Shown here one piece after another: positions 1 through 64,000 of a DNA stretch of 64,000 bases. Origin of the DNA: an uncultured Planctomycetota bacterium (GTDB lineage: Bacteria > Planctomycetota > Planctomycetia > Isosphaerales > Isosphaeraceae); contig CAWJTV010000032.1 of assembly GCA_963845755.1 (NCBI GenBank), positions 32,001-96,000 on the forward strand, in the 5' to 3' direction. The translations under genes and the position numbers were made by a program. The first letter of the stretch is position 1. Every line of letters starts with the position of its first letter. Under the pieces are notes generated by a model, which searched no databases, had not been told where the DNA came from, and saw only the letters and a list, made by a program, of their open reading frames with translations.

Positions 1-487
1 ATGATTCCCGACTTGAGTCTTGCCATGTCACATTCTCCTCGACGAGATCGATCAAGATCCCGCCCCAGGTCCGCGAATCCCTGACTTGCCTGAGATTGGA
101 AGGGGATCTACGTTGCCCGAGAAGGATTCGGATCGGTCCAACTATTGACCGTTCGCGAACCCTGCTGTTGCCGTTTTGACCCATTTTATTGTGTCTCTCG
201 CGTATGATCCAGAACCTTGATGATCGGATCGAGCGATCATTTCGGAAGACGGCTTGTCGAGACGCCCTGCGTACGGATGCGATCCGATCTCTGAGGGCTG
301 CCCCCTGGCAAATCCGGCTATTCTGGATATGCTTGGGGTGATGCATCGTGGAGTCGATCGATCGGCATCCGCTGCTCAATGCGGTATCGAGCTACCGGGC
401 GCTTTGTGCTCGCCGCGATGGGATCCGTCCCGTCTCGGTGCCGAACGATATCGACCCCGAGAGTCCCTGAAACGATCGGTTTAACTC

Positions 488-2297
488 ATGGCCTCAGTCG
501 CAAGCACCTTCAGGACCGACTCCCCGTTCTTGCATGAATTGCTCGACCAGATCCATAAAGGGAGCGTTCAACTTCCCGACTTCCAGCGCGGCTGGGTCTG
601 GGACGATGACCGCATCCGGGCCCTGATCGCCAGTATCTCGCTCTCGTATCCCATCGGTGCCGTGATGCTGATGGAGACCGGCGGGAACGGTGTGCGGTTC
701 AAGCCGCGGCCCGTGGAAGGCGCGCCCAGGCTCGGCCGGCTGAGCCCCAGCGCCTGATCCTCGACGGTCAGCAGCGGCTAACCTCGCTCTATCTGGCCTT
801 GCTTAGCGGCAGGCCCGTGAAGACCCAGACGGCCAAGAAGGAGCCGGTTGAGCGCGTCTACTTCCTCGACATAGCCCAGTGCCTCGATCCCGACGCCGAC
901 CGGCTCGACGCCATCGTGTCACTCCCATCCAACCGGATGCGCAAGAGTGACTTCGATCGAAAGATCGACCTCGACGTCAGCACGGATGAGAAGGCGTACG
1001 AGATTGGTCTGTTTCCTCTCGACATCATTTTTGATTGGGAGAAATGTGCCGCTTGGCAAGAGGGTTACAGCGAGCATTTCGGCTACGACCCATCGAGATT
1101 GCGATCCTACAATAAGTTCGCGGCGACGGTCCTCAATCGGCTCCACAATTACCGCGTCCCCATCATCGAGCTCCTCCAGACCACACCCAAGGACGCTGTC
1201 TGTCAGGTCTTCGAGAATGTCAACACAGGCGGCGTCGCCCTGACGGTCTTCGAGCTGATGACCGCAACCTACGCGGCGGATGACTTCGAGCTGCGCAAGG
1301 ATTGGGAAACTCGGTCGGCTCGCATGCACAAGCACCGTCAGCTCAGGGAAGTTGATTCGGACGACTTCCTGATGGCCGTGACGCTACTGGCGACCTATCG
1401 TAGCAAGCAAGCCGACGGCAAGACGGCCGTCAGTTGCAAGCGGAAGGATGTCCTGAATCTCGGCCTCGATACGTACAGAGCTTGCGCCGACCAGATCGAG
1501 AGAGGGATGCTGCAATCGGCCAGGTTGCTGACTCGCGAGAAGGTCTTCGACAACAAGACGCTCCCCTACATCACCCAGATCGTTCCGCTGTCGGCAATCT
1601 GTGCCGTGCTCGGTTCCCGGTTCGAGGAGGATCCGATCAAGCGCCGGCTGAGCCGGTGGTACTGGTGCGGCGTCTTCGGCGAGCTGTACGGCGGTGCGAA
1701 CGAGAGCCGGTTTGCCAATGACATCCAGGATGTCCTGGCCTGGCTCGATGGGGGCGAGGAGCCACGAACGATCCGCGAATCGAACTTCGCTCCGTCCCGA
1801 CTTCTGACCCTCCAGACTCGATTGAGCGCAGCCTACAAGGGACTGATGGCCCTGCTCATGAAAGCCGGCAGCCAGGACTTCCTCAGTGGCGACCCGATCG
1901 AACTGACGAACTACTTCGATGCTGCCGTGGATATCCACCACATCTTCCCCGCGAAGCACTGCGAGGATCAGGACTATGATCGCCCGCGATGGAACAGCGT
2001 GATCAACAAGGCACCGCTCTCGGCCCGCACCAACCGGATCATCGGCGGCAAGGCTCCCAGCGAGTATCTTGGGAGCCTCGAGAAGAACCATAAAGTCAGC
2101 CCAGAGCGGCTGGACCAGATACTTCAGAGCCACCTGATCGAGCCTCACCTGATCCGAAAAAACGCCTTTGACGACTTCCTCCGCGCCGCGCCGGCCGATT
2201 ACTGGACCTTATCGAGAACGCCACCGGAAAGCCGATCCCCGGACGCGATTCCGACGAGGTCGTCAACATCTTCAGGGGAACTCTTGCCAGGGAATGA
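488..2297 (+). CDS. GmrSD-like type IV restriction endonuclease (DUF262 + DUF1524/HNH); two apparent frameshifts (~745, ~2190)
   Basis: N-terminal [21 protein letters not shown] in the next frame; [10 protein letters not shown]-terminal DIHHIFP and N-x-APLS. A frame-corrected tail reads [13 protein letters not shown]...LARE* with stop at 2295-2297. Confidence 0.85.
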
Positions 2298-2340
2298 GCG
2301 GGCGGGTCAAGGAGAGAGCAATAAGCCGGCTCGACAGCCG

Positions 2341-2469
2341 TCCGGCGCGATCAAGCCGGGCCTGCTGGCCGACCTCGCCGCCGTCGAGGGCGACCCGACC
2401 CGCGACATCAAGGCCCTCCGGCAAGTGAAGCTCGTTATGAAAGGGGGCACGCTGTATCGGGAGCCGTAA
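2341..2469 (+). pseudogene. Orphan 3' end of an amidohydrolase-family gene
   Basis: Translates [41 protein letters not shown], the typical amidohydrolase C-terminus. It has no start or body and follows the GmrSD stop. Confidence 0.8.
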
Positions 2470-2487
2470 CGGAGAAGAATACGCATT

Positions 2488-2730
2488 ATGAAGACCATCG
2501 ATTTCGCCCAAACCCAACCGGATGTCGCCCTCTTGCTCGATCAGGCACGCAACGACGATCTGATCCTCTGCCTGGCCGACGGAACGGAATTCTTGCTGGT
2601 GGCCATCGATGATTTTGATGAGATCACCCGGAACCGGAGCAATCCCAGACTGATGTTTCTCCTGGAGTCGCGGGCCAAGCAGACGGCGACTATCCCCTTG
2701 GATGAAGTCAAACGGCGGCTGGGCTTGTAA
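2488..2730 (+). CDS. Small antitoxin-like protein (Phd-like N-terminus, IPLDEVKRRLGL end)
   Basis: 80-aa ORF with GGAG RBS; pattern resembles type II antitoxins; no toxin adjacent. Confidence 0.5.
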   Translation: MKTIDFAQTQPDVALLLDQARNDDLILCLADGTEFLLVAIDDFDEITRNRSNPRLMFLLESRAKQTATIPLDEVKRRLGL

Positions 2731-2816
2731 GATCCTCCATTGATCCGCGCCGGCCCGCGCCGGAGAATACTCGATGGGAGTCTCCGTTCCGGCTCGCGAA
2801 TCCGCGGGGTGGTCCC

Positions 2817-3650
2817 ATGCTGTGCCAGATGTGCCTCGAAGCCGATGCGACGATCCACATGCTCGACCGACCGGCGGCCGACCGGTTTGTGGAGGCCGAC
2901 TACTGCCAGACCTGTTATCACCTCAAGTACGTCAACCCGCCGGCCAGTCGGCCCGTGCTCCCCCGGCCGCGGTTCACGATCAAGAAGCTGATGATCTTCG
3001 CCGCGGTCTTCGCCATTCCCAATACGGCCGTGGCCCTGCTCATGCGAAGCGGCCTGATCACGGGCACATCGGCCCAGATCCGCGACTGGACTCTCCAGGC
3101 TATTCTGGTCGCCAACTTCTTTTGTGGCGTCATCGCCGCTTTCATCCTCTCGCAAAATTGGCTGCAAAAGGCACAGTGGCATAAGATGACCGGCGGCCTG
3201 GTACCGATGACGCAGCCGAGAAAACTGTCCCTCAAAGAGTATCTCAAGTTGCCCCTCGTCGTCGCGTCGATCGTCTTCTGGTACCTTGCCGGCCTCTTCC
3301 TCATCGACTGGCTGACTCCCATCCTGTGGCCTGGGCGGCGGCCCGACCCTGCGTTGTCAACCTGGATTCTCTCGGCACCCTTGCTCGCGTGGGTCTGTCT
3401 GCGGCTGAAGTCGAATCGCCACGTAGTCCAGCGGGTTCGCGGTCTGTGGCGGGGCGCGTCCGGGCGCGAGCGGACTTTCCGGGCCCTAGCCCTCTCATGG
3501 TCCTTCGTGATCGTGATCGTCATGTTCAGTGAAAGCTGGATGCGCTGGTTCTCGAATCCCATCGTCTCCCTTTGCGCCCTTTCCTTGATCGCGCTGGGTG
3601 GCCAGGTGATCTTCTTCTCAGGCGCTGTCGCCGTGACCCGGCGTCGATAG
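2817..3650 (+). CDS. Membrane protein with N-terminal CxxC...CxxC zinc-binding motif
   Basis: CQMC and CQTC motifs followed by several hydrophobic helices. Confidence 0.65.
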   Translation: MLCQMCLEADATIHMLDRPAADRFVEADYCQTCYHLKYVNPPASRPVLPRPRFTIKKLMIFAAVFAIPNTAVALLMRSGLITGTSAQIRDWTLQAILVANFFCGVIAAFILSQNWLQKAQWHKMTGGLVPMTQPRKLSLKEYLKLPLVVASIVFWYLAGLFLIDWLTPILWPGRRPDPALSTWILSAPLLAWVCLRLKSNRHVVQRVRGLWRGASGRERTFRALALSWSFVIVIVMFSESWMRWFSNPIVSLCALSLIALGGQVIFFSGAVAVTRRR

Positions 3651-3743
3651 CCGGCGGTCCATTCTGGAAAAACTTGGAACGATCGCCCGCGTCTCTGCAC
3701 TCATAGAGGAAACAGCAGCGACGTGGCGTGGAGGGCCGGCGGC

Positions 3744-5943
3744 ATGGCAACCGGACATCGCGGTTCTGTTATGGATTCCTTGGGGCGGCTCTTCGACTCG
3801 GGGACCGTGACGGGCTTGAGCGAGGCTCAGCTCCTGGAGCGATTCCTGGTCCATCGCGACGAGTCGGCCTTCGAGGCGATCCTCCATCGTCACGGGCCGA
3901 TGGTCCTGGGCGTCTGCCGGCGCATCCTGGACGATCCGCACGACGTCGCCGATGCCTTTCAAACCACCTTCCTGATCCTGGTCAAGAAGGCCCGGTCGAT
4001 CCGCGATCGCGACGTCCTGGGGACCTGGCTTTATGGCGTGGCCCGACGGGTCGCGGTGCGTGCCAAGGTCAACGCCCGGTGTCGTCGAACCCGCGAACGG
4101 ACCGAGGCAGAGGGGCTGGACGTGCAACAACCGCGCGGGGATCGACTCGAGGCGACCGAACTGCGAGCCCTGATCGACGACGAGTTGGAGCGGCTGCCGT
4201 CGCGATACCGCCAACCCATCATCCTCTGCGACCTCGAGGGCCAGACGCACGAACAAGCTGCGGCGCTGATCGGCTGCCCGGTCGGGACGGTCAAGAGCCG
4301 GCTGTCGCGGGGCCGCGAGCAGCTCCGGTCGCGACTGGTCCGCCGCGGCGTTGCGCCCTCCGCGGCGCTGCTGGCCTCGACGCTCGCCGCCGACGCCGCA
4401 CAGGCCGTGCCCGTCGAATGGATCAACCAGACCCTCCAGGCCGCCGTGACGCTCGCGGCCGGCAATGCCGTTGCGGCCGGGACGTTCTCGGCCGGAGTCG
4501 TGACCCTTTGGAAAGGTGTCGTTCGTTCCATGTTCCTCGCCAAGCTGAACTACGCCGCGGCCGCCGTGATGGCGGTCGCCCTCGCAACGACCGGCGTCTG
4601 GGCGCTCGTCGGCCCGAGTCCGGCGCAACCGGTTCGGGATGAAACCGTCGCGGTTCCGGCCCAGGCTCGGGTGGCCCAGGCCCCGGCTCCATCATCGGCC
4701 GCCCCCTCTGCGCCCCAGGAGCGAAACGTCGAGCGGTTCCAGCTCGACAACGGCCTGAAGGTGATCCTCCGGCCGATCCAGTTTGCCCAATCGACGGCCC
4801 TGGTCGTCGTGTACGGAATCGGCGGCGATCACGATCCCGCCGACCGATCCTGGCAGGCTCATTTCGTCGAGCATCTCTACGTGACCGCCGCGGCCGGCGA
4901 CACCAAGGCGCGGACCGCTGAGGAATTCGCCGCGCCGATACCCCGACGGAATGAATGCGCAGACCGGCGGCCGGCACACGGTCATCGCGACCGTGTGCCC
5001 GAAGCAGGACCTCGATGCCGAACTACGGGACGCCGCGGCGCGCATGAACGACCTCCGGATCGAGCCCGCCGACGTCGCTCGCGAGCGGCCCCGACTCCAC
5101 CAAGAATACGATAGCATGTTCGTGCGAATCCCGGCGCTGGCGGCCATGAACCAGGCTCGCTGGCGACTCCGGCCGGTGCCGTTGAACCCCCTGGATCTTG
5201 ATAAAGTCACGATCGATGAGCTCCGGGCCCACTGGAATCGCTATTACAAGCCGCGGAATGCGACCCTCGCCCTGGCCGGAGCCCTCGATCCGGCCGCGGC
5301 CCGCGCGGCGATCACGGCGTACTTCGGGAGCCTTCCAGGCGGCGAAGCCGCCCCCACCCCGAATGAGCCGCGCTATCAGATCTTCAGCACCACGGGGCAG
5401 ACCATCGAGTCTCCGATCCCCGGCGCCTATCCCATGGCCTGCGTCGGCTACACCGCGCCCCAGCCGGGCAGCGATCTGTACGCCCCGCTGCTGGTCCTGG
5501 TCTCGCGGCTCCTGGCCGCTGCGTCGAAACTCGGCGAGGGCGGCCCGACCGGCTCACCCGTCTATTTCGCGCCGCTGGATGACGGCACCGTCGTGGCCGT
5601 ATCGGCGAAGGTCCAGTCCGGCGAGTCCAACGACCAGGCGATCGGCCGGCTCGAGGCGTTCGTGGCCGAGACGATCGCGCCCAAACTCCGCGATAGCGAG
5701 CGGGCCGCCGCGCGGCAGCAGTTCGCGCGGCTGCTTGGGCTCGGCGACCTGCCCGACATCTTCCTGGTAGGGAACCCCTACGGCGTGGCCTTGTCGCTGG
5801 CCCGCCGCGAGCAATGGAGCCTCGACGTCGCCAAGCTCAACCGCGCGCTCGACGCCTTGACCGAGCAGGATCTCCGCCGCGCCGCCGCCGAGATCTTCGC
5901 CACGACCCACCACTCCGGATTTGTGATCAGGTACCGCAAATGA
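3744..5943 (+). CDS. ECF sigma factor with TM helix and C-terminal M16 (insulinase-like) peptidase region; frameshift ~4935
   Basis: [32 protein letters not shown] (sigma2/sigma4); then [16 protein letters not shown] (HxxEH), [17 protein letters not shown] across ORFs 3723..5114 and 4951..5943. Confidence 0.8.
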
Positions 5944-6031
5944 GACAGAGGCCCGCGCCGCGGTAAGATCACCGAAGAGACGGCAGCCACTCGAGTCCGC
6001 AGCGTGGTGCCCGATGCCGAATGATCCACCA

Positions 6032-6418
6032 TCATGCCGAAATGCGGGCGCCAGCGGGATCCCAGGTCCGGCGCGTGGCCCGAGTCTGCGTGATCGTCGC
6101 CGTCCCCACCAGGGCCAGGCCGAGGATGAGGTGGGGCACCCACACGAGATACGCGAACCCCAGCAGCCAGGGCGAGCTCGCCAGGAACAGCCCCACGAGC
6201 CCGTCCAGAATCAGATTGGCCGGCATGCCGATCAGCGGGACTACCCCCACCTCGTATTCGGTCAACAGGCTGTACACGATCACCCCGCCCCCCATCAGCA
6301 CGGGAAGCCACGTCTGCGGCCCGGCCCCGCGGCCGAGGACGAACGGCATGATCACCAGCACCAGCCCGATCAGGTAGTCTACAAACCCGTGGATTCGCGT
6401 CGGCACGATGCCAAACAT
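6032..6418 (-). CDS. SPW-repeat membrane protein
   Basis: PTRIHGFVDY, MPFVLG, SLLTEYEVG, ASSPWLLGF. Confidence 0.75.
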   Translation of the reverse strand: MFGIVPTRIHGFVDYLIGLVLVIMPFVLGRGAGPQTWLPVLMGGGVIVYSLLTEYEVGVVPLIGMPANLILDGLVGLFLASSPWLLGFAYLVWVPHLILGLALVGTATITQTRATRRTWDPAGARISA

Positions 6419-6551
6419 GGGTATCCTCGCTCTCGGGAATTCTGATCGTCATGGCATCCAGTTTGTCGGTGTGAGGGGCGTTGGTCCAGAGCAGGTTGGC
6501 GGCATGGGCGTGGAATGCGAGCACTACCCAGTCCCGGCCGACTTCTCGGCG

Positions 6552-9504
6552 TCAACGTTTCGACTTGTGATGCGCGGGGAGAGGGTGACCCGCGGCCAGC
6601 TCCTTCAACTTCGACCGCCATGCGGCGGCCTTCTCGGGCTGGCCCCAAGACTCGTAGAGTTCGCAGACCTCTTCGCAGGCCCCGACGACGAGGTGCCCGG
6701 CGAGCAATTGCGGGATCTGGGCCTCGCGGGCCTTGAGTCCCTCGTACCCCTGGATCAGCCACGGCTCGGCATCGGCATATTTCTTCTGTCCGAACAGCGC
6801 AGTGCCGATCAGCGCGTGGGCATGGGACGTCTCCCAGTCCCCCGGCCGCGCCTTTTGTAAGATCGCCAGGCCCTCCCGTAAGATGGGTTCGGCGTCGGAA
6901 TAATGCTCGCCCACGATCAGATAGTCCCCCACTCTGACCATCTCCTTGCCGTACTCGGCGGATTTTGGCCGGGGCTTCTTCCGCTCCGCCGCTAGCCACT
7001 TCCGCCGCCAGAGCATCGACTCGTCGTGCTCCCCCAGTTCTTCCAGGCAGCGACATAAGTGACCGACAATTTGACCGGCCTGCTCGTGGGTGAACTCCAG
7101 CTTCTCGAGTCCTGCCACCGCCTGATGCCACAGGGCCAGTGCCGGTTTCACCTTCCCGGCGCCATGGTACGCCTGGGCGAGGTTGTCCAGCGTATGAATG
7201 GTGTGCGGGTGATAGGCACCGAGAAGCTTCACACGCGCGTCCCTCACCTGCTCGGCCAGGGCGATGGCCTCGTCCGTGCGGCCGAAGGCCCGGTACTTCC
7301 CGGCTAGATTGTCGAGGACGTTCAGGGTCAGCGGATGGTCCATCCCGAATTTCGGCACGACCGCGTCCCGGGCCTGCTCGAACAGGGCGACGGACCGCTT
7401 CATCTGGCCGACCGATTGGCAGGCGAACGCCAGAAGTCCCAGGGAACGGAGGGCGACGGGGTGGTCCGGTCCGAGCTTCTTCGCCCGGACATCCCGTACC
7501 TCCTCGAGTAGCTCGATGGCCTCGTTCCCCCTGCCGGCACCCACATACGCATCGGCCAGAGATTCGAGGGCGGCCAGGGTCAGGTCATGATCTCCGCCGA
7601 GCCTCGCGACCCGGACGTCACGGACTCGCTCCAGCAAGGCGATTGCCTCGTCCGGCCTCCGGCTCCTCGAGTACATCAAGGCCAGGTCCCTCTCGGTGTT
7701 GAGGGTGTCCGGGTGTTCGCCGCCGAGGTGCTTCGCCTGAGTGTCCCGGACTCGCTCCAGCAGGGCGATCGCCTCGTCCGGCCTCCCGGCGGAGTCGAAG
7801 GCCAGGGCCAGGCTATACAGACTGGCCAGCGTGAGTTGATGGTCGGCTCCGAGGTGGGCTTTGCGGGTCGCGGAGGCTTTCGCGAATAGCGACTCGGCCT
7901 GGGCGGCTCGACCCAGGCCCAGGTGGGTCCGGCCCAGCCGATCCTGCAACTTGGCCATGACCAGAGGGTCGCCGATCGCCTCGCCGTCCAGTTCGGCGGC
8001 CGCCCGGTCCAGGCGGTCACCCAGGATCGCCCGCAGGGGCCGACCCTCCTTTTCCTCCGCCTCGGGATCGAGTTCTTCGAAGATCGAGCCGAGGACGGCG
8101 ATCCCTTTCTCGATCTGGTCGAGGCAGCCGCTCGGCCATCTCCTTGGCCTGCCGCTCGTTCCGGGCGCGCGCCGCCTCCGACCGCCGCGCCGCCTCGGCC
8201 TGCACCAGCCCGACCGTCGTCCCGACGATGCCGCCGGCCAGCAGGAGAACGATGGTCGATGCCGCCAGGACCGGGCCCCGGTACCGCCGCAGGAACTTCC
8301 TGAGCCGATAAGCGGTCGAGGGGGGCGAGGCCTCCACCGGCTCGTCATGCAGATAACGCTGGATATCCCGGGCCAGGCCGCTCGGCGTCTCGTACCGCCG
8401 CGTCCGGTCTTTTTCCAGGGCCTTCATCACGATCCAGTCGAGCTCGCCGCGCACTATCTTGGCCAGCTTCGCCGGCTCGGTCCCCCGCCGTGCCGCGATC
8501 GACGCCGTCTCCTCCGTCGTCAACAACCGAGTGCTCGGCCTGGGCGGATCCTCCTCACGGATCCGGCGCAGCATCTCCGTGAACGCCGCGCCCCGCAGTC
8601 GCTGCCGTTCCAGGGGCGTGCTGCCGGTCAACAGCTCGTAGAGCAGGACGCCCAGCGAGTAGATGTCGCTCCGGGTGTCGATGTCCCGGCCGCTCATCTG
8701 CGCCTGCTCGGGGCTCATGTACTCCGGAGTGCCCACGATCGCGCCGAGCTGCGTGAAGAGCGTCCGCTCGGTCAGGCGCTGGTCGATCGCCTTGGCCACG
8801 CCGAAATCGATCACCTTGGGAAGCGGCCTGCCGTCGTGGAGGGTCACCAGGACATTCGACGGCTTGATATCCCGGTGGATGATCCCCTTCTGGTGCGCGT
8901 GCTGGATCGCCTGGCAGACCGACATGAAGAGCTCCAGCCGCTCCTTCGCGGTCAGCCGGCCCTGGTCGCAATAATCGGTGATCGGCACGCCGCTGACCAG
9001 CTCCATGACGAAGAACGGCCGGCCGCTGTCGGTCGTGCCGGCGTCGAGGACCTTGGCGATATGGTTGTGGTCCATCAGGGCCAGGGCCTGGCGCTCGGCC
9101 TCGAACCGGGCGACGACCAGGGCCGTGTCCATCCCCGGCTTGATGACCTTCAAGGCTACTTTGCGCCGGACGGGCGTCTCCTGCTCGGCCAGGAAGACGA
9201 CGCCCATGCCCCCTTCGCCGATCGACTGGAGGAGTTTGTAGGGCCCGATACGAGTGCCAGGCCCCTCGGTGATCGGCCGGGGCGTGGGCTGGCCGACGGC
9301 GAGCGCGACATCGTGGTGAGTGCTGGGTCCCGGGCCATGGACGGGCGGATCGAGCAGGTCGCCCGACTGCTCGTGGGCTCTCAGCAGGGCCTCGACGCGG
9401 CGGCGGAGCTCGGGGTCGCCGGTACAGGCCGCCTCCAGATAGGCGGCGCGCTCGCTCGACGTGGACTTCTCCAACGCGGCGTCGAAGATCGATTCCTCAC
9501 TCAC
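6552..9504 (-). CDS. Ser/Thr protein kinase with C-terminal TPR repeats; frameshift ~8130
   Basis: [36 protein letters not shown]; repeated LG-x-DHP-x-TL TPR units in ORF 6552..8348. Confidence 0.9.
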
Positions 9505-9733
9505 GGCCGGCCTCCACTCGAGAGATCGACATCGATCACAGCCCCAATGTACCGTTTGTTACCGCGAGTTTCAGCGATATTTCGAAATCGCGGGCGCTCG
9601 CGACCGGTCATCATGGGAAGTCGGGGCCGCGCCGGGATTCTCCTGGGAGGTCGAGGCTCCGTCCAGACCCCTTTCCGGGTCCGGCTCGCACGGAGCCTCG
9701 CGCGTCCCCAAACCCTCGACGCTCGACGCCCGC

Positions 9734-11469
9734 TCATCGCGAAATCGCGTTGCCCTTCGGCGCGATGACGAATACCCCGTTATCGCCCAGCACCCCCTGG
9801 TTGCCACCATCCAGGAACTCGCCCGTGGCATCGGTGATCCCGCCCGGCGGCACGCCGACGACCACCAGTTGGCCGCCCTTGGTGAACTTCGGCTTGCCGG
9901 CCAGCGTCAACGTCACGCTGTGGGTCGTGGCGTTGTACGCCGCCCGGAAGGTCACCGGCTGGGTAACGAGTTGCCGGCCGCGGCGCTGGAATTGCCTCAG
10001 GGTGTAGTTGGCGATGCTCGTCGCCCGGGTCGGGTCCATCGCCGTGCTGAAGTCGAGCTCGAAGGCGACGACGTGCCTGCGCCGTCCCTTGCCGGCGAAG
10101 AGGGCGGTCTCGGTGACGATGGTCGGCGGGACGACGACGGTCAGCGGGATGGTGAGCGTCGTGGTCAGCGGGTCGGTGTAGGCCATGAGCCGGTAGCCGG
10201 TGCCGACCTGGTTGAGGGTCAGCCCGGTGAAGGTGGCCACACCGTTCTGGGCCGTCGCCGTGAGCGTGCCGCCCAGGGTCGCCCCGGTGGACCTGGACGT
10301 CGCCAGGGCGAGGGTGACGGTGCCGTGATACGTGGTGTCCACCAGGCCGGTGAGGTAATCGAGCGACACCGTCAGGCCGAACGGGGCATTGGTGGCGACG
10401 AGGGCCGGCGGTTCGCGCCGTCACGAAGAGGGTGCGCATCGGCGCCGAGGACACCGAGTTGCGAGGCCATCTCCTCGGTGAACCAGAGGTTGCCATCCGC
10501 GCCCGCCGCAATCCCGAGGAGACCCGGGGCGGACGTGGGGGTCGTCGTCTCGGTGATGCCGCGAGTGACGGGGTTGATCGAGCCGACCTGAGGTTCCCCT
10601 GCCTCGACAAACCAGAGGTTGCCATCCGGGCCCGCCGTGATCCCTCGGGGCGCGGGGCTGGTGCTGGGGATCGCGGTCTCGGTGATGACGTGCGTGGTCG
10701 GGTTGATCGACCCGATCTTGTTGCCGTTCTGCTCGGTGAACCAGAGGTCGCCATCCGGGCCGGATGTGATCCCATACGGGCCGGAACCGGCGGTGGGGAT
10801 GGCGAACTCGGCGATCGTGTGGGTGGTCGGGTTGATCATCCCGACCTGGTTCGTGCCGTACTCGACGAACCAGACATTGCCGTCGGATCCCGCCGCGATC
10901 CCGATCGGCTCGGAACCGGCCGTGGGGATGGCGAACTCGCTGATCGCGCGGGTGGTCGGGTTGATCATTCCGACTTTGCCGACGGCGAACTCGGTGAACC
11001 AGAGGTTGCCGTCAGGGCCCATCGTGATGTTGTCGGGTTCGGCGCCGGCGGTCGGCACACTCGTCTCGACGAAGGCGTGAGTGGTCGGGTTGATCGACCC
11101 GATCTTGTTGCCCGCCTCCTCGGTGAACCAGAGGTTGCCGTCGGGACCGGCCGCGATCCCGACCGGCTCGGAACTGGTCGTGGGGGGGGTGAAGTCGGCA
11201 GTGGCATGGGTGGTCGGGTTGATCATCCCGATCTTGCCGGCGGTAAACTCGGTGAACCAGAGGTTGCCGTCGGAGCCCGCCGCGATGAAGTTGGGACCGG
11301 CGGTGGCCGTTGGGGTGGGGAACTCGGCGATGGTCGAGAGCAACTGGCGCGACTCCAGCGGCTCCACGATCGGTCGCCGGCGACGGCGAAGCCCCACCGC
11401 CGGCTCACCACGGTGGCCCCACGACCAGAACGCCGGTCTCGACCGTTCTCTCCGATGCGGATTCATCAT
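9734..11469 (-). CDS. Planctomycete exoprotein with Vgb-like beta-propeller repeats and C-terminal Ig-like region; frameshift ~10400
   Basis: EPLESRQLLS motif; seven I-x-x-G-x-DG-x-(L/V)WF repeats; C-terminal beta-rich ORF 9734..10369. Confidence 0.8.
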
Positions 11470-11648
11470 GTCCTCCCGGTAATTCGATGAAGGAAAGCCG
11501 TTGCATACCCCGGCCGCGATAATGGCCACCGAGGATTACCGTACGGACTGCGCCCACGCAAGCGTCGGTGCCTCGGACCCCCCTGGCCGTTGATTGAGGG
11601 GCCAGGAGGATCGAGGAACCGGCTAAGGGGCGGGCGAGAGATTGACCG

Positions 11649-13942
11649 TCACGACGAGAAGGTACCTTGCACGTCGTTGTCGTTGGTGGTGGCGTGGTTG
11701 CCGGTGATCGACGTGTTGTCGATGGTCGCGGTGCCGATGATGGCGATTCCGCCGCCCACCCCGACTCCGGAGAGGCCCGCGTTACCGTTGCTTCCGAACG
11801 TGGCGTGACCCGCTGTGCCGCTAGGGTTGCCTCCGGCACCGCCGGTGGCTGGTCCTCCGACACCGCCGGACCCGGCCAACAGGGCGATGGCCTGGTTGGC
11901 GGTGATGACGTCGGTGGCCTTGCCTTGCTTGGACCCCTTCTTCGCACCGAGCCTGGGATTGATGGTGAGCGTGCCGGTCGTCGCGTCGAAGATGCCGCCG
12001 CCCTGGCCGATGCCGCCTTCGCCGCCGTTGCCACCGTTGCCGCCCGTTGCCGAACCGCCCCCGCCGCCGGTCCCGCCCGTCCCGGCGTTGCCACCGTCTC
12101 CGCCGAAGCCGCCGTTGCCGGTATTTCCGTTTCCGCCGACACCGCTGGTGGCCTGGTTCGCGGTGAAGTTGACGGTAACGCCTGTGAAGGACGAGGTACC
12201 GCCGTTGAACAGGCCACCCCCCTCGCCGGTGGCGGCGGCGCCACCGAGTCCTCCGGCCCCGCCGAAGCCCAATCCCCCGCTCCCGCCGGCGCTGTTGGAA
12301 CCTCCGTTGCCTCCGAAGTTGCCATGGCCCGTGTTGCCGAGCCCGCCAATCCCGCCTCCGCCGCCGTTGGCTTGATTGCTGATGAACATGCTGGCCGCGG
12401 GCGGCTTGGACGGTTTCTGCGCCTTGAACGTCACCGAGGCGCCGGAATCGTTGAACAGGCCGCCGCCCTGTCCCGCACCGCCGATCCCGGCCGCACCCCC
12501 TTTACCGCCAAACCCGATGCCCGCGGCGCCGCCGACACCGCCGATATTGGGGCCTCCATTACCACCCTCGTTGCCGACACCCTCGCCCCCGACGCCGCCG
12601 GCGCCTCCGAGATTGCCGCTGGCCACATTGGCCGTGAAGTTCACCGAGACCGTGCTGGTGAGGGTGGCACCAGTGCCGTTAAATGCGCCACCACCCTCAC
12701 CGGCACCGCCCGCGCCGCCAAACCCACCGATACTTCCCGCGCCGGCACCGCCATCACCACCACGATCGTTGCCGGCGCCGGTCCCACCGAGCCCGCCGAT
12801 GCCGGTGCCACCGAAACCGCCAGTGCCTCCCTTTCCGCCGATCGCATCATTGGCCAGCAACGTGTCGGGCTTGCCTGTCAAGGAAACGGTACCGAGGTTG
12901 AACAGACCTCCGCCCTGGGCCTGGCCTCCGGCACCTCCACCGCCGCCGATCCCGCCGAATCCTCCACCTCCCGAGCCGGCACCGGTACCCGGGTCGTTAC
13001 CACCGAGTCCGCCGATGCCGAAGAAACCCGACCCGCCGAAGCCCCCCGCGCCCCCGCTGGCGGTGTTGGTCGAAAGGATTGTCCCCGAGAGGGTCAACGT
13101 CGCGCCCGCCGCGTTGAAAACGCCCCCGCCCAGACCGGCGCCCCGGCGCCTCCGGCGCCGCCATTGCCGCCCAAACCGGTCCCGCCGTTGATCCCACCAA
13201 TCCCCCCGCCACTGACTCCGTTGCCCTGTCCACCGTTACCACCATTGCCACCGGTACCACCCTCCGCCTCGTTGGACGCGATCGTGCTGCTGGTGATGCT
13301 CAACGAACCGCCCGCATTGAAGATCCCACCCCCTTCGCCGCTGGTCCCGCTCGTCCCATTTCCGCCGCTGCCGGCGGTGCCGGTCAGCGAGTTCGCGCCG
13401 ATTGCACCGATGGTACCGGAGCTCCCGATTGCGACGTTGTTGAGGACCCGCACCGAGGTGAAGTTCACCTTGCCACTCGAGTTCAGGATCCCGCCTCCAT
13501 CTCCCACGACGCGGCCGTGCTGGATCGTCAGGTTGGAAATCGACACCTTGCCGCTGGATATCTGGAAGACGCGATCCAGATTATTGCCGTCGATGATCGT
13601 GCTTGCCGCATTCTTCCCCTTGATGGTGAGATTGCCGGTAATGTTTAAGTCGCCGGTGGTGACGTCGTCCGCACCGGTGGGGGCGATCGTCAGCGTGAAG
13701 GTGCCGGAGGGCAGAATGATCTTGTTGGAGCCCCCCTTGGTATCGGCGGCCATGATGGCCGACCGCAGCGAGATGTGGCCGGAGGCATCCTTACCGTTCT
13801 TGAAGTTCACGGCGACCGTGTCGAGCGTCGTGTTGACCCGGAAGGTGGAGAGGACGACGCGGTGCTCGAGAATTTCGAGCCCCGGCCGCACGCGGTTGGT
13901 TGACTGCCGGCTCTCGCCGCGCCGCTTGATGGTGTTGGACAT
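11649..13942 (-). CDS. Glycine-rich (PGRS-like) exoprotein with CSLREA-like motif, paralog 1; frameshift ~13140
   Basis: LEHRVVLS, ISLRSAIMAA, long GGxGG repeats, C-terminal NHATTNDNDVQGTFSS. Confidence 0.8.
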
Positions 13943-14139
13943 CGCAGACCCCTTTGCAATGAAGTGGCGGCCAGTCCGAGGTTTCACTCCTCTCGACCTG
14001 GGCCGGGTATCGTTCGTGGGATTCGGGAAGTTCCTCGATCTACACAAGCGCCTTCCTGGCGTCGGTTACCTCACGGATTCTCGGATGATCGTCGTGACTG
14101 TCGCGTCAACGTCCGCCGGATCGCCGAGGGATTCGACCA

Positions 14140-16440
14140 TCACGACGAGAAGCTACCCTGCACGTCGTTATCGTTGGTGGTGGCGTGGTTGCCAGTGATG
14201 GACGTATTGTCGATGGTCGCGGTCCCGATGATCGCGATGCCGCCGCCCACGCCGACGCCGGGAAGGCCAGCGGTGCCGGCGCTACCGGCAGTGGAACTAC
14301 CCGTGGTGCCGTTGGGATTGCCGCTTGTACCGCCAGAGGCTCCGCCTCCGTTCCCCCCCAATCCGGCCGAGAGGGTGTTGGCCTGGTTGGTCGTTATGAC
14401 GTCGGTGGCCTTAGCCTGCTTCGATCGCTTCTTCGCACCGAGCCGGGGCTGAAGGGTGAGGGTACCCGTGGTCGCGTCGAAGATGCCGCCGCCCTGGCCA
14501 ATGCCGCCCTCGCCGCCATTACCGCCATTGCCGCCGGTCGCGGAGCCGCCAGATCCGCCGGTCGCGCTCGTCCCGGCGTTGCCACCTCCGCCTCCGTTCG
14601 CGGAACCTCCGTCACCCCCGTTGCCGCCAACGCCGCTGCTGGCCTGGTTGCTGCTGAGATTCACCGTCACGCCCGTGAAGGAAGCACTACCGGCGTTGAA
14701 CAGTCCACCACCCAGGCCGCTGCCGGCAGCGCCGCCGGGTCCAGCGGTACCGCCGAAGACCAATCCGCCACTCCCACCGGCGCTGTTGGAACCCCCGTTA
14801 CCACCGGGTCCGCTGAAGGTCTGGAGGCCATTTCCGCCGGTACCGCCTCCGCCACCGTTGGCCTGATTGCTGATAAACGCGACGGGCGCCGGCGGCCTGG
14901 ACGGTTTCTGCGCCTTGAACAACACCGAGGCGCCGGCATCGTTGAATAGACCGCCGCCTTCTCCCCCACCGCCGATACCGGCCGCGCCGCCCTTACCGCC
15001 GAACCCGACGCCCCCGGCGCCGCCGACGCCCCCAATATTGGCGCCGCCCATCCCTCCGATGCCGCCCTCGCCCTCCCCACCAAGGCCACCATTGCCGCCG
15101 AAATTGCCGCTGGCCCGATTATTCGCGAATGTGACCGAGACCGTGCTGGTGAACGTGGCACCATTGCCGTTGAAGGCGCCAGCGCCGTCGCCCGTACCGC
15201 CCGCGCCGCCCACGCCGCCGGGGCTCGCCGCGCCGGCGGCTCCGGCACCGCCGCGATCGTTGCCGGAGCCGGCTCCGCCTTCACCGCCGACGCCGTCGCC
15301 GCCGCGGCCGCCGGTATTTCCCGCGCCCCCGATCGCCTGGTTGGTCGAGAAGGTACTGGCCTTGGCCGTCAAGGAAACGGTCCCGAGGTTGAACAGACCC
15401 GCACCCTCGCCTTGCCCACCGCCACCGCCGGCACCGCTGGTCCCGCCGAAACCCTCGCCGCCCGACCCGGCACCGCCCCCGCTATCGGCGCCGCCGTGAC
15501 CGCCAATGCCGGGTCCGCCTTCCCCGCCCAGGCCGCCCGCGCCGCCATTGGCGGCGTTGGCCGAAATCGTCGTGCCGGACAGGGTCAGGCTGCGCACCGC
15601 CGCGTTGAACACGCCACCCCCCAGCCCGTCGCCGCCGGTGCCGCCGGCGCCGCCGTTGCCCCCCAGGCCGGTTCGACCGTCGATCTCGGGAAGTGACGTG
15701 CCATTCGAACCGTCGCCCTCGCCTCCGTCGCCGCCGGCACCGCCGTTGCCGCCGAAAGCGGCGTTGGATGCGATCGTGCCGCCGGAGATGCTCAGCGCAC
15801 CGGCCGCATTGAAGATCCCGGCCCCCTCGCCGTCGCTCCCGCCGGTCCCAGTGCCGCCTTTGCCGCCGTCGCCGCTGGTGCCCGAGATCGCACCGTCGGC
15901 ACCGTGGCTACCGGAGACCCCCACCGCGACGTTGTTCAGGATTCGGACCGAGGTGAGCTTCACCGTGCCGCCGGAGTTGAGGATCCCGCCTCCGTCTCCC
16001 ACGACGCGGCCGTGCTGGATCGTCAGGTTGGAAATCGATGCCTTGCCGCTCAGGACCTGGAAGACGCGATCCAGGTTATTGCCGTCGATGATGGTGTTGG
16101 CCGCATTCTTGCCCTTGATGGTGAGATTGCCGGTGATATCCAGGTCGCCGGTGGTGACGTCGTCCGCACCGGTGGGGGCGATCGTCAGCGTGAAGGTGCC
16201 GGAGGGCAGAATGATCTTGTTGGAGCCCCCCTTGGCATCGGCGGCCATGATGGCCGACCGTAGCGAAATGTGGCCCGTGGCGTCCTTGCCCTTCTTCAAA
16301 TCCACGGCGACCGTGTCGAGCGTGGTGTTGATCCGGAACGTGGAGAGCACCACGCGGTGCTCGAGCCTCTCGAGCCAGGGACGCAGCCGATTCGCCTGCC
16401 GCCAGCTTGCCGCTTGTCGCCGCGTCTTGGAGCTGAACAT
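14140..16440 (-). CDS. Glycine-rich (PGRS-like) exoprotein with CSLREA-like motif, paralog 2
   Basis: Intact 766-aa ORF; N- and C-terminal blocks nearly identical to 11649..13942. Confidence 0.85.
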   Translation of the reverse strand: MFSSKTRRQAASWRQANRLRPWLERLEHRVVLSTFRINTTLDTVAVDLKKGKDATGHISLRSAIMAADAKGGSNKIILPSGTFTLTIAPTGADDVTTGDLDITGNLTIKGKNAANTIIDGNNLDRVFQVLSGKASISNLTIQHGRVVGDGGGILNSGGTVKLTSVRILNNVAVGVSGSHGADGAISGTSGDGGKGGTGTGGSDGEGAGIFNAAGALSISGGTIASNAAFGGNGGAGGDGGEGDGSNGTSLPEIDGRTGLGGNGGAGGTGGDGLGGGVFNAAVRSLTLSGTTISANAANGGAGGLGGEGGPGIGGHGGADSGGGAGSGGEGFGGTSGAGGGGGQGEGAGLFNLGTVSLTAKASTFSTNQAIGGAGNTGGRGGDGVGGEGGAGSGNDRGGAGAAGAASPGGVGGAGGTGDGAGAFNGNGATFTSTVSVTFANNRASGNFGGNGGLGGEGEGGIGGMGGANIGGVGGAGGVGFGGKGGAAGIGGGGEGGGLFNDAGASVLFKAQKPSRPPAPVAFISNQANGGGGGTGGNGLQTFSGPGGNGGSNSAGGSGGLVFGGTAGPGGAAGSGLGGGLFNAGSASFTGVTVNLSSNQASSGVGGNGGDGGSANGGGGGNAGTSATGGSGGSATGGNGGNGGEGGIGQGGGIFDATTGTLTLQPRLGAKKRSKQAKATDVITTNQANTLSAGLGGNGGGASGGTSGNPNGTTGSSTAGSAGTAGLPGVGVGGGIAIIGTATIDNTSITGNHATTNDNDVQGSFSS

Positions 16441-16838
16441 CGAAAACCCTCCCTTACTGCTGAGAGGCGGCGGCGAAGAGGGTCTCTTTCCTCGGCCCGG
16501 GCCGGCCTCGTTCGTACGATTGGGAAGCGTCTCTACTCACAATGCGCCATCCCGGCGGCGGATACCTCAGAGATCTCCCGCCTTTTTCCGAGGACCGGGG
16601 ACTTGGACAAGTTATCCCGTGTAAGAATAACATCCGGAACGACGTCGCCCTGCGCAATGCCGGAGGCCGCCGAGGCAACCTCGATCGCGCTTCACGAGGG
16701 TTTTCGAGAGGGGGATGTACCCGCCGGCCTGGGTACGCGGCTCGCATGGCGAGCCAGGTCGTATTTCTCATTCGCGCCGGACCAACACGGCGACAGCCCG
16801 TCCGTGCTCCTCGACGTACTCCTTGCCGGCCGCACGGG

Positions 16839-17795
16839 TTAGGGCCGAGGGTTCAGCCGCCAAACTTTGTTGACGTCATGCGCCGAAACCCACACCTTCC
16901 CGTCTCCGGCCCGGACGGCACCGCTCCCCTGCGGAGGCCCGAAACGCCGGACCACTTGATTCGTCTTCGGGTCAATAACCGATAAGAGGACCTTGGTTGC
17001 TCGCACCCAGACCGCACCCTCCCCGGCGGCGATGTCGCCTCCCGGGCCCGGCACGCCAACTTCGATGGTAGCCACAACCTCGTTCGTCCTCGGGTCGATC
17101 CTCGAGACGGTGCCGTCTGCCTGGTTCAGGACCCAGACGGCACCTTCGCCCACGGCGAGGAATCGCGGTTGACCGTGGACAGGTATGGTAGCAACGACGG
17201 CATTGGTCCTGGGGTCGACCCGCTGGACCGAACCGTTTTCGGTGGTACGAGGTCTCCCCGTATTGGTGACCCAGATCGCCCCGTATCCGGCGACTGCCGC
17301 GTAGGAATACGGTCTCAAGCCGATGCGGGCTACGACTTCATTGGTCTCGGGGTTGATCCGGGAGAGAACGCCTTTCTGATCCGTCAGGACCCAGACTCCG
17401 CCCTGGTCGGACGCGAGACTCGCTTCCGAATCGGCGACCGTGACGGGGATCGTTGCCGCCACCTTGTTGGTGTTTGCGTCGATTCGAGAGATCGACTTGT
17501 CTTTGCGACTGGCGACCCACAACGAACCATGGCCGATGGCCATCGCGGCGCAGGGGCTGTTGACCTTCACCTCGGCGATGACCTTGTTGGTATCGGGGTC
17601 GATGCGTTGAACGGCCCCGAGTCCCGGATTGGAAACCCAGAGCGAACCGAAGCCGACCTCCAGCCAATCGGGAGAACCTTCCAGGCGGATCGAGGCGACC
17701 GCCGTCTCATCGATGGGCGAGGGGGCCACCCGATCGTCATCGAGAATACAAGGAGTTGCACAGACGAGCAGAAACAGGAACTGTAGAATTGCCAT
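16839..17795 (-). CDS. Secreted YVTN/YncE-like beta-propeller protein
   Basis: Signal peptide; repeated (S/Q)RIDP-x-TN-x-VVATI-x-V and G-x-GAVWV units. Confidence 0.8.
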   Translation of the reverse strand: MAILQFLFLLVCATPCILDDDRVAPSPIDETAVASIRLEGSPDWLEVGFGSLWVSNPGLGAVQRIDPDTNKVIAEVKVNSPCAAMAIGHGSLWVASRKDKSISRIDANTNKVAATIPVTVADSEASLASDQGGVWVLTDQKGVLSRINPETNEVVARIGLRPYSYAAVAGYGAIWVTNTGRPRTTENGSVQRVDPRTNAVVATIPVHGQPRFLAVGEGAVWVLNQADGTVSRIDPRTNEVVATIEVGVPGPGGDIAAGEGAVWVRATKVLLSVIDPKTNQVVRRFGPPQGSGAVRAGDGKVWVSAHDVNKVWRLNPRP

Positions 17796-17849
17796 GAATC
17801 ATGACATTTCTGTGAAGATACATGATGTTTAATGTTCGCCAATGTGTCG

Positions 17850-19324
17850 CTACGCCAGCAGCGGCTTCAGCACGTTTCCCGCCACGTCCGTCAGGCGGAA
17901 GTCGCGCCCCTGGTAGCGGGTCACGAGCCGCAGGTGATCGAGGCCGAGCGCATGGAGGACGGTGGCTTGAACGTCGTGGACGTGGACCGGGTCTTTCACG
18001 ACGTCCCAGCCCCACTCGTCGGTCTCGCCGTACGCGAAGCCGCCGCGGAAGCCGCCCCCGACGAGCATCAGCCCACCGCAGAGTTGCTGGTGGTCGCGGC
18101 CGTAGGTCGCGAAGGACATGGGGCCCTCGCAATAGCTCGTGCGGCCGAATTCGCCGCAGAAGATCACGAGCGTGTCTTCGAGCAGGCCACTCTGCTTGAG
18201 GTCGCCCAGGAGCGCCGCGATCGGCTTGTCCACCTCCTCCATTTTCTTCTTGAGGATGACGGGGATATCGGCGTGGTGGTCCCAACCGCCATCCATGAGC
18301 TGGATGAAACGGACGCCGCGCTCGGCCAGTCGCCGGGCCAGGAGGCAGTTGTTGGCGAAGCTCTCCTTGCCGGGCTCCGCGCCGTATTGCTCGAGCACCT
18401 CGGCGGGCTCCTTCGAGAGATCGGTCAATTCGGGCACGCTCGTCTGCATGCGAGCCGCCATCTCATAGGCGTGAATGCGGGCCGTCACTTCCGGATCGCC
18501 GGTCGTTGCGGCCTCGCGCTCGTTCAGTGCCTTGACGGTATCGAGGATCCGCCGCCGCGTCCTGGCGTCGATTCCTTCGGGGTTCGACACGAAGAAGACC
18601 GGCTCCTTTCCGCTGCGGAACGGGCAGCCCTGATGGCGTCCCGGCAGGTAACCGTTGTGCCACATGCGCGGGTGCGGCGGAGAGCCGCCGTCGCGCGTCC
18701 CCGAGAGCATCACCACGAACTCCGGGAGGTCCTGGTTCTCGGTCCCGAGGGCGTAGGTCACCCAGGAGCCCCACGACGGCCGGCCGAGCTGCATCGTTCC
18801 GGTGAACAGGATCGACATCGCGGCCTCATGCAGCACGTGGTCGGTCTGCATGGAGCGCACCAGGCAGATGTCGTCGGCGAACGCACCCATCTCCCGGAAG
18901 AGCTCGGAAATGCGGAGGCCGCTCTTGCCGTGGGGCTTGAACTGGAAACACGAACCGACCACCGGGAGTGCTCCCTGCTTTTCGGTGACTCCGGTGATGC
19001 GCTGCCCTTGCGCACCGAGTCGGGGAGCTCCTCGCCGCGGCGCTTGTTGAGCAGCGGTTTCTCGTCGAAGAGGTCGAGCTGCGAGAGGCCGCCCGCCGCA
19101 AAGATCATAATGACGCGCTTTGCGGTGGCACCCCCGAGTTTGTAGGTCGGCGCGTCCTCGCCGGGTGCCCGCGAGGATCCTTCGCCAGCGCCGGCCAGGC
19201 TGCGTCGAGCCATCAGGCTCGAGAGTGCAATGGAGCCGAGGCTCAGCGCGCTCGTGCCGAGGAACGCCCGCCGCGCGAGATCAGTGCTGGCAACGATTCT
19301 GGGGCTCGGAGGAGTTTCGTTCAT
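17850..19324 (-). CDS. DUF1501 family protein (Tat signal); frameshift ~19000
   Basis: RRAFL, AKRVIMIFAAGGLSQLDLFD, CLLARRLAERGVRFIQL, GWDHH, GEFGRT. Confidence 0.88.
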
Positions 19325-19384
19325 AGCTTCAACCTTGGGGTGCTGGAAACCTCGTCACTATCCGAGAAAGGCTTCTGGCCTCTG

Positions 19385-19445
19385 TTGTGTGGGTGAAACC
19401 CATTAAGATCGGGGCCGTTTCCTGGTGGGTTTCACCGACCCTACT
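19385..19445. repeat. REP-like inverted doublet (GGGTGAAACCCA ... TGGGTTTCACC)
   Basis: Two palindromic units in inverted orientation in the intergenic space. Confidence 0.6.
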
Positions 19446-19482
19446 CGATTCTTGGACAGCTTCTTCGTTCATGGGATGGTTG

Positions 19483-22400
19483 TCAGCGGTGGATCGTGGC
19501 GTCGAGATTGATGAGCGCGCTGCCGACGCATGCCCAGGCCGCCACCTCGGCGGCATCGAGCGTGTCGTCGATTTTCGCGTCACCCACACCGAGGAGTTTT
19601 TTCGCGGCATCGGTGTCGGCCTTGAACTGCGCGCGCTGCTCGTCGAGGAGCTTCCGCAGGATCTGCGCCTCCGACTCGCTCGGGTCACGGGACGTGCAGA
19701 GGCGGAACCCGTAGGCGAGGCGCTTCGCCTCTTCCTCGGGCTTCTTCAGATTGCGGGCGCGGCGGATGGCTTCCCGGTCCTTGAGCATCCTCTGCCCGAG
19801 CATCTTCGCGCACTCGACATAGGCCGGATCGTTGAGCAGCGTGAGCGCCTGGACGGGGGTCGTTGTGGTGGCGCGCGTCACGGTGCAACTGTCTCGCTTG
19901 ACCGCGTCGAAGTTGAGCATGGACGGATAGGGCGACCCGCGTTTCCAGTAGACGTAGAGCGCGCGCCGGTACTGCCTCTCGTCGCCGTGACGTCGATAGT
20001 TGGACATGAAACCCTCGACCATCTTCCAGGCGTTCTTGGGCTGCACCGGCTTGACGCTCTCGCCGCCGATCTTTTCGACGAGGAGCCCCGAGACCGCGAG
20101 CGCATTGTCCCGGACCATCTCGGCGGACAAGCGGAGCCGTGGACCGCGGGCGAGGAGGCGGTTTTCCGGGTCGCGATCGAGCTTGGCTTTCGAAGTCGTC
20201 GACGCCTGGCGATAGGTCGCCGATAACACGATTCGCCTGTGGAGCTTCTTCAGGTCCCATTGGCTGTCGACCAGCTCGGTGGCGAGATCGTCGAGGAGTT
20301 CGGGATGCGTGGGGAGCTCGCCCCGGGTGCCGAAGTCCTCGGCCGTCCTGACGATTCCGACCCCGAAATATTGCTTCCAGATGCGGTTGACCAGGACGCG
20401 CGCGGTCAACGGATGCTGTCGGGAAACGAGCCACTGCGCGAGCCCCAGCCGGTTGCGCGGCGCCCCCTTTGCCATCGGAGGTAGCACCGCAGGGGTCGCC
20501 GGATTGACGTTCTCGCCGCGATTCTTGTACAGGCCGCGCTTGAAGATATACGCCTGGCGCGGCTTCGCGAGCTCCTCCATGACGAGCGTCTGGGGGAGTC
20601 GCCGTTTGACGAGCTTCTCCTCGTCCTTGAGCTGGGAAAGTTCCTCGGCGATGATGCGCCCGACGGGGTCGATGTGAGACCGATAGAATTCGCGCAGCAC
20701 TTTCTTCCGCCGCTCCGACGGCGAAAGCTTGTTCTCCTCCTCGGAGGACTTGAGCGGGGCGGATTTCTCACCGACAAGGCTGACCTTCATCGGCGCACCC
20801 GGCTTCGCGGAACTCTTAGTGTCGTCGCCCGCGCTCGAGGCGGCTGGCGCGGCCGCCCCGGTCGGGGCGGTTTTGCTCGCCGTCTTGGATGGCGACGCGG
20901 CGGGAGTAGAAGCGGAGGCAATGGCGCCGGGGCGTGCTCCCGCGACGGGTTTCAGGGCCTCGAGGCGAAGGGCCGTCGCGACCTCATGAGTCAGGACGTC
21001 GTCGCCCTCCGGCGTGATCTCGAACGTAAACGAGTCGCCGCCAGCGGGCCCGCCGCCCATCGCACCGCCGGCCGGGAAGCCGCGACGGCCGTTGGGGCTC
21101 GCACCGTCGCCGTACACGGCCTTCACGACGATCTCGTTTTCACCCTGGCGGAGGCCGATCCGGAACTTTTTCTCCGGATGGTTCTGGCCGCGCCCATCGT
21201 TTCAGCAAGGTCATCGTCGTTGATTTCGGGGACGACTGGCGCCTCCTTATCGTCTTCGGCCTTCTCGTCCTTCTTCGCGTCCGGGCCGTTCCCCGCGCCG
21301 GGGTCTTGGCGTCAGCTCCCTTGGGGGGAGCCGCGGGCGGCGGCGGAAGCGCGGTCTGTGCCAGCTCTCCGTTGACCCACATCCGGAAGCCCGCCGGTCC
21401 GCCAAGTTGCACGATCGCGGTGCGGGGGCGCGTTGAGACGATCTTGCGTGTGAGGTAGTAAGCGGAGTTGGCTCCCTGAAGGCGTGCCGCGGTGCCATCG
21501 CGCCACTTACGCTGCTCGGTCCAGGTGATCTTCTCGGGCTTTGGCTTGACCGCGCCGGCCTTGGCGGCTTCGGGCTTCGCTTCCGGCTTGACGTCCTTGG
21601 TCGCTTCGGTCCCGGGCTTTTCCGCAGCCCCGACGGCGTTCCCCTTGATCTCCTTGCCCCCATCGGGGCCTGGCTTGCCCGTCGGCTCGGGTTTCGGAGC
21701 CTCGCCCACGCCCGCACCGGCCGGCTTCTTCCCAGTCTCGCCGGCATCCTTCTTGGTCGCGGGTTTTCCATCGCCTGGAGATGCTGCGGGAGCGTCACCG
21801 ATTTTGCCGCCGCCGGTCTGCCGCGAGGCGGCTTTGGCGGGCGCCGGGTCCTCTTTCTTGGCAGGGGTTTTGTCTCCGGCCGGCTTCGCGGGCGTGGCGG
21901 CGGGCGCTGGCTTCTCGGCGCCGTCCTTGCTCGCGGGCGGGAGCACGACCTTGGTGTAACTCTTCTTCAGGTCAAGCGGCTCATCTTTGATGTCCTTCTC
22001 GGGCTCGAATGCCCTCGTGTAGGCTTTCGCGACGTCCTCTGCGGGAAATGGCCCGATCGAGCTCCAGAGCTTGGACAGTGCGGGCAGCATCAGCTCGCGG
22101 ATGCGATCGTCCTGGGTGTAACTGATGCGGAAGCGGCCGATCAGGCTCTTGAACTTGGCGGCCGACGTCTGGTGCAGCGAGAAGCGAAGCACCGACGCCT
22201 CGTTCGTGTCGAGCGGTTCGAGTGGGAGGAAGATCGCTTCGTGGGGCTTCTTGCGTTCGTCGTCGACGATGCTCCAGCCGCCATACCCTCGACCCCCGAA
22301 CGCCCCGCCGCCGCCCACGGGCTCGATGACGATCGCCGATTCAATCGACCCCGGCACCATGTCGTACGGGTCGGGGTCTTCCCTGAGCTTCTGGTTGATG

Positions 22401-24031
22401 TCGGCCTCGGCACGCGCGACGTAGACGAGCGGCGGTTCCTGGCTCTCGGAGATCGTCGTGTTGCGAATCTCGATCGTCGACAAGATGAAGCGGCCGTCGG
22501 AGGCGCGCCCCAACCCTTTTTCCGGGGTGCTGTCATCGGGCAAGACCTCGAGCCGCAGGGCCGTGATGCGCTTCTTCCCGGGGAGCAGCATGATGTCGTA
22601 GGTGTCCTTGACCGGCGCCGGGCCGGTCGACAGGATCGAGCCGTCGTCGAGGGGCTTCAACTGCGACCCGCCTCGCGAGAGCATCCCCGAGAGCGGCGCC
22701 GTCGTCCACTCGATCGGTTTGCCGAGCCTGGCGAGCGTCTTGCGCTCCCATTCCTTCTGGGCCGCGTCCGTCGGAGAGTCATCGTGCTCGAGTCGCTGCT
22801 TCAGCGCGTCGATGCGCGCCTTCAGATCGGCGAGCCTCGGCTCTTGATCGGGGTTCGGGACGGGAATCGACGGCCGCGGGTTCAGGTACTCGGAGTCGCG
22901 CTCCTTGATGTTGTTGAAGAACGCATAGAAGGAGTAGTAATCCCGCTGGCTGATCGGGTCGTACTTGTGGTCGTGGCACTGGGCGCACGCGAGCGTGACT
23001 CCCATGAAGACCGTGGCCGTCGTGTTCACGCGGTCCACCACGTAGGCGGAGCGGTATTCATCCTCTTCCTCGCCCGCCTCGCTGTTGGTGGGGTGATTGC
23101 GGTTGAAACCGGTAGCGACCTTCTGCGCGAGCGTCGCGTGGGGAAGGAGATCGCCCGCGAGCTGCTCGATCGTGAACCGATCGAACGGCATGTTCGCGTT
23201 GAAGGCGTTGATGACCCACTCGCGCCATTTCCAGATTTCGCGGGGCATGTCGATCTGGTAGCCGCTCGTGTCCGCGTACCGGGCGAGGTCGAGCCACTCT
23301 TGCGCCTGGCGCTCACCATAGCGTTTCGACTTCAAGAGACGATCCACCTGCGTCTCGAACGCGTCGGGACGCTTGTCGGTCAGGAACGCGTCGATCTCCG
23401 CGGGTGTCGGCGGAAGCCCGGTGAGGTCGAAGCTCGCGCGGCGAAGCCACGCTTCGCGGGTCGCTTCCGCTTCCGGCTTCAGATGTTCGCGATCCAGCCG
23501 CGCCAGCACGAAGGCGTCGAGCGGATCGCGCACCCACGCCTTGTCGGAGACCTTGGGGAGCGCCGGCTTCTTCGGCGGGAGGAATGACCAGTGATCTTCC
23601 CAAGGGGCGCCCTGCTCGATCCACGTCTTCAAGGTCGCGATCTGCTTCTTCGTGAGCGGCTCCGTCGTTCCTTCGGGCGGCATCCGCTCGTCGTCGTCAT
23701 CGGCGGTAATCCTCTCCCAGGCGAGCGAGCCTTGCAGGTCTCCCGGAGCGATCGCGTGCCTGCCCGCGCGCCCGGCGAAGGCCATGTCCTTCAGATCGAG
23801 GCGAAGCTTTCCCTTGCGCGTCGCCTCGTCGGGCCCGTGGCACTGGAAGCAATGCTGCGCCAGGATCGGGCGGACCTCTTTCAGGAAGCCGACCGTGCGA
23901 TGCTCGGCGCCTGCGGCCTTGTCATTGGCGAAAGCGTCGCCCAATCGCCCCGAGCCGGGAGCCAAGGCCAGGACTGTGAGCATCAACGCGCCCGCGACCA
24001 GGGGCCACCGACGCCGGAAGAAGATCCACAT
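19483..24031 (-). CDS. Planctomycete cytochrome c / DUF1549 / DUF1553 (PSD1) protein; frameshifts ~21150-21300
   Basis: CFQCH and CAQCHDHKYDP haem motifs; WLDLARYADT; PLTARVLVNRIW; PTHPELLDDLA; QALTLLND. Lies upstream of DUF1501. Confidence 0.88.
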
Positions 24032-24312
24032 TGTGAAACCTCAATGGGCCAATCCTGCTTGGCTGTGCCGAGCGACCTCGGACGAATCCGCGTTCGCTTC
24101 GCCCGCAGTCCCCGGTATGGACTTGCCGTGGCGCGATCGTTCGAGGGAGCCGAGGACCGCGGTCGATCATCGGCGTACCCGGTTCCGACGTCGCGAACCG
24201 TCTGTCGCGGGGGGGGCGTGACGACGGCCTACAGGGTGCACGTTTCCTCTTTTAGAGCTGCCAAGACAACTCGACCTCTCACGTCTCTCGACTTCGTTCC
24301 CTCAAAGATTTC

Positions 24313-24409
24313 AACCACGAAATGCACGAAATCCACGAAAACTAGAGGGGCGAGACGAATTGGAAAACCAAATTCTGATCCTCTTTCCTCTTTCGTGTAT
24401 TTCGTGGTT
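24313..24409. repeat. Intergenic inverted-repeat element AACCACGAAATGCACGAAA ... TTTCGTGTATTTCGTGGTT
   Basis: 19-bp arms with one mismatch, built from 9-bp CACGAAA units. Confidence 0.75.
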
Positions 24410-24712
24410 AATCTAGGGACGCTCATGGGCGATCCGAGCGACGGTATGGCTCGGAATATTCCGGCGTACTCGTACACGCGCCGAACCGGGGGAAAACCAG
24501 GTCTTCCCGCGATAGCCGACAATTGTAAAATATCGATCGCGCGATTGGCAAGTGTGCTGGAACGCGCGCCTTACCGTGTCTCGACCCGTGAACGCCGACT
24601 TTCCGGTCGATCGTCTCTCGAAGTCGGCGCTGAATTCCTCGACCTCTGCCGCTTTGCGGGGCAGGAGTCGGTGCCTCCAGCTCCGTTGTCCATCCCGGGT
24701 TTTTCGGAATGG

Positions 24713-25321
24713 CTAGGAATCCTGTTCCGGCCCGGAGGAATCGCGGCCCGCGATCTCGACGCGGAGCCAGGCCCGGGAATACGCCCAGTAGCGGTCGGCC
24801 GTGGAGGTCGACAGGCCGAGGACTTCGGCGGCCTCGGCGAGGGTCAAGCCGGCGAAGACGCGGAGTTGTACCAGTTCCGCCTTGACCCGGTCCTTCTCGG
24901 CCAGCCGCCCAAGGGCCTCGTCGAGGGCCAGCAGGTCGTCGTCGGTCTCGGGCGTGGCCGGCTCGGCGTCGTCGAGGTTCACCCGGGTATGGTTGCCCCC
25001 GCGCTTGAGCCGGCCGCGACGGCGGGCGTTCTCGACCAGGATCCGTCGCATGGCCTCGGCCGCCGCGGCGAAGAAGTGACCGCGACCGTCCCAGGGCCGA
25101 TCCGGATTGCCGCCGACCAGTCGCAGGTACGCCTCATGGACGAGGGCCGTGGCCTGGAGGGTCTGCCCGGGGGCCTCCCGCGCCAGCCGTTGCGCGGCCA
25201 GCCGCCGCAGCTCGTCGTAGACCAGCGGCAGCAGCTCCCGAGCCGGTCGCGGATCGCCTGACAGGCGATCTTCCGCAATGCGAGCATCCTCACCATGATC
25301 GTCTTCAATGGCTGCCGTCAT
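24713..25321 (-). CDS. ECF sigma factor, TIGR02999 type
   Basis: LLPLVYDELRRLAA, TLQATALVHEAYLRL, FFAAAAEAMRRILV, RAWLR. Start codon uncertain. Confidence 0.88.
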   Translation of the reverse strand: MTAAIEDDHGEDARIAEDRLSGDPRPARELLPLVYDELRRLAAQRLAREAPGQTLQATALVHEAYLRLVGGNPDRPWDGRGHFFAAAAEAMRRILVENARRRGRLKRGGNHTRVNLDDAEPATPETDDDLLALDEALGRLAEKDRVKAELVQLRVFAGLTLAEAAEVLGLSTSTADRYWAYSRAWLRVEIAGRDSSGPEQDS

Positions 25322-25404
25322 GGGCGATCCCCATGGTTGTAGTCGGAACCCGGCCGATCCGGCGTCACGACCGTTCGGCCGCACCGCAGCACACGCAATT
25401 CGGC

Positions 25405-26538
25405 TCAGCCCGCCACTTTACGCATCACCCCTTCGAGCGGGCCGTGCCGAAATCGGCGCTTCCACAGCCATGATAAGAATACGGCCGCCGCGAAGAAAGT
25501 GATCCCGCAGGCTTGGGCCACGGGCAGTGGTTGGCTGGTCAACAATCCCGCAGCGTTGACCGATCCCAGGCCGAAGATGATGTGAAAGAAGTACCATGTG
25601 AGCGCCATCTGACCCATGGCGACCAGCGGACCGAGCCACGGGGCGGATGGCCATGCGTCGGCCACGCGGACGCACAGCGCGATGATGGCGACCGCCGACC
25701 CGCCGCTCGACAGCAAGAACAGCGGCAGTGGCGGCATGGACTCGGTGCCGAACAGCGCCTTGATCGTCTCATCATCCATTCCGTAAGGATGTGCGCGGAA
25801 GTAACCGACGCACCACCAGGAGATCAACTCGGCCAGGACGGCCGTGCCCACCGCGATCAGGACGAACCGCGTGTTCGTCGCGCGGTCCCGCAGGTCGCGC
25901 CGGCCCAGCCACACTCCGAAGATCAGCAAGCCGGTCCAGGGGAAGACGCTCCGGAACCCGTCGTAGAAGAGGTTGCGGACCACGCCTTGGGCAGTCCACA
26001 GGCGATGGTATGTCATGGTGGACCAATCCCAGTTCTTCTCGTAATCCACTACCAGCAGCAGGAGCATGAAACCGACGACGAATCCCAGCGCGACGGCCAG
26101 CAGCTTCCGGTCCGTCGCCGCGATCAACCCGGAGGCCACGATCAGCGACACGCCATAGATTCGCAGGATATCTCCCTGCCAGATCAGCAGGTTCAGGTAG
26201 CCGATGGCGAAGAGAAAGTACCCGCGACGAATGAGGTTCTCCCTCGCCGGGCTGATCGCGCGGGGATCGCGCGCGCCCACCGCCCGGCGCGACATCAGGG
26301 TCACGCCGATTCCCGCGAGGATGACGAACGTCGCGGCCGGCCGGCCGTCGAGCCGGCGCATGATCCCCGCCGCCCAGGCTGGATGCTTCGGATCGGTCAA
26401 CATCACCAGGCCGAAATGGACGACGATCATGCCCAGCATCGCGAACGACCGGGCCAGATCATAGCCCAGGATCCGCTCATCCGCCTTTCTTGCCGGCTTG
26501 CGTCCTCGTTCGACGGCGACAGACGTCATGAAAGTCAC
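25405..26538 (-). CDS. DUF418 family membrane protein
   Basis: RILGYDLARSFA, GDILRIYG, GQMALTWY, HGPLEGVMR. Confidence 0.82.
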   Translation of the reverse strand: MTFMTSVAVERGRKPARKADERILGYDLARSFAMLGMIVVHFGLVMLTDPKHPAWAAGIMRRLDGRPAATFVILAGIGVTLMSRRAVGARDPRAISPARENLIRRGYFLFAIGYLNLLIWQGDILRIYGVSLIVASGLIAATDRKLLAVALGFVVGFMLLLLVVDYEKNWDWSTMTYHRLWTAQGVVRNLFYDGFRSVFPWTGLLIFGVWLGRRDLRDRATNTRFVLIAVGTAVLAELISWWCVGYFRAHPYGMDDETIKALFGTESMPPLPLFLLSSGGSAVAIIALCVRVADAWPSAPWLGPLVAMGQMALTWYFFHIIFGLGSVNAAGLLTSQPLPVAQACGITFFAAAVFLSWLWKRRFRHGPLEGVMRKVAG

Positions 26539-26750
26539 CCGCCTCTTGATGATAGGGAATACGATATACCCGAGGGATTGCTCGCCGATAAGTTACCGGA
26601 TTCTGCATTTAAACGGCAGGAGGGACCAGCGCGGCAGTCTGGATCCTCCCAAGGGCCGCCCCCGATGCCTGACTTGAGCTTCACCCTCGCGGTCCTTACA
26701 ATCCATGGTGAAAGCCCAAGTTACCTCCACTCATCGGAAGAATCGACGCA

Positions 26751-27308
26751 ATGGGAACACCCATGGCCTTCCGCTTCAGGTCGCTCAAAACCACTCAAGC
26801 CGCGGCGATGCTTCTCGCCTTGGACGGCAACTCGATGGATCGTATGCGACTGCTCAAGCTCATGTATATCGCCGATCGGGAGTTGCTCGCCGAATCGGGC
26901 CGCACGCTCACGGGCGATCGGGCCGTGGCCATGAGGAACGGCCCCGTTCTGAGCCGCATTTACGACCTCATCAAAGGAATCGAGGTCTCACCGGAAGACT
27001 GGGGGCGATACCTTCGATCGGAAGGGTACAAGGTCGTGCTCCTGGGAGATCCCGGCCGTGGAGAGCTGACGAAGAGGGAGATCGAAAAACTGCACGACGT
27101 GACCGAACGGTATCGCTCGGTCACGACGCCGGCTCTCTCGGCTCATACTCACAGGTTTCCCGAATGGACCAAGAATTATCAGGCCGGCACATCGTCGCCG
27201 ATTCCCTGGCGGGATGCCTTGGCAGCGACCGGTCACGCGGACAAAGCAGAAACCATCGAGAAGCGGCTCGAGGAACAAAACCTGATCGATTTGATCTTCG
27301 GAGCTTGA
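26751..27308 (+). CDS. Panacea (DUF4065/SocA) antitoxin-like protein
   Basis: LLKLMYIADR, AMRNGPV, SAHTHRFPEW motifs. Confidence 0.82.
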   Translation: MGTPMAFRFRSLKTTQAAAMLLALDGNSMDRMRLLKLMYIADRELLAESGRTLTGDRAVAMRNGPVLSRIYDLIKGIEVSPEDWGRYLRSEGYKVVLLGDPGRGELTKREIEKLHDVTERYRSVTTPALSAHTHRFPEWTKNYQAGTSSPIPWRDALAATGHADKAETIEKRLEEQNLIDLIFGA

Positions 27309-27312
27309 ATCC

Positions 27313-27687
27313 ATGAAGGCGGGGGACACCTTCCGGTTGCAAGGCGTAGCCGACCGCCACACGTGGGTGATCATTTCCGACCCGGAGATTGATGATCGGT
27401 GCGTGCTCCTCGTCAGTTTCACCGGCTATTATCCGAGCATGGACCCCGCTTGCATCGTCGAGATTGAGGAGTTCTCGATCCTCGACAAAAGGACCTCGCA
27501 TCTATTATGAGGACATCAAAGAAGCGTCCGTGGCGGCCCTCGACGCACTCCAAATGCCGGGAAGATCCAAAAGCGAACGCCAGTGTCCCCGGAGTTGCTG
27601 TCAAGAATCCGCGATGGAGTTTCCCTGACTCGTGACATTCAGGCCAAGCACATCGATTTTCTGATCAATCAGGGCGTGATTGAATGA
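27313..27687 (+). CDS. Putative toxin partner of Panacea (possibly PemK/MazF-like); two frameshifts
   Basis: Starts 4 nt after the Panacea stop; HTWVIISDP, LLVSFT, DPACIV; frame-corrected end ...HIDFLINQGVIE* at 27687. Confidence 0.5.
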
Positions 27688-27795
27688 GGTTCGGCGGGGG
27701 TCTCTTGCACGGGGTTTTATCGTGTGGCCGATGCGTTCGGAAGAATTGCGTCGTCGCAGCCCCCTCGGCAAATCGCGATGCGATTCGGATCGGAC

Positions 27796-27984
27796 TCAAG
27801 CCCCGTCCGACCTGGCCGTTGCTCGGGCTTCGAAACCTGCGAGATTCTTCCTTGAGCTGATTCACGGGCTTCTTGAGCGAGCCGAGTCAATTCCCGCGTC
27901 CGCGGATTCGCGACCGGCTCAGCGTCACCCACATCTGAAGCTTTCTACGCGTGTTCTCGAGTTGTCGCAAACTTGAATGCTCAT
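27796..27984 (-). pseudogene. Small coiled-coil protein coupled to DUF6932-like gene, degraded
   Basis: ATGA overlap with the upstream gene; fragments RQLENTRRKLQM, RELTR and NQLKEE lie in different frames. Confidence 0.4.
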
Positions 27985-28381
27985 AGGAGGACCTCAATGA
28001 GACCCTTACGTGTGCCGTAACGATCGGTAGCGAAAAAGTGGTCCACAAGCATCGTGAAGTCGGTGGGTTCCACCAGTTGCAGATCGAGAAAGGGGAGTCC
28101 GTCGGTGATTTCACTGAGTGCGACGTCGTTGTGCGGACATTCCGGCAGCAATCAAAAGAACACAATCGATGTCGTTTGGCTCGAAGACTTCCGTGACGAA
28201 GCTACCGTCGATGACCAACCGTTGGACGCCCGCGTGCTCGCCAGGTCCAGCCAACCACCGGAGCGACTCCATTTGCACCTGCGCAGCTCCGACTCGACGC
28301 CCACCGCGATTCGATCTCATCCAGCGTGGCCGGGTGAATGCCCGGTGGTAAGTATCCATGGTCCTCAAACGGTGGGATCAT
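27981..28381 (-). pseudogene. DUF6932-like (nucleotidyltransferase-fold) protein, multiple frameshifts
   Basis: MIPPFEDHGYLPPGIHPATLDEI; IDGSFVTEVFEPNDID; KGLIEVLL* in shifting frames. Confidence 0.65.
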
Positions 28382-28454
28382 GTCGATTCGTCGTGTGATG
28401 GTTTGGTATCAATCCTGCTCTGGACAGTTTAACAGGCCCTAGCCTCGCCCGCCA

Positions 28455-28470
28455 TTCGATTCGAATCGAA
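28455..28470. promoter_or_regulatory. Perfect 16-bp palindrome TTCGATTCGAATCGAA; possible operator upstream of blaI-like gene
   Basis: Palindrome is seen directly; function is inferred only from position. Confidence 0.25.
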
Positions 28471-28548
28471 GGTGTTGCAATCCTTCGACCAATCGACTAG
28501 ACTTCTCGTCGTTCGAGTCAAACCTTCATCCGAAGCGGCTGGTGGAGT

Positions 28549-28965
28549 ATGGAAAAGAGGGACGAGTCGGCCGAGTCGTTGACGCCGGCCGAATGGAAGG
28601 TGATGAAGATCGTCTGGCGGCGGAAGGCGTGCGCGGCGCGGGATGTCTACGAGGAGGCCGGGCGGTCGCTCGGCTGGGCCCCGACGACGGCGAAATCGGT
28701 GCTCCGCCGCCTGGTCGAGAAGGGACATCTGACGACGACGCAGGTGGGCAACAGCTTCCTGTATCAGCCCGCGGCCTCGGCCGTGAAGTCGCTGCTCGCG
28801 GCGGCCGATGCGCTGCTGGACAACGTGCTGGAGGGCACCACGGGGCTGGTCCTGTCCCATCTGGTCGAGAAGAGCCGGCTCTCGGACGACGAGCTGGCGA
28901 AGCTCCGCGCCCTGCTGGAGGCCCGGACCTCGGAGGCGAAGAAGAAAGGGAGGACCTCGCGATGA
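28549..28965 (+). CDS. BlaI/MecI/CopY family repressor
   Basis: LTPAEWKVMKIVW, WAPTTAKSVLRRLVEKG, LSDDELAKLR. Confidence 0.9.
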   Translation: MEKRDESAESLTPAEWKVMKIVWRRKACAARDVYEEAGRSLGWAPTTAKSVLRRLVEKGHLTTTQVGNSFLYQPAASAVKSLLAAADALLDNVLEGTTGLVLSHLVEKSRLSDDELAKLRALLEARTSEAKKKGRTSR

Positions 28966-31900
28966 AGGGAGCCGCGATCGAGGCGCTCAACACCTGGGGC
29001 CCGGCCTGGGCCGGCGCGATGCAACGCAGTCTCGTGGAGGCCACGATCGTGCTGGCGATCGTCGGGGTTGTCTGGTGGCTGTTGCGCCGGCGGATGTCGA
29101 GCGCGCTGGCGCACGGGCTGTTCCTGCTGGTGCTGATCAAGGCCGCGGTGCCGCTCGTCTTGCCGGTGACGCCGACCGTGGTGCTCCCCTTGCCGGCTCC
29201 GCGGGTCATCGCGGTCAGACCTGACCGAACCGACGCCACGACCCGGCGTCGCCCGCGACCCGGCGCCCCGGTCCGACCCCGTGCCGTCCTCGTCCCCGGT
29301 CCCGGCGCATCCGGCGCGGTCAATCGCGGTCCAATCGCCGGCGCCCCGCCGGCCCCCGCACCCAATCCGGCCGACCCTGCGCGACTTTCCGTCTCGGCGT
29401 GGCTGATGCTGGCCTGGGTAGCGATCGTCGCGGTCCTGCTGACGCGATTCCTCGGGATCCACATCCGGATGGCCCGACGACTCCGCGACGCCCGGCTCGT
29501 CGATCCGGTCGACCCGGCGCAACTGGCCGGTCTCGTCGGTCTGAGGCGTCCGGTCCCGATCGTGGAGACGCGCCTGGGTCTCCGCGCCGGCGGTCTGGGG
29601 ATTGTGGCAACACCGCCTGCTGGTCCCCCCGGGCATGATCGAGACACTCCCAGGCGAACAGCTCACCTGGGCACTCCTGCACGAGCTGGTGCACGTCCGC
29701 CGCGGGGATACGTGGGTCCTGCTGGTCCAGCGGCTTACGCAGATCGTCTTCTTCTTCCACCCGGCCGTCTGGGTGGCCAACCGCGCGGCCGAGATCTTCC
29801 GCGAGTTCGCCTGCGACGATGCCTCGCTCGCCTTGACGGGCATCGCGCGGGCAGGATTGCGGCGCGGGGTTCCTCGCCATCGCCGAACGGGCCAGCCGCA
29901 CCCGGTCGAGCCCCGCCCTGGCGCCCCTGGGCCTGTTCGGCTCATACACCCTGATCCGCAAGCGGCTCGAACGCATCCTCGACGACCATCGGACGATCTC
30001 CCCGCGCCTCTCGTGGACCGCAACCGTGCTGCTGATCCTGGCGGCCGTGGCCGTGATTCCTCGAGTCCGCGCTCAGGTTCCGAAACCGGCGGTCGACCCG
30101 GGAGGGCGAGGCTCTGTCCGAGCCCCCGAACCCAGGACCCGCCCGCTCGCCTTGACGGTCGTCGATCAGAGCACGGGTCGTCCACTTCCTGGTGTCCAGC
30201 TCGAGATCACGCTCAACGGCCGCCGTGAGCAAGGGGACGACCGACACGACCGGTCGGTACGTCATCGACCGGCCCGAGGCCGAACCGCGTTCGGTGCTGA
30301 TCACGGTCCGCACGAAGGGCTTCGTACCCACCCAGGTCACCTGGAACTATCGTCGCGGCATCCCGATCACGCCGCCTGCGACCTACACCCTGCGCCTGGA
30401 GCCGGGCACCACGATCGGCGGCCTGGTGCGCGACCCGGAGGGCCGGCCGATCGCCGGCGCGACGGTCTATGTGCTCATGCCCACTCAACCCTCACAACGA
30501 CCGGAGCCGGAACCGCGTCCCGACATCTGGGATTATCCGAATCGGACAGATGCCCAGGGCCGCTGGCATTGCGACATCGTCCCCGCCGTGCTGGCGGACG
30601 TCTGGATTCGCCTGGAGCACCCCGATTACGCCAGCGACACCGGCTACGGCAGCACGCCCAAGCCGACCATGGACCAGCTCCGCCACGGCACCGGGGTGAT
30701 GGTGATGAAGAAGGGGGTAGCCGTCTCGGGCGTCGTCCGCGACTCGGATGGGCGATCGCTGCCCGGCGCCAGCGTGGCTCAGGGCTCGGATCGCTGGGGA
30801 AGCCGTTACCCCGACACCACGACTGATGCCGACGGCCGATTCCGATTCGCCCAGGTCGCACCCGGCGACCTCGTGCTGACGGTCCAGGCCAAGGGCCATG
30901 CGCCCGATCTGAAGACGATCCAGGTTGTCCCGGATCTGCCCGCCATCGAATTCCGCCTCGGGCCGCCGCGATCATTGCGCGGACGAGTCCTCGACGGAGA
31001 CGGTCAGCCGCTGGCCGAAACGCTCGTCGTGGCCGATACCTGGCGTGGGCATCGGTCGCTATCGCTTCGCACGCAAACCGGCGCCGACGGCCGCTTCCAG
31101 GTCGACGACCTGCCCGACGAGCCCGTGGAATTCCAGTTCGCCAAGGCGGGCTTCATGAACCTGCCCAATCAGCGGTTGGCTCCTTCGGACAAGGAGGTTC
31201 TCATCACGTTGACGCTCCCTTTGCAAATCTCGGGCTCGGTCACCGACGCTTCGAGCGGCCAGGCGATCGACCGGTTCACCGTCTACGAGGGCCACGACCC
31301 GGCTTCCCCGTTGACGGCCCAGGATCGCAGCGCCCGCGCCATTTCCGGAATGGGCAGTACGCCGTGAACTTCACCTGGCCCTATCCGCAGGTCCGCACGC
31401 TGCACATCGAGGCCGCGGGTTACCTGCCGGCCGCGTCGCGCGGGTTCCGGTTCAACGAGAAGACCCAGGTCTATGACTTCAAACTGAAGCGGGGGACCGT
31501 TCCGACGCGCAAGGCGATCTCCGGCGTGGTCCGGCTGCCCGACGGCTCGCCCGCCGCGGGCGCGGAGGTTGCCCTGGCGATGAAAACGGCCGCCCCTTAC
31601 ATCCAGGGTGGACGGTTCGCCGATCCCAAGAGATACCCGACGGTGATCGCTGGAGCCGATGGCACGTTCCGTTTCCCGCCGCAGACGGAGCCGGCCTTCG
31701 TGCTGGCGATCGACGATCGGGGCATCGCCGAAGCAACCGAGGCGCAACTCGCCGAATCGCCCGCACACGCGATGACGCTGGTCCCTTGGGGCCGTGTTGA
31801 AGGGACCCTCCAAATCGGCGCGAAACTCGGGGGCATCGAGCGCGTTGCCTTATCGCCCAGCCACAAGGATGCTGTGGAAGACATCACGGTCTTTTTTGAT

Positions 31901-32485
31901 TATCAGGCCGAGACCGACACCCGGGGCCGATTCGTTTTCGAGCGGGTCGTCCCGGGCCCGGTGTTTGTCAATCGCATGATTGAACTAACACCACGGAGGT
32001 TTGCACACGGCTCATCGGTGCGCGGATTAGCCAGGCCGGGGGAAACCTTGCTACTGGATCTGGGGGGGACGGGACGGCCGATTATCGGCCGCGCGGTCAA
32101 ACCGCCCCGCAACGAGATCCCGATCGATTGGTCGAACGGTCATTTCTTCCTCCGGATCCAGCCGCCACCGATCACCAAGCCCCCGAACATGACGAAGGAG
32201 CAGCGCGCGGCCTGGTACAAGACGTGGAGCACGACCGAGGAGGGGAAAGCCTATCTGGCCTATCAGGCTGATCCGAAAAGCTACGGCTTCAAGGTCGAGC
32301 GCGATGGCTCGTTCCGCATCGACGATGTCACCCCCGGCACGTATGACCTGACCATCCAGCTCTTCGACGGCCAGCGGCGCACGATCGCCACGGCCGAGCG
32401 GACCGTGGTCGTCCCGGCGATCCGCGGCGGCCGGAGCGACGAGCCGCTCGACCTCGGCGCGATCGAGCTGAAGGCGAGCCCATGA
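28962..32485 (+). CDS. BlaR1-like M56 peptidase with carboxypeptidase-regulatory-like repeats; several frameshifts
   Basis: ATGA overlap with blaI; LLHELVHVRRGD, FFHPAVW, REFACD; repeated G-x-V-x-D-x-x-G-x-P...TDADGRF units. Confidence 0.82.
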
Positions 32486-33936
32486 TCACTGGCCCAGCGA
32501 CGCGGTCCGTTCCTGCACCGAGTCGCCGTGGCCATCTTCGGCCCAATGTTCCGCCGGGATTCCGTCCACATCGACGGACCGCAACACCACCCGCTCACCC
32601 TCCTCCAGGCCGTCGATGACCTCCACGAGGTCCTCCGTCATGTGGCCGGTCGTGATCGCGCGCCGTTCCAGGCCACGGGGACCGACGACGTAGCAGATCC
32701 GCTGGCGGTCCACGACGGCCATGGCCCCGTTGGGGATGACCAGCGCGTCCGGGACCCGGCCCGTGTCGAACTCCACCATCGCCGACATGTACGGCAGGGC
32801 GCTGGAAGGCGTCTTGTCCAGCCGCACGACCGCGACGAAGTGCTTGACATCGTCGTCCCACACCTTCCAGTTCTGGGTCGGGAAATAGGCGATCGAGACG
32901 ACCCGGGCGGGGAACACGCGGCGACCCATCGACGCGATGCAAACATCGGCCTTCATCCCGACGCGGACCTGGGTGCCCACCGTCTCATGGAGCGAGACCT
33001 CGACCTCGGCCTGGGTGAGGTCGGGTAACATGAAGATTTCCTCACCTTGATAGACCTCGCTGCCCGGCTGGAGCGGGGCGCCCACCATCGGTTGTTGTTC
33101 GCATGGACGACGACGCCGGCTTGCGGGGCCCGGATGATACAATTCGCGATCTGCTTCCGGAGATGGGCGAGACGGTCCTCTTCGGCCTTGAGCCGTTTGG
33201 CTTCAAGATGATCGTTGTTTGCCGCGATCTCGATCTCAACTTGCAGGGCTCGGACCTCCTTCGGCACCTGGTACCGCCGGAAGCCGTCGTATTCCCGCTC
33301 CATATTGCCGAGGATGTGCTCGGCCTGCGCGAACGCCTGCTTATCGGTGAGGAGTTGGCCTCGGGACAGATAACCCTTGGCCACCATGCCTTCGGTCCAG
33401 GCCATTCGGTCGGTCTGGTGTTGCAGGTCGGCTCGTCCCATGGCGATCCGGCCCTCGAACTCCTTGGTGAACTGGTCGACTTTCCCTTCCTGGTACTCGC
33501 GCAGGGTGAGCTGGGCGGTCTCGAGGATCAACCGGGCCTGATCCTTCAACGCCCGCTCCTGGTTCACCAGGATCTCCTGGTAACGGGCCAGTTCCTCATA
33601 CGCCGAGGAATCCAGCCGGCAGAGCTCGTCCCCCTTCTTCACGAGCGTGCCGTTGGGGACGATGCTCAGGATGATCGTTCCGTTGGTGTCATCGAGGTCC
33701 TCGACCTGACAGGCGACCGTCGCCTGCTTGACTGCCCGCAGGTCTCCGCCGGCCACGAGCTTGGTGCCCAGGTCAACCCGACGAACCATGACCCACTCGA
33801 CATCGTCGATCGGAGAAGGCCGCTCCCCCCACCACGCGTGCCCGGTCGCCGACCAGGCCCCCGCGATCAGCGCCAAGGCCAACGAGGACCCGAGCCAGGC
33901 CGATCTCCGCGACACCTTATTGTTCCGGATCGCCAT
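32486..33936 (-). CDS. Efflux RND transporter periplasmic adaptor (HlyD-like); frameshift ~33080
   Basis: N-terminal TM; VPNGTLVKKGDELCRLD; coiled coil; IRAPQAGVV; GLEEGERVV. Confidence 0.82.
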
Positions 33937-34143
33937 GCGCCGTCCCGTCTGATCTCGAAACCGGACCCGTCGAAACACGAGGACTCTGATTTTCAATGAC
34001 AATTGTAAGACGTTCTCTTGCGGTTGTCAAGCGGTCTGTCGCGGTCATCGCTGGGATGCGATCTGCCGCTCTCGGCAGAGGCGGGGGCTTGAAGTATTCT
34101 CTTGATAGCAGACTCGGCGTGACGATCCAGGAAAGGTATTGGC

Positions 34144-34413
34144 ATGACCAAAGTGCAAGTTTCGCTGCCGGAGCCGTTGAAGCAATTCATCGATCGGCTG
34201 GTGGCCGACGGGACGTTCAAGGACCCGAGCGAATACTTTCAAACGCTGGTCGATCACGACCGCAAGGCTCGCGAGAAGGCGCGCGTCGCGGCGCTGCTGA
34301 TCGCGGGCCTGGACTCCGGACCATCGACCCCGATGACGCCCGAGGACTGGGACGACGTTGCATGCGGCCCGCGACACACCGGAGGTCCTGGAAGCCGAAG
34401 ACTGAAGCCATAA
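34144..34413 (+). pseudogene. ParD-like RHH antitoxin joined out of frame to the last 15 codons of a ParE-like toxin
   Basis: VSLPEPLKQFID...SEYF...GLDSGPSTPMTPEDWD; 34358-34405 reads LHAARDTPEVLEAED* in another frame. Confidence 0.65.
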
Positions 34414-34444
34414 CTGACCGCCTCGACCACCACTCGCATCAACC

Positions 34445-35863
34445 TCAGCGTGGCGGTGTTCCGCGAGCCGTGCTGGACTTCCCGGCCGCGGTCTCTTCCG
34501 CGACGGCCACCGGGCGATGGCGGGGGATCTCCGCCTGGAAGTCGCCGAGGCTAACCCAGTGCGTTCGGCGGTTCAGGTCAACGTCGGCGATCGCCACGGT
34601 GCCCCACTCCCGGGCCAGGGCGATCGTTTCGCCGGTGTGGTCGAAAACCGCCGACATCATCCAGTTCCGGGAGATGTCCTCGTAGGTGCTACTGGCGAGG
34701 TAGACGTGGTTCTCGCAAGCCCGGGCGCGGGCCAGCAGCGGGTTGCAGCCCCACACGGGCCAGGCGATGACCTCGGCGCCGCGGTTTGTCAGCTCACGGG
34801 CCACTTCCGGGAAGAAGCCGTCGTAGCAGACCATCAGGCCCACCGTGCCGAAGCGGGTGGGGAAGACGGGATAATCCGAGCCCGGCGTCACGCCCCCGTC
34901 GACCTCGCCGCGCGGCAGGCAGACCTTGCGATACTTGCCGATCAGCTTGCCGTCGGGGCCGATCAGCACCGCGACGTTGTAGACCAGGTGGCCGTCCCGC
35001 TCGAGCAGACCCGGCACCAGGTACAGGTTGTGCTGACGCGCCAGTCGACCGAAATACTCGGTGGACGGACCGGGGATCGATTCGGCCACGTCCTGGTACG
35101 ATTTACCGAGGCCGACGTAGGTGAGCGTCTCGCCGAGCACGACCAGGTCGGCCTTCTGCCGCGCCGCCTCGGCGATGAGCGGCTCGTACATCCGGCAGTT
35201 GTCGGCCGGGGTCCGGCCGCCGCTGGGCTTGAAATGGACGGTGGCCAACCGCACCATGCGCGGCGGAAGTGGACTGGTCTCGGTCAACGAGACGCCACTC
35301 CAGCGCACCGCGCTGTCCGGCGCCCACCGCAGATGCAGCTCCACAGTCGCCCGCGACGCCCGCGCGGGGGCCTGATACGTGTCCGACACCTCGGTCCAGC
35401 CCTGACGGTCGGTCCTCCGCGTCGTGGGGAACTCGGTCTCGGCCATCGCCGTCGCGCCGCGGAGATAGTTCATCTCCGGTTGTTGATCCAGGGGAACCGA
35501 CCGGCCCTGCCCATCTTTCCAGTGGATCTCGGCCACGATGCTCCGCCGCGGCACGGCCACGCCCTCGGCCTGGTAATCGGCCCGGAACTGATAGGACTTG
35601 CCTCCGGTGATGGGGAAGTCCTTCCGCCAGAAACCATCGAGCCCATCGCGATGATCGGCCTTGATGAGGAGGCACCCCCGACCATCGACCCCGCCGTGCG
35701 GCTGATGCGCGAACTCGGGCCGGATCTCGTCGCGAGTGGCGTCGGTTAACCAGCCATCAGGGGCCTGGCCAAACACCCGTCTGCTCCCGCCGGTCAGGTA
35801 CGCCCCGGTCAGGGCCATGATCCAGAAAAACACCGTGAGTTCGCGCCGTCGGTTCATGTTCAT
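34445..35863 (-). CDS. Secreted carbon-nitrogen hydrolase (nitrilase family)
   Basis: Signal peptide; E-K-C triad motifs VLGET, YRKVCLP, VCYD. Confidence 0.87.
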
Positions 35864-36112
35864 CCCCCTGTCGGCATCACCCGGTTGGTCAAGAGATCCG
35901 ATCGCACCAGGATACTCGTACCGGAGTTGTCCGGGAACCCCCGGCCCGCGGATCGACGGGCCGTATCGCTCCAGCCGATCACGTCCTCTCGGCAGGGCCG
36001 CGGCTTTGTGCTATGTTCCATCATCAGGCCGAATCGTGGATTTCGGAGCCGGCCGTTGTGGGGGAGTCTTGCCGCCCACGAGTCGACGTGCCGACCATTG
36101 AGGATCGCCACG

Positions 36113-36901
36113 GTGCCATCACCCTTTCCCGGCATGAACCCGTACCTCGAGCGGGATGCGATCTGGCAGGATTTCCACCTGGCATTCCTGCCGGAGATCC
36201 GCGAGCGTCTGGTCGCGCAGGTCCGGCCGAACTACATCGTCATGATCGACGAGCATGTCCATGTCCACGAGCTGCCCGACGCACCGCGGCAGTTGGTCGG
36301 CCGCGGCGATATCTCGGTTGCGGAGCGCGGGTGGCCCCGTGCGGGAGGTGAAGAAGGCGGCGATGTGGCGGTCGAAGTCCTCGAACTGGAAGCCCCTAGC
36401 GAGGTCCTCCTCGTCGCCGAGGAAATCCAACACGTGCCGTTCCTGGAAGTCCGGGATCGCCAGAGCCGCAAGCTGATCACGGTCATCGAGCTGCTCAGCC
36501 CGTCCAACAAGCGCGGCGGACGGGATCGTGAGCAGTACGTGGCCAAGCGCGGCCACGTTCTCGCCGGCGAAGCCCACTTCGTGGAGATCGATCTGCTTCG
36601 AGGCGGCCGGCCGATGCCCCTGGAAAACCGTCCCGACTGCGACTACTCCGTCCTGGTCAGCCGGGCTGAGATCCGCCTCAGGGCCGGCTTCTGGCCGATC
36701 GGGCTTCGCGAGCGACTGCCGGTCATCCCGATCCCGCTGCGCCAACCGGGGGAACGAGCCCGGATCGACCTCCAGGAGATCCTCGATCACGTCTACGACG
36801 TGTCCGGCTACGCGGATTTCCTCTACGAGGGTCAGCCCGAGCCGCGACTCGCGCCTAAAGATGCCGCCTGGGCGCAGCCGTTCGTGCCGGCGAATTCGTG
36901 A
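36113..36901 (+). CDS. DUF4058 family protein
   Basis: PSPFPGMNPYLE, VIELLSPSNK, VEIDLLRGG, IPIPL. Confidence 0.88.
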   Translation: MPSPFPGMNPYLERDAIWQDFHLAFLPEIRERLVAQVRPNYIVMIDEHVHVHELPDAPRQLVGRGDISVAERGWPRAGGEEGGDVAVEVLELEAPSEVLLVAEEIQHVPFLEVRDRQSRKLITVIELLSPSNKRGGRDREQYVAKRGHVLAGEAHFVEIDLLRGGRPMPLENRPDCDYSVLVSRAEIRLRAGFWPIGLRERLPVIPIPLRQPGERARIDLQEILDHVYDVSGYADFLYEGQPEPRLAPKDAAWAQPFVPANS

Positions 36902-36956
36902 ACAGAACGCCGATGTCTCACCGCCTCGATGATGGCACCCGAGATTCCTTCAACAA

Positions 36957-38655
36957 CTAACTGCCTGGCTTGATCGGCAGCTTGATCTCGCCCACGTGCT
37001 TGACCTGCCCGGCCGTGACTTCGACCGTCATACCGCTTCCCAATCCCGGCGTGGCATATCCTGCTCTTTCCTGCCAGATGACGAGCTTCTGGGGCCCAGG
37101 CGGCACTCCTTCGATTTCGAAGGAGCCATCAGCGGCCGTCGTGGTGAAGAACGGGTGATCGAAGACCATCACATAGCTCTTCATCCAGGGATGTATGTCG
37201 CAGGCCATCTTGATCGGGTGCCGTTCGGCGGCCAGCTTCAGCGCAAGCTTGCCCTGCGGTGTGAGCGTCCGATTCGTACTTTCGTTGGTGAATGCCGAGA
37301 CCCGAACATTGTGGTTGATCGCATCGCTCGACTTGATGACCAGGGTTTGGTCTTGATGCATTGGCAAGACATAAGGCTGGAATTCACAGTTCAACTGGTC
37401 GAGCTCGGTCGTCGGATGCTGGGCGATCAGGTTCTTGACTGCCTGGGGGTTGTTCCCCTTCGGTCGAAGAAGATAGGCGATTCCATACGAAACGCCTTTC
37501 GTCTTGGGATCGACGACCAGCTCGCGAGACAGGATGGCGCTGTTCTTTGCGCAGACATTCGGATCCTTCGACGCTTTTCCTGCGGCTTCGAGTACGAGGG
37601 GCGGTGGCAAGTCGTCGCCGCCCCAGACGAGCCGGCCCTTGATCGTTCCGAAGGGGTTCTCATCGGCCGGCCGGTGATCGGCTGGTGGATGGGGAAGGGT
37701 GTTGGAGGTGACCGCGGGGATTCGTCCGATATCCTGATCGCTTGCTGGGTTTCGCGTGCCGATCCAGAGGCCGCCCTCAACCGCGACTCCGGCAGCCGCG
37801 AAAACCAGCAGGACCGCGGCGGCGACCTTCAGCTTGACCGCGACCGCCGCGCGCAAGACCGCGTTCACCAGAGAAAGAGCTGATGCCGAGACCGCCCCGG
37901 CCTGCGACGCACTGCCCATCGCGAGCCGCGTCGCGGCCCGGACGGTCGCCGCGGTGAGCGGATCGGGGACGGCCGCCCGGGCTGCCTCGGTGGCCAGCAG
38001 CGCGACCATCGAGCCGGCCGTCGGAGCCAGGCCGCGGCGGACCAATCGGTCCTTCAACAGATCGCGACCCCGCGAGAGCCGCCCGCTGACCGTGCCGACC
38101 GGCCAGCGCAGCCGGTCCGCCGCCTCGGCGTGAGTCAGGCCCTCGAGATGACAGAGGACGACCGGAGCCCGGTACTTCTCGGGCAGCCGGCTCACTTCCT
38201 CGTCGAGCGCCGCCAGCAATCCCGATCCGATCGGCCGATGTCTCCGGGGCGATGGGTTCGACGGCGAGCGGGACAGAACGAGCTCGAGACCCCTCGGAGC
38301 GTGCCCGGGCCTTGGCCGCGACTCGCCGGGCCACACCATAGAGCCAACGGCCCAGCGAGTCACCCACCCGGACCGATCCCGCCCGGCGCACCAGCACGAG
38401 GAACGTGGCCTGAAAGGCGTCCTCGACGTCGTTCGGGTCGGCCAGGGCCCGCCGGCAGACGCCCAGGACCATCGGCCCATGCCGCGCCACCAGGGCCGCG
38501 AACGCCGCCTCGGCGGCGAGCGCCGCGTCCTCCGCCGCGGCGCTCTGAGCCGTGAATCGCTCCAAGAGCTCCGCGTCAGACAACCCCGCGACCACCCCCA
38601 CGCCAAACAGCGTGCGGACCTGATGCGGGAGACTGGACGATCGCGCGTTCGCCAT
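36957..38655 (-). CDS. ECF sigma factor with TM and extracytoplasmic carboxypeptidase-regulatory/cupredoxin-like domain; frameshift ~38225
   Basis: [31 protein letters not shown]-terminal CEFQP, CDIHPWM, DHPFF. Confidence 0.82.
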
Positions 38656-38824
38656 GACGGATCTCCGGGAAGAGCCCAATGATACTCTATCCCTACCATC
38701 CCGGCTGGCGGCGATCTCATACAAGTTTCTGCCGACTCGGGGCGGAATGTGCCCGAAGTCATGGCGCCGGCAAGAGAAAAGGCCGTGACCTCCCAGCGAA
38801 CGGAAGGCGTCACATCGCCCGGCA

Positions 38825-40690
38825 TCATCGCCAGTCCGGCATATCGGTCGTTCCCCCCTCGGGGATGTGGATCTCCGAGCCGTGGCCGCCGTCGAGATCC
38901 ATCACGACGACCTGGACCGGCTTCGGATTGATCCGCGCACTCGAATTCGTCGGGGCCAGAATGATCGCGATCCCCTTCCCATCGGGAGACCAGCAAGCCG
39001 AGGGAATCGTCTTGAAGTCGAGCGGTAGGACCAGCCGTCCATTCTTGCCGTCGATATCGACAACCCAGATGCCGGATTGCTTCCCGCGGACCCCGTCGGT
39101 ATAGAGCACGCGGCGCCCGTCGGGCGAGAACCGGGCGTAAAACGGATTCCCCTCCTCAGTGATCCGGCGCTGGTCCGTCCCGTCGGGTCGCATGACGTAG
39201 AGCTGCCAGCCGATCTTGGCGCCGCGATGCGAGGTGGTCAAGAGCCATCGGCCGTCGGAGGACCAATCCTGGACGCCGTCTTCGGGAGGGACCGGCAATT
39301 CCTCCCGGCCCGTGCCGTCGATGTTGAACCGCAGAGTCTTGTGGATCCAGCGAGGCTCCTCGCGATGGCCGAGACTGATAATGACCTGCTTCCCATCCGG
39401 CGACCAGACCGGGGGCGAGCCTGAGCTTGGGCCGCCCAGCCCGACGATCCTCCTGGGCTCGGCGTTCGGATCCAGCCCGCGGACCCAGAGTGCAGCTTTC
39501 GGTTCAAACGCCACCACCTTCCTCCCGGTGATCCCGGACAACGAGTGGTTCAGTGCGTCCCCGAGTGCGTCTTCTCGTTCAAACGCCACCGATTGGCCGT
39601 CCGGAGAGACCCGCGGCCTCATCGAACAACCGGCGAAGACGTCCGCCCTCGCCCCGGTGTTCGGGTCGAGGGCCATCAGCCAGCGAATGCTACCGCCAGT
39701 GCCGCGCGGATCCACACGGTCTACCGTGATGTAGATCTTGCCAGACCGCTCTCGTTTCGCGACCGGCGCGACCTGACCTTTCACCGGCGTGGCGGGAGTC
39801 GTTTGTCTCTCTCCCGGCATGCCCGCCGTGGCCCGCCACATCAGGCTACCAGCACTCGCGGCCGCGACCGCGATCATCGAGAGCGCCAGAACGATGAGTT
39901 TGAGTTTGTGCAGGAACATGACTTTCAAGACCTCCCTGGCCAGGACCGTGACGTGGGCCGAGTCCGCCCCGGCCCAGATCGTCGCGAGATTCGCGGTTGC
40001 TTTCATCAAGGCCGCCGGCACCGGTAGGTCGGGCGTGAGCGCAGCCCCGAGCACCAACGCGGACGAGGGGGCCAAGCCCCGTCGGATCAGCCGGGTCCGC
40101 AGCCGCTGGCGTCCCCGTGCCTGCCGGCTCTTGACCGTGCCGACCGGCAAGCCCAGATGTCGCGCGGCCTGCTCGTGAGTGCAACCCTCCAGGTCGCAAA
40201 GGACCAGCGGGGCCCGGTAATGCTCCGGCAACCGGTTGATCTCTTCGTGGACCACCGCCTCCAGGTCCCCCCAATCCTCGTCCTGATAGACGGCCAGCCT
40301 CCCCGCGGCCAGCCTGGCGTGGCGACGCTCGTGCCGACGCCGACGGATCGCCGCCGCGCGTGCACACGAGGCGACCCGGTAGGCGACGGAGTGAATCCAG
40401 GGACCGATCGAATCGCGCACCCAGAGCGATTGGGCTCTTCGTGCCAGGACAAGGAACGTGGCCTGGAAGGCGTCCTGCGCCTCGTGCTCGTCTCGCAGGA
40501 CCGACCGGCACAGACGCATCACAACCGGCCCGTGCCGCTCGACGAGCGCGGCGAAGGCGTGCTCGGACGCCTCTCCGCGACGGGTCGCGAACCGTTCAAG
40601 CAACTGCCCGTCCGTCGCCGCGCCGGTCACGCCCTCGTTGAAGAGCGTGGAAAGCTGACGCATAGAGGTGCCGTCGCGTAGGATCTTCAC
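38825..40690 (-). CDS. ECF sigma factor with C-terminal TolB/PD40 repeats
   Basis: HGPVVMRLCR, DAFQATFL, GTVKSRQARGR; repeated WSPDG/FSPDG. Start codon uncertain. Confidence 0.87.
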   Translation of the reverse strand: MKILRDGTSMRQLSTLFNEGVTGAATDGQLLERFATRRGEASEHAFAALVERHGPVVMRLCRSVLRDEHEAQDAFQATFLVLARRAQSLWVRDSIGPWIHSVAYRVASCARAAAIRRRRHERRHARLAAGRLAVYQDEDWGDLEAVVHEEINRLPEHYRAPLVLCDLEGCTHEQAARHLGLPVGTVKSRQARGRQRLRTRLIRRGLAPSSALVLGAALTPDLPVPAALMKATANLATIWAGADSAHVTVLAREVLKVMFLHKLKLIVLALSMIAVAAASAGSLMWRATAGMPGERQTTPATPVKGQVAPVAKRERSGKIYITVDRVDPRGTGGSIRWLMALDPNTGARADVFAGCSMRPRVSPDGQSVAFEREDALGDALNHSLSGITGRKVVAFEPKAALWVRGLDPNAEPRRIVGLGGPSSGSPPVWSPDGKQVIISLGHREEPRWIHKTLRFNIDGTGREELPVPPEDGVQDWSSDGRWLLTTSHRGAKIGWQLYVMRPDGTDQRRITEEGNPFYARFSPDGRRVLYTDGVRGKQSGIWVVDIDGKNGRLVLPLDFKTIPSACWSPDGKGIAIILAPTNSSARINPKPVQVVVMDLDGGHGSEIHIPEGGTTDMPDWR

Positions 40691-41270
40691 GAGCCGTGCC
40701 TCCGGATATAGCCTTTCCGCCTCGTCTTCTGGTGTAAATGTAACGGGGAACGGCCGTGGTTCCACGATTCTGGCGTTTTTCGGCTATCGGTCGGCTTCCA
40801 TGACCCATCCGCACACTGGCTCTCCAGCCAGTTCTGATCCGTGTGCCCGGATGATGTCCTGGTCTACGAACGGAGAGGCGGCAAAGGCGAGACGTTGATC
40901 ACCACGACCCGAAAGGACTTTCCGGTGATCGGGAATCCATCTGTTCCAGAAGCATCGACTCAAGGGAGCAGCTTGATATGACTTCGGCGTAAGTGCTGAC
41001 GCGCAGTCTTGCCCGACCTCGAGCCGCAGAGGATCAGCTTGTGGCCGTCGCGGTGCTGTGCTTCGAGTCGTTCGACGCGCACGGAAAGGCTCGGACGGCC
41101 GGGCGTTCAGGCTCGATTCGAGGCGCATCTTCCCCATGCCGACTCGCGAGTGCCAGAAGACGGCTCTCGACGTTACGCCTTTCGATGAAAACGGTATGAT
41201 AACAAGAGGACTCGCGGTTTGCCGATCGCGGCCTCCCACTCCTATCGCATCGCTTCGAGGAGCGGAAACC

Positions 41271-41720
41271 ATGGCCAAGAAAGCGAAGAAGCCGCCCGAA
41301 GTTTGGTTGGGCTTCAAATATCATTCGCCGAATATTCCCATGTCGGCGATTCGTCGCTATGCGCGCCAGATCGCCGAGACGTTCCAGCCGGACAAGATCA
41401 TTCTGTTCGGCTCGTATGCTTATGGCCAGCCGCATGAATGGAGTGATGTGGACATCCTCGTGGTGATGCCTGCGTACAATCAGATCAGCAAGGCTCTTCG
41501 GATCATCAATACACTTGAGGCGCCCTTCGCGTTGGAACTGATTGTGCGAACTCCCAAGCGACTCCGACGTGATTGGGAGGATGGGGACTGGTTCCTGCGT
41601 GAGATTCTGGCTAAGGGAAAAGTCCTTTATGAAAAGGCTGACGGCGAAGTGGGTACGAAAGGCGGAGGACGACCTGATCGGCGCAAGAAGACTGGAGCAG
41701 GACAAGCCCCCACTTCATGA
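41271..41720 (+). CDS. Minimal nucleotidyltransferase (MNT antitoxin)
   Basis: KIILFGSYAYG...SDVDILVV; ILAKGKVLYE. Confidence 0.87.
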   Translation: MAKKAKKPPEVWLGFKYHSPNIPMSAIRRYARQIAETFQPDKIILFGSYAYGQPHEWSDVDILVVMPAYNQISKALRIINTLEAPFALELIVRTPKRLRRDWEDGDWFLREILAKGKVLYEKADGEVGTKGGGRPDRRKKTGAGQAPTS

Positions 41721-42012
41721 TCTGGCGTGCTTCCACTGCCAGCGGTCGGCGGAGAAGTACCTCAAGGCACTTCTCCAGGAATGGGGCCTGACACCACCAC
41801 GGACCCATGATTTGGTGGCTCTGCTCGATCTGATTCTGCCACGCGATGCAACCCTGCGCCGCCTTCGTCGGTCGCTGAAGACACTTACTCAGTAGGCTGT
41901 CGATATTCGTTATCCTGAAGAAAGGGTTTTCAGAAGAGAAGCACACTCCGCCCTCCGCCATTCGGAGAAGGTCCGGCAGCAGATCCGCGCTCGGCTCGGA
42001 TTGGCACCCTGA
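41629..42012 (+). pseudogene. HEPN domain protein with internal TAG at 41893
   Basis: WVRKAEDDL, CFHCQRSAEKYLKA, RTHDL; the frame continues after TAG as AVDIRYP...ARLGLAP*. Confidence 0.8.
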
Positions 42013-42039
42013 CTGAACCTCAGAATGGGTGGGGTTGAC

Positions 42040-42537
42040 TCATCGCCGTCTCTGATAGATCCGGTACCGGGCACCGGGATTGTGCACATCGCTCGGCCAG
42101 GACTCCTCGTGAACGATCTCCCAATCCGAAGAGTCCAGCATCTTGATGGGGAAGAACGTGTCTCCGTCGAACTCGCCTTCCACGATGGTGAGATAGATCT
42201 TCTTGCACTGGGGCATGAGTGCCTCGAAGACCTCGCTTCCTCCGATGACGAAGGCTTCTTCCGCGCCTTGCGATTCGGCCAGGGCGAGCGCCTCGTCCGG
42301 GGTGCGGGCAATCAGGCAGCCGCTTGCACGATAATCGGGCTGCCGGGTCAGGACGATGTTGGTTCGTCCCGGTAATGTCCGGCCCAGGGACTCATGGGTC
42401 TTTCGGCCCATGATGATCGGCTTGCCCCAGGTGACGGCGCGGAATCGCTTCAGGTCCGCGGGGAGCACCCAGGGGAGTTTCCCCTCGCGACCGATGACGC
42501 CATCCTTGCCGACGGCCGCAATCACCGAGACGATCAC
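42040..42537 (-). CDS. folA: Dihydrofolate reductase
   Basis: VIGREGKLPW, DLKRF, IMGRKT, LPGRTNIVLT, IGG, GDTFFP. Confidence 0.95.
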   Translation of the reverse strand: MIVSVIAAVGKDGVIGREGKLPWVLPADLKRFRAVTWGKPIIMGRKTHESLGRTLPGRTNIVLTRQPDYRASGCLIARTPDEALALAESQGAEEAFVIGGSEVFEALMPQCKKIYLTIVEGEFDGDTFFPIKMLDSSDWEIVHEESWPSDVHNPGARYRIYQRRR

Positions 42538-42727
42538 GACGCAGCCCCCCGGAGCGGCTCACGAATGCGTTGTATAGAGTACAATATTAGTGTAAACATT
42601 AATATATCTTATTTCTAATATTGGCTATGATGGATTGAGGGTTCGGTTGTCACACCTGTTCTTCCAACTGTTATCAGGTGCACGGCCCTCGACCGCCCCG
42701 ATGCGCGCACCTCGATCGTGGGGCGCC

Positions 42728-43562
42728 CTAGACAGCCACTTCGCCGCGCAACGGCGGGTGCGATTGGTACCCGATCAACTGGATCTGCTCTCGCTCGATC
42801 GTAGCCAGGTCCTCGATGCGGGGGTCGAGCTCGAGCCTCGGCAGGTCCAGAGGTTCCCGCCCGAGCTGCTCGTCAACCTGCTCGAGATGGTTCGAGTAGA
42901 TATGCGCATCGCCGAATGTGTGGACGAACTCCCCGACGCCGAGATGGGTCACGTGTGCCACCAGGTGAGTCAACAGCGCGTAGCTCGCGATGTTGAACGG
43001 CACGCCCAGGAAGAGATCGGCCGAGCGCTGGTAGAGCTGGCAAGACAGTTTTCCCGCCGTCACGCTGAACTGGAAGAGCGTATGGCAGGGCGGAAAGCGC
43101 CATCTCGGCGATCTCGGCCGGATTCCAGGCGGAGACGATCAGGCGACGCCCGACGGATGCGGTCGGGTCGTCGACGAGAGTCCGGATCCCGTGGAGCACG
43201 TACGCGATCTGATCGATGATTCGCCCATCCGGCGCGGCCCAGGAACGCCACTGCTTGCCGTAAACCGGCCCGAGTTCCCCGTCCGGGTCCGCCCACTCGT
43301 CCCAGATGGTAACGCCGTGCTCCTTGAGGTAGCGGATGTTGGTCGATCCGCGGAGGAACCAGATCAGCTCGTGGACGATCGCGTTGAAGCCCACGCGCTT
43401 GGTCGTGACGAGGGGGAACCCCTCATTCAAATCGAAGCGGATTTGCCGTCCGAAGACGCTGAGCGCGTCGATCTTCTTCCCGGTCGAGCGGAGGACCGCC
43501 CTCGTCGGCTTCCGGTCCCCGTGGTCGCGAACGTCTCGCAGCAGTTCCAGGTACGGCCTCAT
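42728..43562 (-). CDS. thyA: Thymidylate synthase; one extra T in the codons for MALPPCH (~43095)
   Basis: [56 protein letters not shown]. Confidence 0.95.
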
Positions 43563-43657
43563 CCCATCCCCCTGGACGGCTGCGCCGGCGATTCGCCCGA
43601 TCCCGCAGGGACTCGAACACCTTCGAGGCTGGTTCCACTCTACCATACGTTTGGCCC

Positions 43658-44630
43658 TCACTGTGACCACTCGGTCGGCGTCCGGTCCCAGCGATGGGCC
43701 TTGAGCTGTTCCATCAAGGAGGGAGCGAGAGGCTGGCCATCGCTGGCGGCGATGTTGGCCTCGACGTTCCGGACCTTCCGCATGCCCGGAATAATCGTGG
43801 AGACCGTCGGATCCGCCAGGATCCACCGCAGGGCCAGCTCGGGCATCGACATTCCGGGCGGCACGAGCGGCCGGAGCGCTTCCGCCCGGTCGACGCTCGG
43901 CACCAGGTTCTCCGGGACGAAATAGCTATCTGCGCCAGTCTCCCTCGGGCCAGCGAGTCTCCTTGGTCAACGTGCCGGTCAGGGTCCCTTCGTCGAAGGG
44001 TACGCGCGCGATCACGCCGAGGTTCAGCTCGCGACAGAGCGGGAACAGTTCGTCCTGGGGCGCCTGGTCGAAGATGTTGTAGATGACCTGGACCGCGTCG
44101 ATCAGGCCGGTCCGCAGGGTGTCGAGGCCGTTGGCCGGCTCCCAGCGATTCACGCTGATTCCCACGGCGCGGACCAGTGCCTGCCGCTTCAGGTCGTCCA
44201 TCGCGCGCTGCCAGCGCTCATCATGAGCCCAGGCGTCTTCCCAGACGTGGAACTGGAGGAGATCGATCCGCGTCAATTCCAGGTTCCGCAGGCTCTTCTC
44301 GGCATATTCCCGGATATAGTCGGGGGGGAAGCAGTCGTCGAGGTGGAACCCGCGTCGCGAAGGCCAGGTCCGGTTCCTGGGCGGCACCTTGGTCGCGACG
44401 AAGAGCTGCTTCTCCGGATGGTTGCGAACCAGGCTGCCAAGAAGTCGTTCGCTGCGCCCATCGCCATAGGCCCACGCCGTGTCGAAGAAGTTGCAGCCGA
44501 GCTGGACGGCCCGATCGAGCGCGGCCGAGATCTCCGCGTCGTCCGAACCGCTCCAGCCCCCCATACCCCACATCCCATAGCCGATCTCGCTGACCGACCA
44601 ACCGGTCCGGCCGAATGTACGATACCGCAT
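43658..44630 (-). CDS. Aldo/keto reductase; frameshift ~43930
   Basis: [39 protein letters not shown]. Confidence 0.9.
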
Positions 44631-44643
44631 GATCCGTTGTCCT

Positions 44644-47600
44644 TTATTTCGACTTCGGTTCGATCAAGGTCTCGGCCTCGTGGTGAAGAGACTCCCAGCT
44701 CACCCACTCTCCCGAGAAGTCGGAACCGCCGGCATCGCGCTGCCGCGCCCGATACCGGCCGGCTCGTGCTTTCGAGCGAGCGAGTTCCTGACGTGCCTCC
44801 GAAGCGTGGCCGAGTCGGAATTGAGTCATCGCCCGGAGTGGCTCATACCACAACGGTGCCTCATGCTCGTGCGGCCGCAGTCGCTCCAGCGTCGCGAATG
44901 CGGATTCCCATTTCGCGGCCCGATATTGAGCCAGGGCCATCGCGGCCGGGTCGGCAGCGATCTGGAGCGATTCGGCCGGCAGGGCTCGATCCATCAGCTC
45001 CAGGAGTCGGTCCGCCTGCGACGGAGGCGCCTGGACGAGTCCGACGACTGCGGAGGTGGACCGCGCCAGCCCCCAGTAGGGTTCCTGTTCCAAAGATTCG
45101 AGCATCCGCGAGCACAGGCTTCGATAGCGTTGGAGATCGTTCCGCAGCAGGAGGAGACGCGCGAAGGAGAGCCAGGCGCCGCCTTCATCCGGTTCGCCAC
45201 TGGCCAGCCATCGCGCGTAATCCCGGTCGGCTAGATCATACTGCCCGAGCCGAAGGTAAAGCGATGCGCGGCGTTTGAGCGAGCCGAAGTCCGGAGGTTC
45301 CCCCTCGCGAACCCGGGCCATGTGGAACGCCACGGCCGTCTTTTGACCGTGAGAGAGGGCCTGCTCGGCCATGGCCAGATGCCAGCCGAAGACCCGAGAT
45401 TCGGCGGCATCCCGGCGCGCGTCCGTTGACATCGGTTGTTCCGACCCATTCCAGACGCTGATGCTCCCGTCCCAGTTCGTGCTGGCGAGCCGACTCCCAT
45501 CGGGGCTCCAGGCGATCAACGGGTTGAACCCGCCGTCGAGCGTGCGATGCGGAGCGCCTCGGAGGAGGAGCACCTCGCGGCCTTCGGCGACGTCCCGGAT
45601 CTCGACGCCCGTCCGGCTCACTCCCGCCAGGATCCGCCCATCGGGGCTGAACGCGAGGCGGTATAGCAGATCGTCCCACTCGTTCGTCCGATGACTCGCC
45701 CCGGTCCGGGTGTCCCAGATCCAGACCTCGCCGACCTTGTCGGCGGCGCGCGTCTCCTGGGATTCGCTCGCCGCCAGGCGCCGCCCATCCTCGCTGAAGG
45801 CGAGGCCGTAGACGACCCCCGAATTGGATAGGGGCAGCCGTGACACTTCGCGTCCACCTGGGACTTCGCAGACCCGGACGAAGACGCGTGGCGTTCCCAG
45901 CGGCTCGTTGGTCTTGGGATCGATGGCGGCATCCTCGTAATCGTCGAACGCGACGCGTTGTCCTGGCGCGTCCAGGGCCACGTGTCCGTGGGTGTAGGGC
46001 GTCGCCGCGAGGCTCGCGGGTATCGAGGCCAGGGCTTGCCCCGTGCCGGCATCCCAGACGACCACCTCGCGCCGATCCCGGGATCGTTCTCCCCCGGTTG
46101 CGGCGATCCGGCTGCCGTCGTGGTTGACGGCCAGGGCCGTGGCGTCCACGGAGAGCCCCTTGAACGTGAGGAGGTGGCGGCCGCTTTCCGCGTCCCAGAG
46201 CTGGATCATCCGCCGATCGTCGGCGATGGTGGCCAGTCGTCGGCCATCGCCCGAGAATTCCGCCAGCACTGCGGGGGTCAGCCACTTCTGGGTGACCTCC
46301 ACGTGCCTCCCGACCGCGGTCCGGCCGCTCGCGGTCTCGCGATGCTTGAGACGTCCTTCGGCTCCGACCAGTTTGAGGGAGCGGCCATCCGCGTCCAACT
46401 TCATGGCGGCGAGGTATTCCTCGGGGAGCGAGAGATGGTCCTGGTCGCGGGTGAGATCCCAGAGCTTGAGTTCGGCGGAGAGCTGGCCGCCCGAGAGGAG
46501 CGACCAGCCTGCTGGATGATAGGCAACGCACCCGACCAGGGCGCGGTGTCCGCGCAAGATGGCTCGTTCCGCGCCGGTTTGCACATCCCAGAGCCGGATG
46601 GTCGAGTCGACGCCGGCCGTCGCGATCTCGCGGCCGTCCGGGCTGAAGGCGACGCCCGGTACGCTCCCGTCGTGGCCGCTGAGCGGGAAGAGGGCGACGC
46701 CCGTATTCGTATCCCAGGCGCGGGGTGGATTGGTCGCGACGACCACGAGCCGCCCGTCCGGGCTGAACGCCAGCGCGGGCCCCTCGTCGCCGAACATCCG
46801 TCGGGAGCGATCTTCGGGTTCACTCGGGCCGTGCGGCAATCGTCGGACCTCGTGGCCGGATTCCCGATCGCGCAACTCGACGGCGTCCGGGCCGCTGATG
46901 GCCACCATCACGCCTCCCGGGTGGAATGTCACCCGTCCGCTGCATGAGGGGAAGTCGCGGATCCGGGCGCCGGTCGACGGATCCCAGAAGACCACGCGAT
47001 CCTTCGCGCAGGAAGCCAGCGTCTTCCCATCCGGGCTGAATGTGAAGGTCCCGCTACGTTCCCAGGAGTGGAGCGCGTTTCCGGTCGTCGTGTCCCAAAG
47101 CTGGGCCCCATCGGGACCGCTCGTGACCAGGAGCCGGCCGTCGGGGCTGAAGGCGAGTCGGATGGTCGGTCCGGATCCGGCAAAGGACCCAAGCCGTCGT
47201 CGCGTGGCCGTGTCCCAGACCTCGACGGGATTCGGTTCGCCGGCCGGTGTCGAACCGAAAGGATTGAAGCCGGCAAGAGCAAACCGTTTCCCGTCGGGTG
47301 AAAAGGCGACCGTATTGATATAAGTCGCGGAGGGGAGATCGAAGGAAAAGAGCTCGGAGTGGTCGAGGTTATTCAGGTAATGCCATTCCCAGCCGCGGCG
47401 CGACGGCTCGCAACGATCCAGGAGCCGGCGGGCATTGGAGGCGTTGTTGAGACGCCACTCCAGTCGTGCCTGAGAAAAACGGCTATCGTACAGGTTCTGG
47501 AGTGCCTGGGCCCGCTCCCGGGCCTCGTCGCGGGCTTTTCCCTCGGCCCGCCGCCACTGGCTGGCGACGCCGAGGAAGCCCGCGACCACGGCGAGCACCA

Positions 47601-48985
47601 GTCCCGACGCCAGGGCGGCCTTCACCGGCTCGCGCCGGCACCAGCGCCAGAGCCACTCCGCGCGGCTGATCCGCCGCGCCAGGATCGGCCGATTCTCGAG
47701 GAACCGGCGGAAGTCGTCGGCCAGCTCCAGGGCCGAGGCGTACCGCTTGCGCGGGTCCTTCTCCAGGCATTTCAGACAGATGGTCTCGATCTCGCGGGGC
47801 AAGTGCCGCTGGAGTCGGCCGGGCGGGAGCACCTCCTGGCCGGCAAGCTGTCCCAGCGTGGACAGCGGCGTGGCCCCTTTGAACGGCGGACGCCCGGTGA
47901 GCATCTCGTAGAGGATCGCCCCGAGGGAGTAGATGTCGGTGGCGGCCGTGACGTCGCCGGGCGTGCCGCGGGCCTGCTCCGGCGCCATGTAGCTGGGCGT
48001 TCCCATGATGTCGCCGGTCCGCGTAATGCCGGCCTCGCGCTCCATCAACTTCGCCAGGCCGAAGTCGGTCACCTTGGGGATGCCGTCCTCGGTCAGGACG
48101 ACGTTCGCCGGCTTCAGGTCGCGGTGGATGATGCCATGTTGGTGCGCGTAGTGGAGGGCGCGGGCCAGGTACTCGATGATCCGCGCGGCCTCGCTCGGCG
48201 CCTGGGGCGTACCCCCGAGCTTCTGTTGCAGGCTGCCGCCGGGGGCGTATTCCAGGACCAGGTAACCCTGCCCTTCGGACTCGCCGACCTCATAGACCTG
48301 GATGATGTGGGGATGGAGGAACCGCGCGGCGGCCTCGGCCTCGTCGCGGAAGCGGGCCGCGATCTCGGGATCGGCGTAGACCCGGGCCCGGATCACCTTC
48401 AGCGCCACCAGGCGATTCAGGCCGACCTGGCGCCGCCAGGTACACCACGCTCATCCCGCCCTTGCCGAGGATGCCCAGGATCTCGTAGCCGGGCACCACC
48501 GGCACGACGGGCCCGTCGTCGGAATCGGCCCCGATGCCCGAGCGCTCACCGCTGGGCTTCATCTCGGTCCGGGGCGATGCCTCGCTGAGGGCGCGATGGA
48601 GGCCCAGTTGCCGCCGCAGCCGCTCCGCGAAGCCGGGGAATCGCCAGAAGAACTCCTCGAGCTTCGGCGACTCACCGAGCGACTCGCGGATCAGATACTC
48701 GCCATAGATCAGCTCGAAGGCGGCCTCCCCATGGCCGTGGAGTGTCGGGTGGAGCGACAGATACGCCTCAGCCGGGATCCGCTCGCCGGATCGCCAGCGA
48801 TGAACCTGGTCCGAGCACAGCAACTCGATCAGCTCCGTCTCGTCGATCGGACCGGAATGAGCCAGTTGTTCCCGCGGGTCGGGGTGGTCGCGGCGGCTTC
48901 CGTCGGATCCGGAGCCTGTCCGCTCCGCCTCCTCCCTTTCCTCGATCTCGACCGTGGGGCTGATGCCATCGATGGGTTCGTTCAT
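44644..48985 (-). CDS. Ser/Thr protein kinase with WD40 repeats and C-terminal TPR-like region; frameshift ~48430
   Basis: [35 protein letters not shown]; many AFSPDG...WD repeats. Confidence 0.9.
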
Positions 48986-49088
48986 CAGGGAATCTTCGGT
49001 CGTGGGTTGGGTGTCGTGGCGTTGGGCGGGCGCATTCTTGGTGGTGAGAGTCCGGAGAGGCCCCGCGCGACGCGTGGCCTCTGTGAGA

Positions 49089-49707
49089 TCAATCGAAGGC
49101 AGGACCCAGGCCCAGGTCTTCCTCGACGCGAGCGACCGCCCGGGCCAGTTGCTTGCGGCGGGCGTCGGCTGTGCCGCCCAGCTCGGTGGCGACCGCGGCC
49201 CAGTCGTGTCCCTTCGCCCGCAGGTCGGCGATCATCCGCTCCTCGTCGCTGAGCCGCTCGCGGAACTTCTGGAGCAGCTCACGGCCCGAGGCGAGGCGGC
49301 TGGGCGTCTGCTCCGTGGCGGCCGCGGTCCCGGTCATTTCCAGGTCGAGATCACCGACCCGTCGCACGTCGCGCCGCTGCCGCTGATGGTGACGCGCCTG
49401 CTCGGCCACTTTCTTGCGCCATGCCCACGAGCAGGCGGATCAACTGCGGCGGCTCGTCCAGGTCGAAATCGCCGACGGCCGCCCGGGCGAAGAAACTGGC
49501 CAGCACCGATTGGCAGATGTCCATCGAATCGAAGACCCGGCGCAGGGCGGGGTTGCGCAATCGGAGCCATCCCCGGACTTCCAGGCGGATCTCGGCCTCG
49601 TAGCGACGGACCAATTCCTCGGCCGCCCGCTCGTCCCCTTGACGAATTCGGCGGATGAATTCCGAATACTCATCCTTCAGCGTCGATTCATTCATAACAG
49701 TCCCCAT
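49089..49707 (-). CDS. ECF sigma factor paired with the downstream kinase; frameshift ~49415
   Basis: GDERAAEELVRRYE, FDSMDICQSVLASF, QTPSR, ARRKQLARA. Confidence 0.8.
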
Positions 49708-51707
49708 TCCTCACACGGATTATAAACCGGTAGAGCTCGCGAAAACAGGGGCTCACTTTGTTCGACGGGCGGCGGGTGGCACGTCACAAGGGAAGACCGG
49801 AGCCCGAACGGGTGGACCTGCTCACATTCCGGCCCCTTCTCCCTGGCTCGTCGCCACTTGCCTTGTTCTTTGACACTCTCGGTGAAGACCACCGTCGTCA
49901 GACCGTGGTTTCGAACGGCCGCTGGCTCCAGTTCCCCCGGCCTGATTACGACTGTCACTGTGTCTTGCGGATCCGGCCTCGAATCGTGCCGTGGGTTGGG
50001 TTCGTTTTGGGTGTTTCCGTGCCCCCGGGCCACGGCACCGGCTCCGGCGAGGACAGCAAGCACCAGCGCCAGGGCCACGATCGCGATGGGGAGCGCCGCC
50101 GGTTGGAAAGGAGCGATGTCCGCAGCGAGCGGCGCCGCGGGATCGTGGGGCGGACTCTCGCAGTCGACCGGCGCGTCTGTGAGGATGGGGTCCGTCGATC
50201 CCTTCGTGCTTCCGCCTGAAGGCTGAGACTCTGTTCCCGAAGGGTCAGGTTCGGGCGAGCGGGGGGCGTCAGCCCCCTGTCCGGTGGGCGACGGCCCTCG
50301 AAGACAGGGGGCTGACGCCCCCCGCTCGCCCTTCCGGAACAGACTCTGACATCCAGCAGGCTGGTCGAAATCCGCGGTGGGAGTTCCGGCTTCAGCCGGT
50401 CCGTCAAACCGTTCTTGAGAGACCGCCTGAAGGCTGACATCCAGCCCGGAACCGACGGGATCCCCGGTGGGAGTTCCGGCTTCAGCCGGTTTGATGATTC
50501 CGGGGCGCAATTCGTCGCCATGCTCCCTGGGCTCGCGTTGAGGACTCCTGAAGTCAACATTTGGGTCGCTGGGTTCGTTTTGCGAATCCTCGCGATCGGC
50601 CGTCGGCGTCACGGGATCGGGATCCGTCGGCGTCTCCGTGGACTCGGCCGGCTCCGCGGTGGAGGGTTTTCCGCAATCCGTCGCCACGCCGGATCGGCGG
50701 ACTTTGAGGATGGTCTCGACACTCCGGAACAAGCTCCGGCCGCATGAGAACTGGTAGCGGCGCAGGCGCTCCCCTTCCGCACTGTCGTCGAAGGACAGCC
50801 GGGCCGCCGGATCGTCGGCCTCGGCGCGGCGGCGATGCCCCTCGGCGATCGCCACCAGCCGCGCGATTTCCCGTTCGGCGATCTCCCGGAACGCGGCCAT
50901 CGTCTCGGCTTCCCCCGCCGGCAACCGCCCGTCCAACTGCCGCAGCAACCAACGATCCCAGCGGTCGCGCGGCGTCAACTCGAGGTCGTCCGGGAGCGTG
51001 ATGTGTGCACACCACTGGAAAGGATCCACGACGTCGTGGCATGACGTCGAGTCGAGCGGCCGTTTTCCCAGCAGGCGGACGGCATTGACCTGCTGGCCGT
51101 GCTCCCAGAGGTGGCCCGCCTCGAGGAGGGCGCGGAGCTCATTCCAGCGGTCGAGCAGCCATCGGCAGCCGGCGGCGGTGGATTCGAGCCGGAAGACGAT
51201 GGCCTGAGGATGATCGAGGAGGTCCAGGTGGCCGGGGCCCTTGGCGGTCGCCGGGGCGGTGCCCAGGACGTTGAGGACGTTGTCCTGGAGGCCGGCTTCG
51301 GCGTCCTTGCCGCGGCCGTTGAAGAGCCACAAGCCCAGGGCGACGGCCTCTTCGTGCTCCCGCCGGGCCTCGGCGATGGGGACGGACTCGATCAGGTGGG
51401 ACAGCCGCGCCAGCTCGGCCCGCCGGGCCCGCTCCAGCATCCAGGAGGAGTGGACGGCCTCTTCCAGGAGGATCTGCTCGACTTCGTTCTGGGGCTGGAG
51501 CTGGTCGGTCAAGGTTTCGAAGCGGATTCGCAGCTTCTGAGGGTCCTCGCCGGGGAGGACGAGGGTCTGGGCGGTCATGCCGTGTTTGACGGCGTTGAAC
51601 TTCGACCGGGCCTTTCCTTCCGGCGACCGCGGCCCGGTGCTCTTCTGAGCGTTGCGGCGGTTGATCTCGGCCCGGCTGGGCCTGGTCGCAGTGGCCGTCG
51701 TGGTCAT
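49692..51707 (-). CDS. Hypothetical protein with NRRNAQKSTGPRSPEGK...NAVKHG N-terminal motif and repeat-invaded low-complexity C-terminus
   Basis: 671-aa ORF with high-GC codon usage; motif recalled as recurrent in Planctomycete hypothetical proteins; QNEPS/QNEPN motifs. Confidence 0.7.
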   Translation of the reverse strand: MTTTATATRPSRAEINRRNAQKSTGPRSPEGKARSKFNAVKHGMTAQTLVLPGEDPQKLRIRFETLTDQLQPQNEVEQILLEEAVHSSWMLERARRAELARLSHLIESVPIAEARREHEEAVALGLWLFNGRGKDAEAGLQDNVLNVLGTAPATAKGPGHLDLLDHPQAIVFRLESTAAGCRWLLDRWNELRALLEAGHLWEHGQQVNAVRLLGKRPLDSTSCHDVVDPFQWCAHITLPDDLELTPRDRWDRWLLRQLDGRLPAGEAETMAAFREIAEREIARLVAIAEGHRRRAEADDPAARLSFDDSAEGERLRRYQFSCGRSLFRSVETILKVRRSGVATDCGKPSTAEPAESTETPTDPDPVTPTADREDSQNEPSDPNVDFRSPQREPREHGDELRPGIIKPAEAGTPTGDPVGSGLDVSLQAVSQERFDGPAEAGTPTADFDQPAGCQSLFRKGERGASAPCLRGPSPTGQGADAPRSPEPDPSGTESQPSGGSTKGSTDPILTDAPVDCESPPHDPAAPLAADIAPFQPAALPIAIVALALVLAVLAGAGAVARGHGNTQNEPNPRHDSRPDPQDTVTVVIRPGELEPAAVRNHGLTTVVFTESVKEQGKWRRAREKGPECEQVHPFGLRSSLVTCHPPPVEQSEPLFSRALPVYNPCEEWGLL
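50227..50346. mobile_element. 120-bp MITE with 16-bp TIRs, TGA target duplication and internal perfect 29-bp inverted repeat
   Basis: Left end GACTCTGTTCCCGAAG, right end (rc) GAGTCTGTTCCGGAAG; TGA at 50224-50226 and 50347-50349; inner arms 50253-50281 and 50303-50331. Confidence 0.85.
50375..50490. repeat. REP-like cluster: two identical 26-bp CGGTGGGAGTTCCGGCTTCAGCCGGT copies with a degenerate inverted copy between
   Basis: Copies at 50375-50400 and 50465-50490; internal palindrome CCGGCT-TC-AGCCGG; each encodes PAEAGTPT. Confidence 0.8.
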
Positions 51708-52358
51708 GATGTTCGGTCCCGGGTGCGGATGTCGCGATCGTGTTGGACTCGCTACGAATCTCCGTGGCTCGATACGAAGTCACTTCTGCGTCGTACACCC
51801 AAATGATCCGCACATGCGCGGTTTTAGTTGCATAAATTTTCTTGCATATGACGGTTTTTCGGGAAAGGACGCGGGGATTGGGTGTGTAACCCTTGGGGAA
51901 TTCGGCGGTTGCGTCGATGGCACTTTCGGCATTTGGAATCGTCCCAGGAGGCAGGGTTGACAACCGCTCGGGCTTTCATGCTTCGGGCCGGTTCCACCAG
52001 CCCACGCAAGCGAAGATTCCGCAAATCCTTGCGGCGGAATGGAAAACCCTCGCTAGCGCGCAGCGTGTGGGTGGAGAGTCGATCCCGGCTGTCCCCGCGG
52101 TGACACTTGGGACAGTCCTCGCATTTTCGGCGCTTCGAGCATTCGGCTAAGGAAGATTCGCCTCAAGGTCTAGCGAGCGAGTGAGTGCTGCTTTCTCGCC
52201 GGAATTCGATCGCTGGCGACTCGAACTGGCAAGTGCGGCCGGCTTCTCCGAGTGAACCTTTGATCCCCGATCCCGTTTCTGTTAAGGTACAAATCCGTTA
52301 GACCACGCAGGCGAAAGGAAGCCGCTCGGACCAACTGCGATCCCTCGGGGCCTCGGCG

Positions 52359-53518
52359 ATGATCTCCCCCGCCCTCATCAAACCGACGCACAAGGCGATC
52401 GTGGCCTACTACGAGAAGCTCCAGGGCTACGACTCCCACAACGTCACCCACGAGATGGCCCTGCGCTCGGCGTTCCAGCAGCTCCTGGAGGAGACCGGCA
52501 AGTCCCACAAATGGACGTTGATCCCCGAGCAGACGGTGAAAGTCGGCGGCAAGTCCGTCCGGCCCGACGGCACATTCCGCGACGAGTGGCACTTGCCCGT
52601 CGGTTACTGGGAGGCCAAGGACACCGCCGACGACCTCAACGCCGAGATCCGGGCCAAGATCGCCAAGGGCTATCCCGCTGGTCAACACGATCTTCGAGGA
52701 CACCCGCGAGGCGGTCCTGTTCCAGAACGGCAAGGAGGCGTTCCGCATCCCGCTGACCGAGCCGGCCAAGCTCGCCGATCTGCTCAATGCGTTCTACGCC
52801 CATTCCAAGCCCGACATCGAGAGCTTCAAGCAGGCCGTCGCGCATTTCCAGGAGCGGATCCCCGACCTCGCCCGGGCGCTCAACGAGCGGATCGTCGAGG
52901 CCCACAAGTCGAATGCGAAGTTCAAGGCCGCCTTCGCCGACTTCTTCGAATTGTGTCGTCAGTCGCTCAACCCGAACCTCCGGCGCGAGGCGGTCGACGA
53001 GATGCTGGTCCAGCACCTGCTGACCGAACGGCTGTTTCGCACGGTGTTCGACAACCCCGATTTCACCAGGCGGAACGTCGATCGCCGCCGAGATCGAGCG
53101 CGTGATCGAGGCCCTGGCCAGCCAGAGCTTCAGCCGTGCCGAGTTCCTCCGCAAGCTCGACCATTTCTACAAGGCCATCGAGGACGCCGCCCGCGGCCTC
53201 GACGATTGGAGCGATAAGCAGCACTTCCTCAACACGGTCTACGAGCGGTTCTTCCAGGGCTATTCGGTCAAGGTCGCCGACACCCACGGCATCGTATACA
53301 CGCCGCAGGAGATCGTCGACTTCATGTGCGCCAGCGTCGAGGAGGTCCTCAAGTCGGAGTTCGGCATCGGCCTCGGCGACTCCGGCGTCCACATCCTCGA
53401 CCCCTGCACCGGCACGGGTAACTTCATCGTCAGGCTGATCCGCCGCTTCCCCAAGAAAGACCTGCCCCGCATGTACCGCGAGCAGCTCTTCGCCAACGAG
53501 GTCATGCTCCTGCCCTAA
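52359..53518 (+). pseudogene. 5' part of a type ISP-like/IIG restriction-modification enzyme (PD-ExK nuclease + start of N6-MTase), truncated
   Basis: RPDG...YWEAKD; GIVYTPQEIVDFM; ILDPCTGTGNF; ends LFANEVMLLP* before the expected NPPY motif; frameshifts ~52680 and ~53080. Confidence 0.85.
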
Positions 53519-53532
53519 CAGCGAGGCCAACA

Positions 53533-55855
53533 ATGTCTGGGAGCGTTTCTTCCACCAAACAACGACGTGCTGTCATTCTCACTGCCATTCGCGCAGAATA
53601 CCAAGCGGTGCGCGCGTATCTTACTGACCCCAGGGAAGTTACACATCCCCAAGGGACTGTGTACGAGCAGGGCGATTTCATCGATTCTATGGGCCACACT
53701 TGGCATGTCGGGATTGTCGAGATCGGCGCGGGTAACCCTGGAGCTGCCCTCGAAACTGAGCGAGCCATCGCCTTTTTCAACCCTGATGCCGCACTATTTG
53801 TAGGAGTTGCAGGGGGGTTGAAGGAAGTCCGATTGTGCGATGTTGTCGCTGCGACTAAGATTTATGGATATGAATCCGGAAAATCTAATGACGAATTCCA
53901 GCCAAGACCAAATGTGGGTGAGACGTCCTACTCGATGGAGCAACGTGCACGGGCTGAGGCTAGAAAGGATAACTGGCTGAAGCGACTCAGAACACCGTTA
54001 CTCGAAGCGCCGCGCGTCTATGTAGCCCCAATAGCGGCCGGCGAAAAGGTCGTTGCTTCAGAGAGATCTGTTGTGTATGGGTTTCTGCCTCCAGTTACAG
54101 TGACGCAATCGCGGTCGAGATGGAGGGACGCGGTTTCCTCCAAGCGGCCCGGGCAAATCAAAGCGTTCAATGTTTGGTGGTCCGCGGAATATCAGACCTC
54201 ATCTCGCAGAAAAGCGAAACGGACAAAGAAGGATACCAAGATCTCGCAGCAGAGACAGCGAGCCGCCTTTGCCTTCGAAGTCCTAGCCAACTTGGAGGGA
54301 GAGAAGACCAGTGAGTCTCCGCCGATTCCGTTTCCCTCAAGCCCCTCTCACAACCTACCTTCTCTGAGCGAGAGATTTGTAACCCGCGAAGAGCAACTCC
54401 GCGACATCCGCGACGCGTTGACTCGCGATCGCAGACTTGGTGTCGTCCGGGAGTTTGTCATCTACGGGCATAACGGAGCGGGAAAGACATCATTGGCCAT
54501 CGATTATGGCTGGACCTACCTTCTCGAATACGGGGGCATTTTCTTCGTCGATTGCTCGGCCGATCCTTTTTACGAAGGAATCGCCAACCTGTTACCTCGT
54601 GTACTGCCCGACGTTGCTTATGATTATTTCGGTGCACCTGAATATAAGCAAAGTGTGGCCATTCGAGTTAGAAGCCATCTGGAGGCCAGCAGCATTCCTT
54701 CGCTGCTCATACTCGACGACGTCCGTAATGCTGATGAGTGGGACCGGATTCGGCGCTCAGGCTTCCTACCGGGCGAGTCATGTCATCGGTTGATCACTAC
54801 CACCGATCCCGAGCTTCCCGCCGAAGATGCATTCAGACTCGGAGGTTTATCAGTCGCGGAGGGAATTGATCTGTTGGCCGCACATCGAGGCGATATCCGA
54901 TCAGAAGAGAACAGAAAGCACGCCGAATTCATTCTGGATTGGCTCGGAGGAGTCCCCTTCTTCTTAACGATCGTCGGGGTCTACATGCGACGCAAGCCGA
55001 AACTGACATGGTCGGATTTTGCCCGAAGCCTTCAAGACTCGGGGCTTGGTGCCATCCGTCGCGCGGAGGACGCGGCTCGATTTCGTACCGATCTTTACAT
55101 CCGCCGAGTCAACCAAGTGCTGGATAACTTACTCGACTCGCTTTCAGATGCTGAACGCAGGGCATTGGAATATTCTTCATTACTATTTAATTCTTATATA
55201 ATAAAAACAGCTATAATTTTACTATTGAATTTCGATCCCACACTCACTCTGCAGGTCATGCCCGGCTATGAGAAGGAGCCCGCCCGCCATCGTCAACGAA
55301 CTCGAGGAGGCTCAACTACTCGTGCCTCGCTTCGATGCCGGCACTCAAGCCCTAGCGGTGCACGAGATCCTGAAAAAGAAGTTAGTAGAACGCATAGATA
55401 ATGTAAATGGGTTAAGAAAACAGTATTTTCAGAATATATATAACACAGCAGTTAAAATATTTCTTTTGCCGGCCAAAGACATCTTTCCAGAACGTCGATC
55501 CGCAGATGGCCCGAGTCAGCCTTCTCTGTTCTTTCACGTTATGTACGCAATATTCGAGGGGTTAGAAAGGTGTGGACATGTGCAGAATGCATCGGCCTAT
55601 TATAATTATTGGTTGGATATGCGAGATACAATGAACACAGCAAGGATGCTAGCCGAGAAGCTAGGAGGGAGAGTGGATCTGCAATACGACGTTTTGACAG
55701 TTAAGCATATGAGGATTTCACCGATAGTTGTTGTTGAATTGAACAATCTGACCGAGGCAACTGCTTTGGCCAAGGAGAATCAGGGGGAGGTTAAACTAAT
55801 TGTTAATCAATCGAATCAAGTGGTTGCGATTATCGTTGTCATCAAGATCAGGTAA
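53533..55855 (+). CDS. PNP/MTA-SAH nucleosidase domain fused to NB-ARC (STAND) NTPase; frameshifts ~54090, ~54260, ~55285
   Basis: ILTAIRAEY, FVGVAGG, GEKVV, AVEMEG, VVRGISD; Walker A GHNGAGKT, Walker B LLILDDV, LITT, LGGVPF. Visibly lower GC than the flanks. Confidence 0.82.
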
Positions 55856-55876
55856 GGCGCTGGTTCCGTCTTTTCG

Positions 55877-56034
55877 CCGGCCCCGGCGGCGACCGCACTT
55901 CCGACCCCAACCGGCCCGACGACCCCGAATCCATCGTCCGCCTCGTCGGCCAGGTCGTGCGGGTGAGCATCGAGACGGTCAGGATCGTCGAGGGGTTGCC
56001 ACCGGCTTTCGGCTGGCCGAACGAGCCCGCGTAA
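55877..56034 (+). repeat. Type ISP 3'-tail copy 1
   Basis: Encodes GGDRTSDPNRPDDPESIVRLVGQVVRVSIETVRIVEGLPPAFGWPNEPA*; homologous to 60446-60590 and 62328-62406. Confidence 0.9.
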
Positions 56035-56057
56035 TGTGTCCCTCAGTTTCCCCTTTG

Positions 56058-56687
56058 CTAGTAGGTCTCAGGAAGCTCGCCGCGCCGGTGGCGTTCGTAG
56101 TGGCTATTGTTGATGCTCTCCCGGCGGGAGTTCGGCTGGCGTCGGTTCAACTTGGGCAGGTCCGACGGATACGCGAGCTCGTTCCTCAGATTTGCGGCCA
56201 TGTCCGGGACATGGCGCCACTTCCAAAACGTCTTGATCTTGAAGATCTTCTCCCGGCGAACCTCGTTCAGCTTGTCTCGGTCCAGGCGCAAGAACCGGAT
56301 CATCCTCCACCCGTCAACCGATAAACCCTCGATGGTCCCGTTCTCCTTCACGCGGAAGTGGGCCCCGTAAGCCACCTTGCACGGGTCGAGGATCGGCCAC
56401 CTGTTCTGCTTGAACGAGTTGCAATCACCGCAGGAATACACCATGTTCTCGTAATCGAGGGCGAGGTGCGTCGCACGGCTCCGGGGATTCAGGTGTTCGA
56501 CGTGATAGGCGTTCTGGCCCGAGGGGTACCAGACCTCTCGGGTGAGACAGAAGACGCAGCGGAACACGAACTCGTCGCGGAGCCAAGGCTTGTAAGCCTT
56601 GTACCTCCGGTAGTCAAATGGCCCGTGGATGCGGACGTGGCACACTCCGGGGTATGTGAAGGGCGCGGGCTCCGCGTCAGTCATCAT
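56058..56687 (-). CDS. HNH endonuclease
   Basis: CVFC...HVEHLNP...YENMVYSCGDCN; TGATG overlap with the upstream methyltransferase stop. Confidence 0.85.
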   Translation of the reverse strand: MMTDAEPAPFTYPGVCHVRIHGPFDYRRYKAYKPWLRDEFVFRCVFCLTREVWYPSGQNAYHVEHLNPRSRATHLALDYENMVYSCGDCNSFKQNRWPILDPCKVAYGAHFRVKENGTIEGLSVDGWRMIRFLRLDRDKLNEVRREKIFKIKTFWKWRHVPDMAANLRNELAYPSDLPKLNRRQPNSRRESINNSHYERHRRGELPETY

Positions 56688-59359
56688 CAACCTCGTTGCT
56701 CGGCCTCTAACTCTAATTGCCTCACACGTTCGTCGAGCCAAGTCAGATCCTCTAGTGGGAGGGGGGCGAACCGGTCCAGATAGCTGTCCGCTGCGTCCTG
56801 GAACTGCTTCAACTCCCGCTGCTCTTCCTGGGTTAACCCCTCGTTGAGCTCCTTGTCGATGAGGAAGGCCCGCCTATCGTTGTACCAGTTCCCAGGCTTC
56901 GACGGGATACCGGACCCTGGTAGGGGTGACTGCCGCCAAGCGGGATTCCAGGGCGCTGATCTTGAAATCGACGGCGACCGGCCGTTCCGCGTGGCGCAGG
57001 TAACTGAGCACCTTCAACTGCAGTGACTCCGGCAGGCGGTATCCCTTGAGAATGATGGCATCGATCTCGAGGAGGGCGTCTCGCACCTCGCCGGGGCCGA
57101 ACAGGCTCGGCCCATGCGGCTCCGCAAGGTCTGTCAGGTACTTCCGCACCAGCATTGTGACGGCTTCCTGTTCGCCATCGCTGTTCTGTGGGACCGGGAT
57201 TAGGTCGAGCACGTTCTTGTTGTTGTGCATGCCGGTCGCGTGGCAGGCGACGAAGGCTCCCGCGAGAGGGTTATTCAGTACGGCTGCAAGGTATTCAATT
57301 GATGTTTCTTCATCTCTGGGCCACACTCCGTGGAAATTCTGGGTGCAGTATGACTCCTCATAATCAAGAAATGCGACGTGCCTCCAGCCTCGCACGGCTC
57401 TCCGGACCGCATTTACTATGACCTTCTTGCGACTCCACGGATGTTCACTACCCCTCCGCAATCCATCTTTTTTTACGTTCAGATATGTAGCCCGAGTCGG
57501 TTCGTAGGCCAGCAACTCTGTCTCGTCCGCGCTCCAGAATCCTCGCCGAAACCCCATGCGGGGCGTCTCTGAACGCCGCTCGGTCTCCGCGACAGAATTA
57601 TGCCATTCGATCCCACGGTGTATCTTTGCGATACTTTTGAACTTCGAAACTACTCTCTAAGTATCTCCAAACCTCGATAAGGGCTGGTATGGCCAAGCTG
57701 GTGACCGCTTGCTCAACCGTCTTCGTAGCCTGATCCTGCCTCGTAAACGTATAGCCGGCGAGAAAAGGCTCGCGGTCCGTCTTCTCTAAAGATTTGAACG
57801 TAATTGTAATAAGATTATCCCCCCTCGGTGGTTCATATGCAATAAGGAGAGCACTACGATGCCTAGAAATAAAAAAAACATTCTCCTCAGGCAACTCGAC
57901 GATTTCAACGCTTCCGAATCGATCAGCTATTCTCCGACGAACCTCTCGGAATTCGTCGCCGCTCAGGATCGTATAAGGTAGGACAAAGCCAAGCATCCCG
58001 TCAGAGTGCAGAGCATCGAGCACTCGGTGGAGCAACTCGATCGGCTTGCGATCTGCCCTCACCCGCGCGTACCGGACTTTCTCCGATTGCGAGAATCTCT
58101 CGTAGGGCGGGTTGCAGACGATGACCCTCGCGTTCTCCAGCGAGCTTCGGAAGTCGGACGAATGAAAGACGTCACCGAGCCTCAGCCGCCACCCGTTCGA
58201 GTTGGGAAAGTCGGCGAGCATCAGGCAGAGCCAGCTCACCTCCAAGGCGAACGAGTCCATCTCATATCCCTCGAGCATCTCCACGAAGTATCGGTGACGC
58301 TCCTCAGCCGCCATGGGCGTTCGAAGGGCACCACGCAACCTCTGAAGTGCTGCGACGAGGAAGATCCCGTGGCCCGAGCAGGCTCCAGGATGAACCTCTC
58401 CCGCTCGTCGAGCTTCTCGATAGGCAGGCTTCGCACGATGTAGCGGGCGATGCTGGAGGGGGTTCCGTGGATGCCAAGCTTCTTCCGCAGCGGTTTCGTC
58501 ACGAGCGTGTGCTCGTATATGTACGCGAGGACCTCGACCGAGAGGTTCTGGAAATTCAGCCTCCTCCATAGAATCGGGAACACGGCCTCCCAGACGGCCC
58601 GGTCGTCCAAGACGGGTTCGCTCTGGCCATAGTACGACTCGACTTTGCTCAAGACCTCGGCGGGGTCGGAGGAGCCGGAAATCTCGGCGAACTCCCCGAA
58701 TCCGCGGTCGTGAAGCACCTTGGCGGCGAGGAAGCGGAAGGCCAACCGGAACGTCCCCTGCACTCGGCGAGCGAGAGCGACTCCCACTCCTTCCCGTAAA
58801 CCCGAAGGGCCTCCGCGAGCACTTCGTTGAGCATCCGGTCCAGTTTCTCCCGGATCTGTCCTTCGAGCGCGGGGATTAGCCCTAGGTCGAAGAAGTCGAG
58901 CTGACGTTCACCGCCCAGGTCCAGGCCGATGTTCTTGCCACGGAGGATGGATTCCGCCGACCACGCACCTGAATACCGGACGAAGGCATCGCGGAGGTTC
59001 CCGGGGAGAATGATCTGGCGCTCGTCGTCGGGGGTCATCTCCTTGCCAACTCGCCAGGCGGAGATGGCGTCCTCGCGCACCTCGAAGGCGACGGAGGCAC
59101 CCAGGGCGCGGAAGTCAGAGATCAGGCCCGCCCCGGCCTTGCCGTTCGGGACGACGACGGCGATGCAGGCGGTCTGATAGGTGGGGGGCAACTGGCCGAA
59201 GGCGGCGACGGGCACCGTCCTGCGCGGGTCGCCGGGCTGGAACCAGTCAGTGAACTCGTAATCCCGGATTACGAGGCTGCCGTCATAGCCGAGGGGGGGC
59301 AATTCGGAAACGACCGAATCGAAGAGTCTCTTGTGTTTGTCGCTCTTGAACGCGGCCAT
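56687..59359 (-). CDS. Large N6-adenine DNA methyltransferase-like protein; several frameshifts
   Basis: GIHGTP, ILEPA/GHGIFL (motif I), VIVCNPPY (motif IV), LGFVLP, YLAAVLN, spread over ORFs 58649..59359, 58236..58787, 57598..58569, 56874..57557 plus a C-terminal tail. Confidence 0.78.
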
Positions 59360-59471
59360 CCCATCCCCTCGCGCCTAGCCGATGCCTGATCCGCCCTCCT
59401 TCGCTCGACTTGGGTGCTCACGTCCTCCTGCCACAGCGACGCGCACCGCTCCGCTGGATGCTGAACAAGCT

Positions 59472-59918
59472 TTAACTAATAGTACGGCTGGGAGCCCTGC
59501 AACGCCAGTCACTGATCGTTGGCGCCGTGACATGCACGCCGACTCCCAGCCGCGCCAGGCTACTCTTTCCCTCGACTCGCGCCGCGATGCGTGAACGAAG
59601 GGGCAGATAGATGCGCTGTTCGGTAAATCCCAGGACAAAGGACCTCGGCGGCAGGTCGTGCCCCTGCGGGCCGATCAGCACAGATTCGGTGTAGTTGTCG
59701 CTATAAATCAATTCCTTGATATCAAATCCGCTGGCGTGAGGTCGTATTGACGCGGGTTGACCGGTCGGCGAGCTTCTGAGGGGCTTCCATTTCCTGATGC
59801 TGCTGTCCAGCGTCAAATCGATGGCGGTCAACGTCCAGTGTTGGGGGTCGGGCCTGGGCCTGATGACGATCTGGCCGTGCTCGATCGCAGCCAGGATTTC
59901 TCGATCGCTGAGTATCAT
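59472..59918 (-). pseudogene. dcd: dCTP deaminase (dUTPase-fold Dcd), C-terminally truncated
   Basis: MILSDREI, AIDLTL, RVEGKSSLARLG-x-x-VHVTAPTI; similarity ends there. Confidence 0.8.
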
Positions 59919-60212
59919 ACCGCCACCGGTTCGATCTCATGCCAGAGCTCGCCGAACCTTACCCAGGCCCGGTTCGTGCCCTGACCCGGACTCGACGGGA
60001 AACTCGATGAGCGCGAGCCGCTTTCTCCGATCGATCTTGACGATCCCGACGGGAAGGTAATCCTCAGACCCACGACGGCGGATCATATTCTTGGGCACGT
60101 TGATCTGGTGCAATCGTCCTTCGGCATCCCTCAACTCCGCGATCCGGTCCAGGGGAGGCACGACTTCTTGGACTTCGCAACGAACTTCCGGATAATACGT
60201 GACCTCATCCAT
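59915..60212 (-). CDS. Hypothetical protein coupled to dcd; probable frameshift near the 3' end
   Basis: GGAG RBS; alternative frame NRAWVRFGELWHEIEPVAV* ends in an ATGA overlap with dcd. Confidence 0.55.
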
Positions 60213-60411
60213 CTCCTACCACTCCCTCAAAGGTGGCCTGGAATTGAGCCGACAGTGTGAATGTCAGTATAGTATCACCCGGGGAGCCGCGGTCAACGAA
60301 TTATTGCTCGACCACTCTGTCGCGCCGACTGGATGGTTTTCTCACTCGGCGACGTCGCAACATGACCAGCAATCGTAATCGTCGTCATGATCCGCCGGTT
60401 CGCGGAAGTTG

Positions 60412-60621
60412 TGGGTCATCGATCAATACCAGGTCAAGCCCATTACCGGCCTCGGAGGCGATCGCACTTCCGACCCCTACCGGCCCGACGACCCCGAATC
60501 CATCGTCCGCCTCGTCGGCCAGGTCGTGCGGGTGAGCATCGAGACGGTCAAGATCGTCGAGGGTCTACCACCGGCTTTCGGATGGCCGGAAGAGGCCCAG
60601 ACCGAGAACGGAACGGTCTGA
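60412..60621 (+). repeat. Type ISP 3'-tail copy 2 (longest)
   Basis: WVIDQYQVK...TSDPYRPDDPESIVRLVGQVVRVSIETVKIVEGLP, matching the LlaBIII-type C-terminal pattern. Confidence 0.9.
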
Positions 60622-60789
60622 GATCAGCAACCGTCTTCCCGTTTTCGCCAGAGCCAGAAGCGACACAAAGAAACTCGGTACGAGGCGCGTATCCGCCGGT
60701 GATTCTCATCGGAGATGGACCCATTCCTCCCGGGTAAGATAGAATCCAGACGTTGAGATCGCGTCGTTGACCGAGCTGGAGTCCTCGAC

Positions 60790-61083
60790 ATGAACCGAAC
60801 GGCCATCCTCGACCGTCTGAAGGCGGAAATCCCCACCCTGCGCCAGACATACGGGATCCGCTCCTTGGCCGTGTTCGGCTCGATGGCTCGGGGCGACGAT
60901 CGGGAAGGCAGTGATGTGGACATCCTCGTCACGTTCGACGGCAAGCCGGACTTCGACCGTTTCATGGGCCTGAAGCTCGACCTCGAGGACATGCTCGGCC
61001 GCCCGGTCGATCTGGGTACCCCCGATACACTCCGGCCCGAGATGCGGGCGGAAGTCGAGAGGGACCTCATCCATGTCTCGTGA
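60790..61083 (+). CDS. Minimal nucleotidyltransferase (MNT antitoxin)
   Basis: LAVFGSMARG...SDVDILV; LEDMLGRPVDL. Confidence 0.9.
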   Translation: MNRTAILDRLKAEIPTLRQTYGIRSLAVFGSMARGDDREGSDVDILVTFDGKPDFDRFMGLKLDLEDMLGRPVDLGTPDTLRPEMRAEVERDLIHVS

Positions 61084-61410
61084 CTGGCAAGCCTATCTGG
61101 ACGACATGAGAATAGCCTGCGAGAAGGTGATACGGTTCACCGCCGGCATGGATCGCCAAGCGTTCTTCGCCGATGACCGGACGTACCATGCCGCGATCCA
61201 TTGCCTCCTCATCGTCGGCGAGGCCGCCAAACGCATCCCGGACGACGTGCGCTGCGCATCCCTCAGGTGGAATGGCGTAAGATCGCCGGAATGCGCGATT
61301 GGCTGGCTCATGCCTACTTTTCGATCAACAACGACATTCTCTGGGACGTGATCGAATCGAAAGTTCCTGAGCTGTCGCGCGCACTCGAGGCGTTTCAGCA
61401 GCAGGGGTAG
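61073..61410 (+). CDS. HepT-like/DUF86 HEPN ribonuclease toxin; frameshift ~61250
   Basis: YLDDM, IVGEAAKRIP, WRKIAGMRDWLAHAYF (Rx4H), ILWDVI. Confidence 0.85.
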
Positions 61411-61413
61411 ACC

Positions 61414-61765
61414 ATGGCCGTCAGACGCGGGACGACGCGACACGAGAAACGCGCTGTGAAGCCGAGCGTCCTCCGCGACATCGTGCGCCGCGTCGTCGAG
61501 GTGGCCCAGCCCGAGAAGATCATTCTGTTCGGCTCGGCTGCGGCGGGGAGATGGGACCCGACAGCGATGTCGATCTGCTGGTCATCAAAGGAGGCCGATT
61601 TCAACGGGGACGGCTCGTCGAAAAGATTTACAGCAACATGCACGGGGCGAGAGAGGCCGTCAACATCATCGTCGTCACCCGGAAGAGGTGGAACGCTATC
61701 GCGACACGCCGTGTCTGGTCATCTATCCGGCGTTGCGCGAGGGAAAGGTGATCTATGGGGCGTAA
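61414..61765 (+). CDS. Second MNT nucleotidyltransferase, frameshifted, no HEPN partner downstream
   Basis: PEKIILFGSAA, DSDVDLLVI, ALREGKVIYGA*. Confidence 0.75.
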
Positions 61766-61938
61766 ACTGGAGGTGAGCGGGACCGAGGTCTCAGGCGAAT
61801 TGGGACGCCGCCATCGGGAGAAAGTCGCGCAAGCGCTGCTCAATCCGTTCGGATGGGACGCGTACGTCGTGGTCTGTGCCTTCTCATCCCGAGGTCACCG
61901 GATTCGCTTCTCGTTTCACCGAGCGGAGGAATCGACCG

Positions 61939-62319
61939 ATGGCTAAGCGCCCCTCAAAGCCCTACGGAGAACGGATCAAGGGATTGATGGCCGAGAAGTC
62001 GCGGCTGCTTTCCCAGGCCCAGGCCTTCGAGGATATGGGCCTGGAGGAGACGGCCCGACCCGTGTGGTCTTGCGCCGCGTCGTATGAAGAGCGGATCGCG
62101 CCGCTGCTCGATGTGATCGGCCGCGACGCCGAAGCGGCCCTGCACCGCGTCAGCGCCGCCGCCTGCTACGAGAAGTCCGGTGACTGGAGCCGTGCGACCA
62201 ATCTCTACCGTGCGGCGCTGGCCGGTCCGATGCCGGACGCGGCCAGGGCGGATGTGCAGCGAAAGCTATCGGCCTGCCTCGAGCAACTTCATCAGGCCGC
62301 GGTCGGCTCGGTCGTCTGA
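61939..62319 (+). CDS. Hypothetical all-helical (TPR-like) protein
   Basis: GGAGG RBS; SAAACYEKSGDWSRATNLYRAAL pattern. Confidence 0.6.
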   Translation: MAKRPSKPYGERIKGLMAEKSRLLSQAQAFEDMGLEETARPVWSCAASYEERIAPLLDVIGRDAEAALHRVSAAACYEKSGDWSRATNLYRAALAGPMPDAARADVQRKLSACLEQLHQAAVGSVV

Positions 62320-62327
62320 GGTCATCC

Positions 62328-62406
62328 GCCCCGGCGGCGACCGCACTTCCGACCCCAACCGGCCCGACGACCCCGAGTCCATCGTCCGCCTCGTCGGCCA
62401 GGTCGT
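62328..62406 (+). repeat. Type ISP 3'-tail copy 3 (79 bp, truncated)
   Basis: 78/79 identical to 55880-55958. Confidence 0.9.
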
Positions 62407-62477
62407 TAGCTTCCGAACTCCTCCTCCTGCCGCACGAGGCGGCAGGGGTCGGTGTCTCCAGTTACCTTTGCCACCGT

Positions 62478-62520
62478 AAAAAAATAACCCGACTGAGGCC
62501 TTTCGGCGGGTCAGCCGGGT
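62478..62520 (-). terminator. Probable intrinsic terminator downstream of hicB
   Basis: Minus strand ACCCGGCTGA...TCAGTCGGGT hairpin followed by TATTTTTTT. Confidence 0.55.
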
Positions 62521-62619
62521 AAGAAGTATTGAAACTATCGTGCATTCCTCGAGAAAAATGAACCTCGATTCGTCCAACGATGGCCGCGGCGGGCTGGAGC
62601 CCCTGCGCTGCCCGCTTGG

Positions 62620-62835
62620 TCAGGCGTCGACCTCGACGTATTCCACACGACTCGACGGCTCGGGGATGGGTAAACCGTCTTCTGCCATCCCCTCCAGGTG
62701 CAGCGCGATGGCCTCGCGGATCAGACGCTCGACTTCTTGCTCCGACTCGCCCGTGGCCACGCACCCCGGCAGGTCCGGCACGTAGGCCGCAAGGTTCGTC
62801 CCCGCATCCTCGATGACGATCGCGTACCGCTTCAT
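62620..62835 (-). CDS. hicB: HicB family antitoxin
   Basis: YVPDLPGCVATGES...IREAIALHLEGM...GLPIPEP. Confidence 0.9.
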   Translation of the reverse strand: MKRYAIVIEDAGTNLAAYVPDLPGCVATGESEQEVERLIREAIALHLEGMAEDGLPIPEPSSRVEYVEVDA

Positions 62836-62848
62836 CGTCCCTCCGCCC

Positions 62849-63294
62849 TCAATCGTCCCAGCCAGCCTGCTTGAAAATGCTACTCAGTGTCGGTTCCAAA
62901 AGCCCCAGAGGGGCGACCGGACGTAGCCAGGGGCGTGAGCCCCTGGACGATCGACCGCGACCCCCTCGACCGTCGTTCGAGCCCCGGAGGGGCGACAGAC
63001 GTCCTCAGGGCCACAGGGTGTCTGTCGCCCCTCCGGGGCTCCCGGATCGGAGGAACTCCCCTCGTCCAGGGGCTCACGCCCCTGGCTACGTGCTTCCGCC
63101 CCCATCCGGGGGCTCAGGAAGGGACTTATGGAACAGACTCTCAACGTGCCGGGCGGGATGGTATGGCTCGGCTTCCCCGAAACGGTGACGCGACCGGGCT
63201 TCGTCGGATGTTTGAACTGAGAGTGATCGCCCTTCGACTTGACCCTGGCCCAGCCGTCGGCTCGGAGCCGACGGAGTATTTCGCTGACCTTCAT
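62849..63294 (-). pseudogene. hicA: HicA toxin interrupted by a 254-bp MITE
   Basis: DGW...KGDHSQFKHPTKPGRVTV...IPPGTL, then after the insert SSIFKQAGWDD*. Excision restores a 62-aa ORF. Confidence 0.9.
62887..63140. mobile_element. 254-bp MITE with 16-bp TIRs, TCA target duplication and nested REP-like palindromes
   Basis: Left end GTGTCGGTTCCAAAAG, right end (rc) GAGTCTGTTCCATAAG; TCA at 62884-62886 and 63141-63143; inner CCAGGGGCGTGAGCCCCTGG and GCCCCGGAGGGGC units in mirrored order. Confidence 0.88.
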
Positions 63295-63435
63295 GCCGTG
63301 AGGCTATCGGATCGCGAATCAGTCGGTCAAGGAGGGACACGGCGACACATCTGACAACGGGACGGGTCGACAATGACTTCCGTCCGGCTTCGCCCCACGA
63401 TTTCGGAGACTCCTCGTTGAACGCCACCACGATTT

Positions 63436-63600
63436 GCCCCGAAGGGGCAGCCACAAACCAGCCCGGGGCAACGCCCCGGGGACCGAAGAACCCTCCCCGG
63501 AACAGCCCTGAAAGGGCGGCCCAAGAACGGTCGCCTGGCCCGCCTTGTGTCGCCCCTTCAGGGCTGGGATTGGGGGTGGGCGACCGAGTCCCGGGGCGTT
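63436..63600. repeat. REP/REPIN-like nested palindrome cluster, cut on the right by an IS
   Basis: GCCCCGAAGGGGC, CCCGGGGCAACGCCCCGGG, GCCCTGAAAGGGC, mirrored copies, then a half-palindrome CCCGGGGCGTT. Confidence 0.78.
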
Positions 63601-64000
63601 CAACTTATTCCATTTGGAACGTAAGTCCTTGTCGATTCACGATCCGCACAGCATTGATCAGCAGTTTGGCCCAGACCCAACGCCACACCCGCCACGACCG
63701 GCGCACCCAGGCCGGCAGCGGACCCAGGCCGCCACCGAAGGAGGTCGCCTGGCCGAAGGATCGCTCGATCGCGCTGCGCATCGCGTAGAGGCTCTTCCCG
63801 AAATCTCCCTGCAACAGCTCGATGCAGCGGAGGCGGTACGGGCTTTGGCGGCGGTGTCCCAGTCCGGCCTTGGGGTCCTCGCCGGGGCTACCAACTGGTA
63901 GCCCGCGGCGCCCGCCGCGTCGAAGACCGGGTTGGCGTCGTACTCGCCATCGCCCAGCACGTAGCCACCGCCGCCGCAGTCGGCCAATTCCGGCAGCAAC
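63601..64000 (-). mobile_element. 3' end of an IS4/IS5-superfamily DDE transposase and IS end (runs off the window)
   Basis: LGDGEYD and YAMRSAIERSF (Y-x2-R-x3-E); stop at 63605; frameshift ~63880. Confidence 0.75.

Follow-up and report, generated by a model that had tools for sequence, protein, structure and literature searches.

A defence and toxin-antitoxin array among the leftover ends of a DrdV-like restriction gene, a candidate recombination landing pad

Integrons and CALINs are stacks of mostly whole genes with repeats between them. In Rhs loci (PMC2935791) and in the T6SS immunity arrays of V. cholerae (PMC5361080), same-strand fragments of variable length are stacked with passengers in the absence of an integrase, as in the DNA analysed here. 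For these arrays, homology-facilitated illegitimate recombination (HFIR) or circle integration has been proposed, with later spread by ordinary recombination (PMC2935791; PMC5361080). Passages in PMC3240628 describe HFIR as having one homologous end, one joint of 3-10 bp microhomology and a deletion sized like the insertion, and it is rare in the laboratory according to parts of that source and of PMC5361080. R-M genes are gained without an integrase in insertion with long target duplication (ILTD) and allelic substitution, for which passages in PMC2853133 report direct repeats and R-M systems interchanging at one site. In P2/P4 defence hotspots, working systems are rapidly replaced by recombination, and shared domains have been suggested as the homology (PMC13586616).

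Our window is a stretch of 64,000 nucleotides from an uncultured Planctomycetota bacterium. Between positions 52359 and 63300, pieces of one R-M gene lie among blocks of defence and toxin-antitoxin (TA) cargo, with the following features.

52359..53518, + strand: N-terminal third of the R-M gene, residues ~1-385 (profile positions 3-385; Pfam ISP_coupler, N6_Mtase), with nuclease, helical coupler and methyltransferase start, DrdV-like type IIL/IIG
53533..55855, + strand: cargo 1, purine-nucleoside-phosphorylase-like domain (PNP) and NB-ARC/AAA ATPase, frame-broken, 51% G+C
55877..56034, + strand: tail 1, final ~52 codons of the R-M gene including the stop
56058..56741, - strand: HNH nuclease, PtuB-like matches (Pfam)
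56690..59359, - strand: N6-adenine methyltransferase spread over several frames, TaqI-like C-terminal domain, 3′ boundary approximate
59472..59918, - strand: dCTP-deaminase-like gene (dcd), Pfam DCD positions 1-117 of 153
59937..60212, - strand: hypothetical gene, 91 aa, divergent from tail 2
60411..60621, + strand: tail 2, final ~70 codons, another allele with a different end
60790..61410, + strand: MNT-HepT toxin-antitoxin pair (Pfam)
61414..61767, + strand: second MNT, with its HEPN partner reduced to a 4-codon stub
61768..61946, + strand: 3′ fragment from an unrelated gene family that contigs C3 and C5 carry too
61939..62319, + strand: TPR-like small gene, weak match below the Pfam cut-off
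62328..62406, + strand: tail 3, inner 79-nt piece, both ends cut
62405..62473, - strand: short piece abutting tail 3, similar to five or six other genome sites, probably the terminus, stop codon included, of a convergent gene family
62620..62835, - strand: hicB antitoxin (Pfam)
62849..63294, - strand: hicA toxin gene, split by a repeat (Pfam)

Judged by sequence similarity, the tails are 3′ ends of a putative DrdV-like type IIL/IIG R-M gene; an earlier note on this DNA had called the parent type ISP-like. The parent family holds nuclease, connector, N6 MTase and TRD in one chain of ~1025 aa, and its profile matches PDB 7LO5, which we take to be DrdV, over positions 13-1022 (E 2.7e-291). The length (1029) and layout of that entry agree with those of the type IIL R-M enzyme DrdV in bioRxiv 10.1101/2021.01.06.425610. 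The parent family has no helicase/ATPase domain between nuclease and MTase and therefore is not truly type ISP; LlaGI and LlaBIII, which are type ISP enzymes, match the family profile only from position 160 on, and the extra ATPase is theirs. DrdV has the layout and ~1025 aa common to the family, whereas the window holds pieces only. The earlier note missed that the genome has no intact copy: residues 1-385 and the three tails are all that remain in the genome, and residues ~386-970, or ~1.8 kb, have been replaced by the PNP-NB-ARC gene. The N-piece matches the full-length P0002 and P0009 at 83-91%, has two frame breaks that may be assembly errors (~52680 and ~53080), and ends in a stop codon created at the junction with cargo 1. 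Since most of the MTase and TRD are missing, no restriction or methylation activity would be expected of this gene.

The three same-strand tails described previously were borne out, with 60411 as the start of copy 2, and BLASTN of the whole 14.3-Mb assembly finds no other match, rather than the genome-wide dispersed repeat that would have counted against the idea of an array. The cargo labels given before also hold by Pfam, as do the distances from cargo stop codon to tail start, which are 21 nt for copy 1 and 8 nt for copy 3 (~20 and 8 bp in the note). Copies 1 and 2 are 92% identical over 152 nt; over 79 nt, copies 1 and 3 are 99% and copies 2 and 3 94% identical. Copies 1 and 2 were said to differ mostly by synonymous or conservative changes, and 6 of their 9 differences in 141 nt are synonymous (P=0.014 against neutral). 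The other three are R/K, P/L and N/Y; the N/Y column does not vary in 53/53 intact genes. A Tyr-to-Ser change is common to all three tails, in a column where 53/53 intact genes have Tyr, and therefore they are not simply the ends of three working alleles; the different ends noted earlier for copies 1 and 2 do stand. At conserved columns, tails deviate at a rate of 4.3% vs 1.2% for intact genes. As proteins the tails serve no function, and their sequence is decaying. Tails 1 and 2 combine synonymous-rich ends with an identical 72-nt centre that includes the Tyr-to-Ser change, as gene conversion would give.

The cargo blocks are mosaics. The dcd gene is truncated at its 3′ end near 59516, with homology ending at residue 135; the MNT-HEPN stub is fused to a foreign piece at a junction that has no R-M tail; and hicA is interrupted by a multicopy, dispersed, palindromic repeat of 257 nt (~62886-63143). 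Another locus, L228, has counterparts to several of these genes: a 67% nt homologue of the HNH nuclease adjoins a tail, a dcd-like gene and a small gene occupy the position equivalent to dcd and the 91-aa gene, and an intact MNT-HEPN pair is 84% identical to the second MNT up to 61767. In the same-genus genome G001, the island is absent and its two flanks lie on different contigs, not adjacent, leaving no empty site.

The same hollowed pattern recurs in many soil bacteria. We examined 181 loci, a set enriched by design, of which 25, window included, have the structure N-piece, cargo and tail, 7 join the N-piece directly to the tail, 38 keep the tail alone and 62 hold the intact gene. Cargo varies between relatives, a variation on which the earlier note had made its array depend, and is of defence type in 20/25 split loci, with the other five lacking a clear label. 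In 250 genomes of one Acidobacteriota class drawn without regard to the tail, we counted about 20 fragment loci vs 17 complete ones; nearly all fragments reach the gene start or end, and middle pieces were not seen. The N-terminal leftover belongs to the pattern as much as the tail, both being ends of a gene with an overwritten middle.

The joints give a measure of these events. N-pieces mostly end within residues 60-300, and 74/78 tails start within residues 800-990 of 1025, spread throughout that range and not at one fixed position, the check that had been suggested for the 5′ junctions. Long C-pieces hardly occur, with a start within residues 60-800 in 4/78. All 25 cargo-bearing split loci have lost DNA (0.9-2.6 kb), with plain insertions in 0/25, and the median inserted length is 2.3 kb vs 2.2 kb deleted. 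The two lengths show no pairwise correlation (Spearman 0.24, P=0.25), on which ground in-register size conservation was rejected. Type II R-M pairs, too, are usually 2-2.5 kb long. At six direct fusions, alignments overlap by 3-10 nt at the joint, and 13 of 15 co-oriented cargo genes end <=85 nt from the tail (median 35). Four of six independent fusion joints are in frame by coordinates, about P=0.1, and we do not claim that selection kept in-frame fusions.

Three comparisons between loci bear on exchange. L056 and L079 have cargo, joint and tail in common and diverge from the stop codon on, where L056 resembles the intact L063. L060 and L198 share cargo at 92%, while the tail of L060 is closer to the intact L045 than to that of L198 (92% vs 84%) and its downstream 1.35 kb are common to L045. 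Between promoter and stop codon, L165 and L192 are one and the same empty fusion, set in unrelated flanks. Together these fit crossovers that may have fallen in or at the tail. We rejected transposon-like ends: homology between copies ends at promoter and stop codon, and no terminal repeats were seen, with one pair inspected closely.

We hypothesize, at a probability of roughly 0.6, that the wrecked DrdV-like gene is a recombination landing pad, where homology-anchored insertion-deletion makes the pieces and ordinary recombination then exchanges them. Incoming DNA would first pair by homology on one side, at the conserved gene start or the flank, and the other side would be closed by a short-homology illegitimate joint, with resident DNA partly replaced, as in HFIR; two such events, or one with trimming, would yield N-piece, cargo and tail. 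The leftover ends are still similar to every allele of a widespread gene, so that ordinary RecA crossovers are possible there, and these would, in a second step favoured by the locus comparisons, move cargo to other alleles and also swap downstream DNA. Third, a newcomer anchored upstream might join short of the resident tail, pushing the old tail and the genes after it back, and repeated events would build stacked tail-cargo-tail arrays as in Rhs/T6SS displacement arrays. At this locus no dedicated recombinase or folded site was found and none seems to be involved, and ordinary cell recombination alone seems enough, without an integron-like enzyme. The 3-10 nt overlaps have the size quoted for HFIR joints, and the like medians of inserted and deleted DNA agree with what is quoted for HFIR deletions; we count both tentatively in favour of this mechanism. 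Against it we count the missing empty site, the scarcity of long C-pieces, the lack of pairwise correlation, the nearly common start point of copies 1 and 3 and the rarity of HFIR in the laboratory. Under random HFIR joints, remnants of the following donor gene should be frequent, so the tight 13/15 needs selection or trimming. A ComEC-family gene is present in the genome, in a search that also matches 10/14 controls.

It is possible, if doubtful, that the hollowed genes go further and act as recombinase-free homing cassettes, whose ends are kept since a double crossover overwrites any intact allele, with the cargo spreading. If so, one widespread and highly conserved restriction gene would be a shared docking network by which defence systems of unrelated kinds, most of them rival R-M systems, move between phyla of soil bacteria, and broken gene copies would index new defence genes.

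In an alternative that we consider unlikely, tail-by-tail recombination, or recombination of a tail with a short match, loops out a circle of tail and cargo, which enters the 3′ end of any allele by a single crossover and duplicates the tail, as for Rhs tips or in an ILTD-like event. Such circles were proposed earlier for Rhs (PMC2935791), and in an E. coli test reported in passages of PMC3240628, products of a single crossover, with duplications of 109-950 bp, outnumbered HFIR 56 to 4. Circles would agree with the identity of tails 1 and 2 at their centre, and with eight further loci (L054 and seven more) that have extra tail pieces behind the gene end, 0.18-4.4 kb apart. However, circles leave loss of the gene middle, the commonest form, unaccounted for, and they predict a far copy that reaches the stop codon, which is instead 3′-cut in the window, L054, L069, L146 and L169.

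We think it quite improbable that unrelated routes brought cargo into a dispensable gene or its neighbourhood and that later deletions trimmed what was unneeded, leaving the ends as passive debris and the start retained for its promoter. Secondary deletions are real (L060, L030, L013, L174), the tails are decaying, cargo sits tight against junctions, several lone tails adjoin housekeeping genes, and a sister family also has end fragments (about 9 vs about 30 complete loci). Yet erosion would nibble the outer ends and leave the middle pieces that we do not see, and the loss of DNA at every cargo-bearing split locus and the swaps of tail and flank between loci also speak against it.

Local tandem duplication of the gene end with deletions, or misassembly, is very improbable. 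The 99% identity of copies 1 and 3, the unusual substitution common to all tails and the many frame breaks in the assembly would suit it, but the differences between copies 1 and 2 are mostly synonymous and their ends are not the same, the repeats are short (79-152 nt), and like arrays occur elsewhere (L054). In addition, a short-read contig independent of the assembly matches 60589-60739 without a difference, spanning the end of tail 2; it comes from one run at a 0.06 share, which at very low cover gave scattered short contigs and no joints.

The earlier note had proposed integron-like accretion anchored on the tail. Repeated gain of defence and TA genes stands, and the locus comparisons fit the tail as shared homology; the integron-like part falls with the spread tail starts, the lack of a fold and the tail-less junctions inside cargo. 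A weak hairpin reported in the core does not differ from shuffles (z -0.19/+0.21; second set +0.63/+1.02). As that note had it, no recombinase is near: a profile search found neither tyrosine (PF00589) nor serine (PF00239) recombinases on contig C32, and the one integron integrase over the cut-off is on C3, with none on C32. A recombinase acting in trans on the tail core is the least credible reading, since the start points of copies 1 and 3, which agree to about one base, the joints near gene ends, the C3 integrase and a GTT at the joint after tail 3 are set against tail starts scattered over ~175 codons across loci, a core with no significant fold that, read by eye, is unlike the attC-like repeats beside that integrase, and a GTT that is the stop codon, read in reverse, of a gene relic with copies elsewhere in the genome, on which ground we rejected an attC or secondary integrase site at tail 3's 3′ end.

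Other candidates fell away. REP palindromes would be a minor route at most, as 13/80 tail-upstream 80-mers have z<-2 vs 7/80 random ones; a few joints lie inside REP inserts (L056/L079, L075, L174). The bases preceding tails 1 and 3 share short matches with upstream codons of the gene, no more than chance would give on a rough estimate. For phage carriage, viral contigs gave two weak 14-residue matches only, and a clade-specific DNA pattern searched in metagenomes had no match.

These loci bear on how chromosomal defence genes that lack an integrase or transposase enter islands and replace one another. A replaced gene leaves readable ends, so that the ancestral state of each event is known, its deletion can be measured and both of its joints can be mapped; hollowed loci are a natural, countable record with which the recombination model becomes testable. 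In the one class sampled, broken copies are about as frequent as complete ones, and the route is therefore not marginal. Gene ends also offer a simple hook for finding defence genes, given the 20/25 defence-like cargoes.

This is not a new enzymatic system. We found no paper on a restriction gene as such a landing pad, although supplements, such as that of PMC2853133, could hold cases. Integrons and CALINs differ from the window, which has no folded attC, no fixed crossover and no linked integrase. In P2/P4 hotspots core phage genes form the flanks and recognisable defence pseudogenes are almost absent (PMC13586616), whereas in our array a defence gene's own relic forms the flank. ILTD, in the passages of PMC2853133 that treat it, duplicates its target without deletion and is defined against an empty site; here G001 offers no empty site and DNA was lost in 25/25 split loci, and those passages describe no replacement of an R-M gene interior. 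HFIR, as presented in parts of PMC3240628, is a laboratory process with events of ~1 kb that is not known as a builder of R-M loci and does not predict tight gene-end joints. In Rhs/T6SS arrays a variable toxic tip follows the conserved anchor and the genes kept are cognate immunity genes (PMC2935791; PMC5361080), while in the window a restriction gene with a destroyed middle serves as anchor and the cargo consists of unrelated defence and TA systems; we met no polymorphic toxin tip with its immunity gene, the cargo being R-M, TA and other defence genes. What is shared is the stack of same-strand, variable-length fragments with passengers behind a gene, in the window, L054 and seven more loci, and by this analogy the array appears to resemble the Rhs/T6SS displacement arrays, with a restriction gene as the landing pad.

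Assembly G000 (14.3 Mb, 49 contigs; the window is C32:32001-96000) contains the three repeats that the earlier note had claimed, and a genome-wide search of the assembly found no further copies. Each is a 3′ end, or tail, of the restriction-modification (R-M) gene, all lie on the same strand, and each has Ser in place of Tyr997:

55877-56034: tail 1, Tyr-to-Ser at 55930-55932
60411-60621: tail 2, Tyr-to-Ser at 60499-60501
62328-62406: tail 3, Tyr-to-Ser at 62378-62380

The spacing from the preceding stop codon is 21 nt for tail 1 and 8 nt for tail 3, and the divergence of tails 1 and 2 is indeed mostly synonymous (6 of 9 differences over 141 nt, P=0.014); the 72 nt at their centre are identical (P=0.014 for a run of such length). 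The hairpin proposed for the tail core folds no better than shuffled sequences. As frame-broken genes are numerous in this assembly, a lone frame break is no evidence of decay. Across homologues, residues deviate at conserved columns in 124/2863 cases in tails versus 29/2491 in intact genes, a contrast favoured by picking those columns on the intact genes themselves; tails decay. Tyr997 is retained in 53/53 intact genes and altered in 9/69 tails. The Tyr-to-Ser change, found in all three window copies, also occurs in loci L013, L030, L145 and L228 and proteins P0050 and P0087, with none seen in intact genes; inheritance within one dead lineage of tails, conversion, or a mutational hot spot may account for it.

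Built from 14 intact homologues, the family profile covers PDB 7LO5 over its full length, and LlaGI/LlaBIII from position 160 only. Pfam and PADLOC label the family as coupler, N6 methyltransferase, Type_ISP_C and type IIG. DrdV, as its preprint describes it (bioRxiv 10.1101/2021.01.06.425610), is a type IIL enzyme of 1029 residues with the same layout, lacking the type ISP ATPase. In the window the profile matches residues 3-385 plus the tails (starting at 970-986) and nothing else, and the closest full-length protein, P0002, has no further match anywhere in the G000 genome. Because only gene ends are matched, about 1.8 kb of the gene is taken to be replaced by 2.36 kb, which carries the PNP-NB-ARC gene at 51% G+C versus 64% for the window. 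Separately, 52 intact genes hold 35 inserts that keep the frame and measure 8-71 codons; they sit in a small number of loops (profile 581, 707, 847, 887, 913 and 922; carriers include L045, L048, L053, L063, L064, L073, L077, L083, L099, L106, L129 and L187). Many are strong DNA palindromes opening with GTAG-like letters; we read them as REP-like elements that a restriction enzyme gene can tolerate.

We call a locus hollowed when a leftover gene start (N-piece) is followed by cargo and a tail, and a direct, or empty, fusion when the two ends are joined. With the full-length profile we mapped 79 genome loci (from the best 80 of 176) and the best 80 of at least 485 metagenome loci, plus stretches chosen for containing fragments; 13 loci were left out by eye (11 duplicates, the frame-broken L010, and L158, a second copy on L174's contig that should have stayed in). 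The 181-locus set, which still includes at least four near-identical pairs, comprises 62 intact, 25 hollowed, 7 directly fused and 38 tail-only loci, the other 49 being cut by contig ends or otherwise arranged; as the set is enriched for fragments, these counts are not a frequency. A less biased sample, 250 genomes of one Acidobacteriota class with up to three candidates scored per genome, gave 17 complete loci and about 20 with fragments, N+C pairs making up five of the latter (counted by eye, leaving out genome G453 and two contig-end pieces). Nearly all fragments reach the gene start or end, and no lone middle piece was seen in this class sample. The window's own family gave matches in 30/121 genomes, again mainly end pieces. 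For a sister type IIG family (profile from six of its genes, two candidates scored), the same 250 genomes yielded some 30 complete loci and some 9 with fragments, including one hollowed; the process is thus not peculiar to the DrdV-like family, though it seems commoner there. Eight loci besides the window have extra tail pieces behind the gene end, and L054 has three, with an R-M system, an AAA-DUF4276 pair and a TA pair between them. G453, of the same class, has four copies in four places (L053, L072, L198 and L199): one is intact, two are hollowed and differ in their R-M cargo, and one is an empty fusion. In Binatia loci L085 (4978-6531), L094 and L098, a 5-kb stretch contains several copies of the DNA that immediately precedes the gene.

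Judged from selected ORFs, cargo is of R-M type in 15/25 hollowed loci (Dcm with Vsr, BsuBI/PstI, NgoMIV, XamI, Eco57I-like, N6/N4 methylases), otherwise defence-like in 5/25 (TIR, AbiJ N-terminal domain, Fic, DUF5131 and the window's PNP-NB-ARC) and without clear label in 5/25. Unlabelled or weakly Pfam-labelled cargo in L078, L074, L132, L201 and L217 provides candidate new defence genes. Housekeeping genes adjoin several lone tails.

N-pieces end at or before residue 300 in 28/33 cases, and in six direct fusions the alignments overlap by 3-10 nt at the joint. Inserted DNA (0.9-4.1 kb, median 2.3) and deleted DNA (0.9-2.6 kb, median 2.2) show no pairwise length correlation (P=0.25). The window also has joints without tails: one truncates dcd, and another joins MNT and a 4-codon HEPN stub to the end of another gene. 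Tail 3 adjoins what reads as a relic of a convergent gene. In L228, which belongs to a different genus of this family, a related tail has a dcd-like gene in front and, behind it, HNH and MNT genes homologous to those of the window but in changed order, one fused to an antitoxin-like stub. These joints and this rearrangement indicate that the blocks are mosaics drawn from a common pool rather than clean cassettes. Within the window, hicA is interrupted at 62886-63143 by a 257-nt multicopy palindromic repeat flanked by TGAG, resembling a 4-bp target duplication.

Exchange at the tail is seen in three locus comparisons, out of a set of 70 upstream segments in which most cargoes occurred once. The cargo of L056 is 87% identical to that of L079, the joint is common to both and their tails are 95% identical; they diverge at the stop codon, beyond which L056 resembles intact L063. 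Between L060 and L198, cargo and joint agree (92%); the L060 tail is 92% identical to intact L045 and 84% to L198, and its downstream DNA is as in L045. L165 and L192 are one empty fusion, promoter to stop, within unrelated flanks.

The analysis establishes a hollowed gene, variable joints, decaying tails, defence-rich cargo, tail and flank swaps, and, for C32, the lack of a local recombinase. We give a probability of roughly 0.6 to a joint explanation: homologous anchoring on one side with an illegitimate joint on the other would create the pieces, ordinary recombination through leftover ends would spread them, and displacement would stack the tails. A ComEC-family gene is present in G000; viral contigs gave two matches, both weak. 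In the same-genus genome G001 (87% complete) our queries found neither the gene nor an empty site. Anchoring does not account for the scarcity of long C-pieces, the recurrent Tyr-to-Ser change, or the tightness between joint and cargo end: where the last cargo gene is co-oriented (15 hollowed loci), its stop lies within 85 nt of the tail in 13/15 (median 35). Integration of circles and insertion with erosion are both improbable, though either could work beside anchoring. Duplication or misassembly is very improbable. One short-read run gave exact matches to a few short pieces, one crossing the end of tail 2, which has no bearing on the span of the array. Site-specific recombination is hardly credible, as 74/78 tail starts lie at residue 800 or beyond, scattered over 800-990 with no fixed point, and C32 has no match to a tyrosine (43 in genome) or serine (37) recombinase, in agreement with the earlier note, which saw no integrase in the window. 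Elsewhere in G000, C3:160300-162186 encodes an integron integrase that passes the TIGR02249 cut-off and has attC-like repeats alongside. Other repeats in the window are the left portion of an insertion-sequence-like, multicopy element (63434-64000; copies 91-99% identical on several contigs), a 671-aa ORF without Pfam hit (49692-51707) whose N-terminal part is present about a dozen times in G000 and several times in G001, and, at 10474-11332 and 11644-16161, a 129-nt unit present seven times and a Gly-rich region with a second copy 2.49 kb away, which we read as repeat-rich surface or secreted protein genes.

The integron-like platform of the earlier note is a real and recurrent array, but not integron-like. 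That leftover ends are maintained as homing arms is doubtful, though conceivable. In the literature searched, which lacks most subscription journals, no paper turned up that describes the hollowing of restriction genes by other defence systems. The displacement and replacement processes already described for Rhs (PMC2935791), T6SS arrays (PMC5361080), homology-facilitated illegitimate recombination (PMC3240628), R-M insertion (PMC2853133) and P2/P4 hotspots (PMC13586616) are of the same kind; here an R-M gene would serve as the landing pad.
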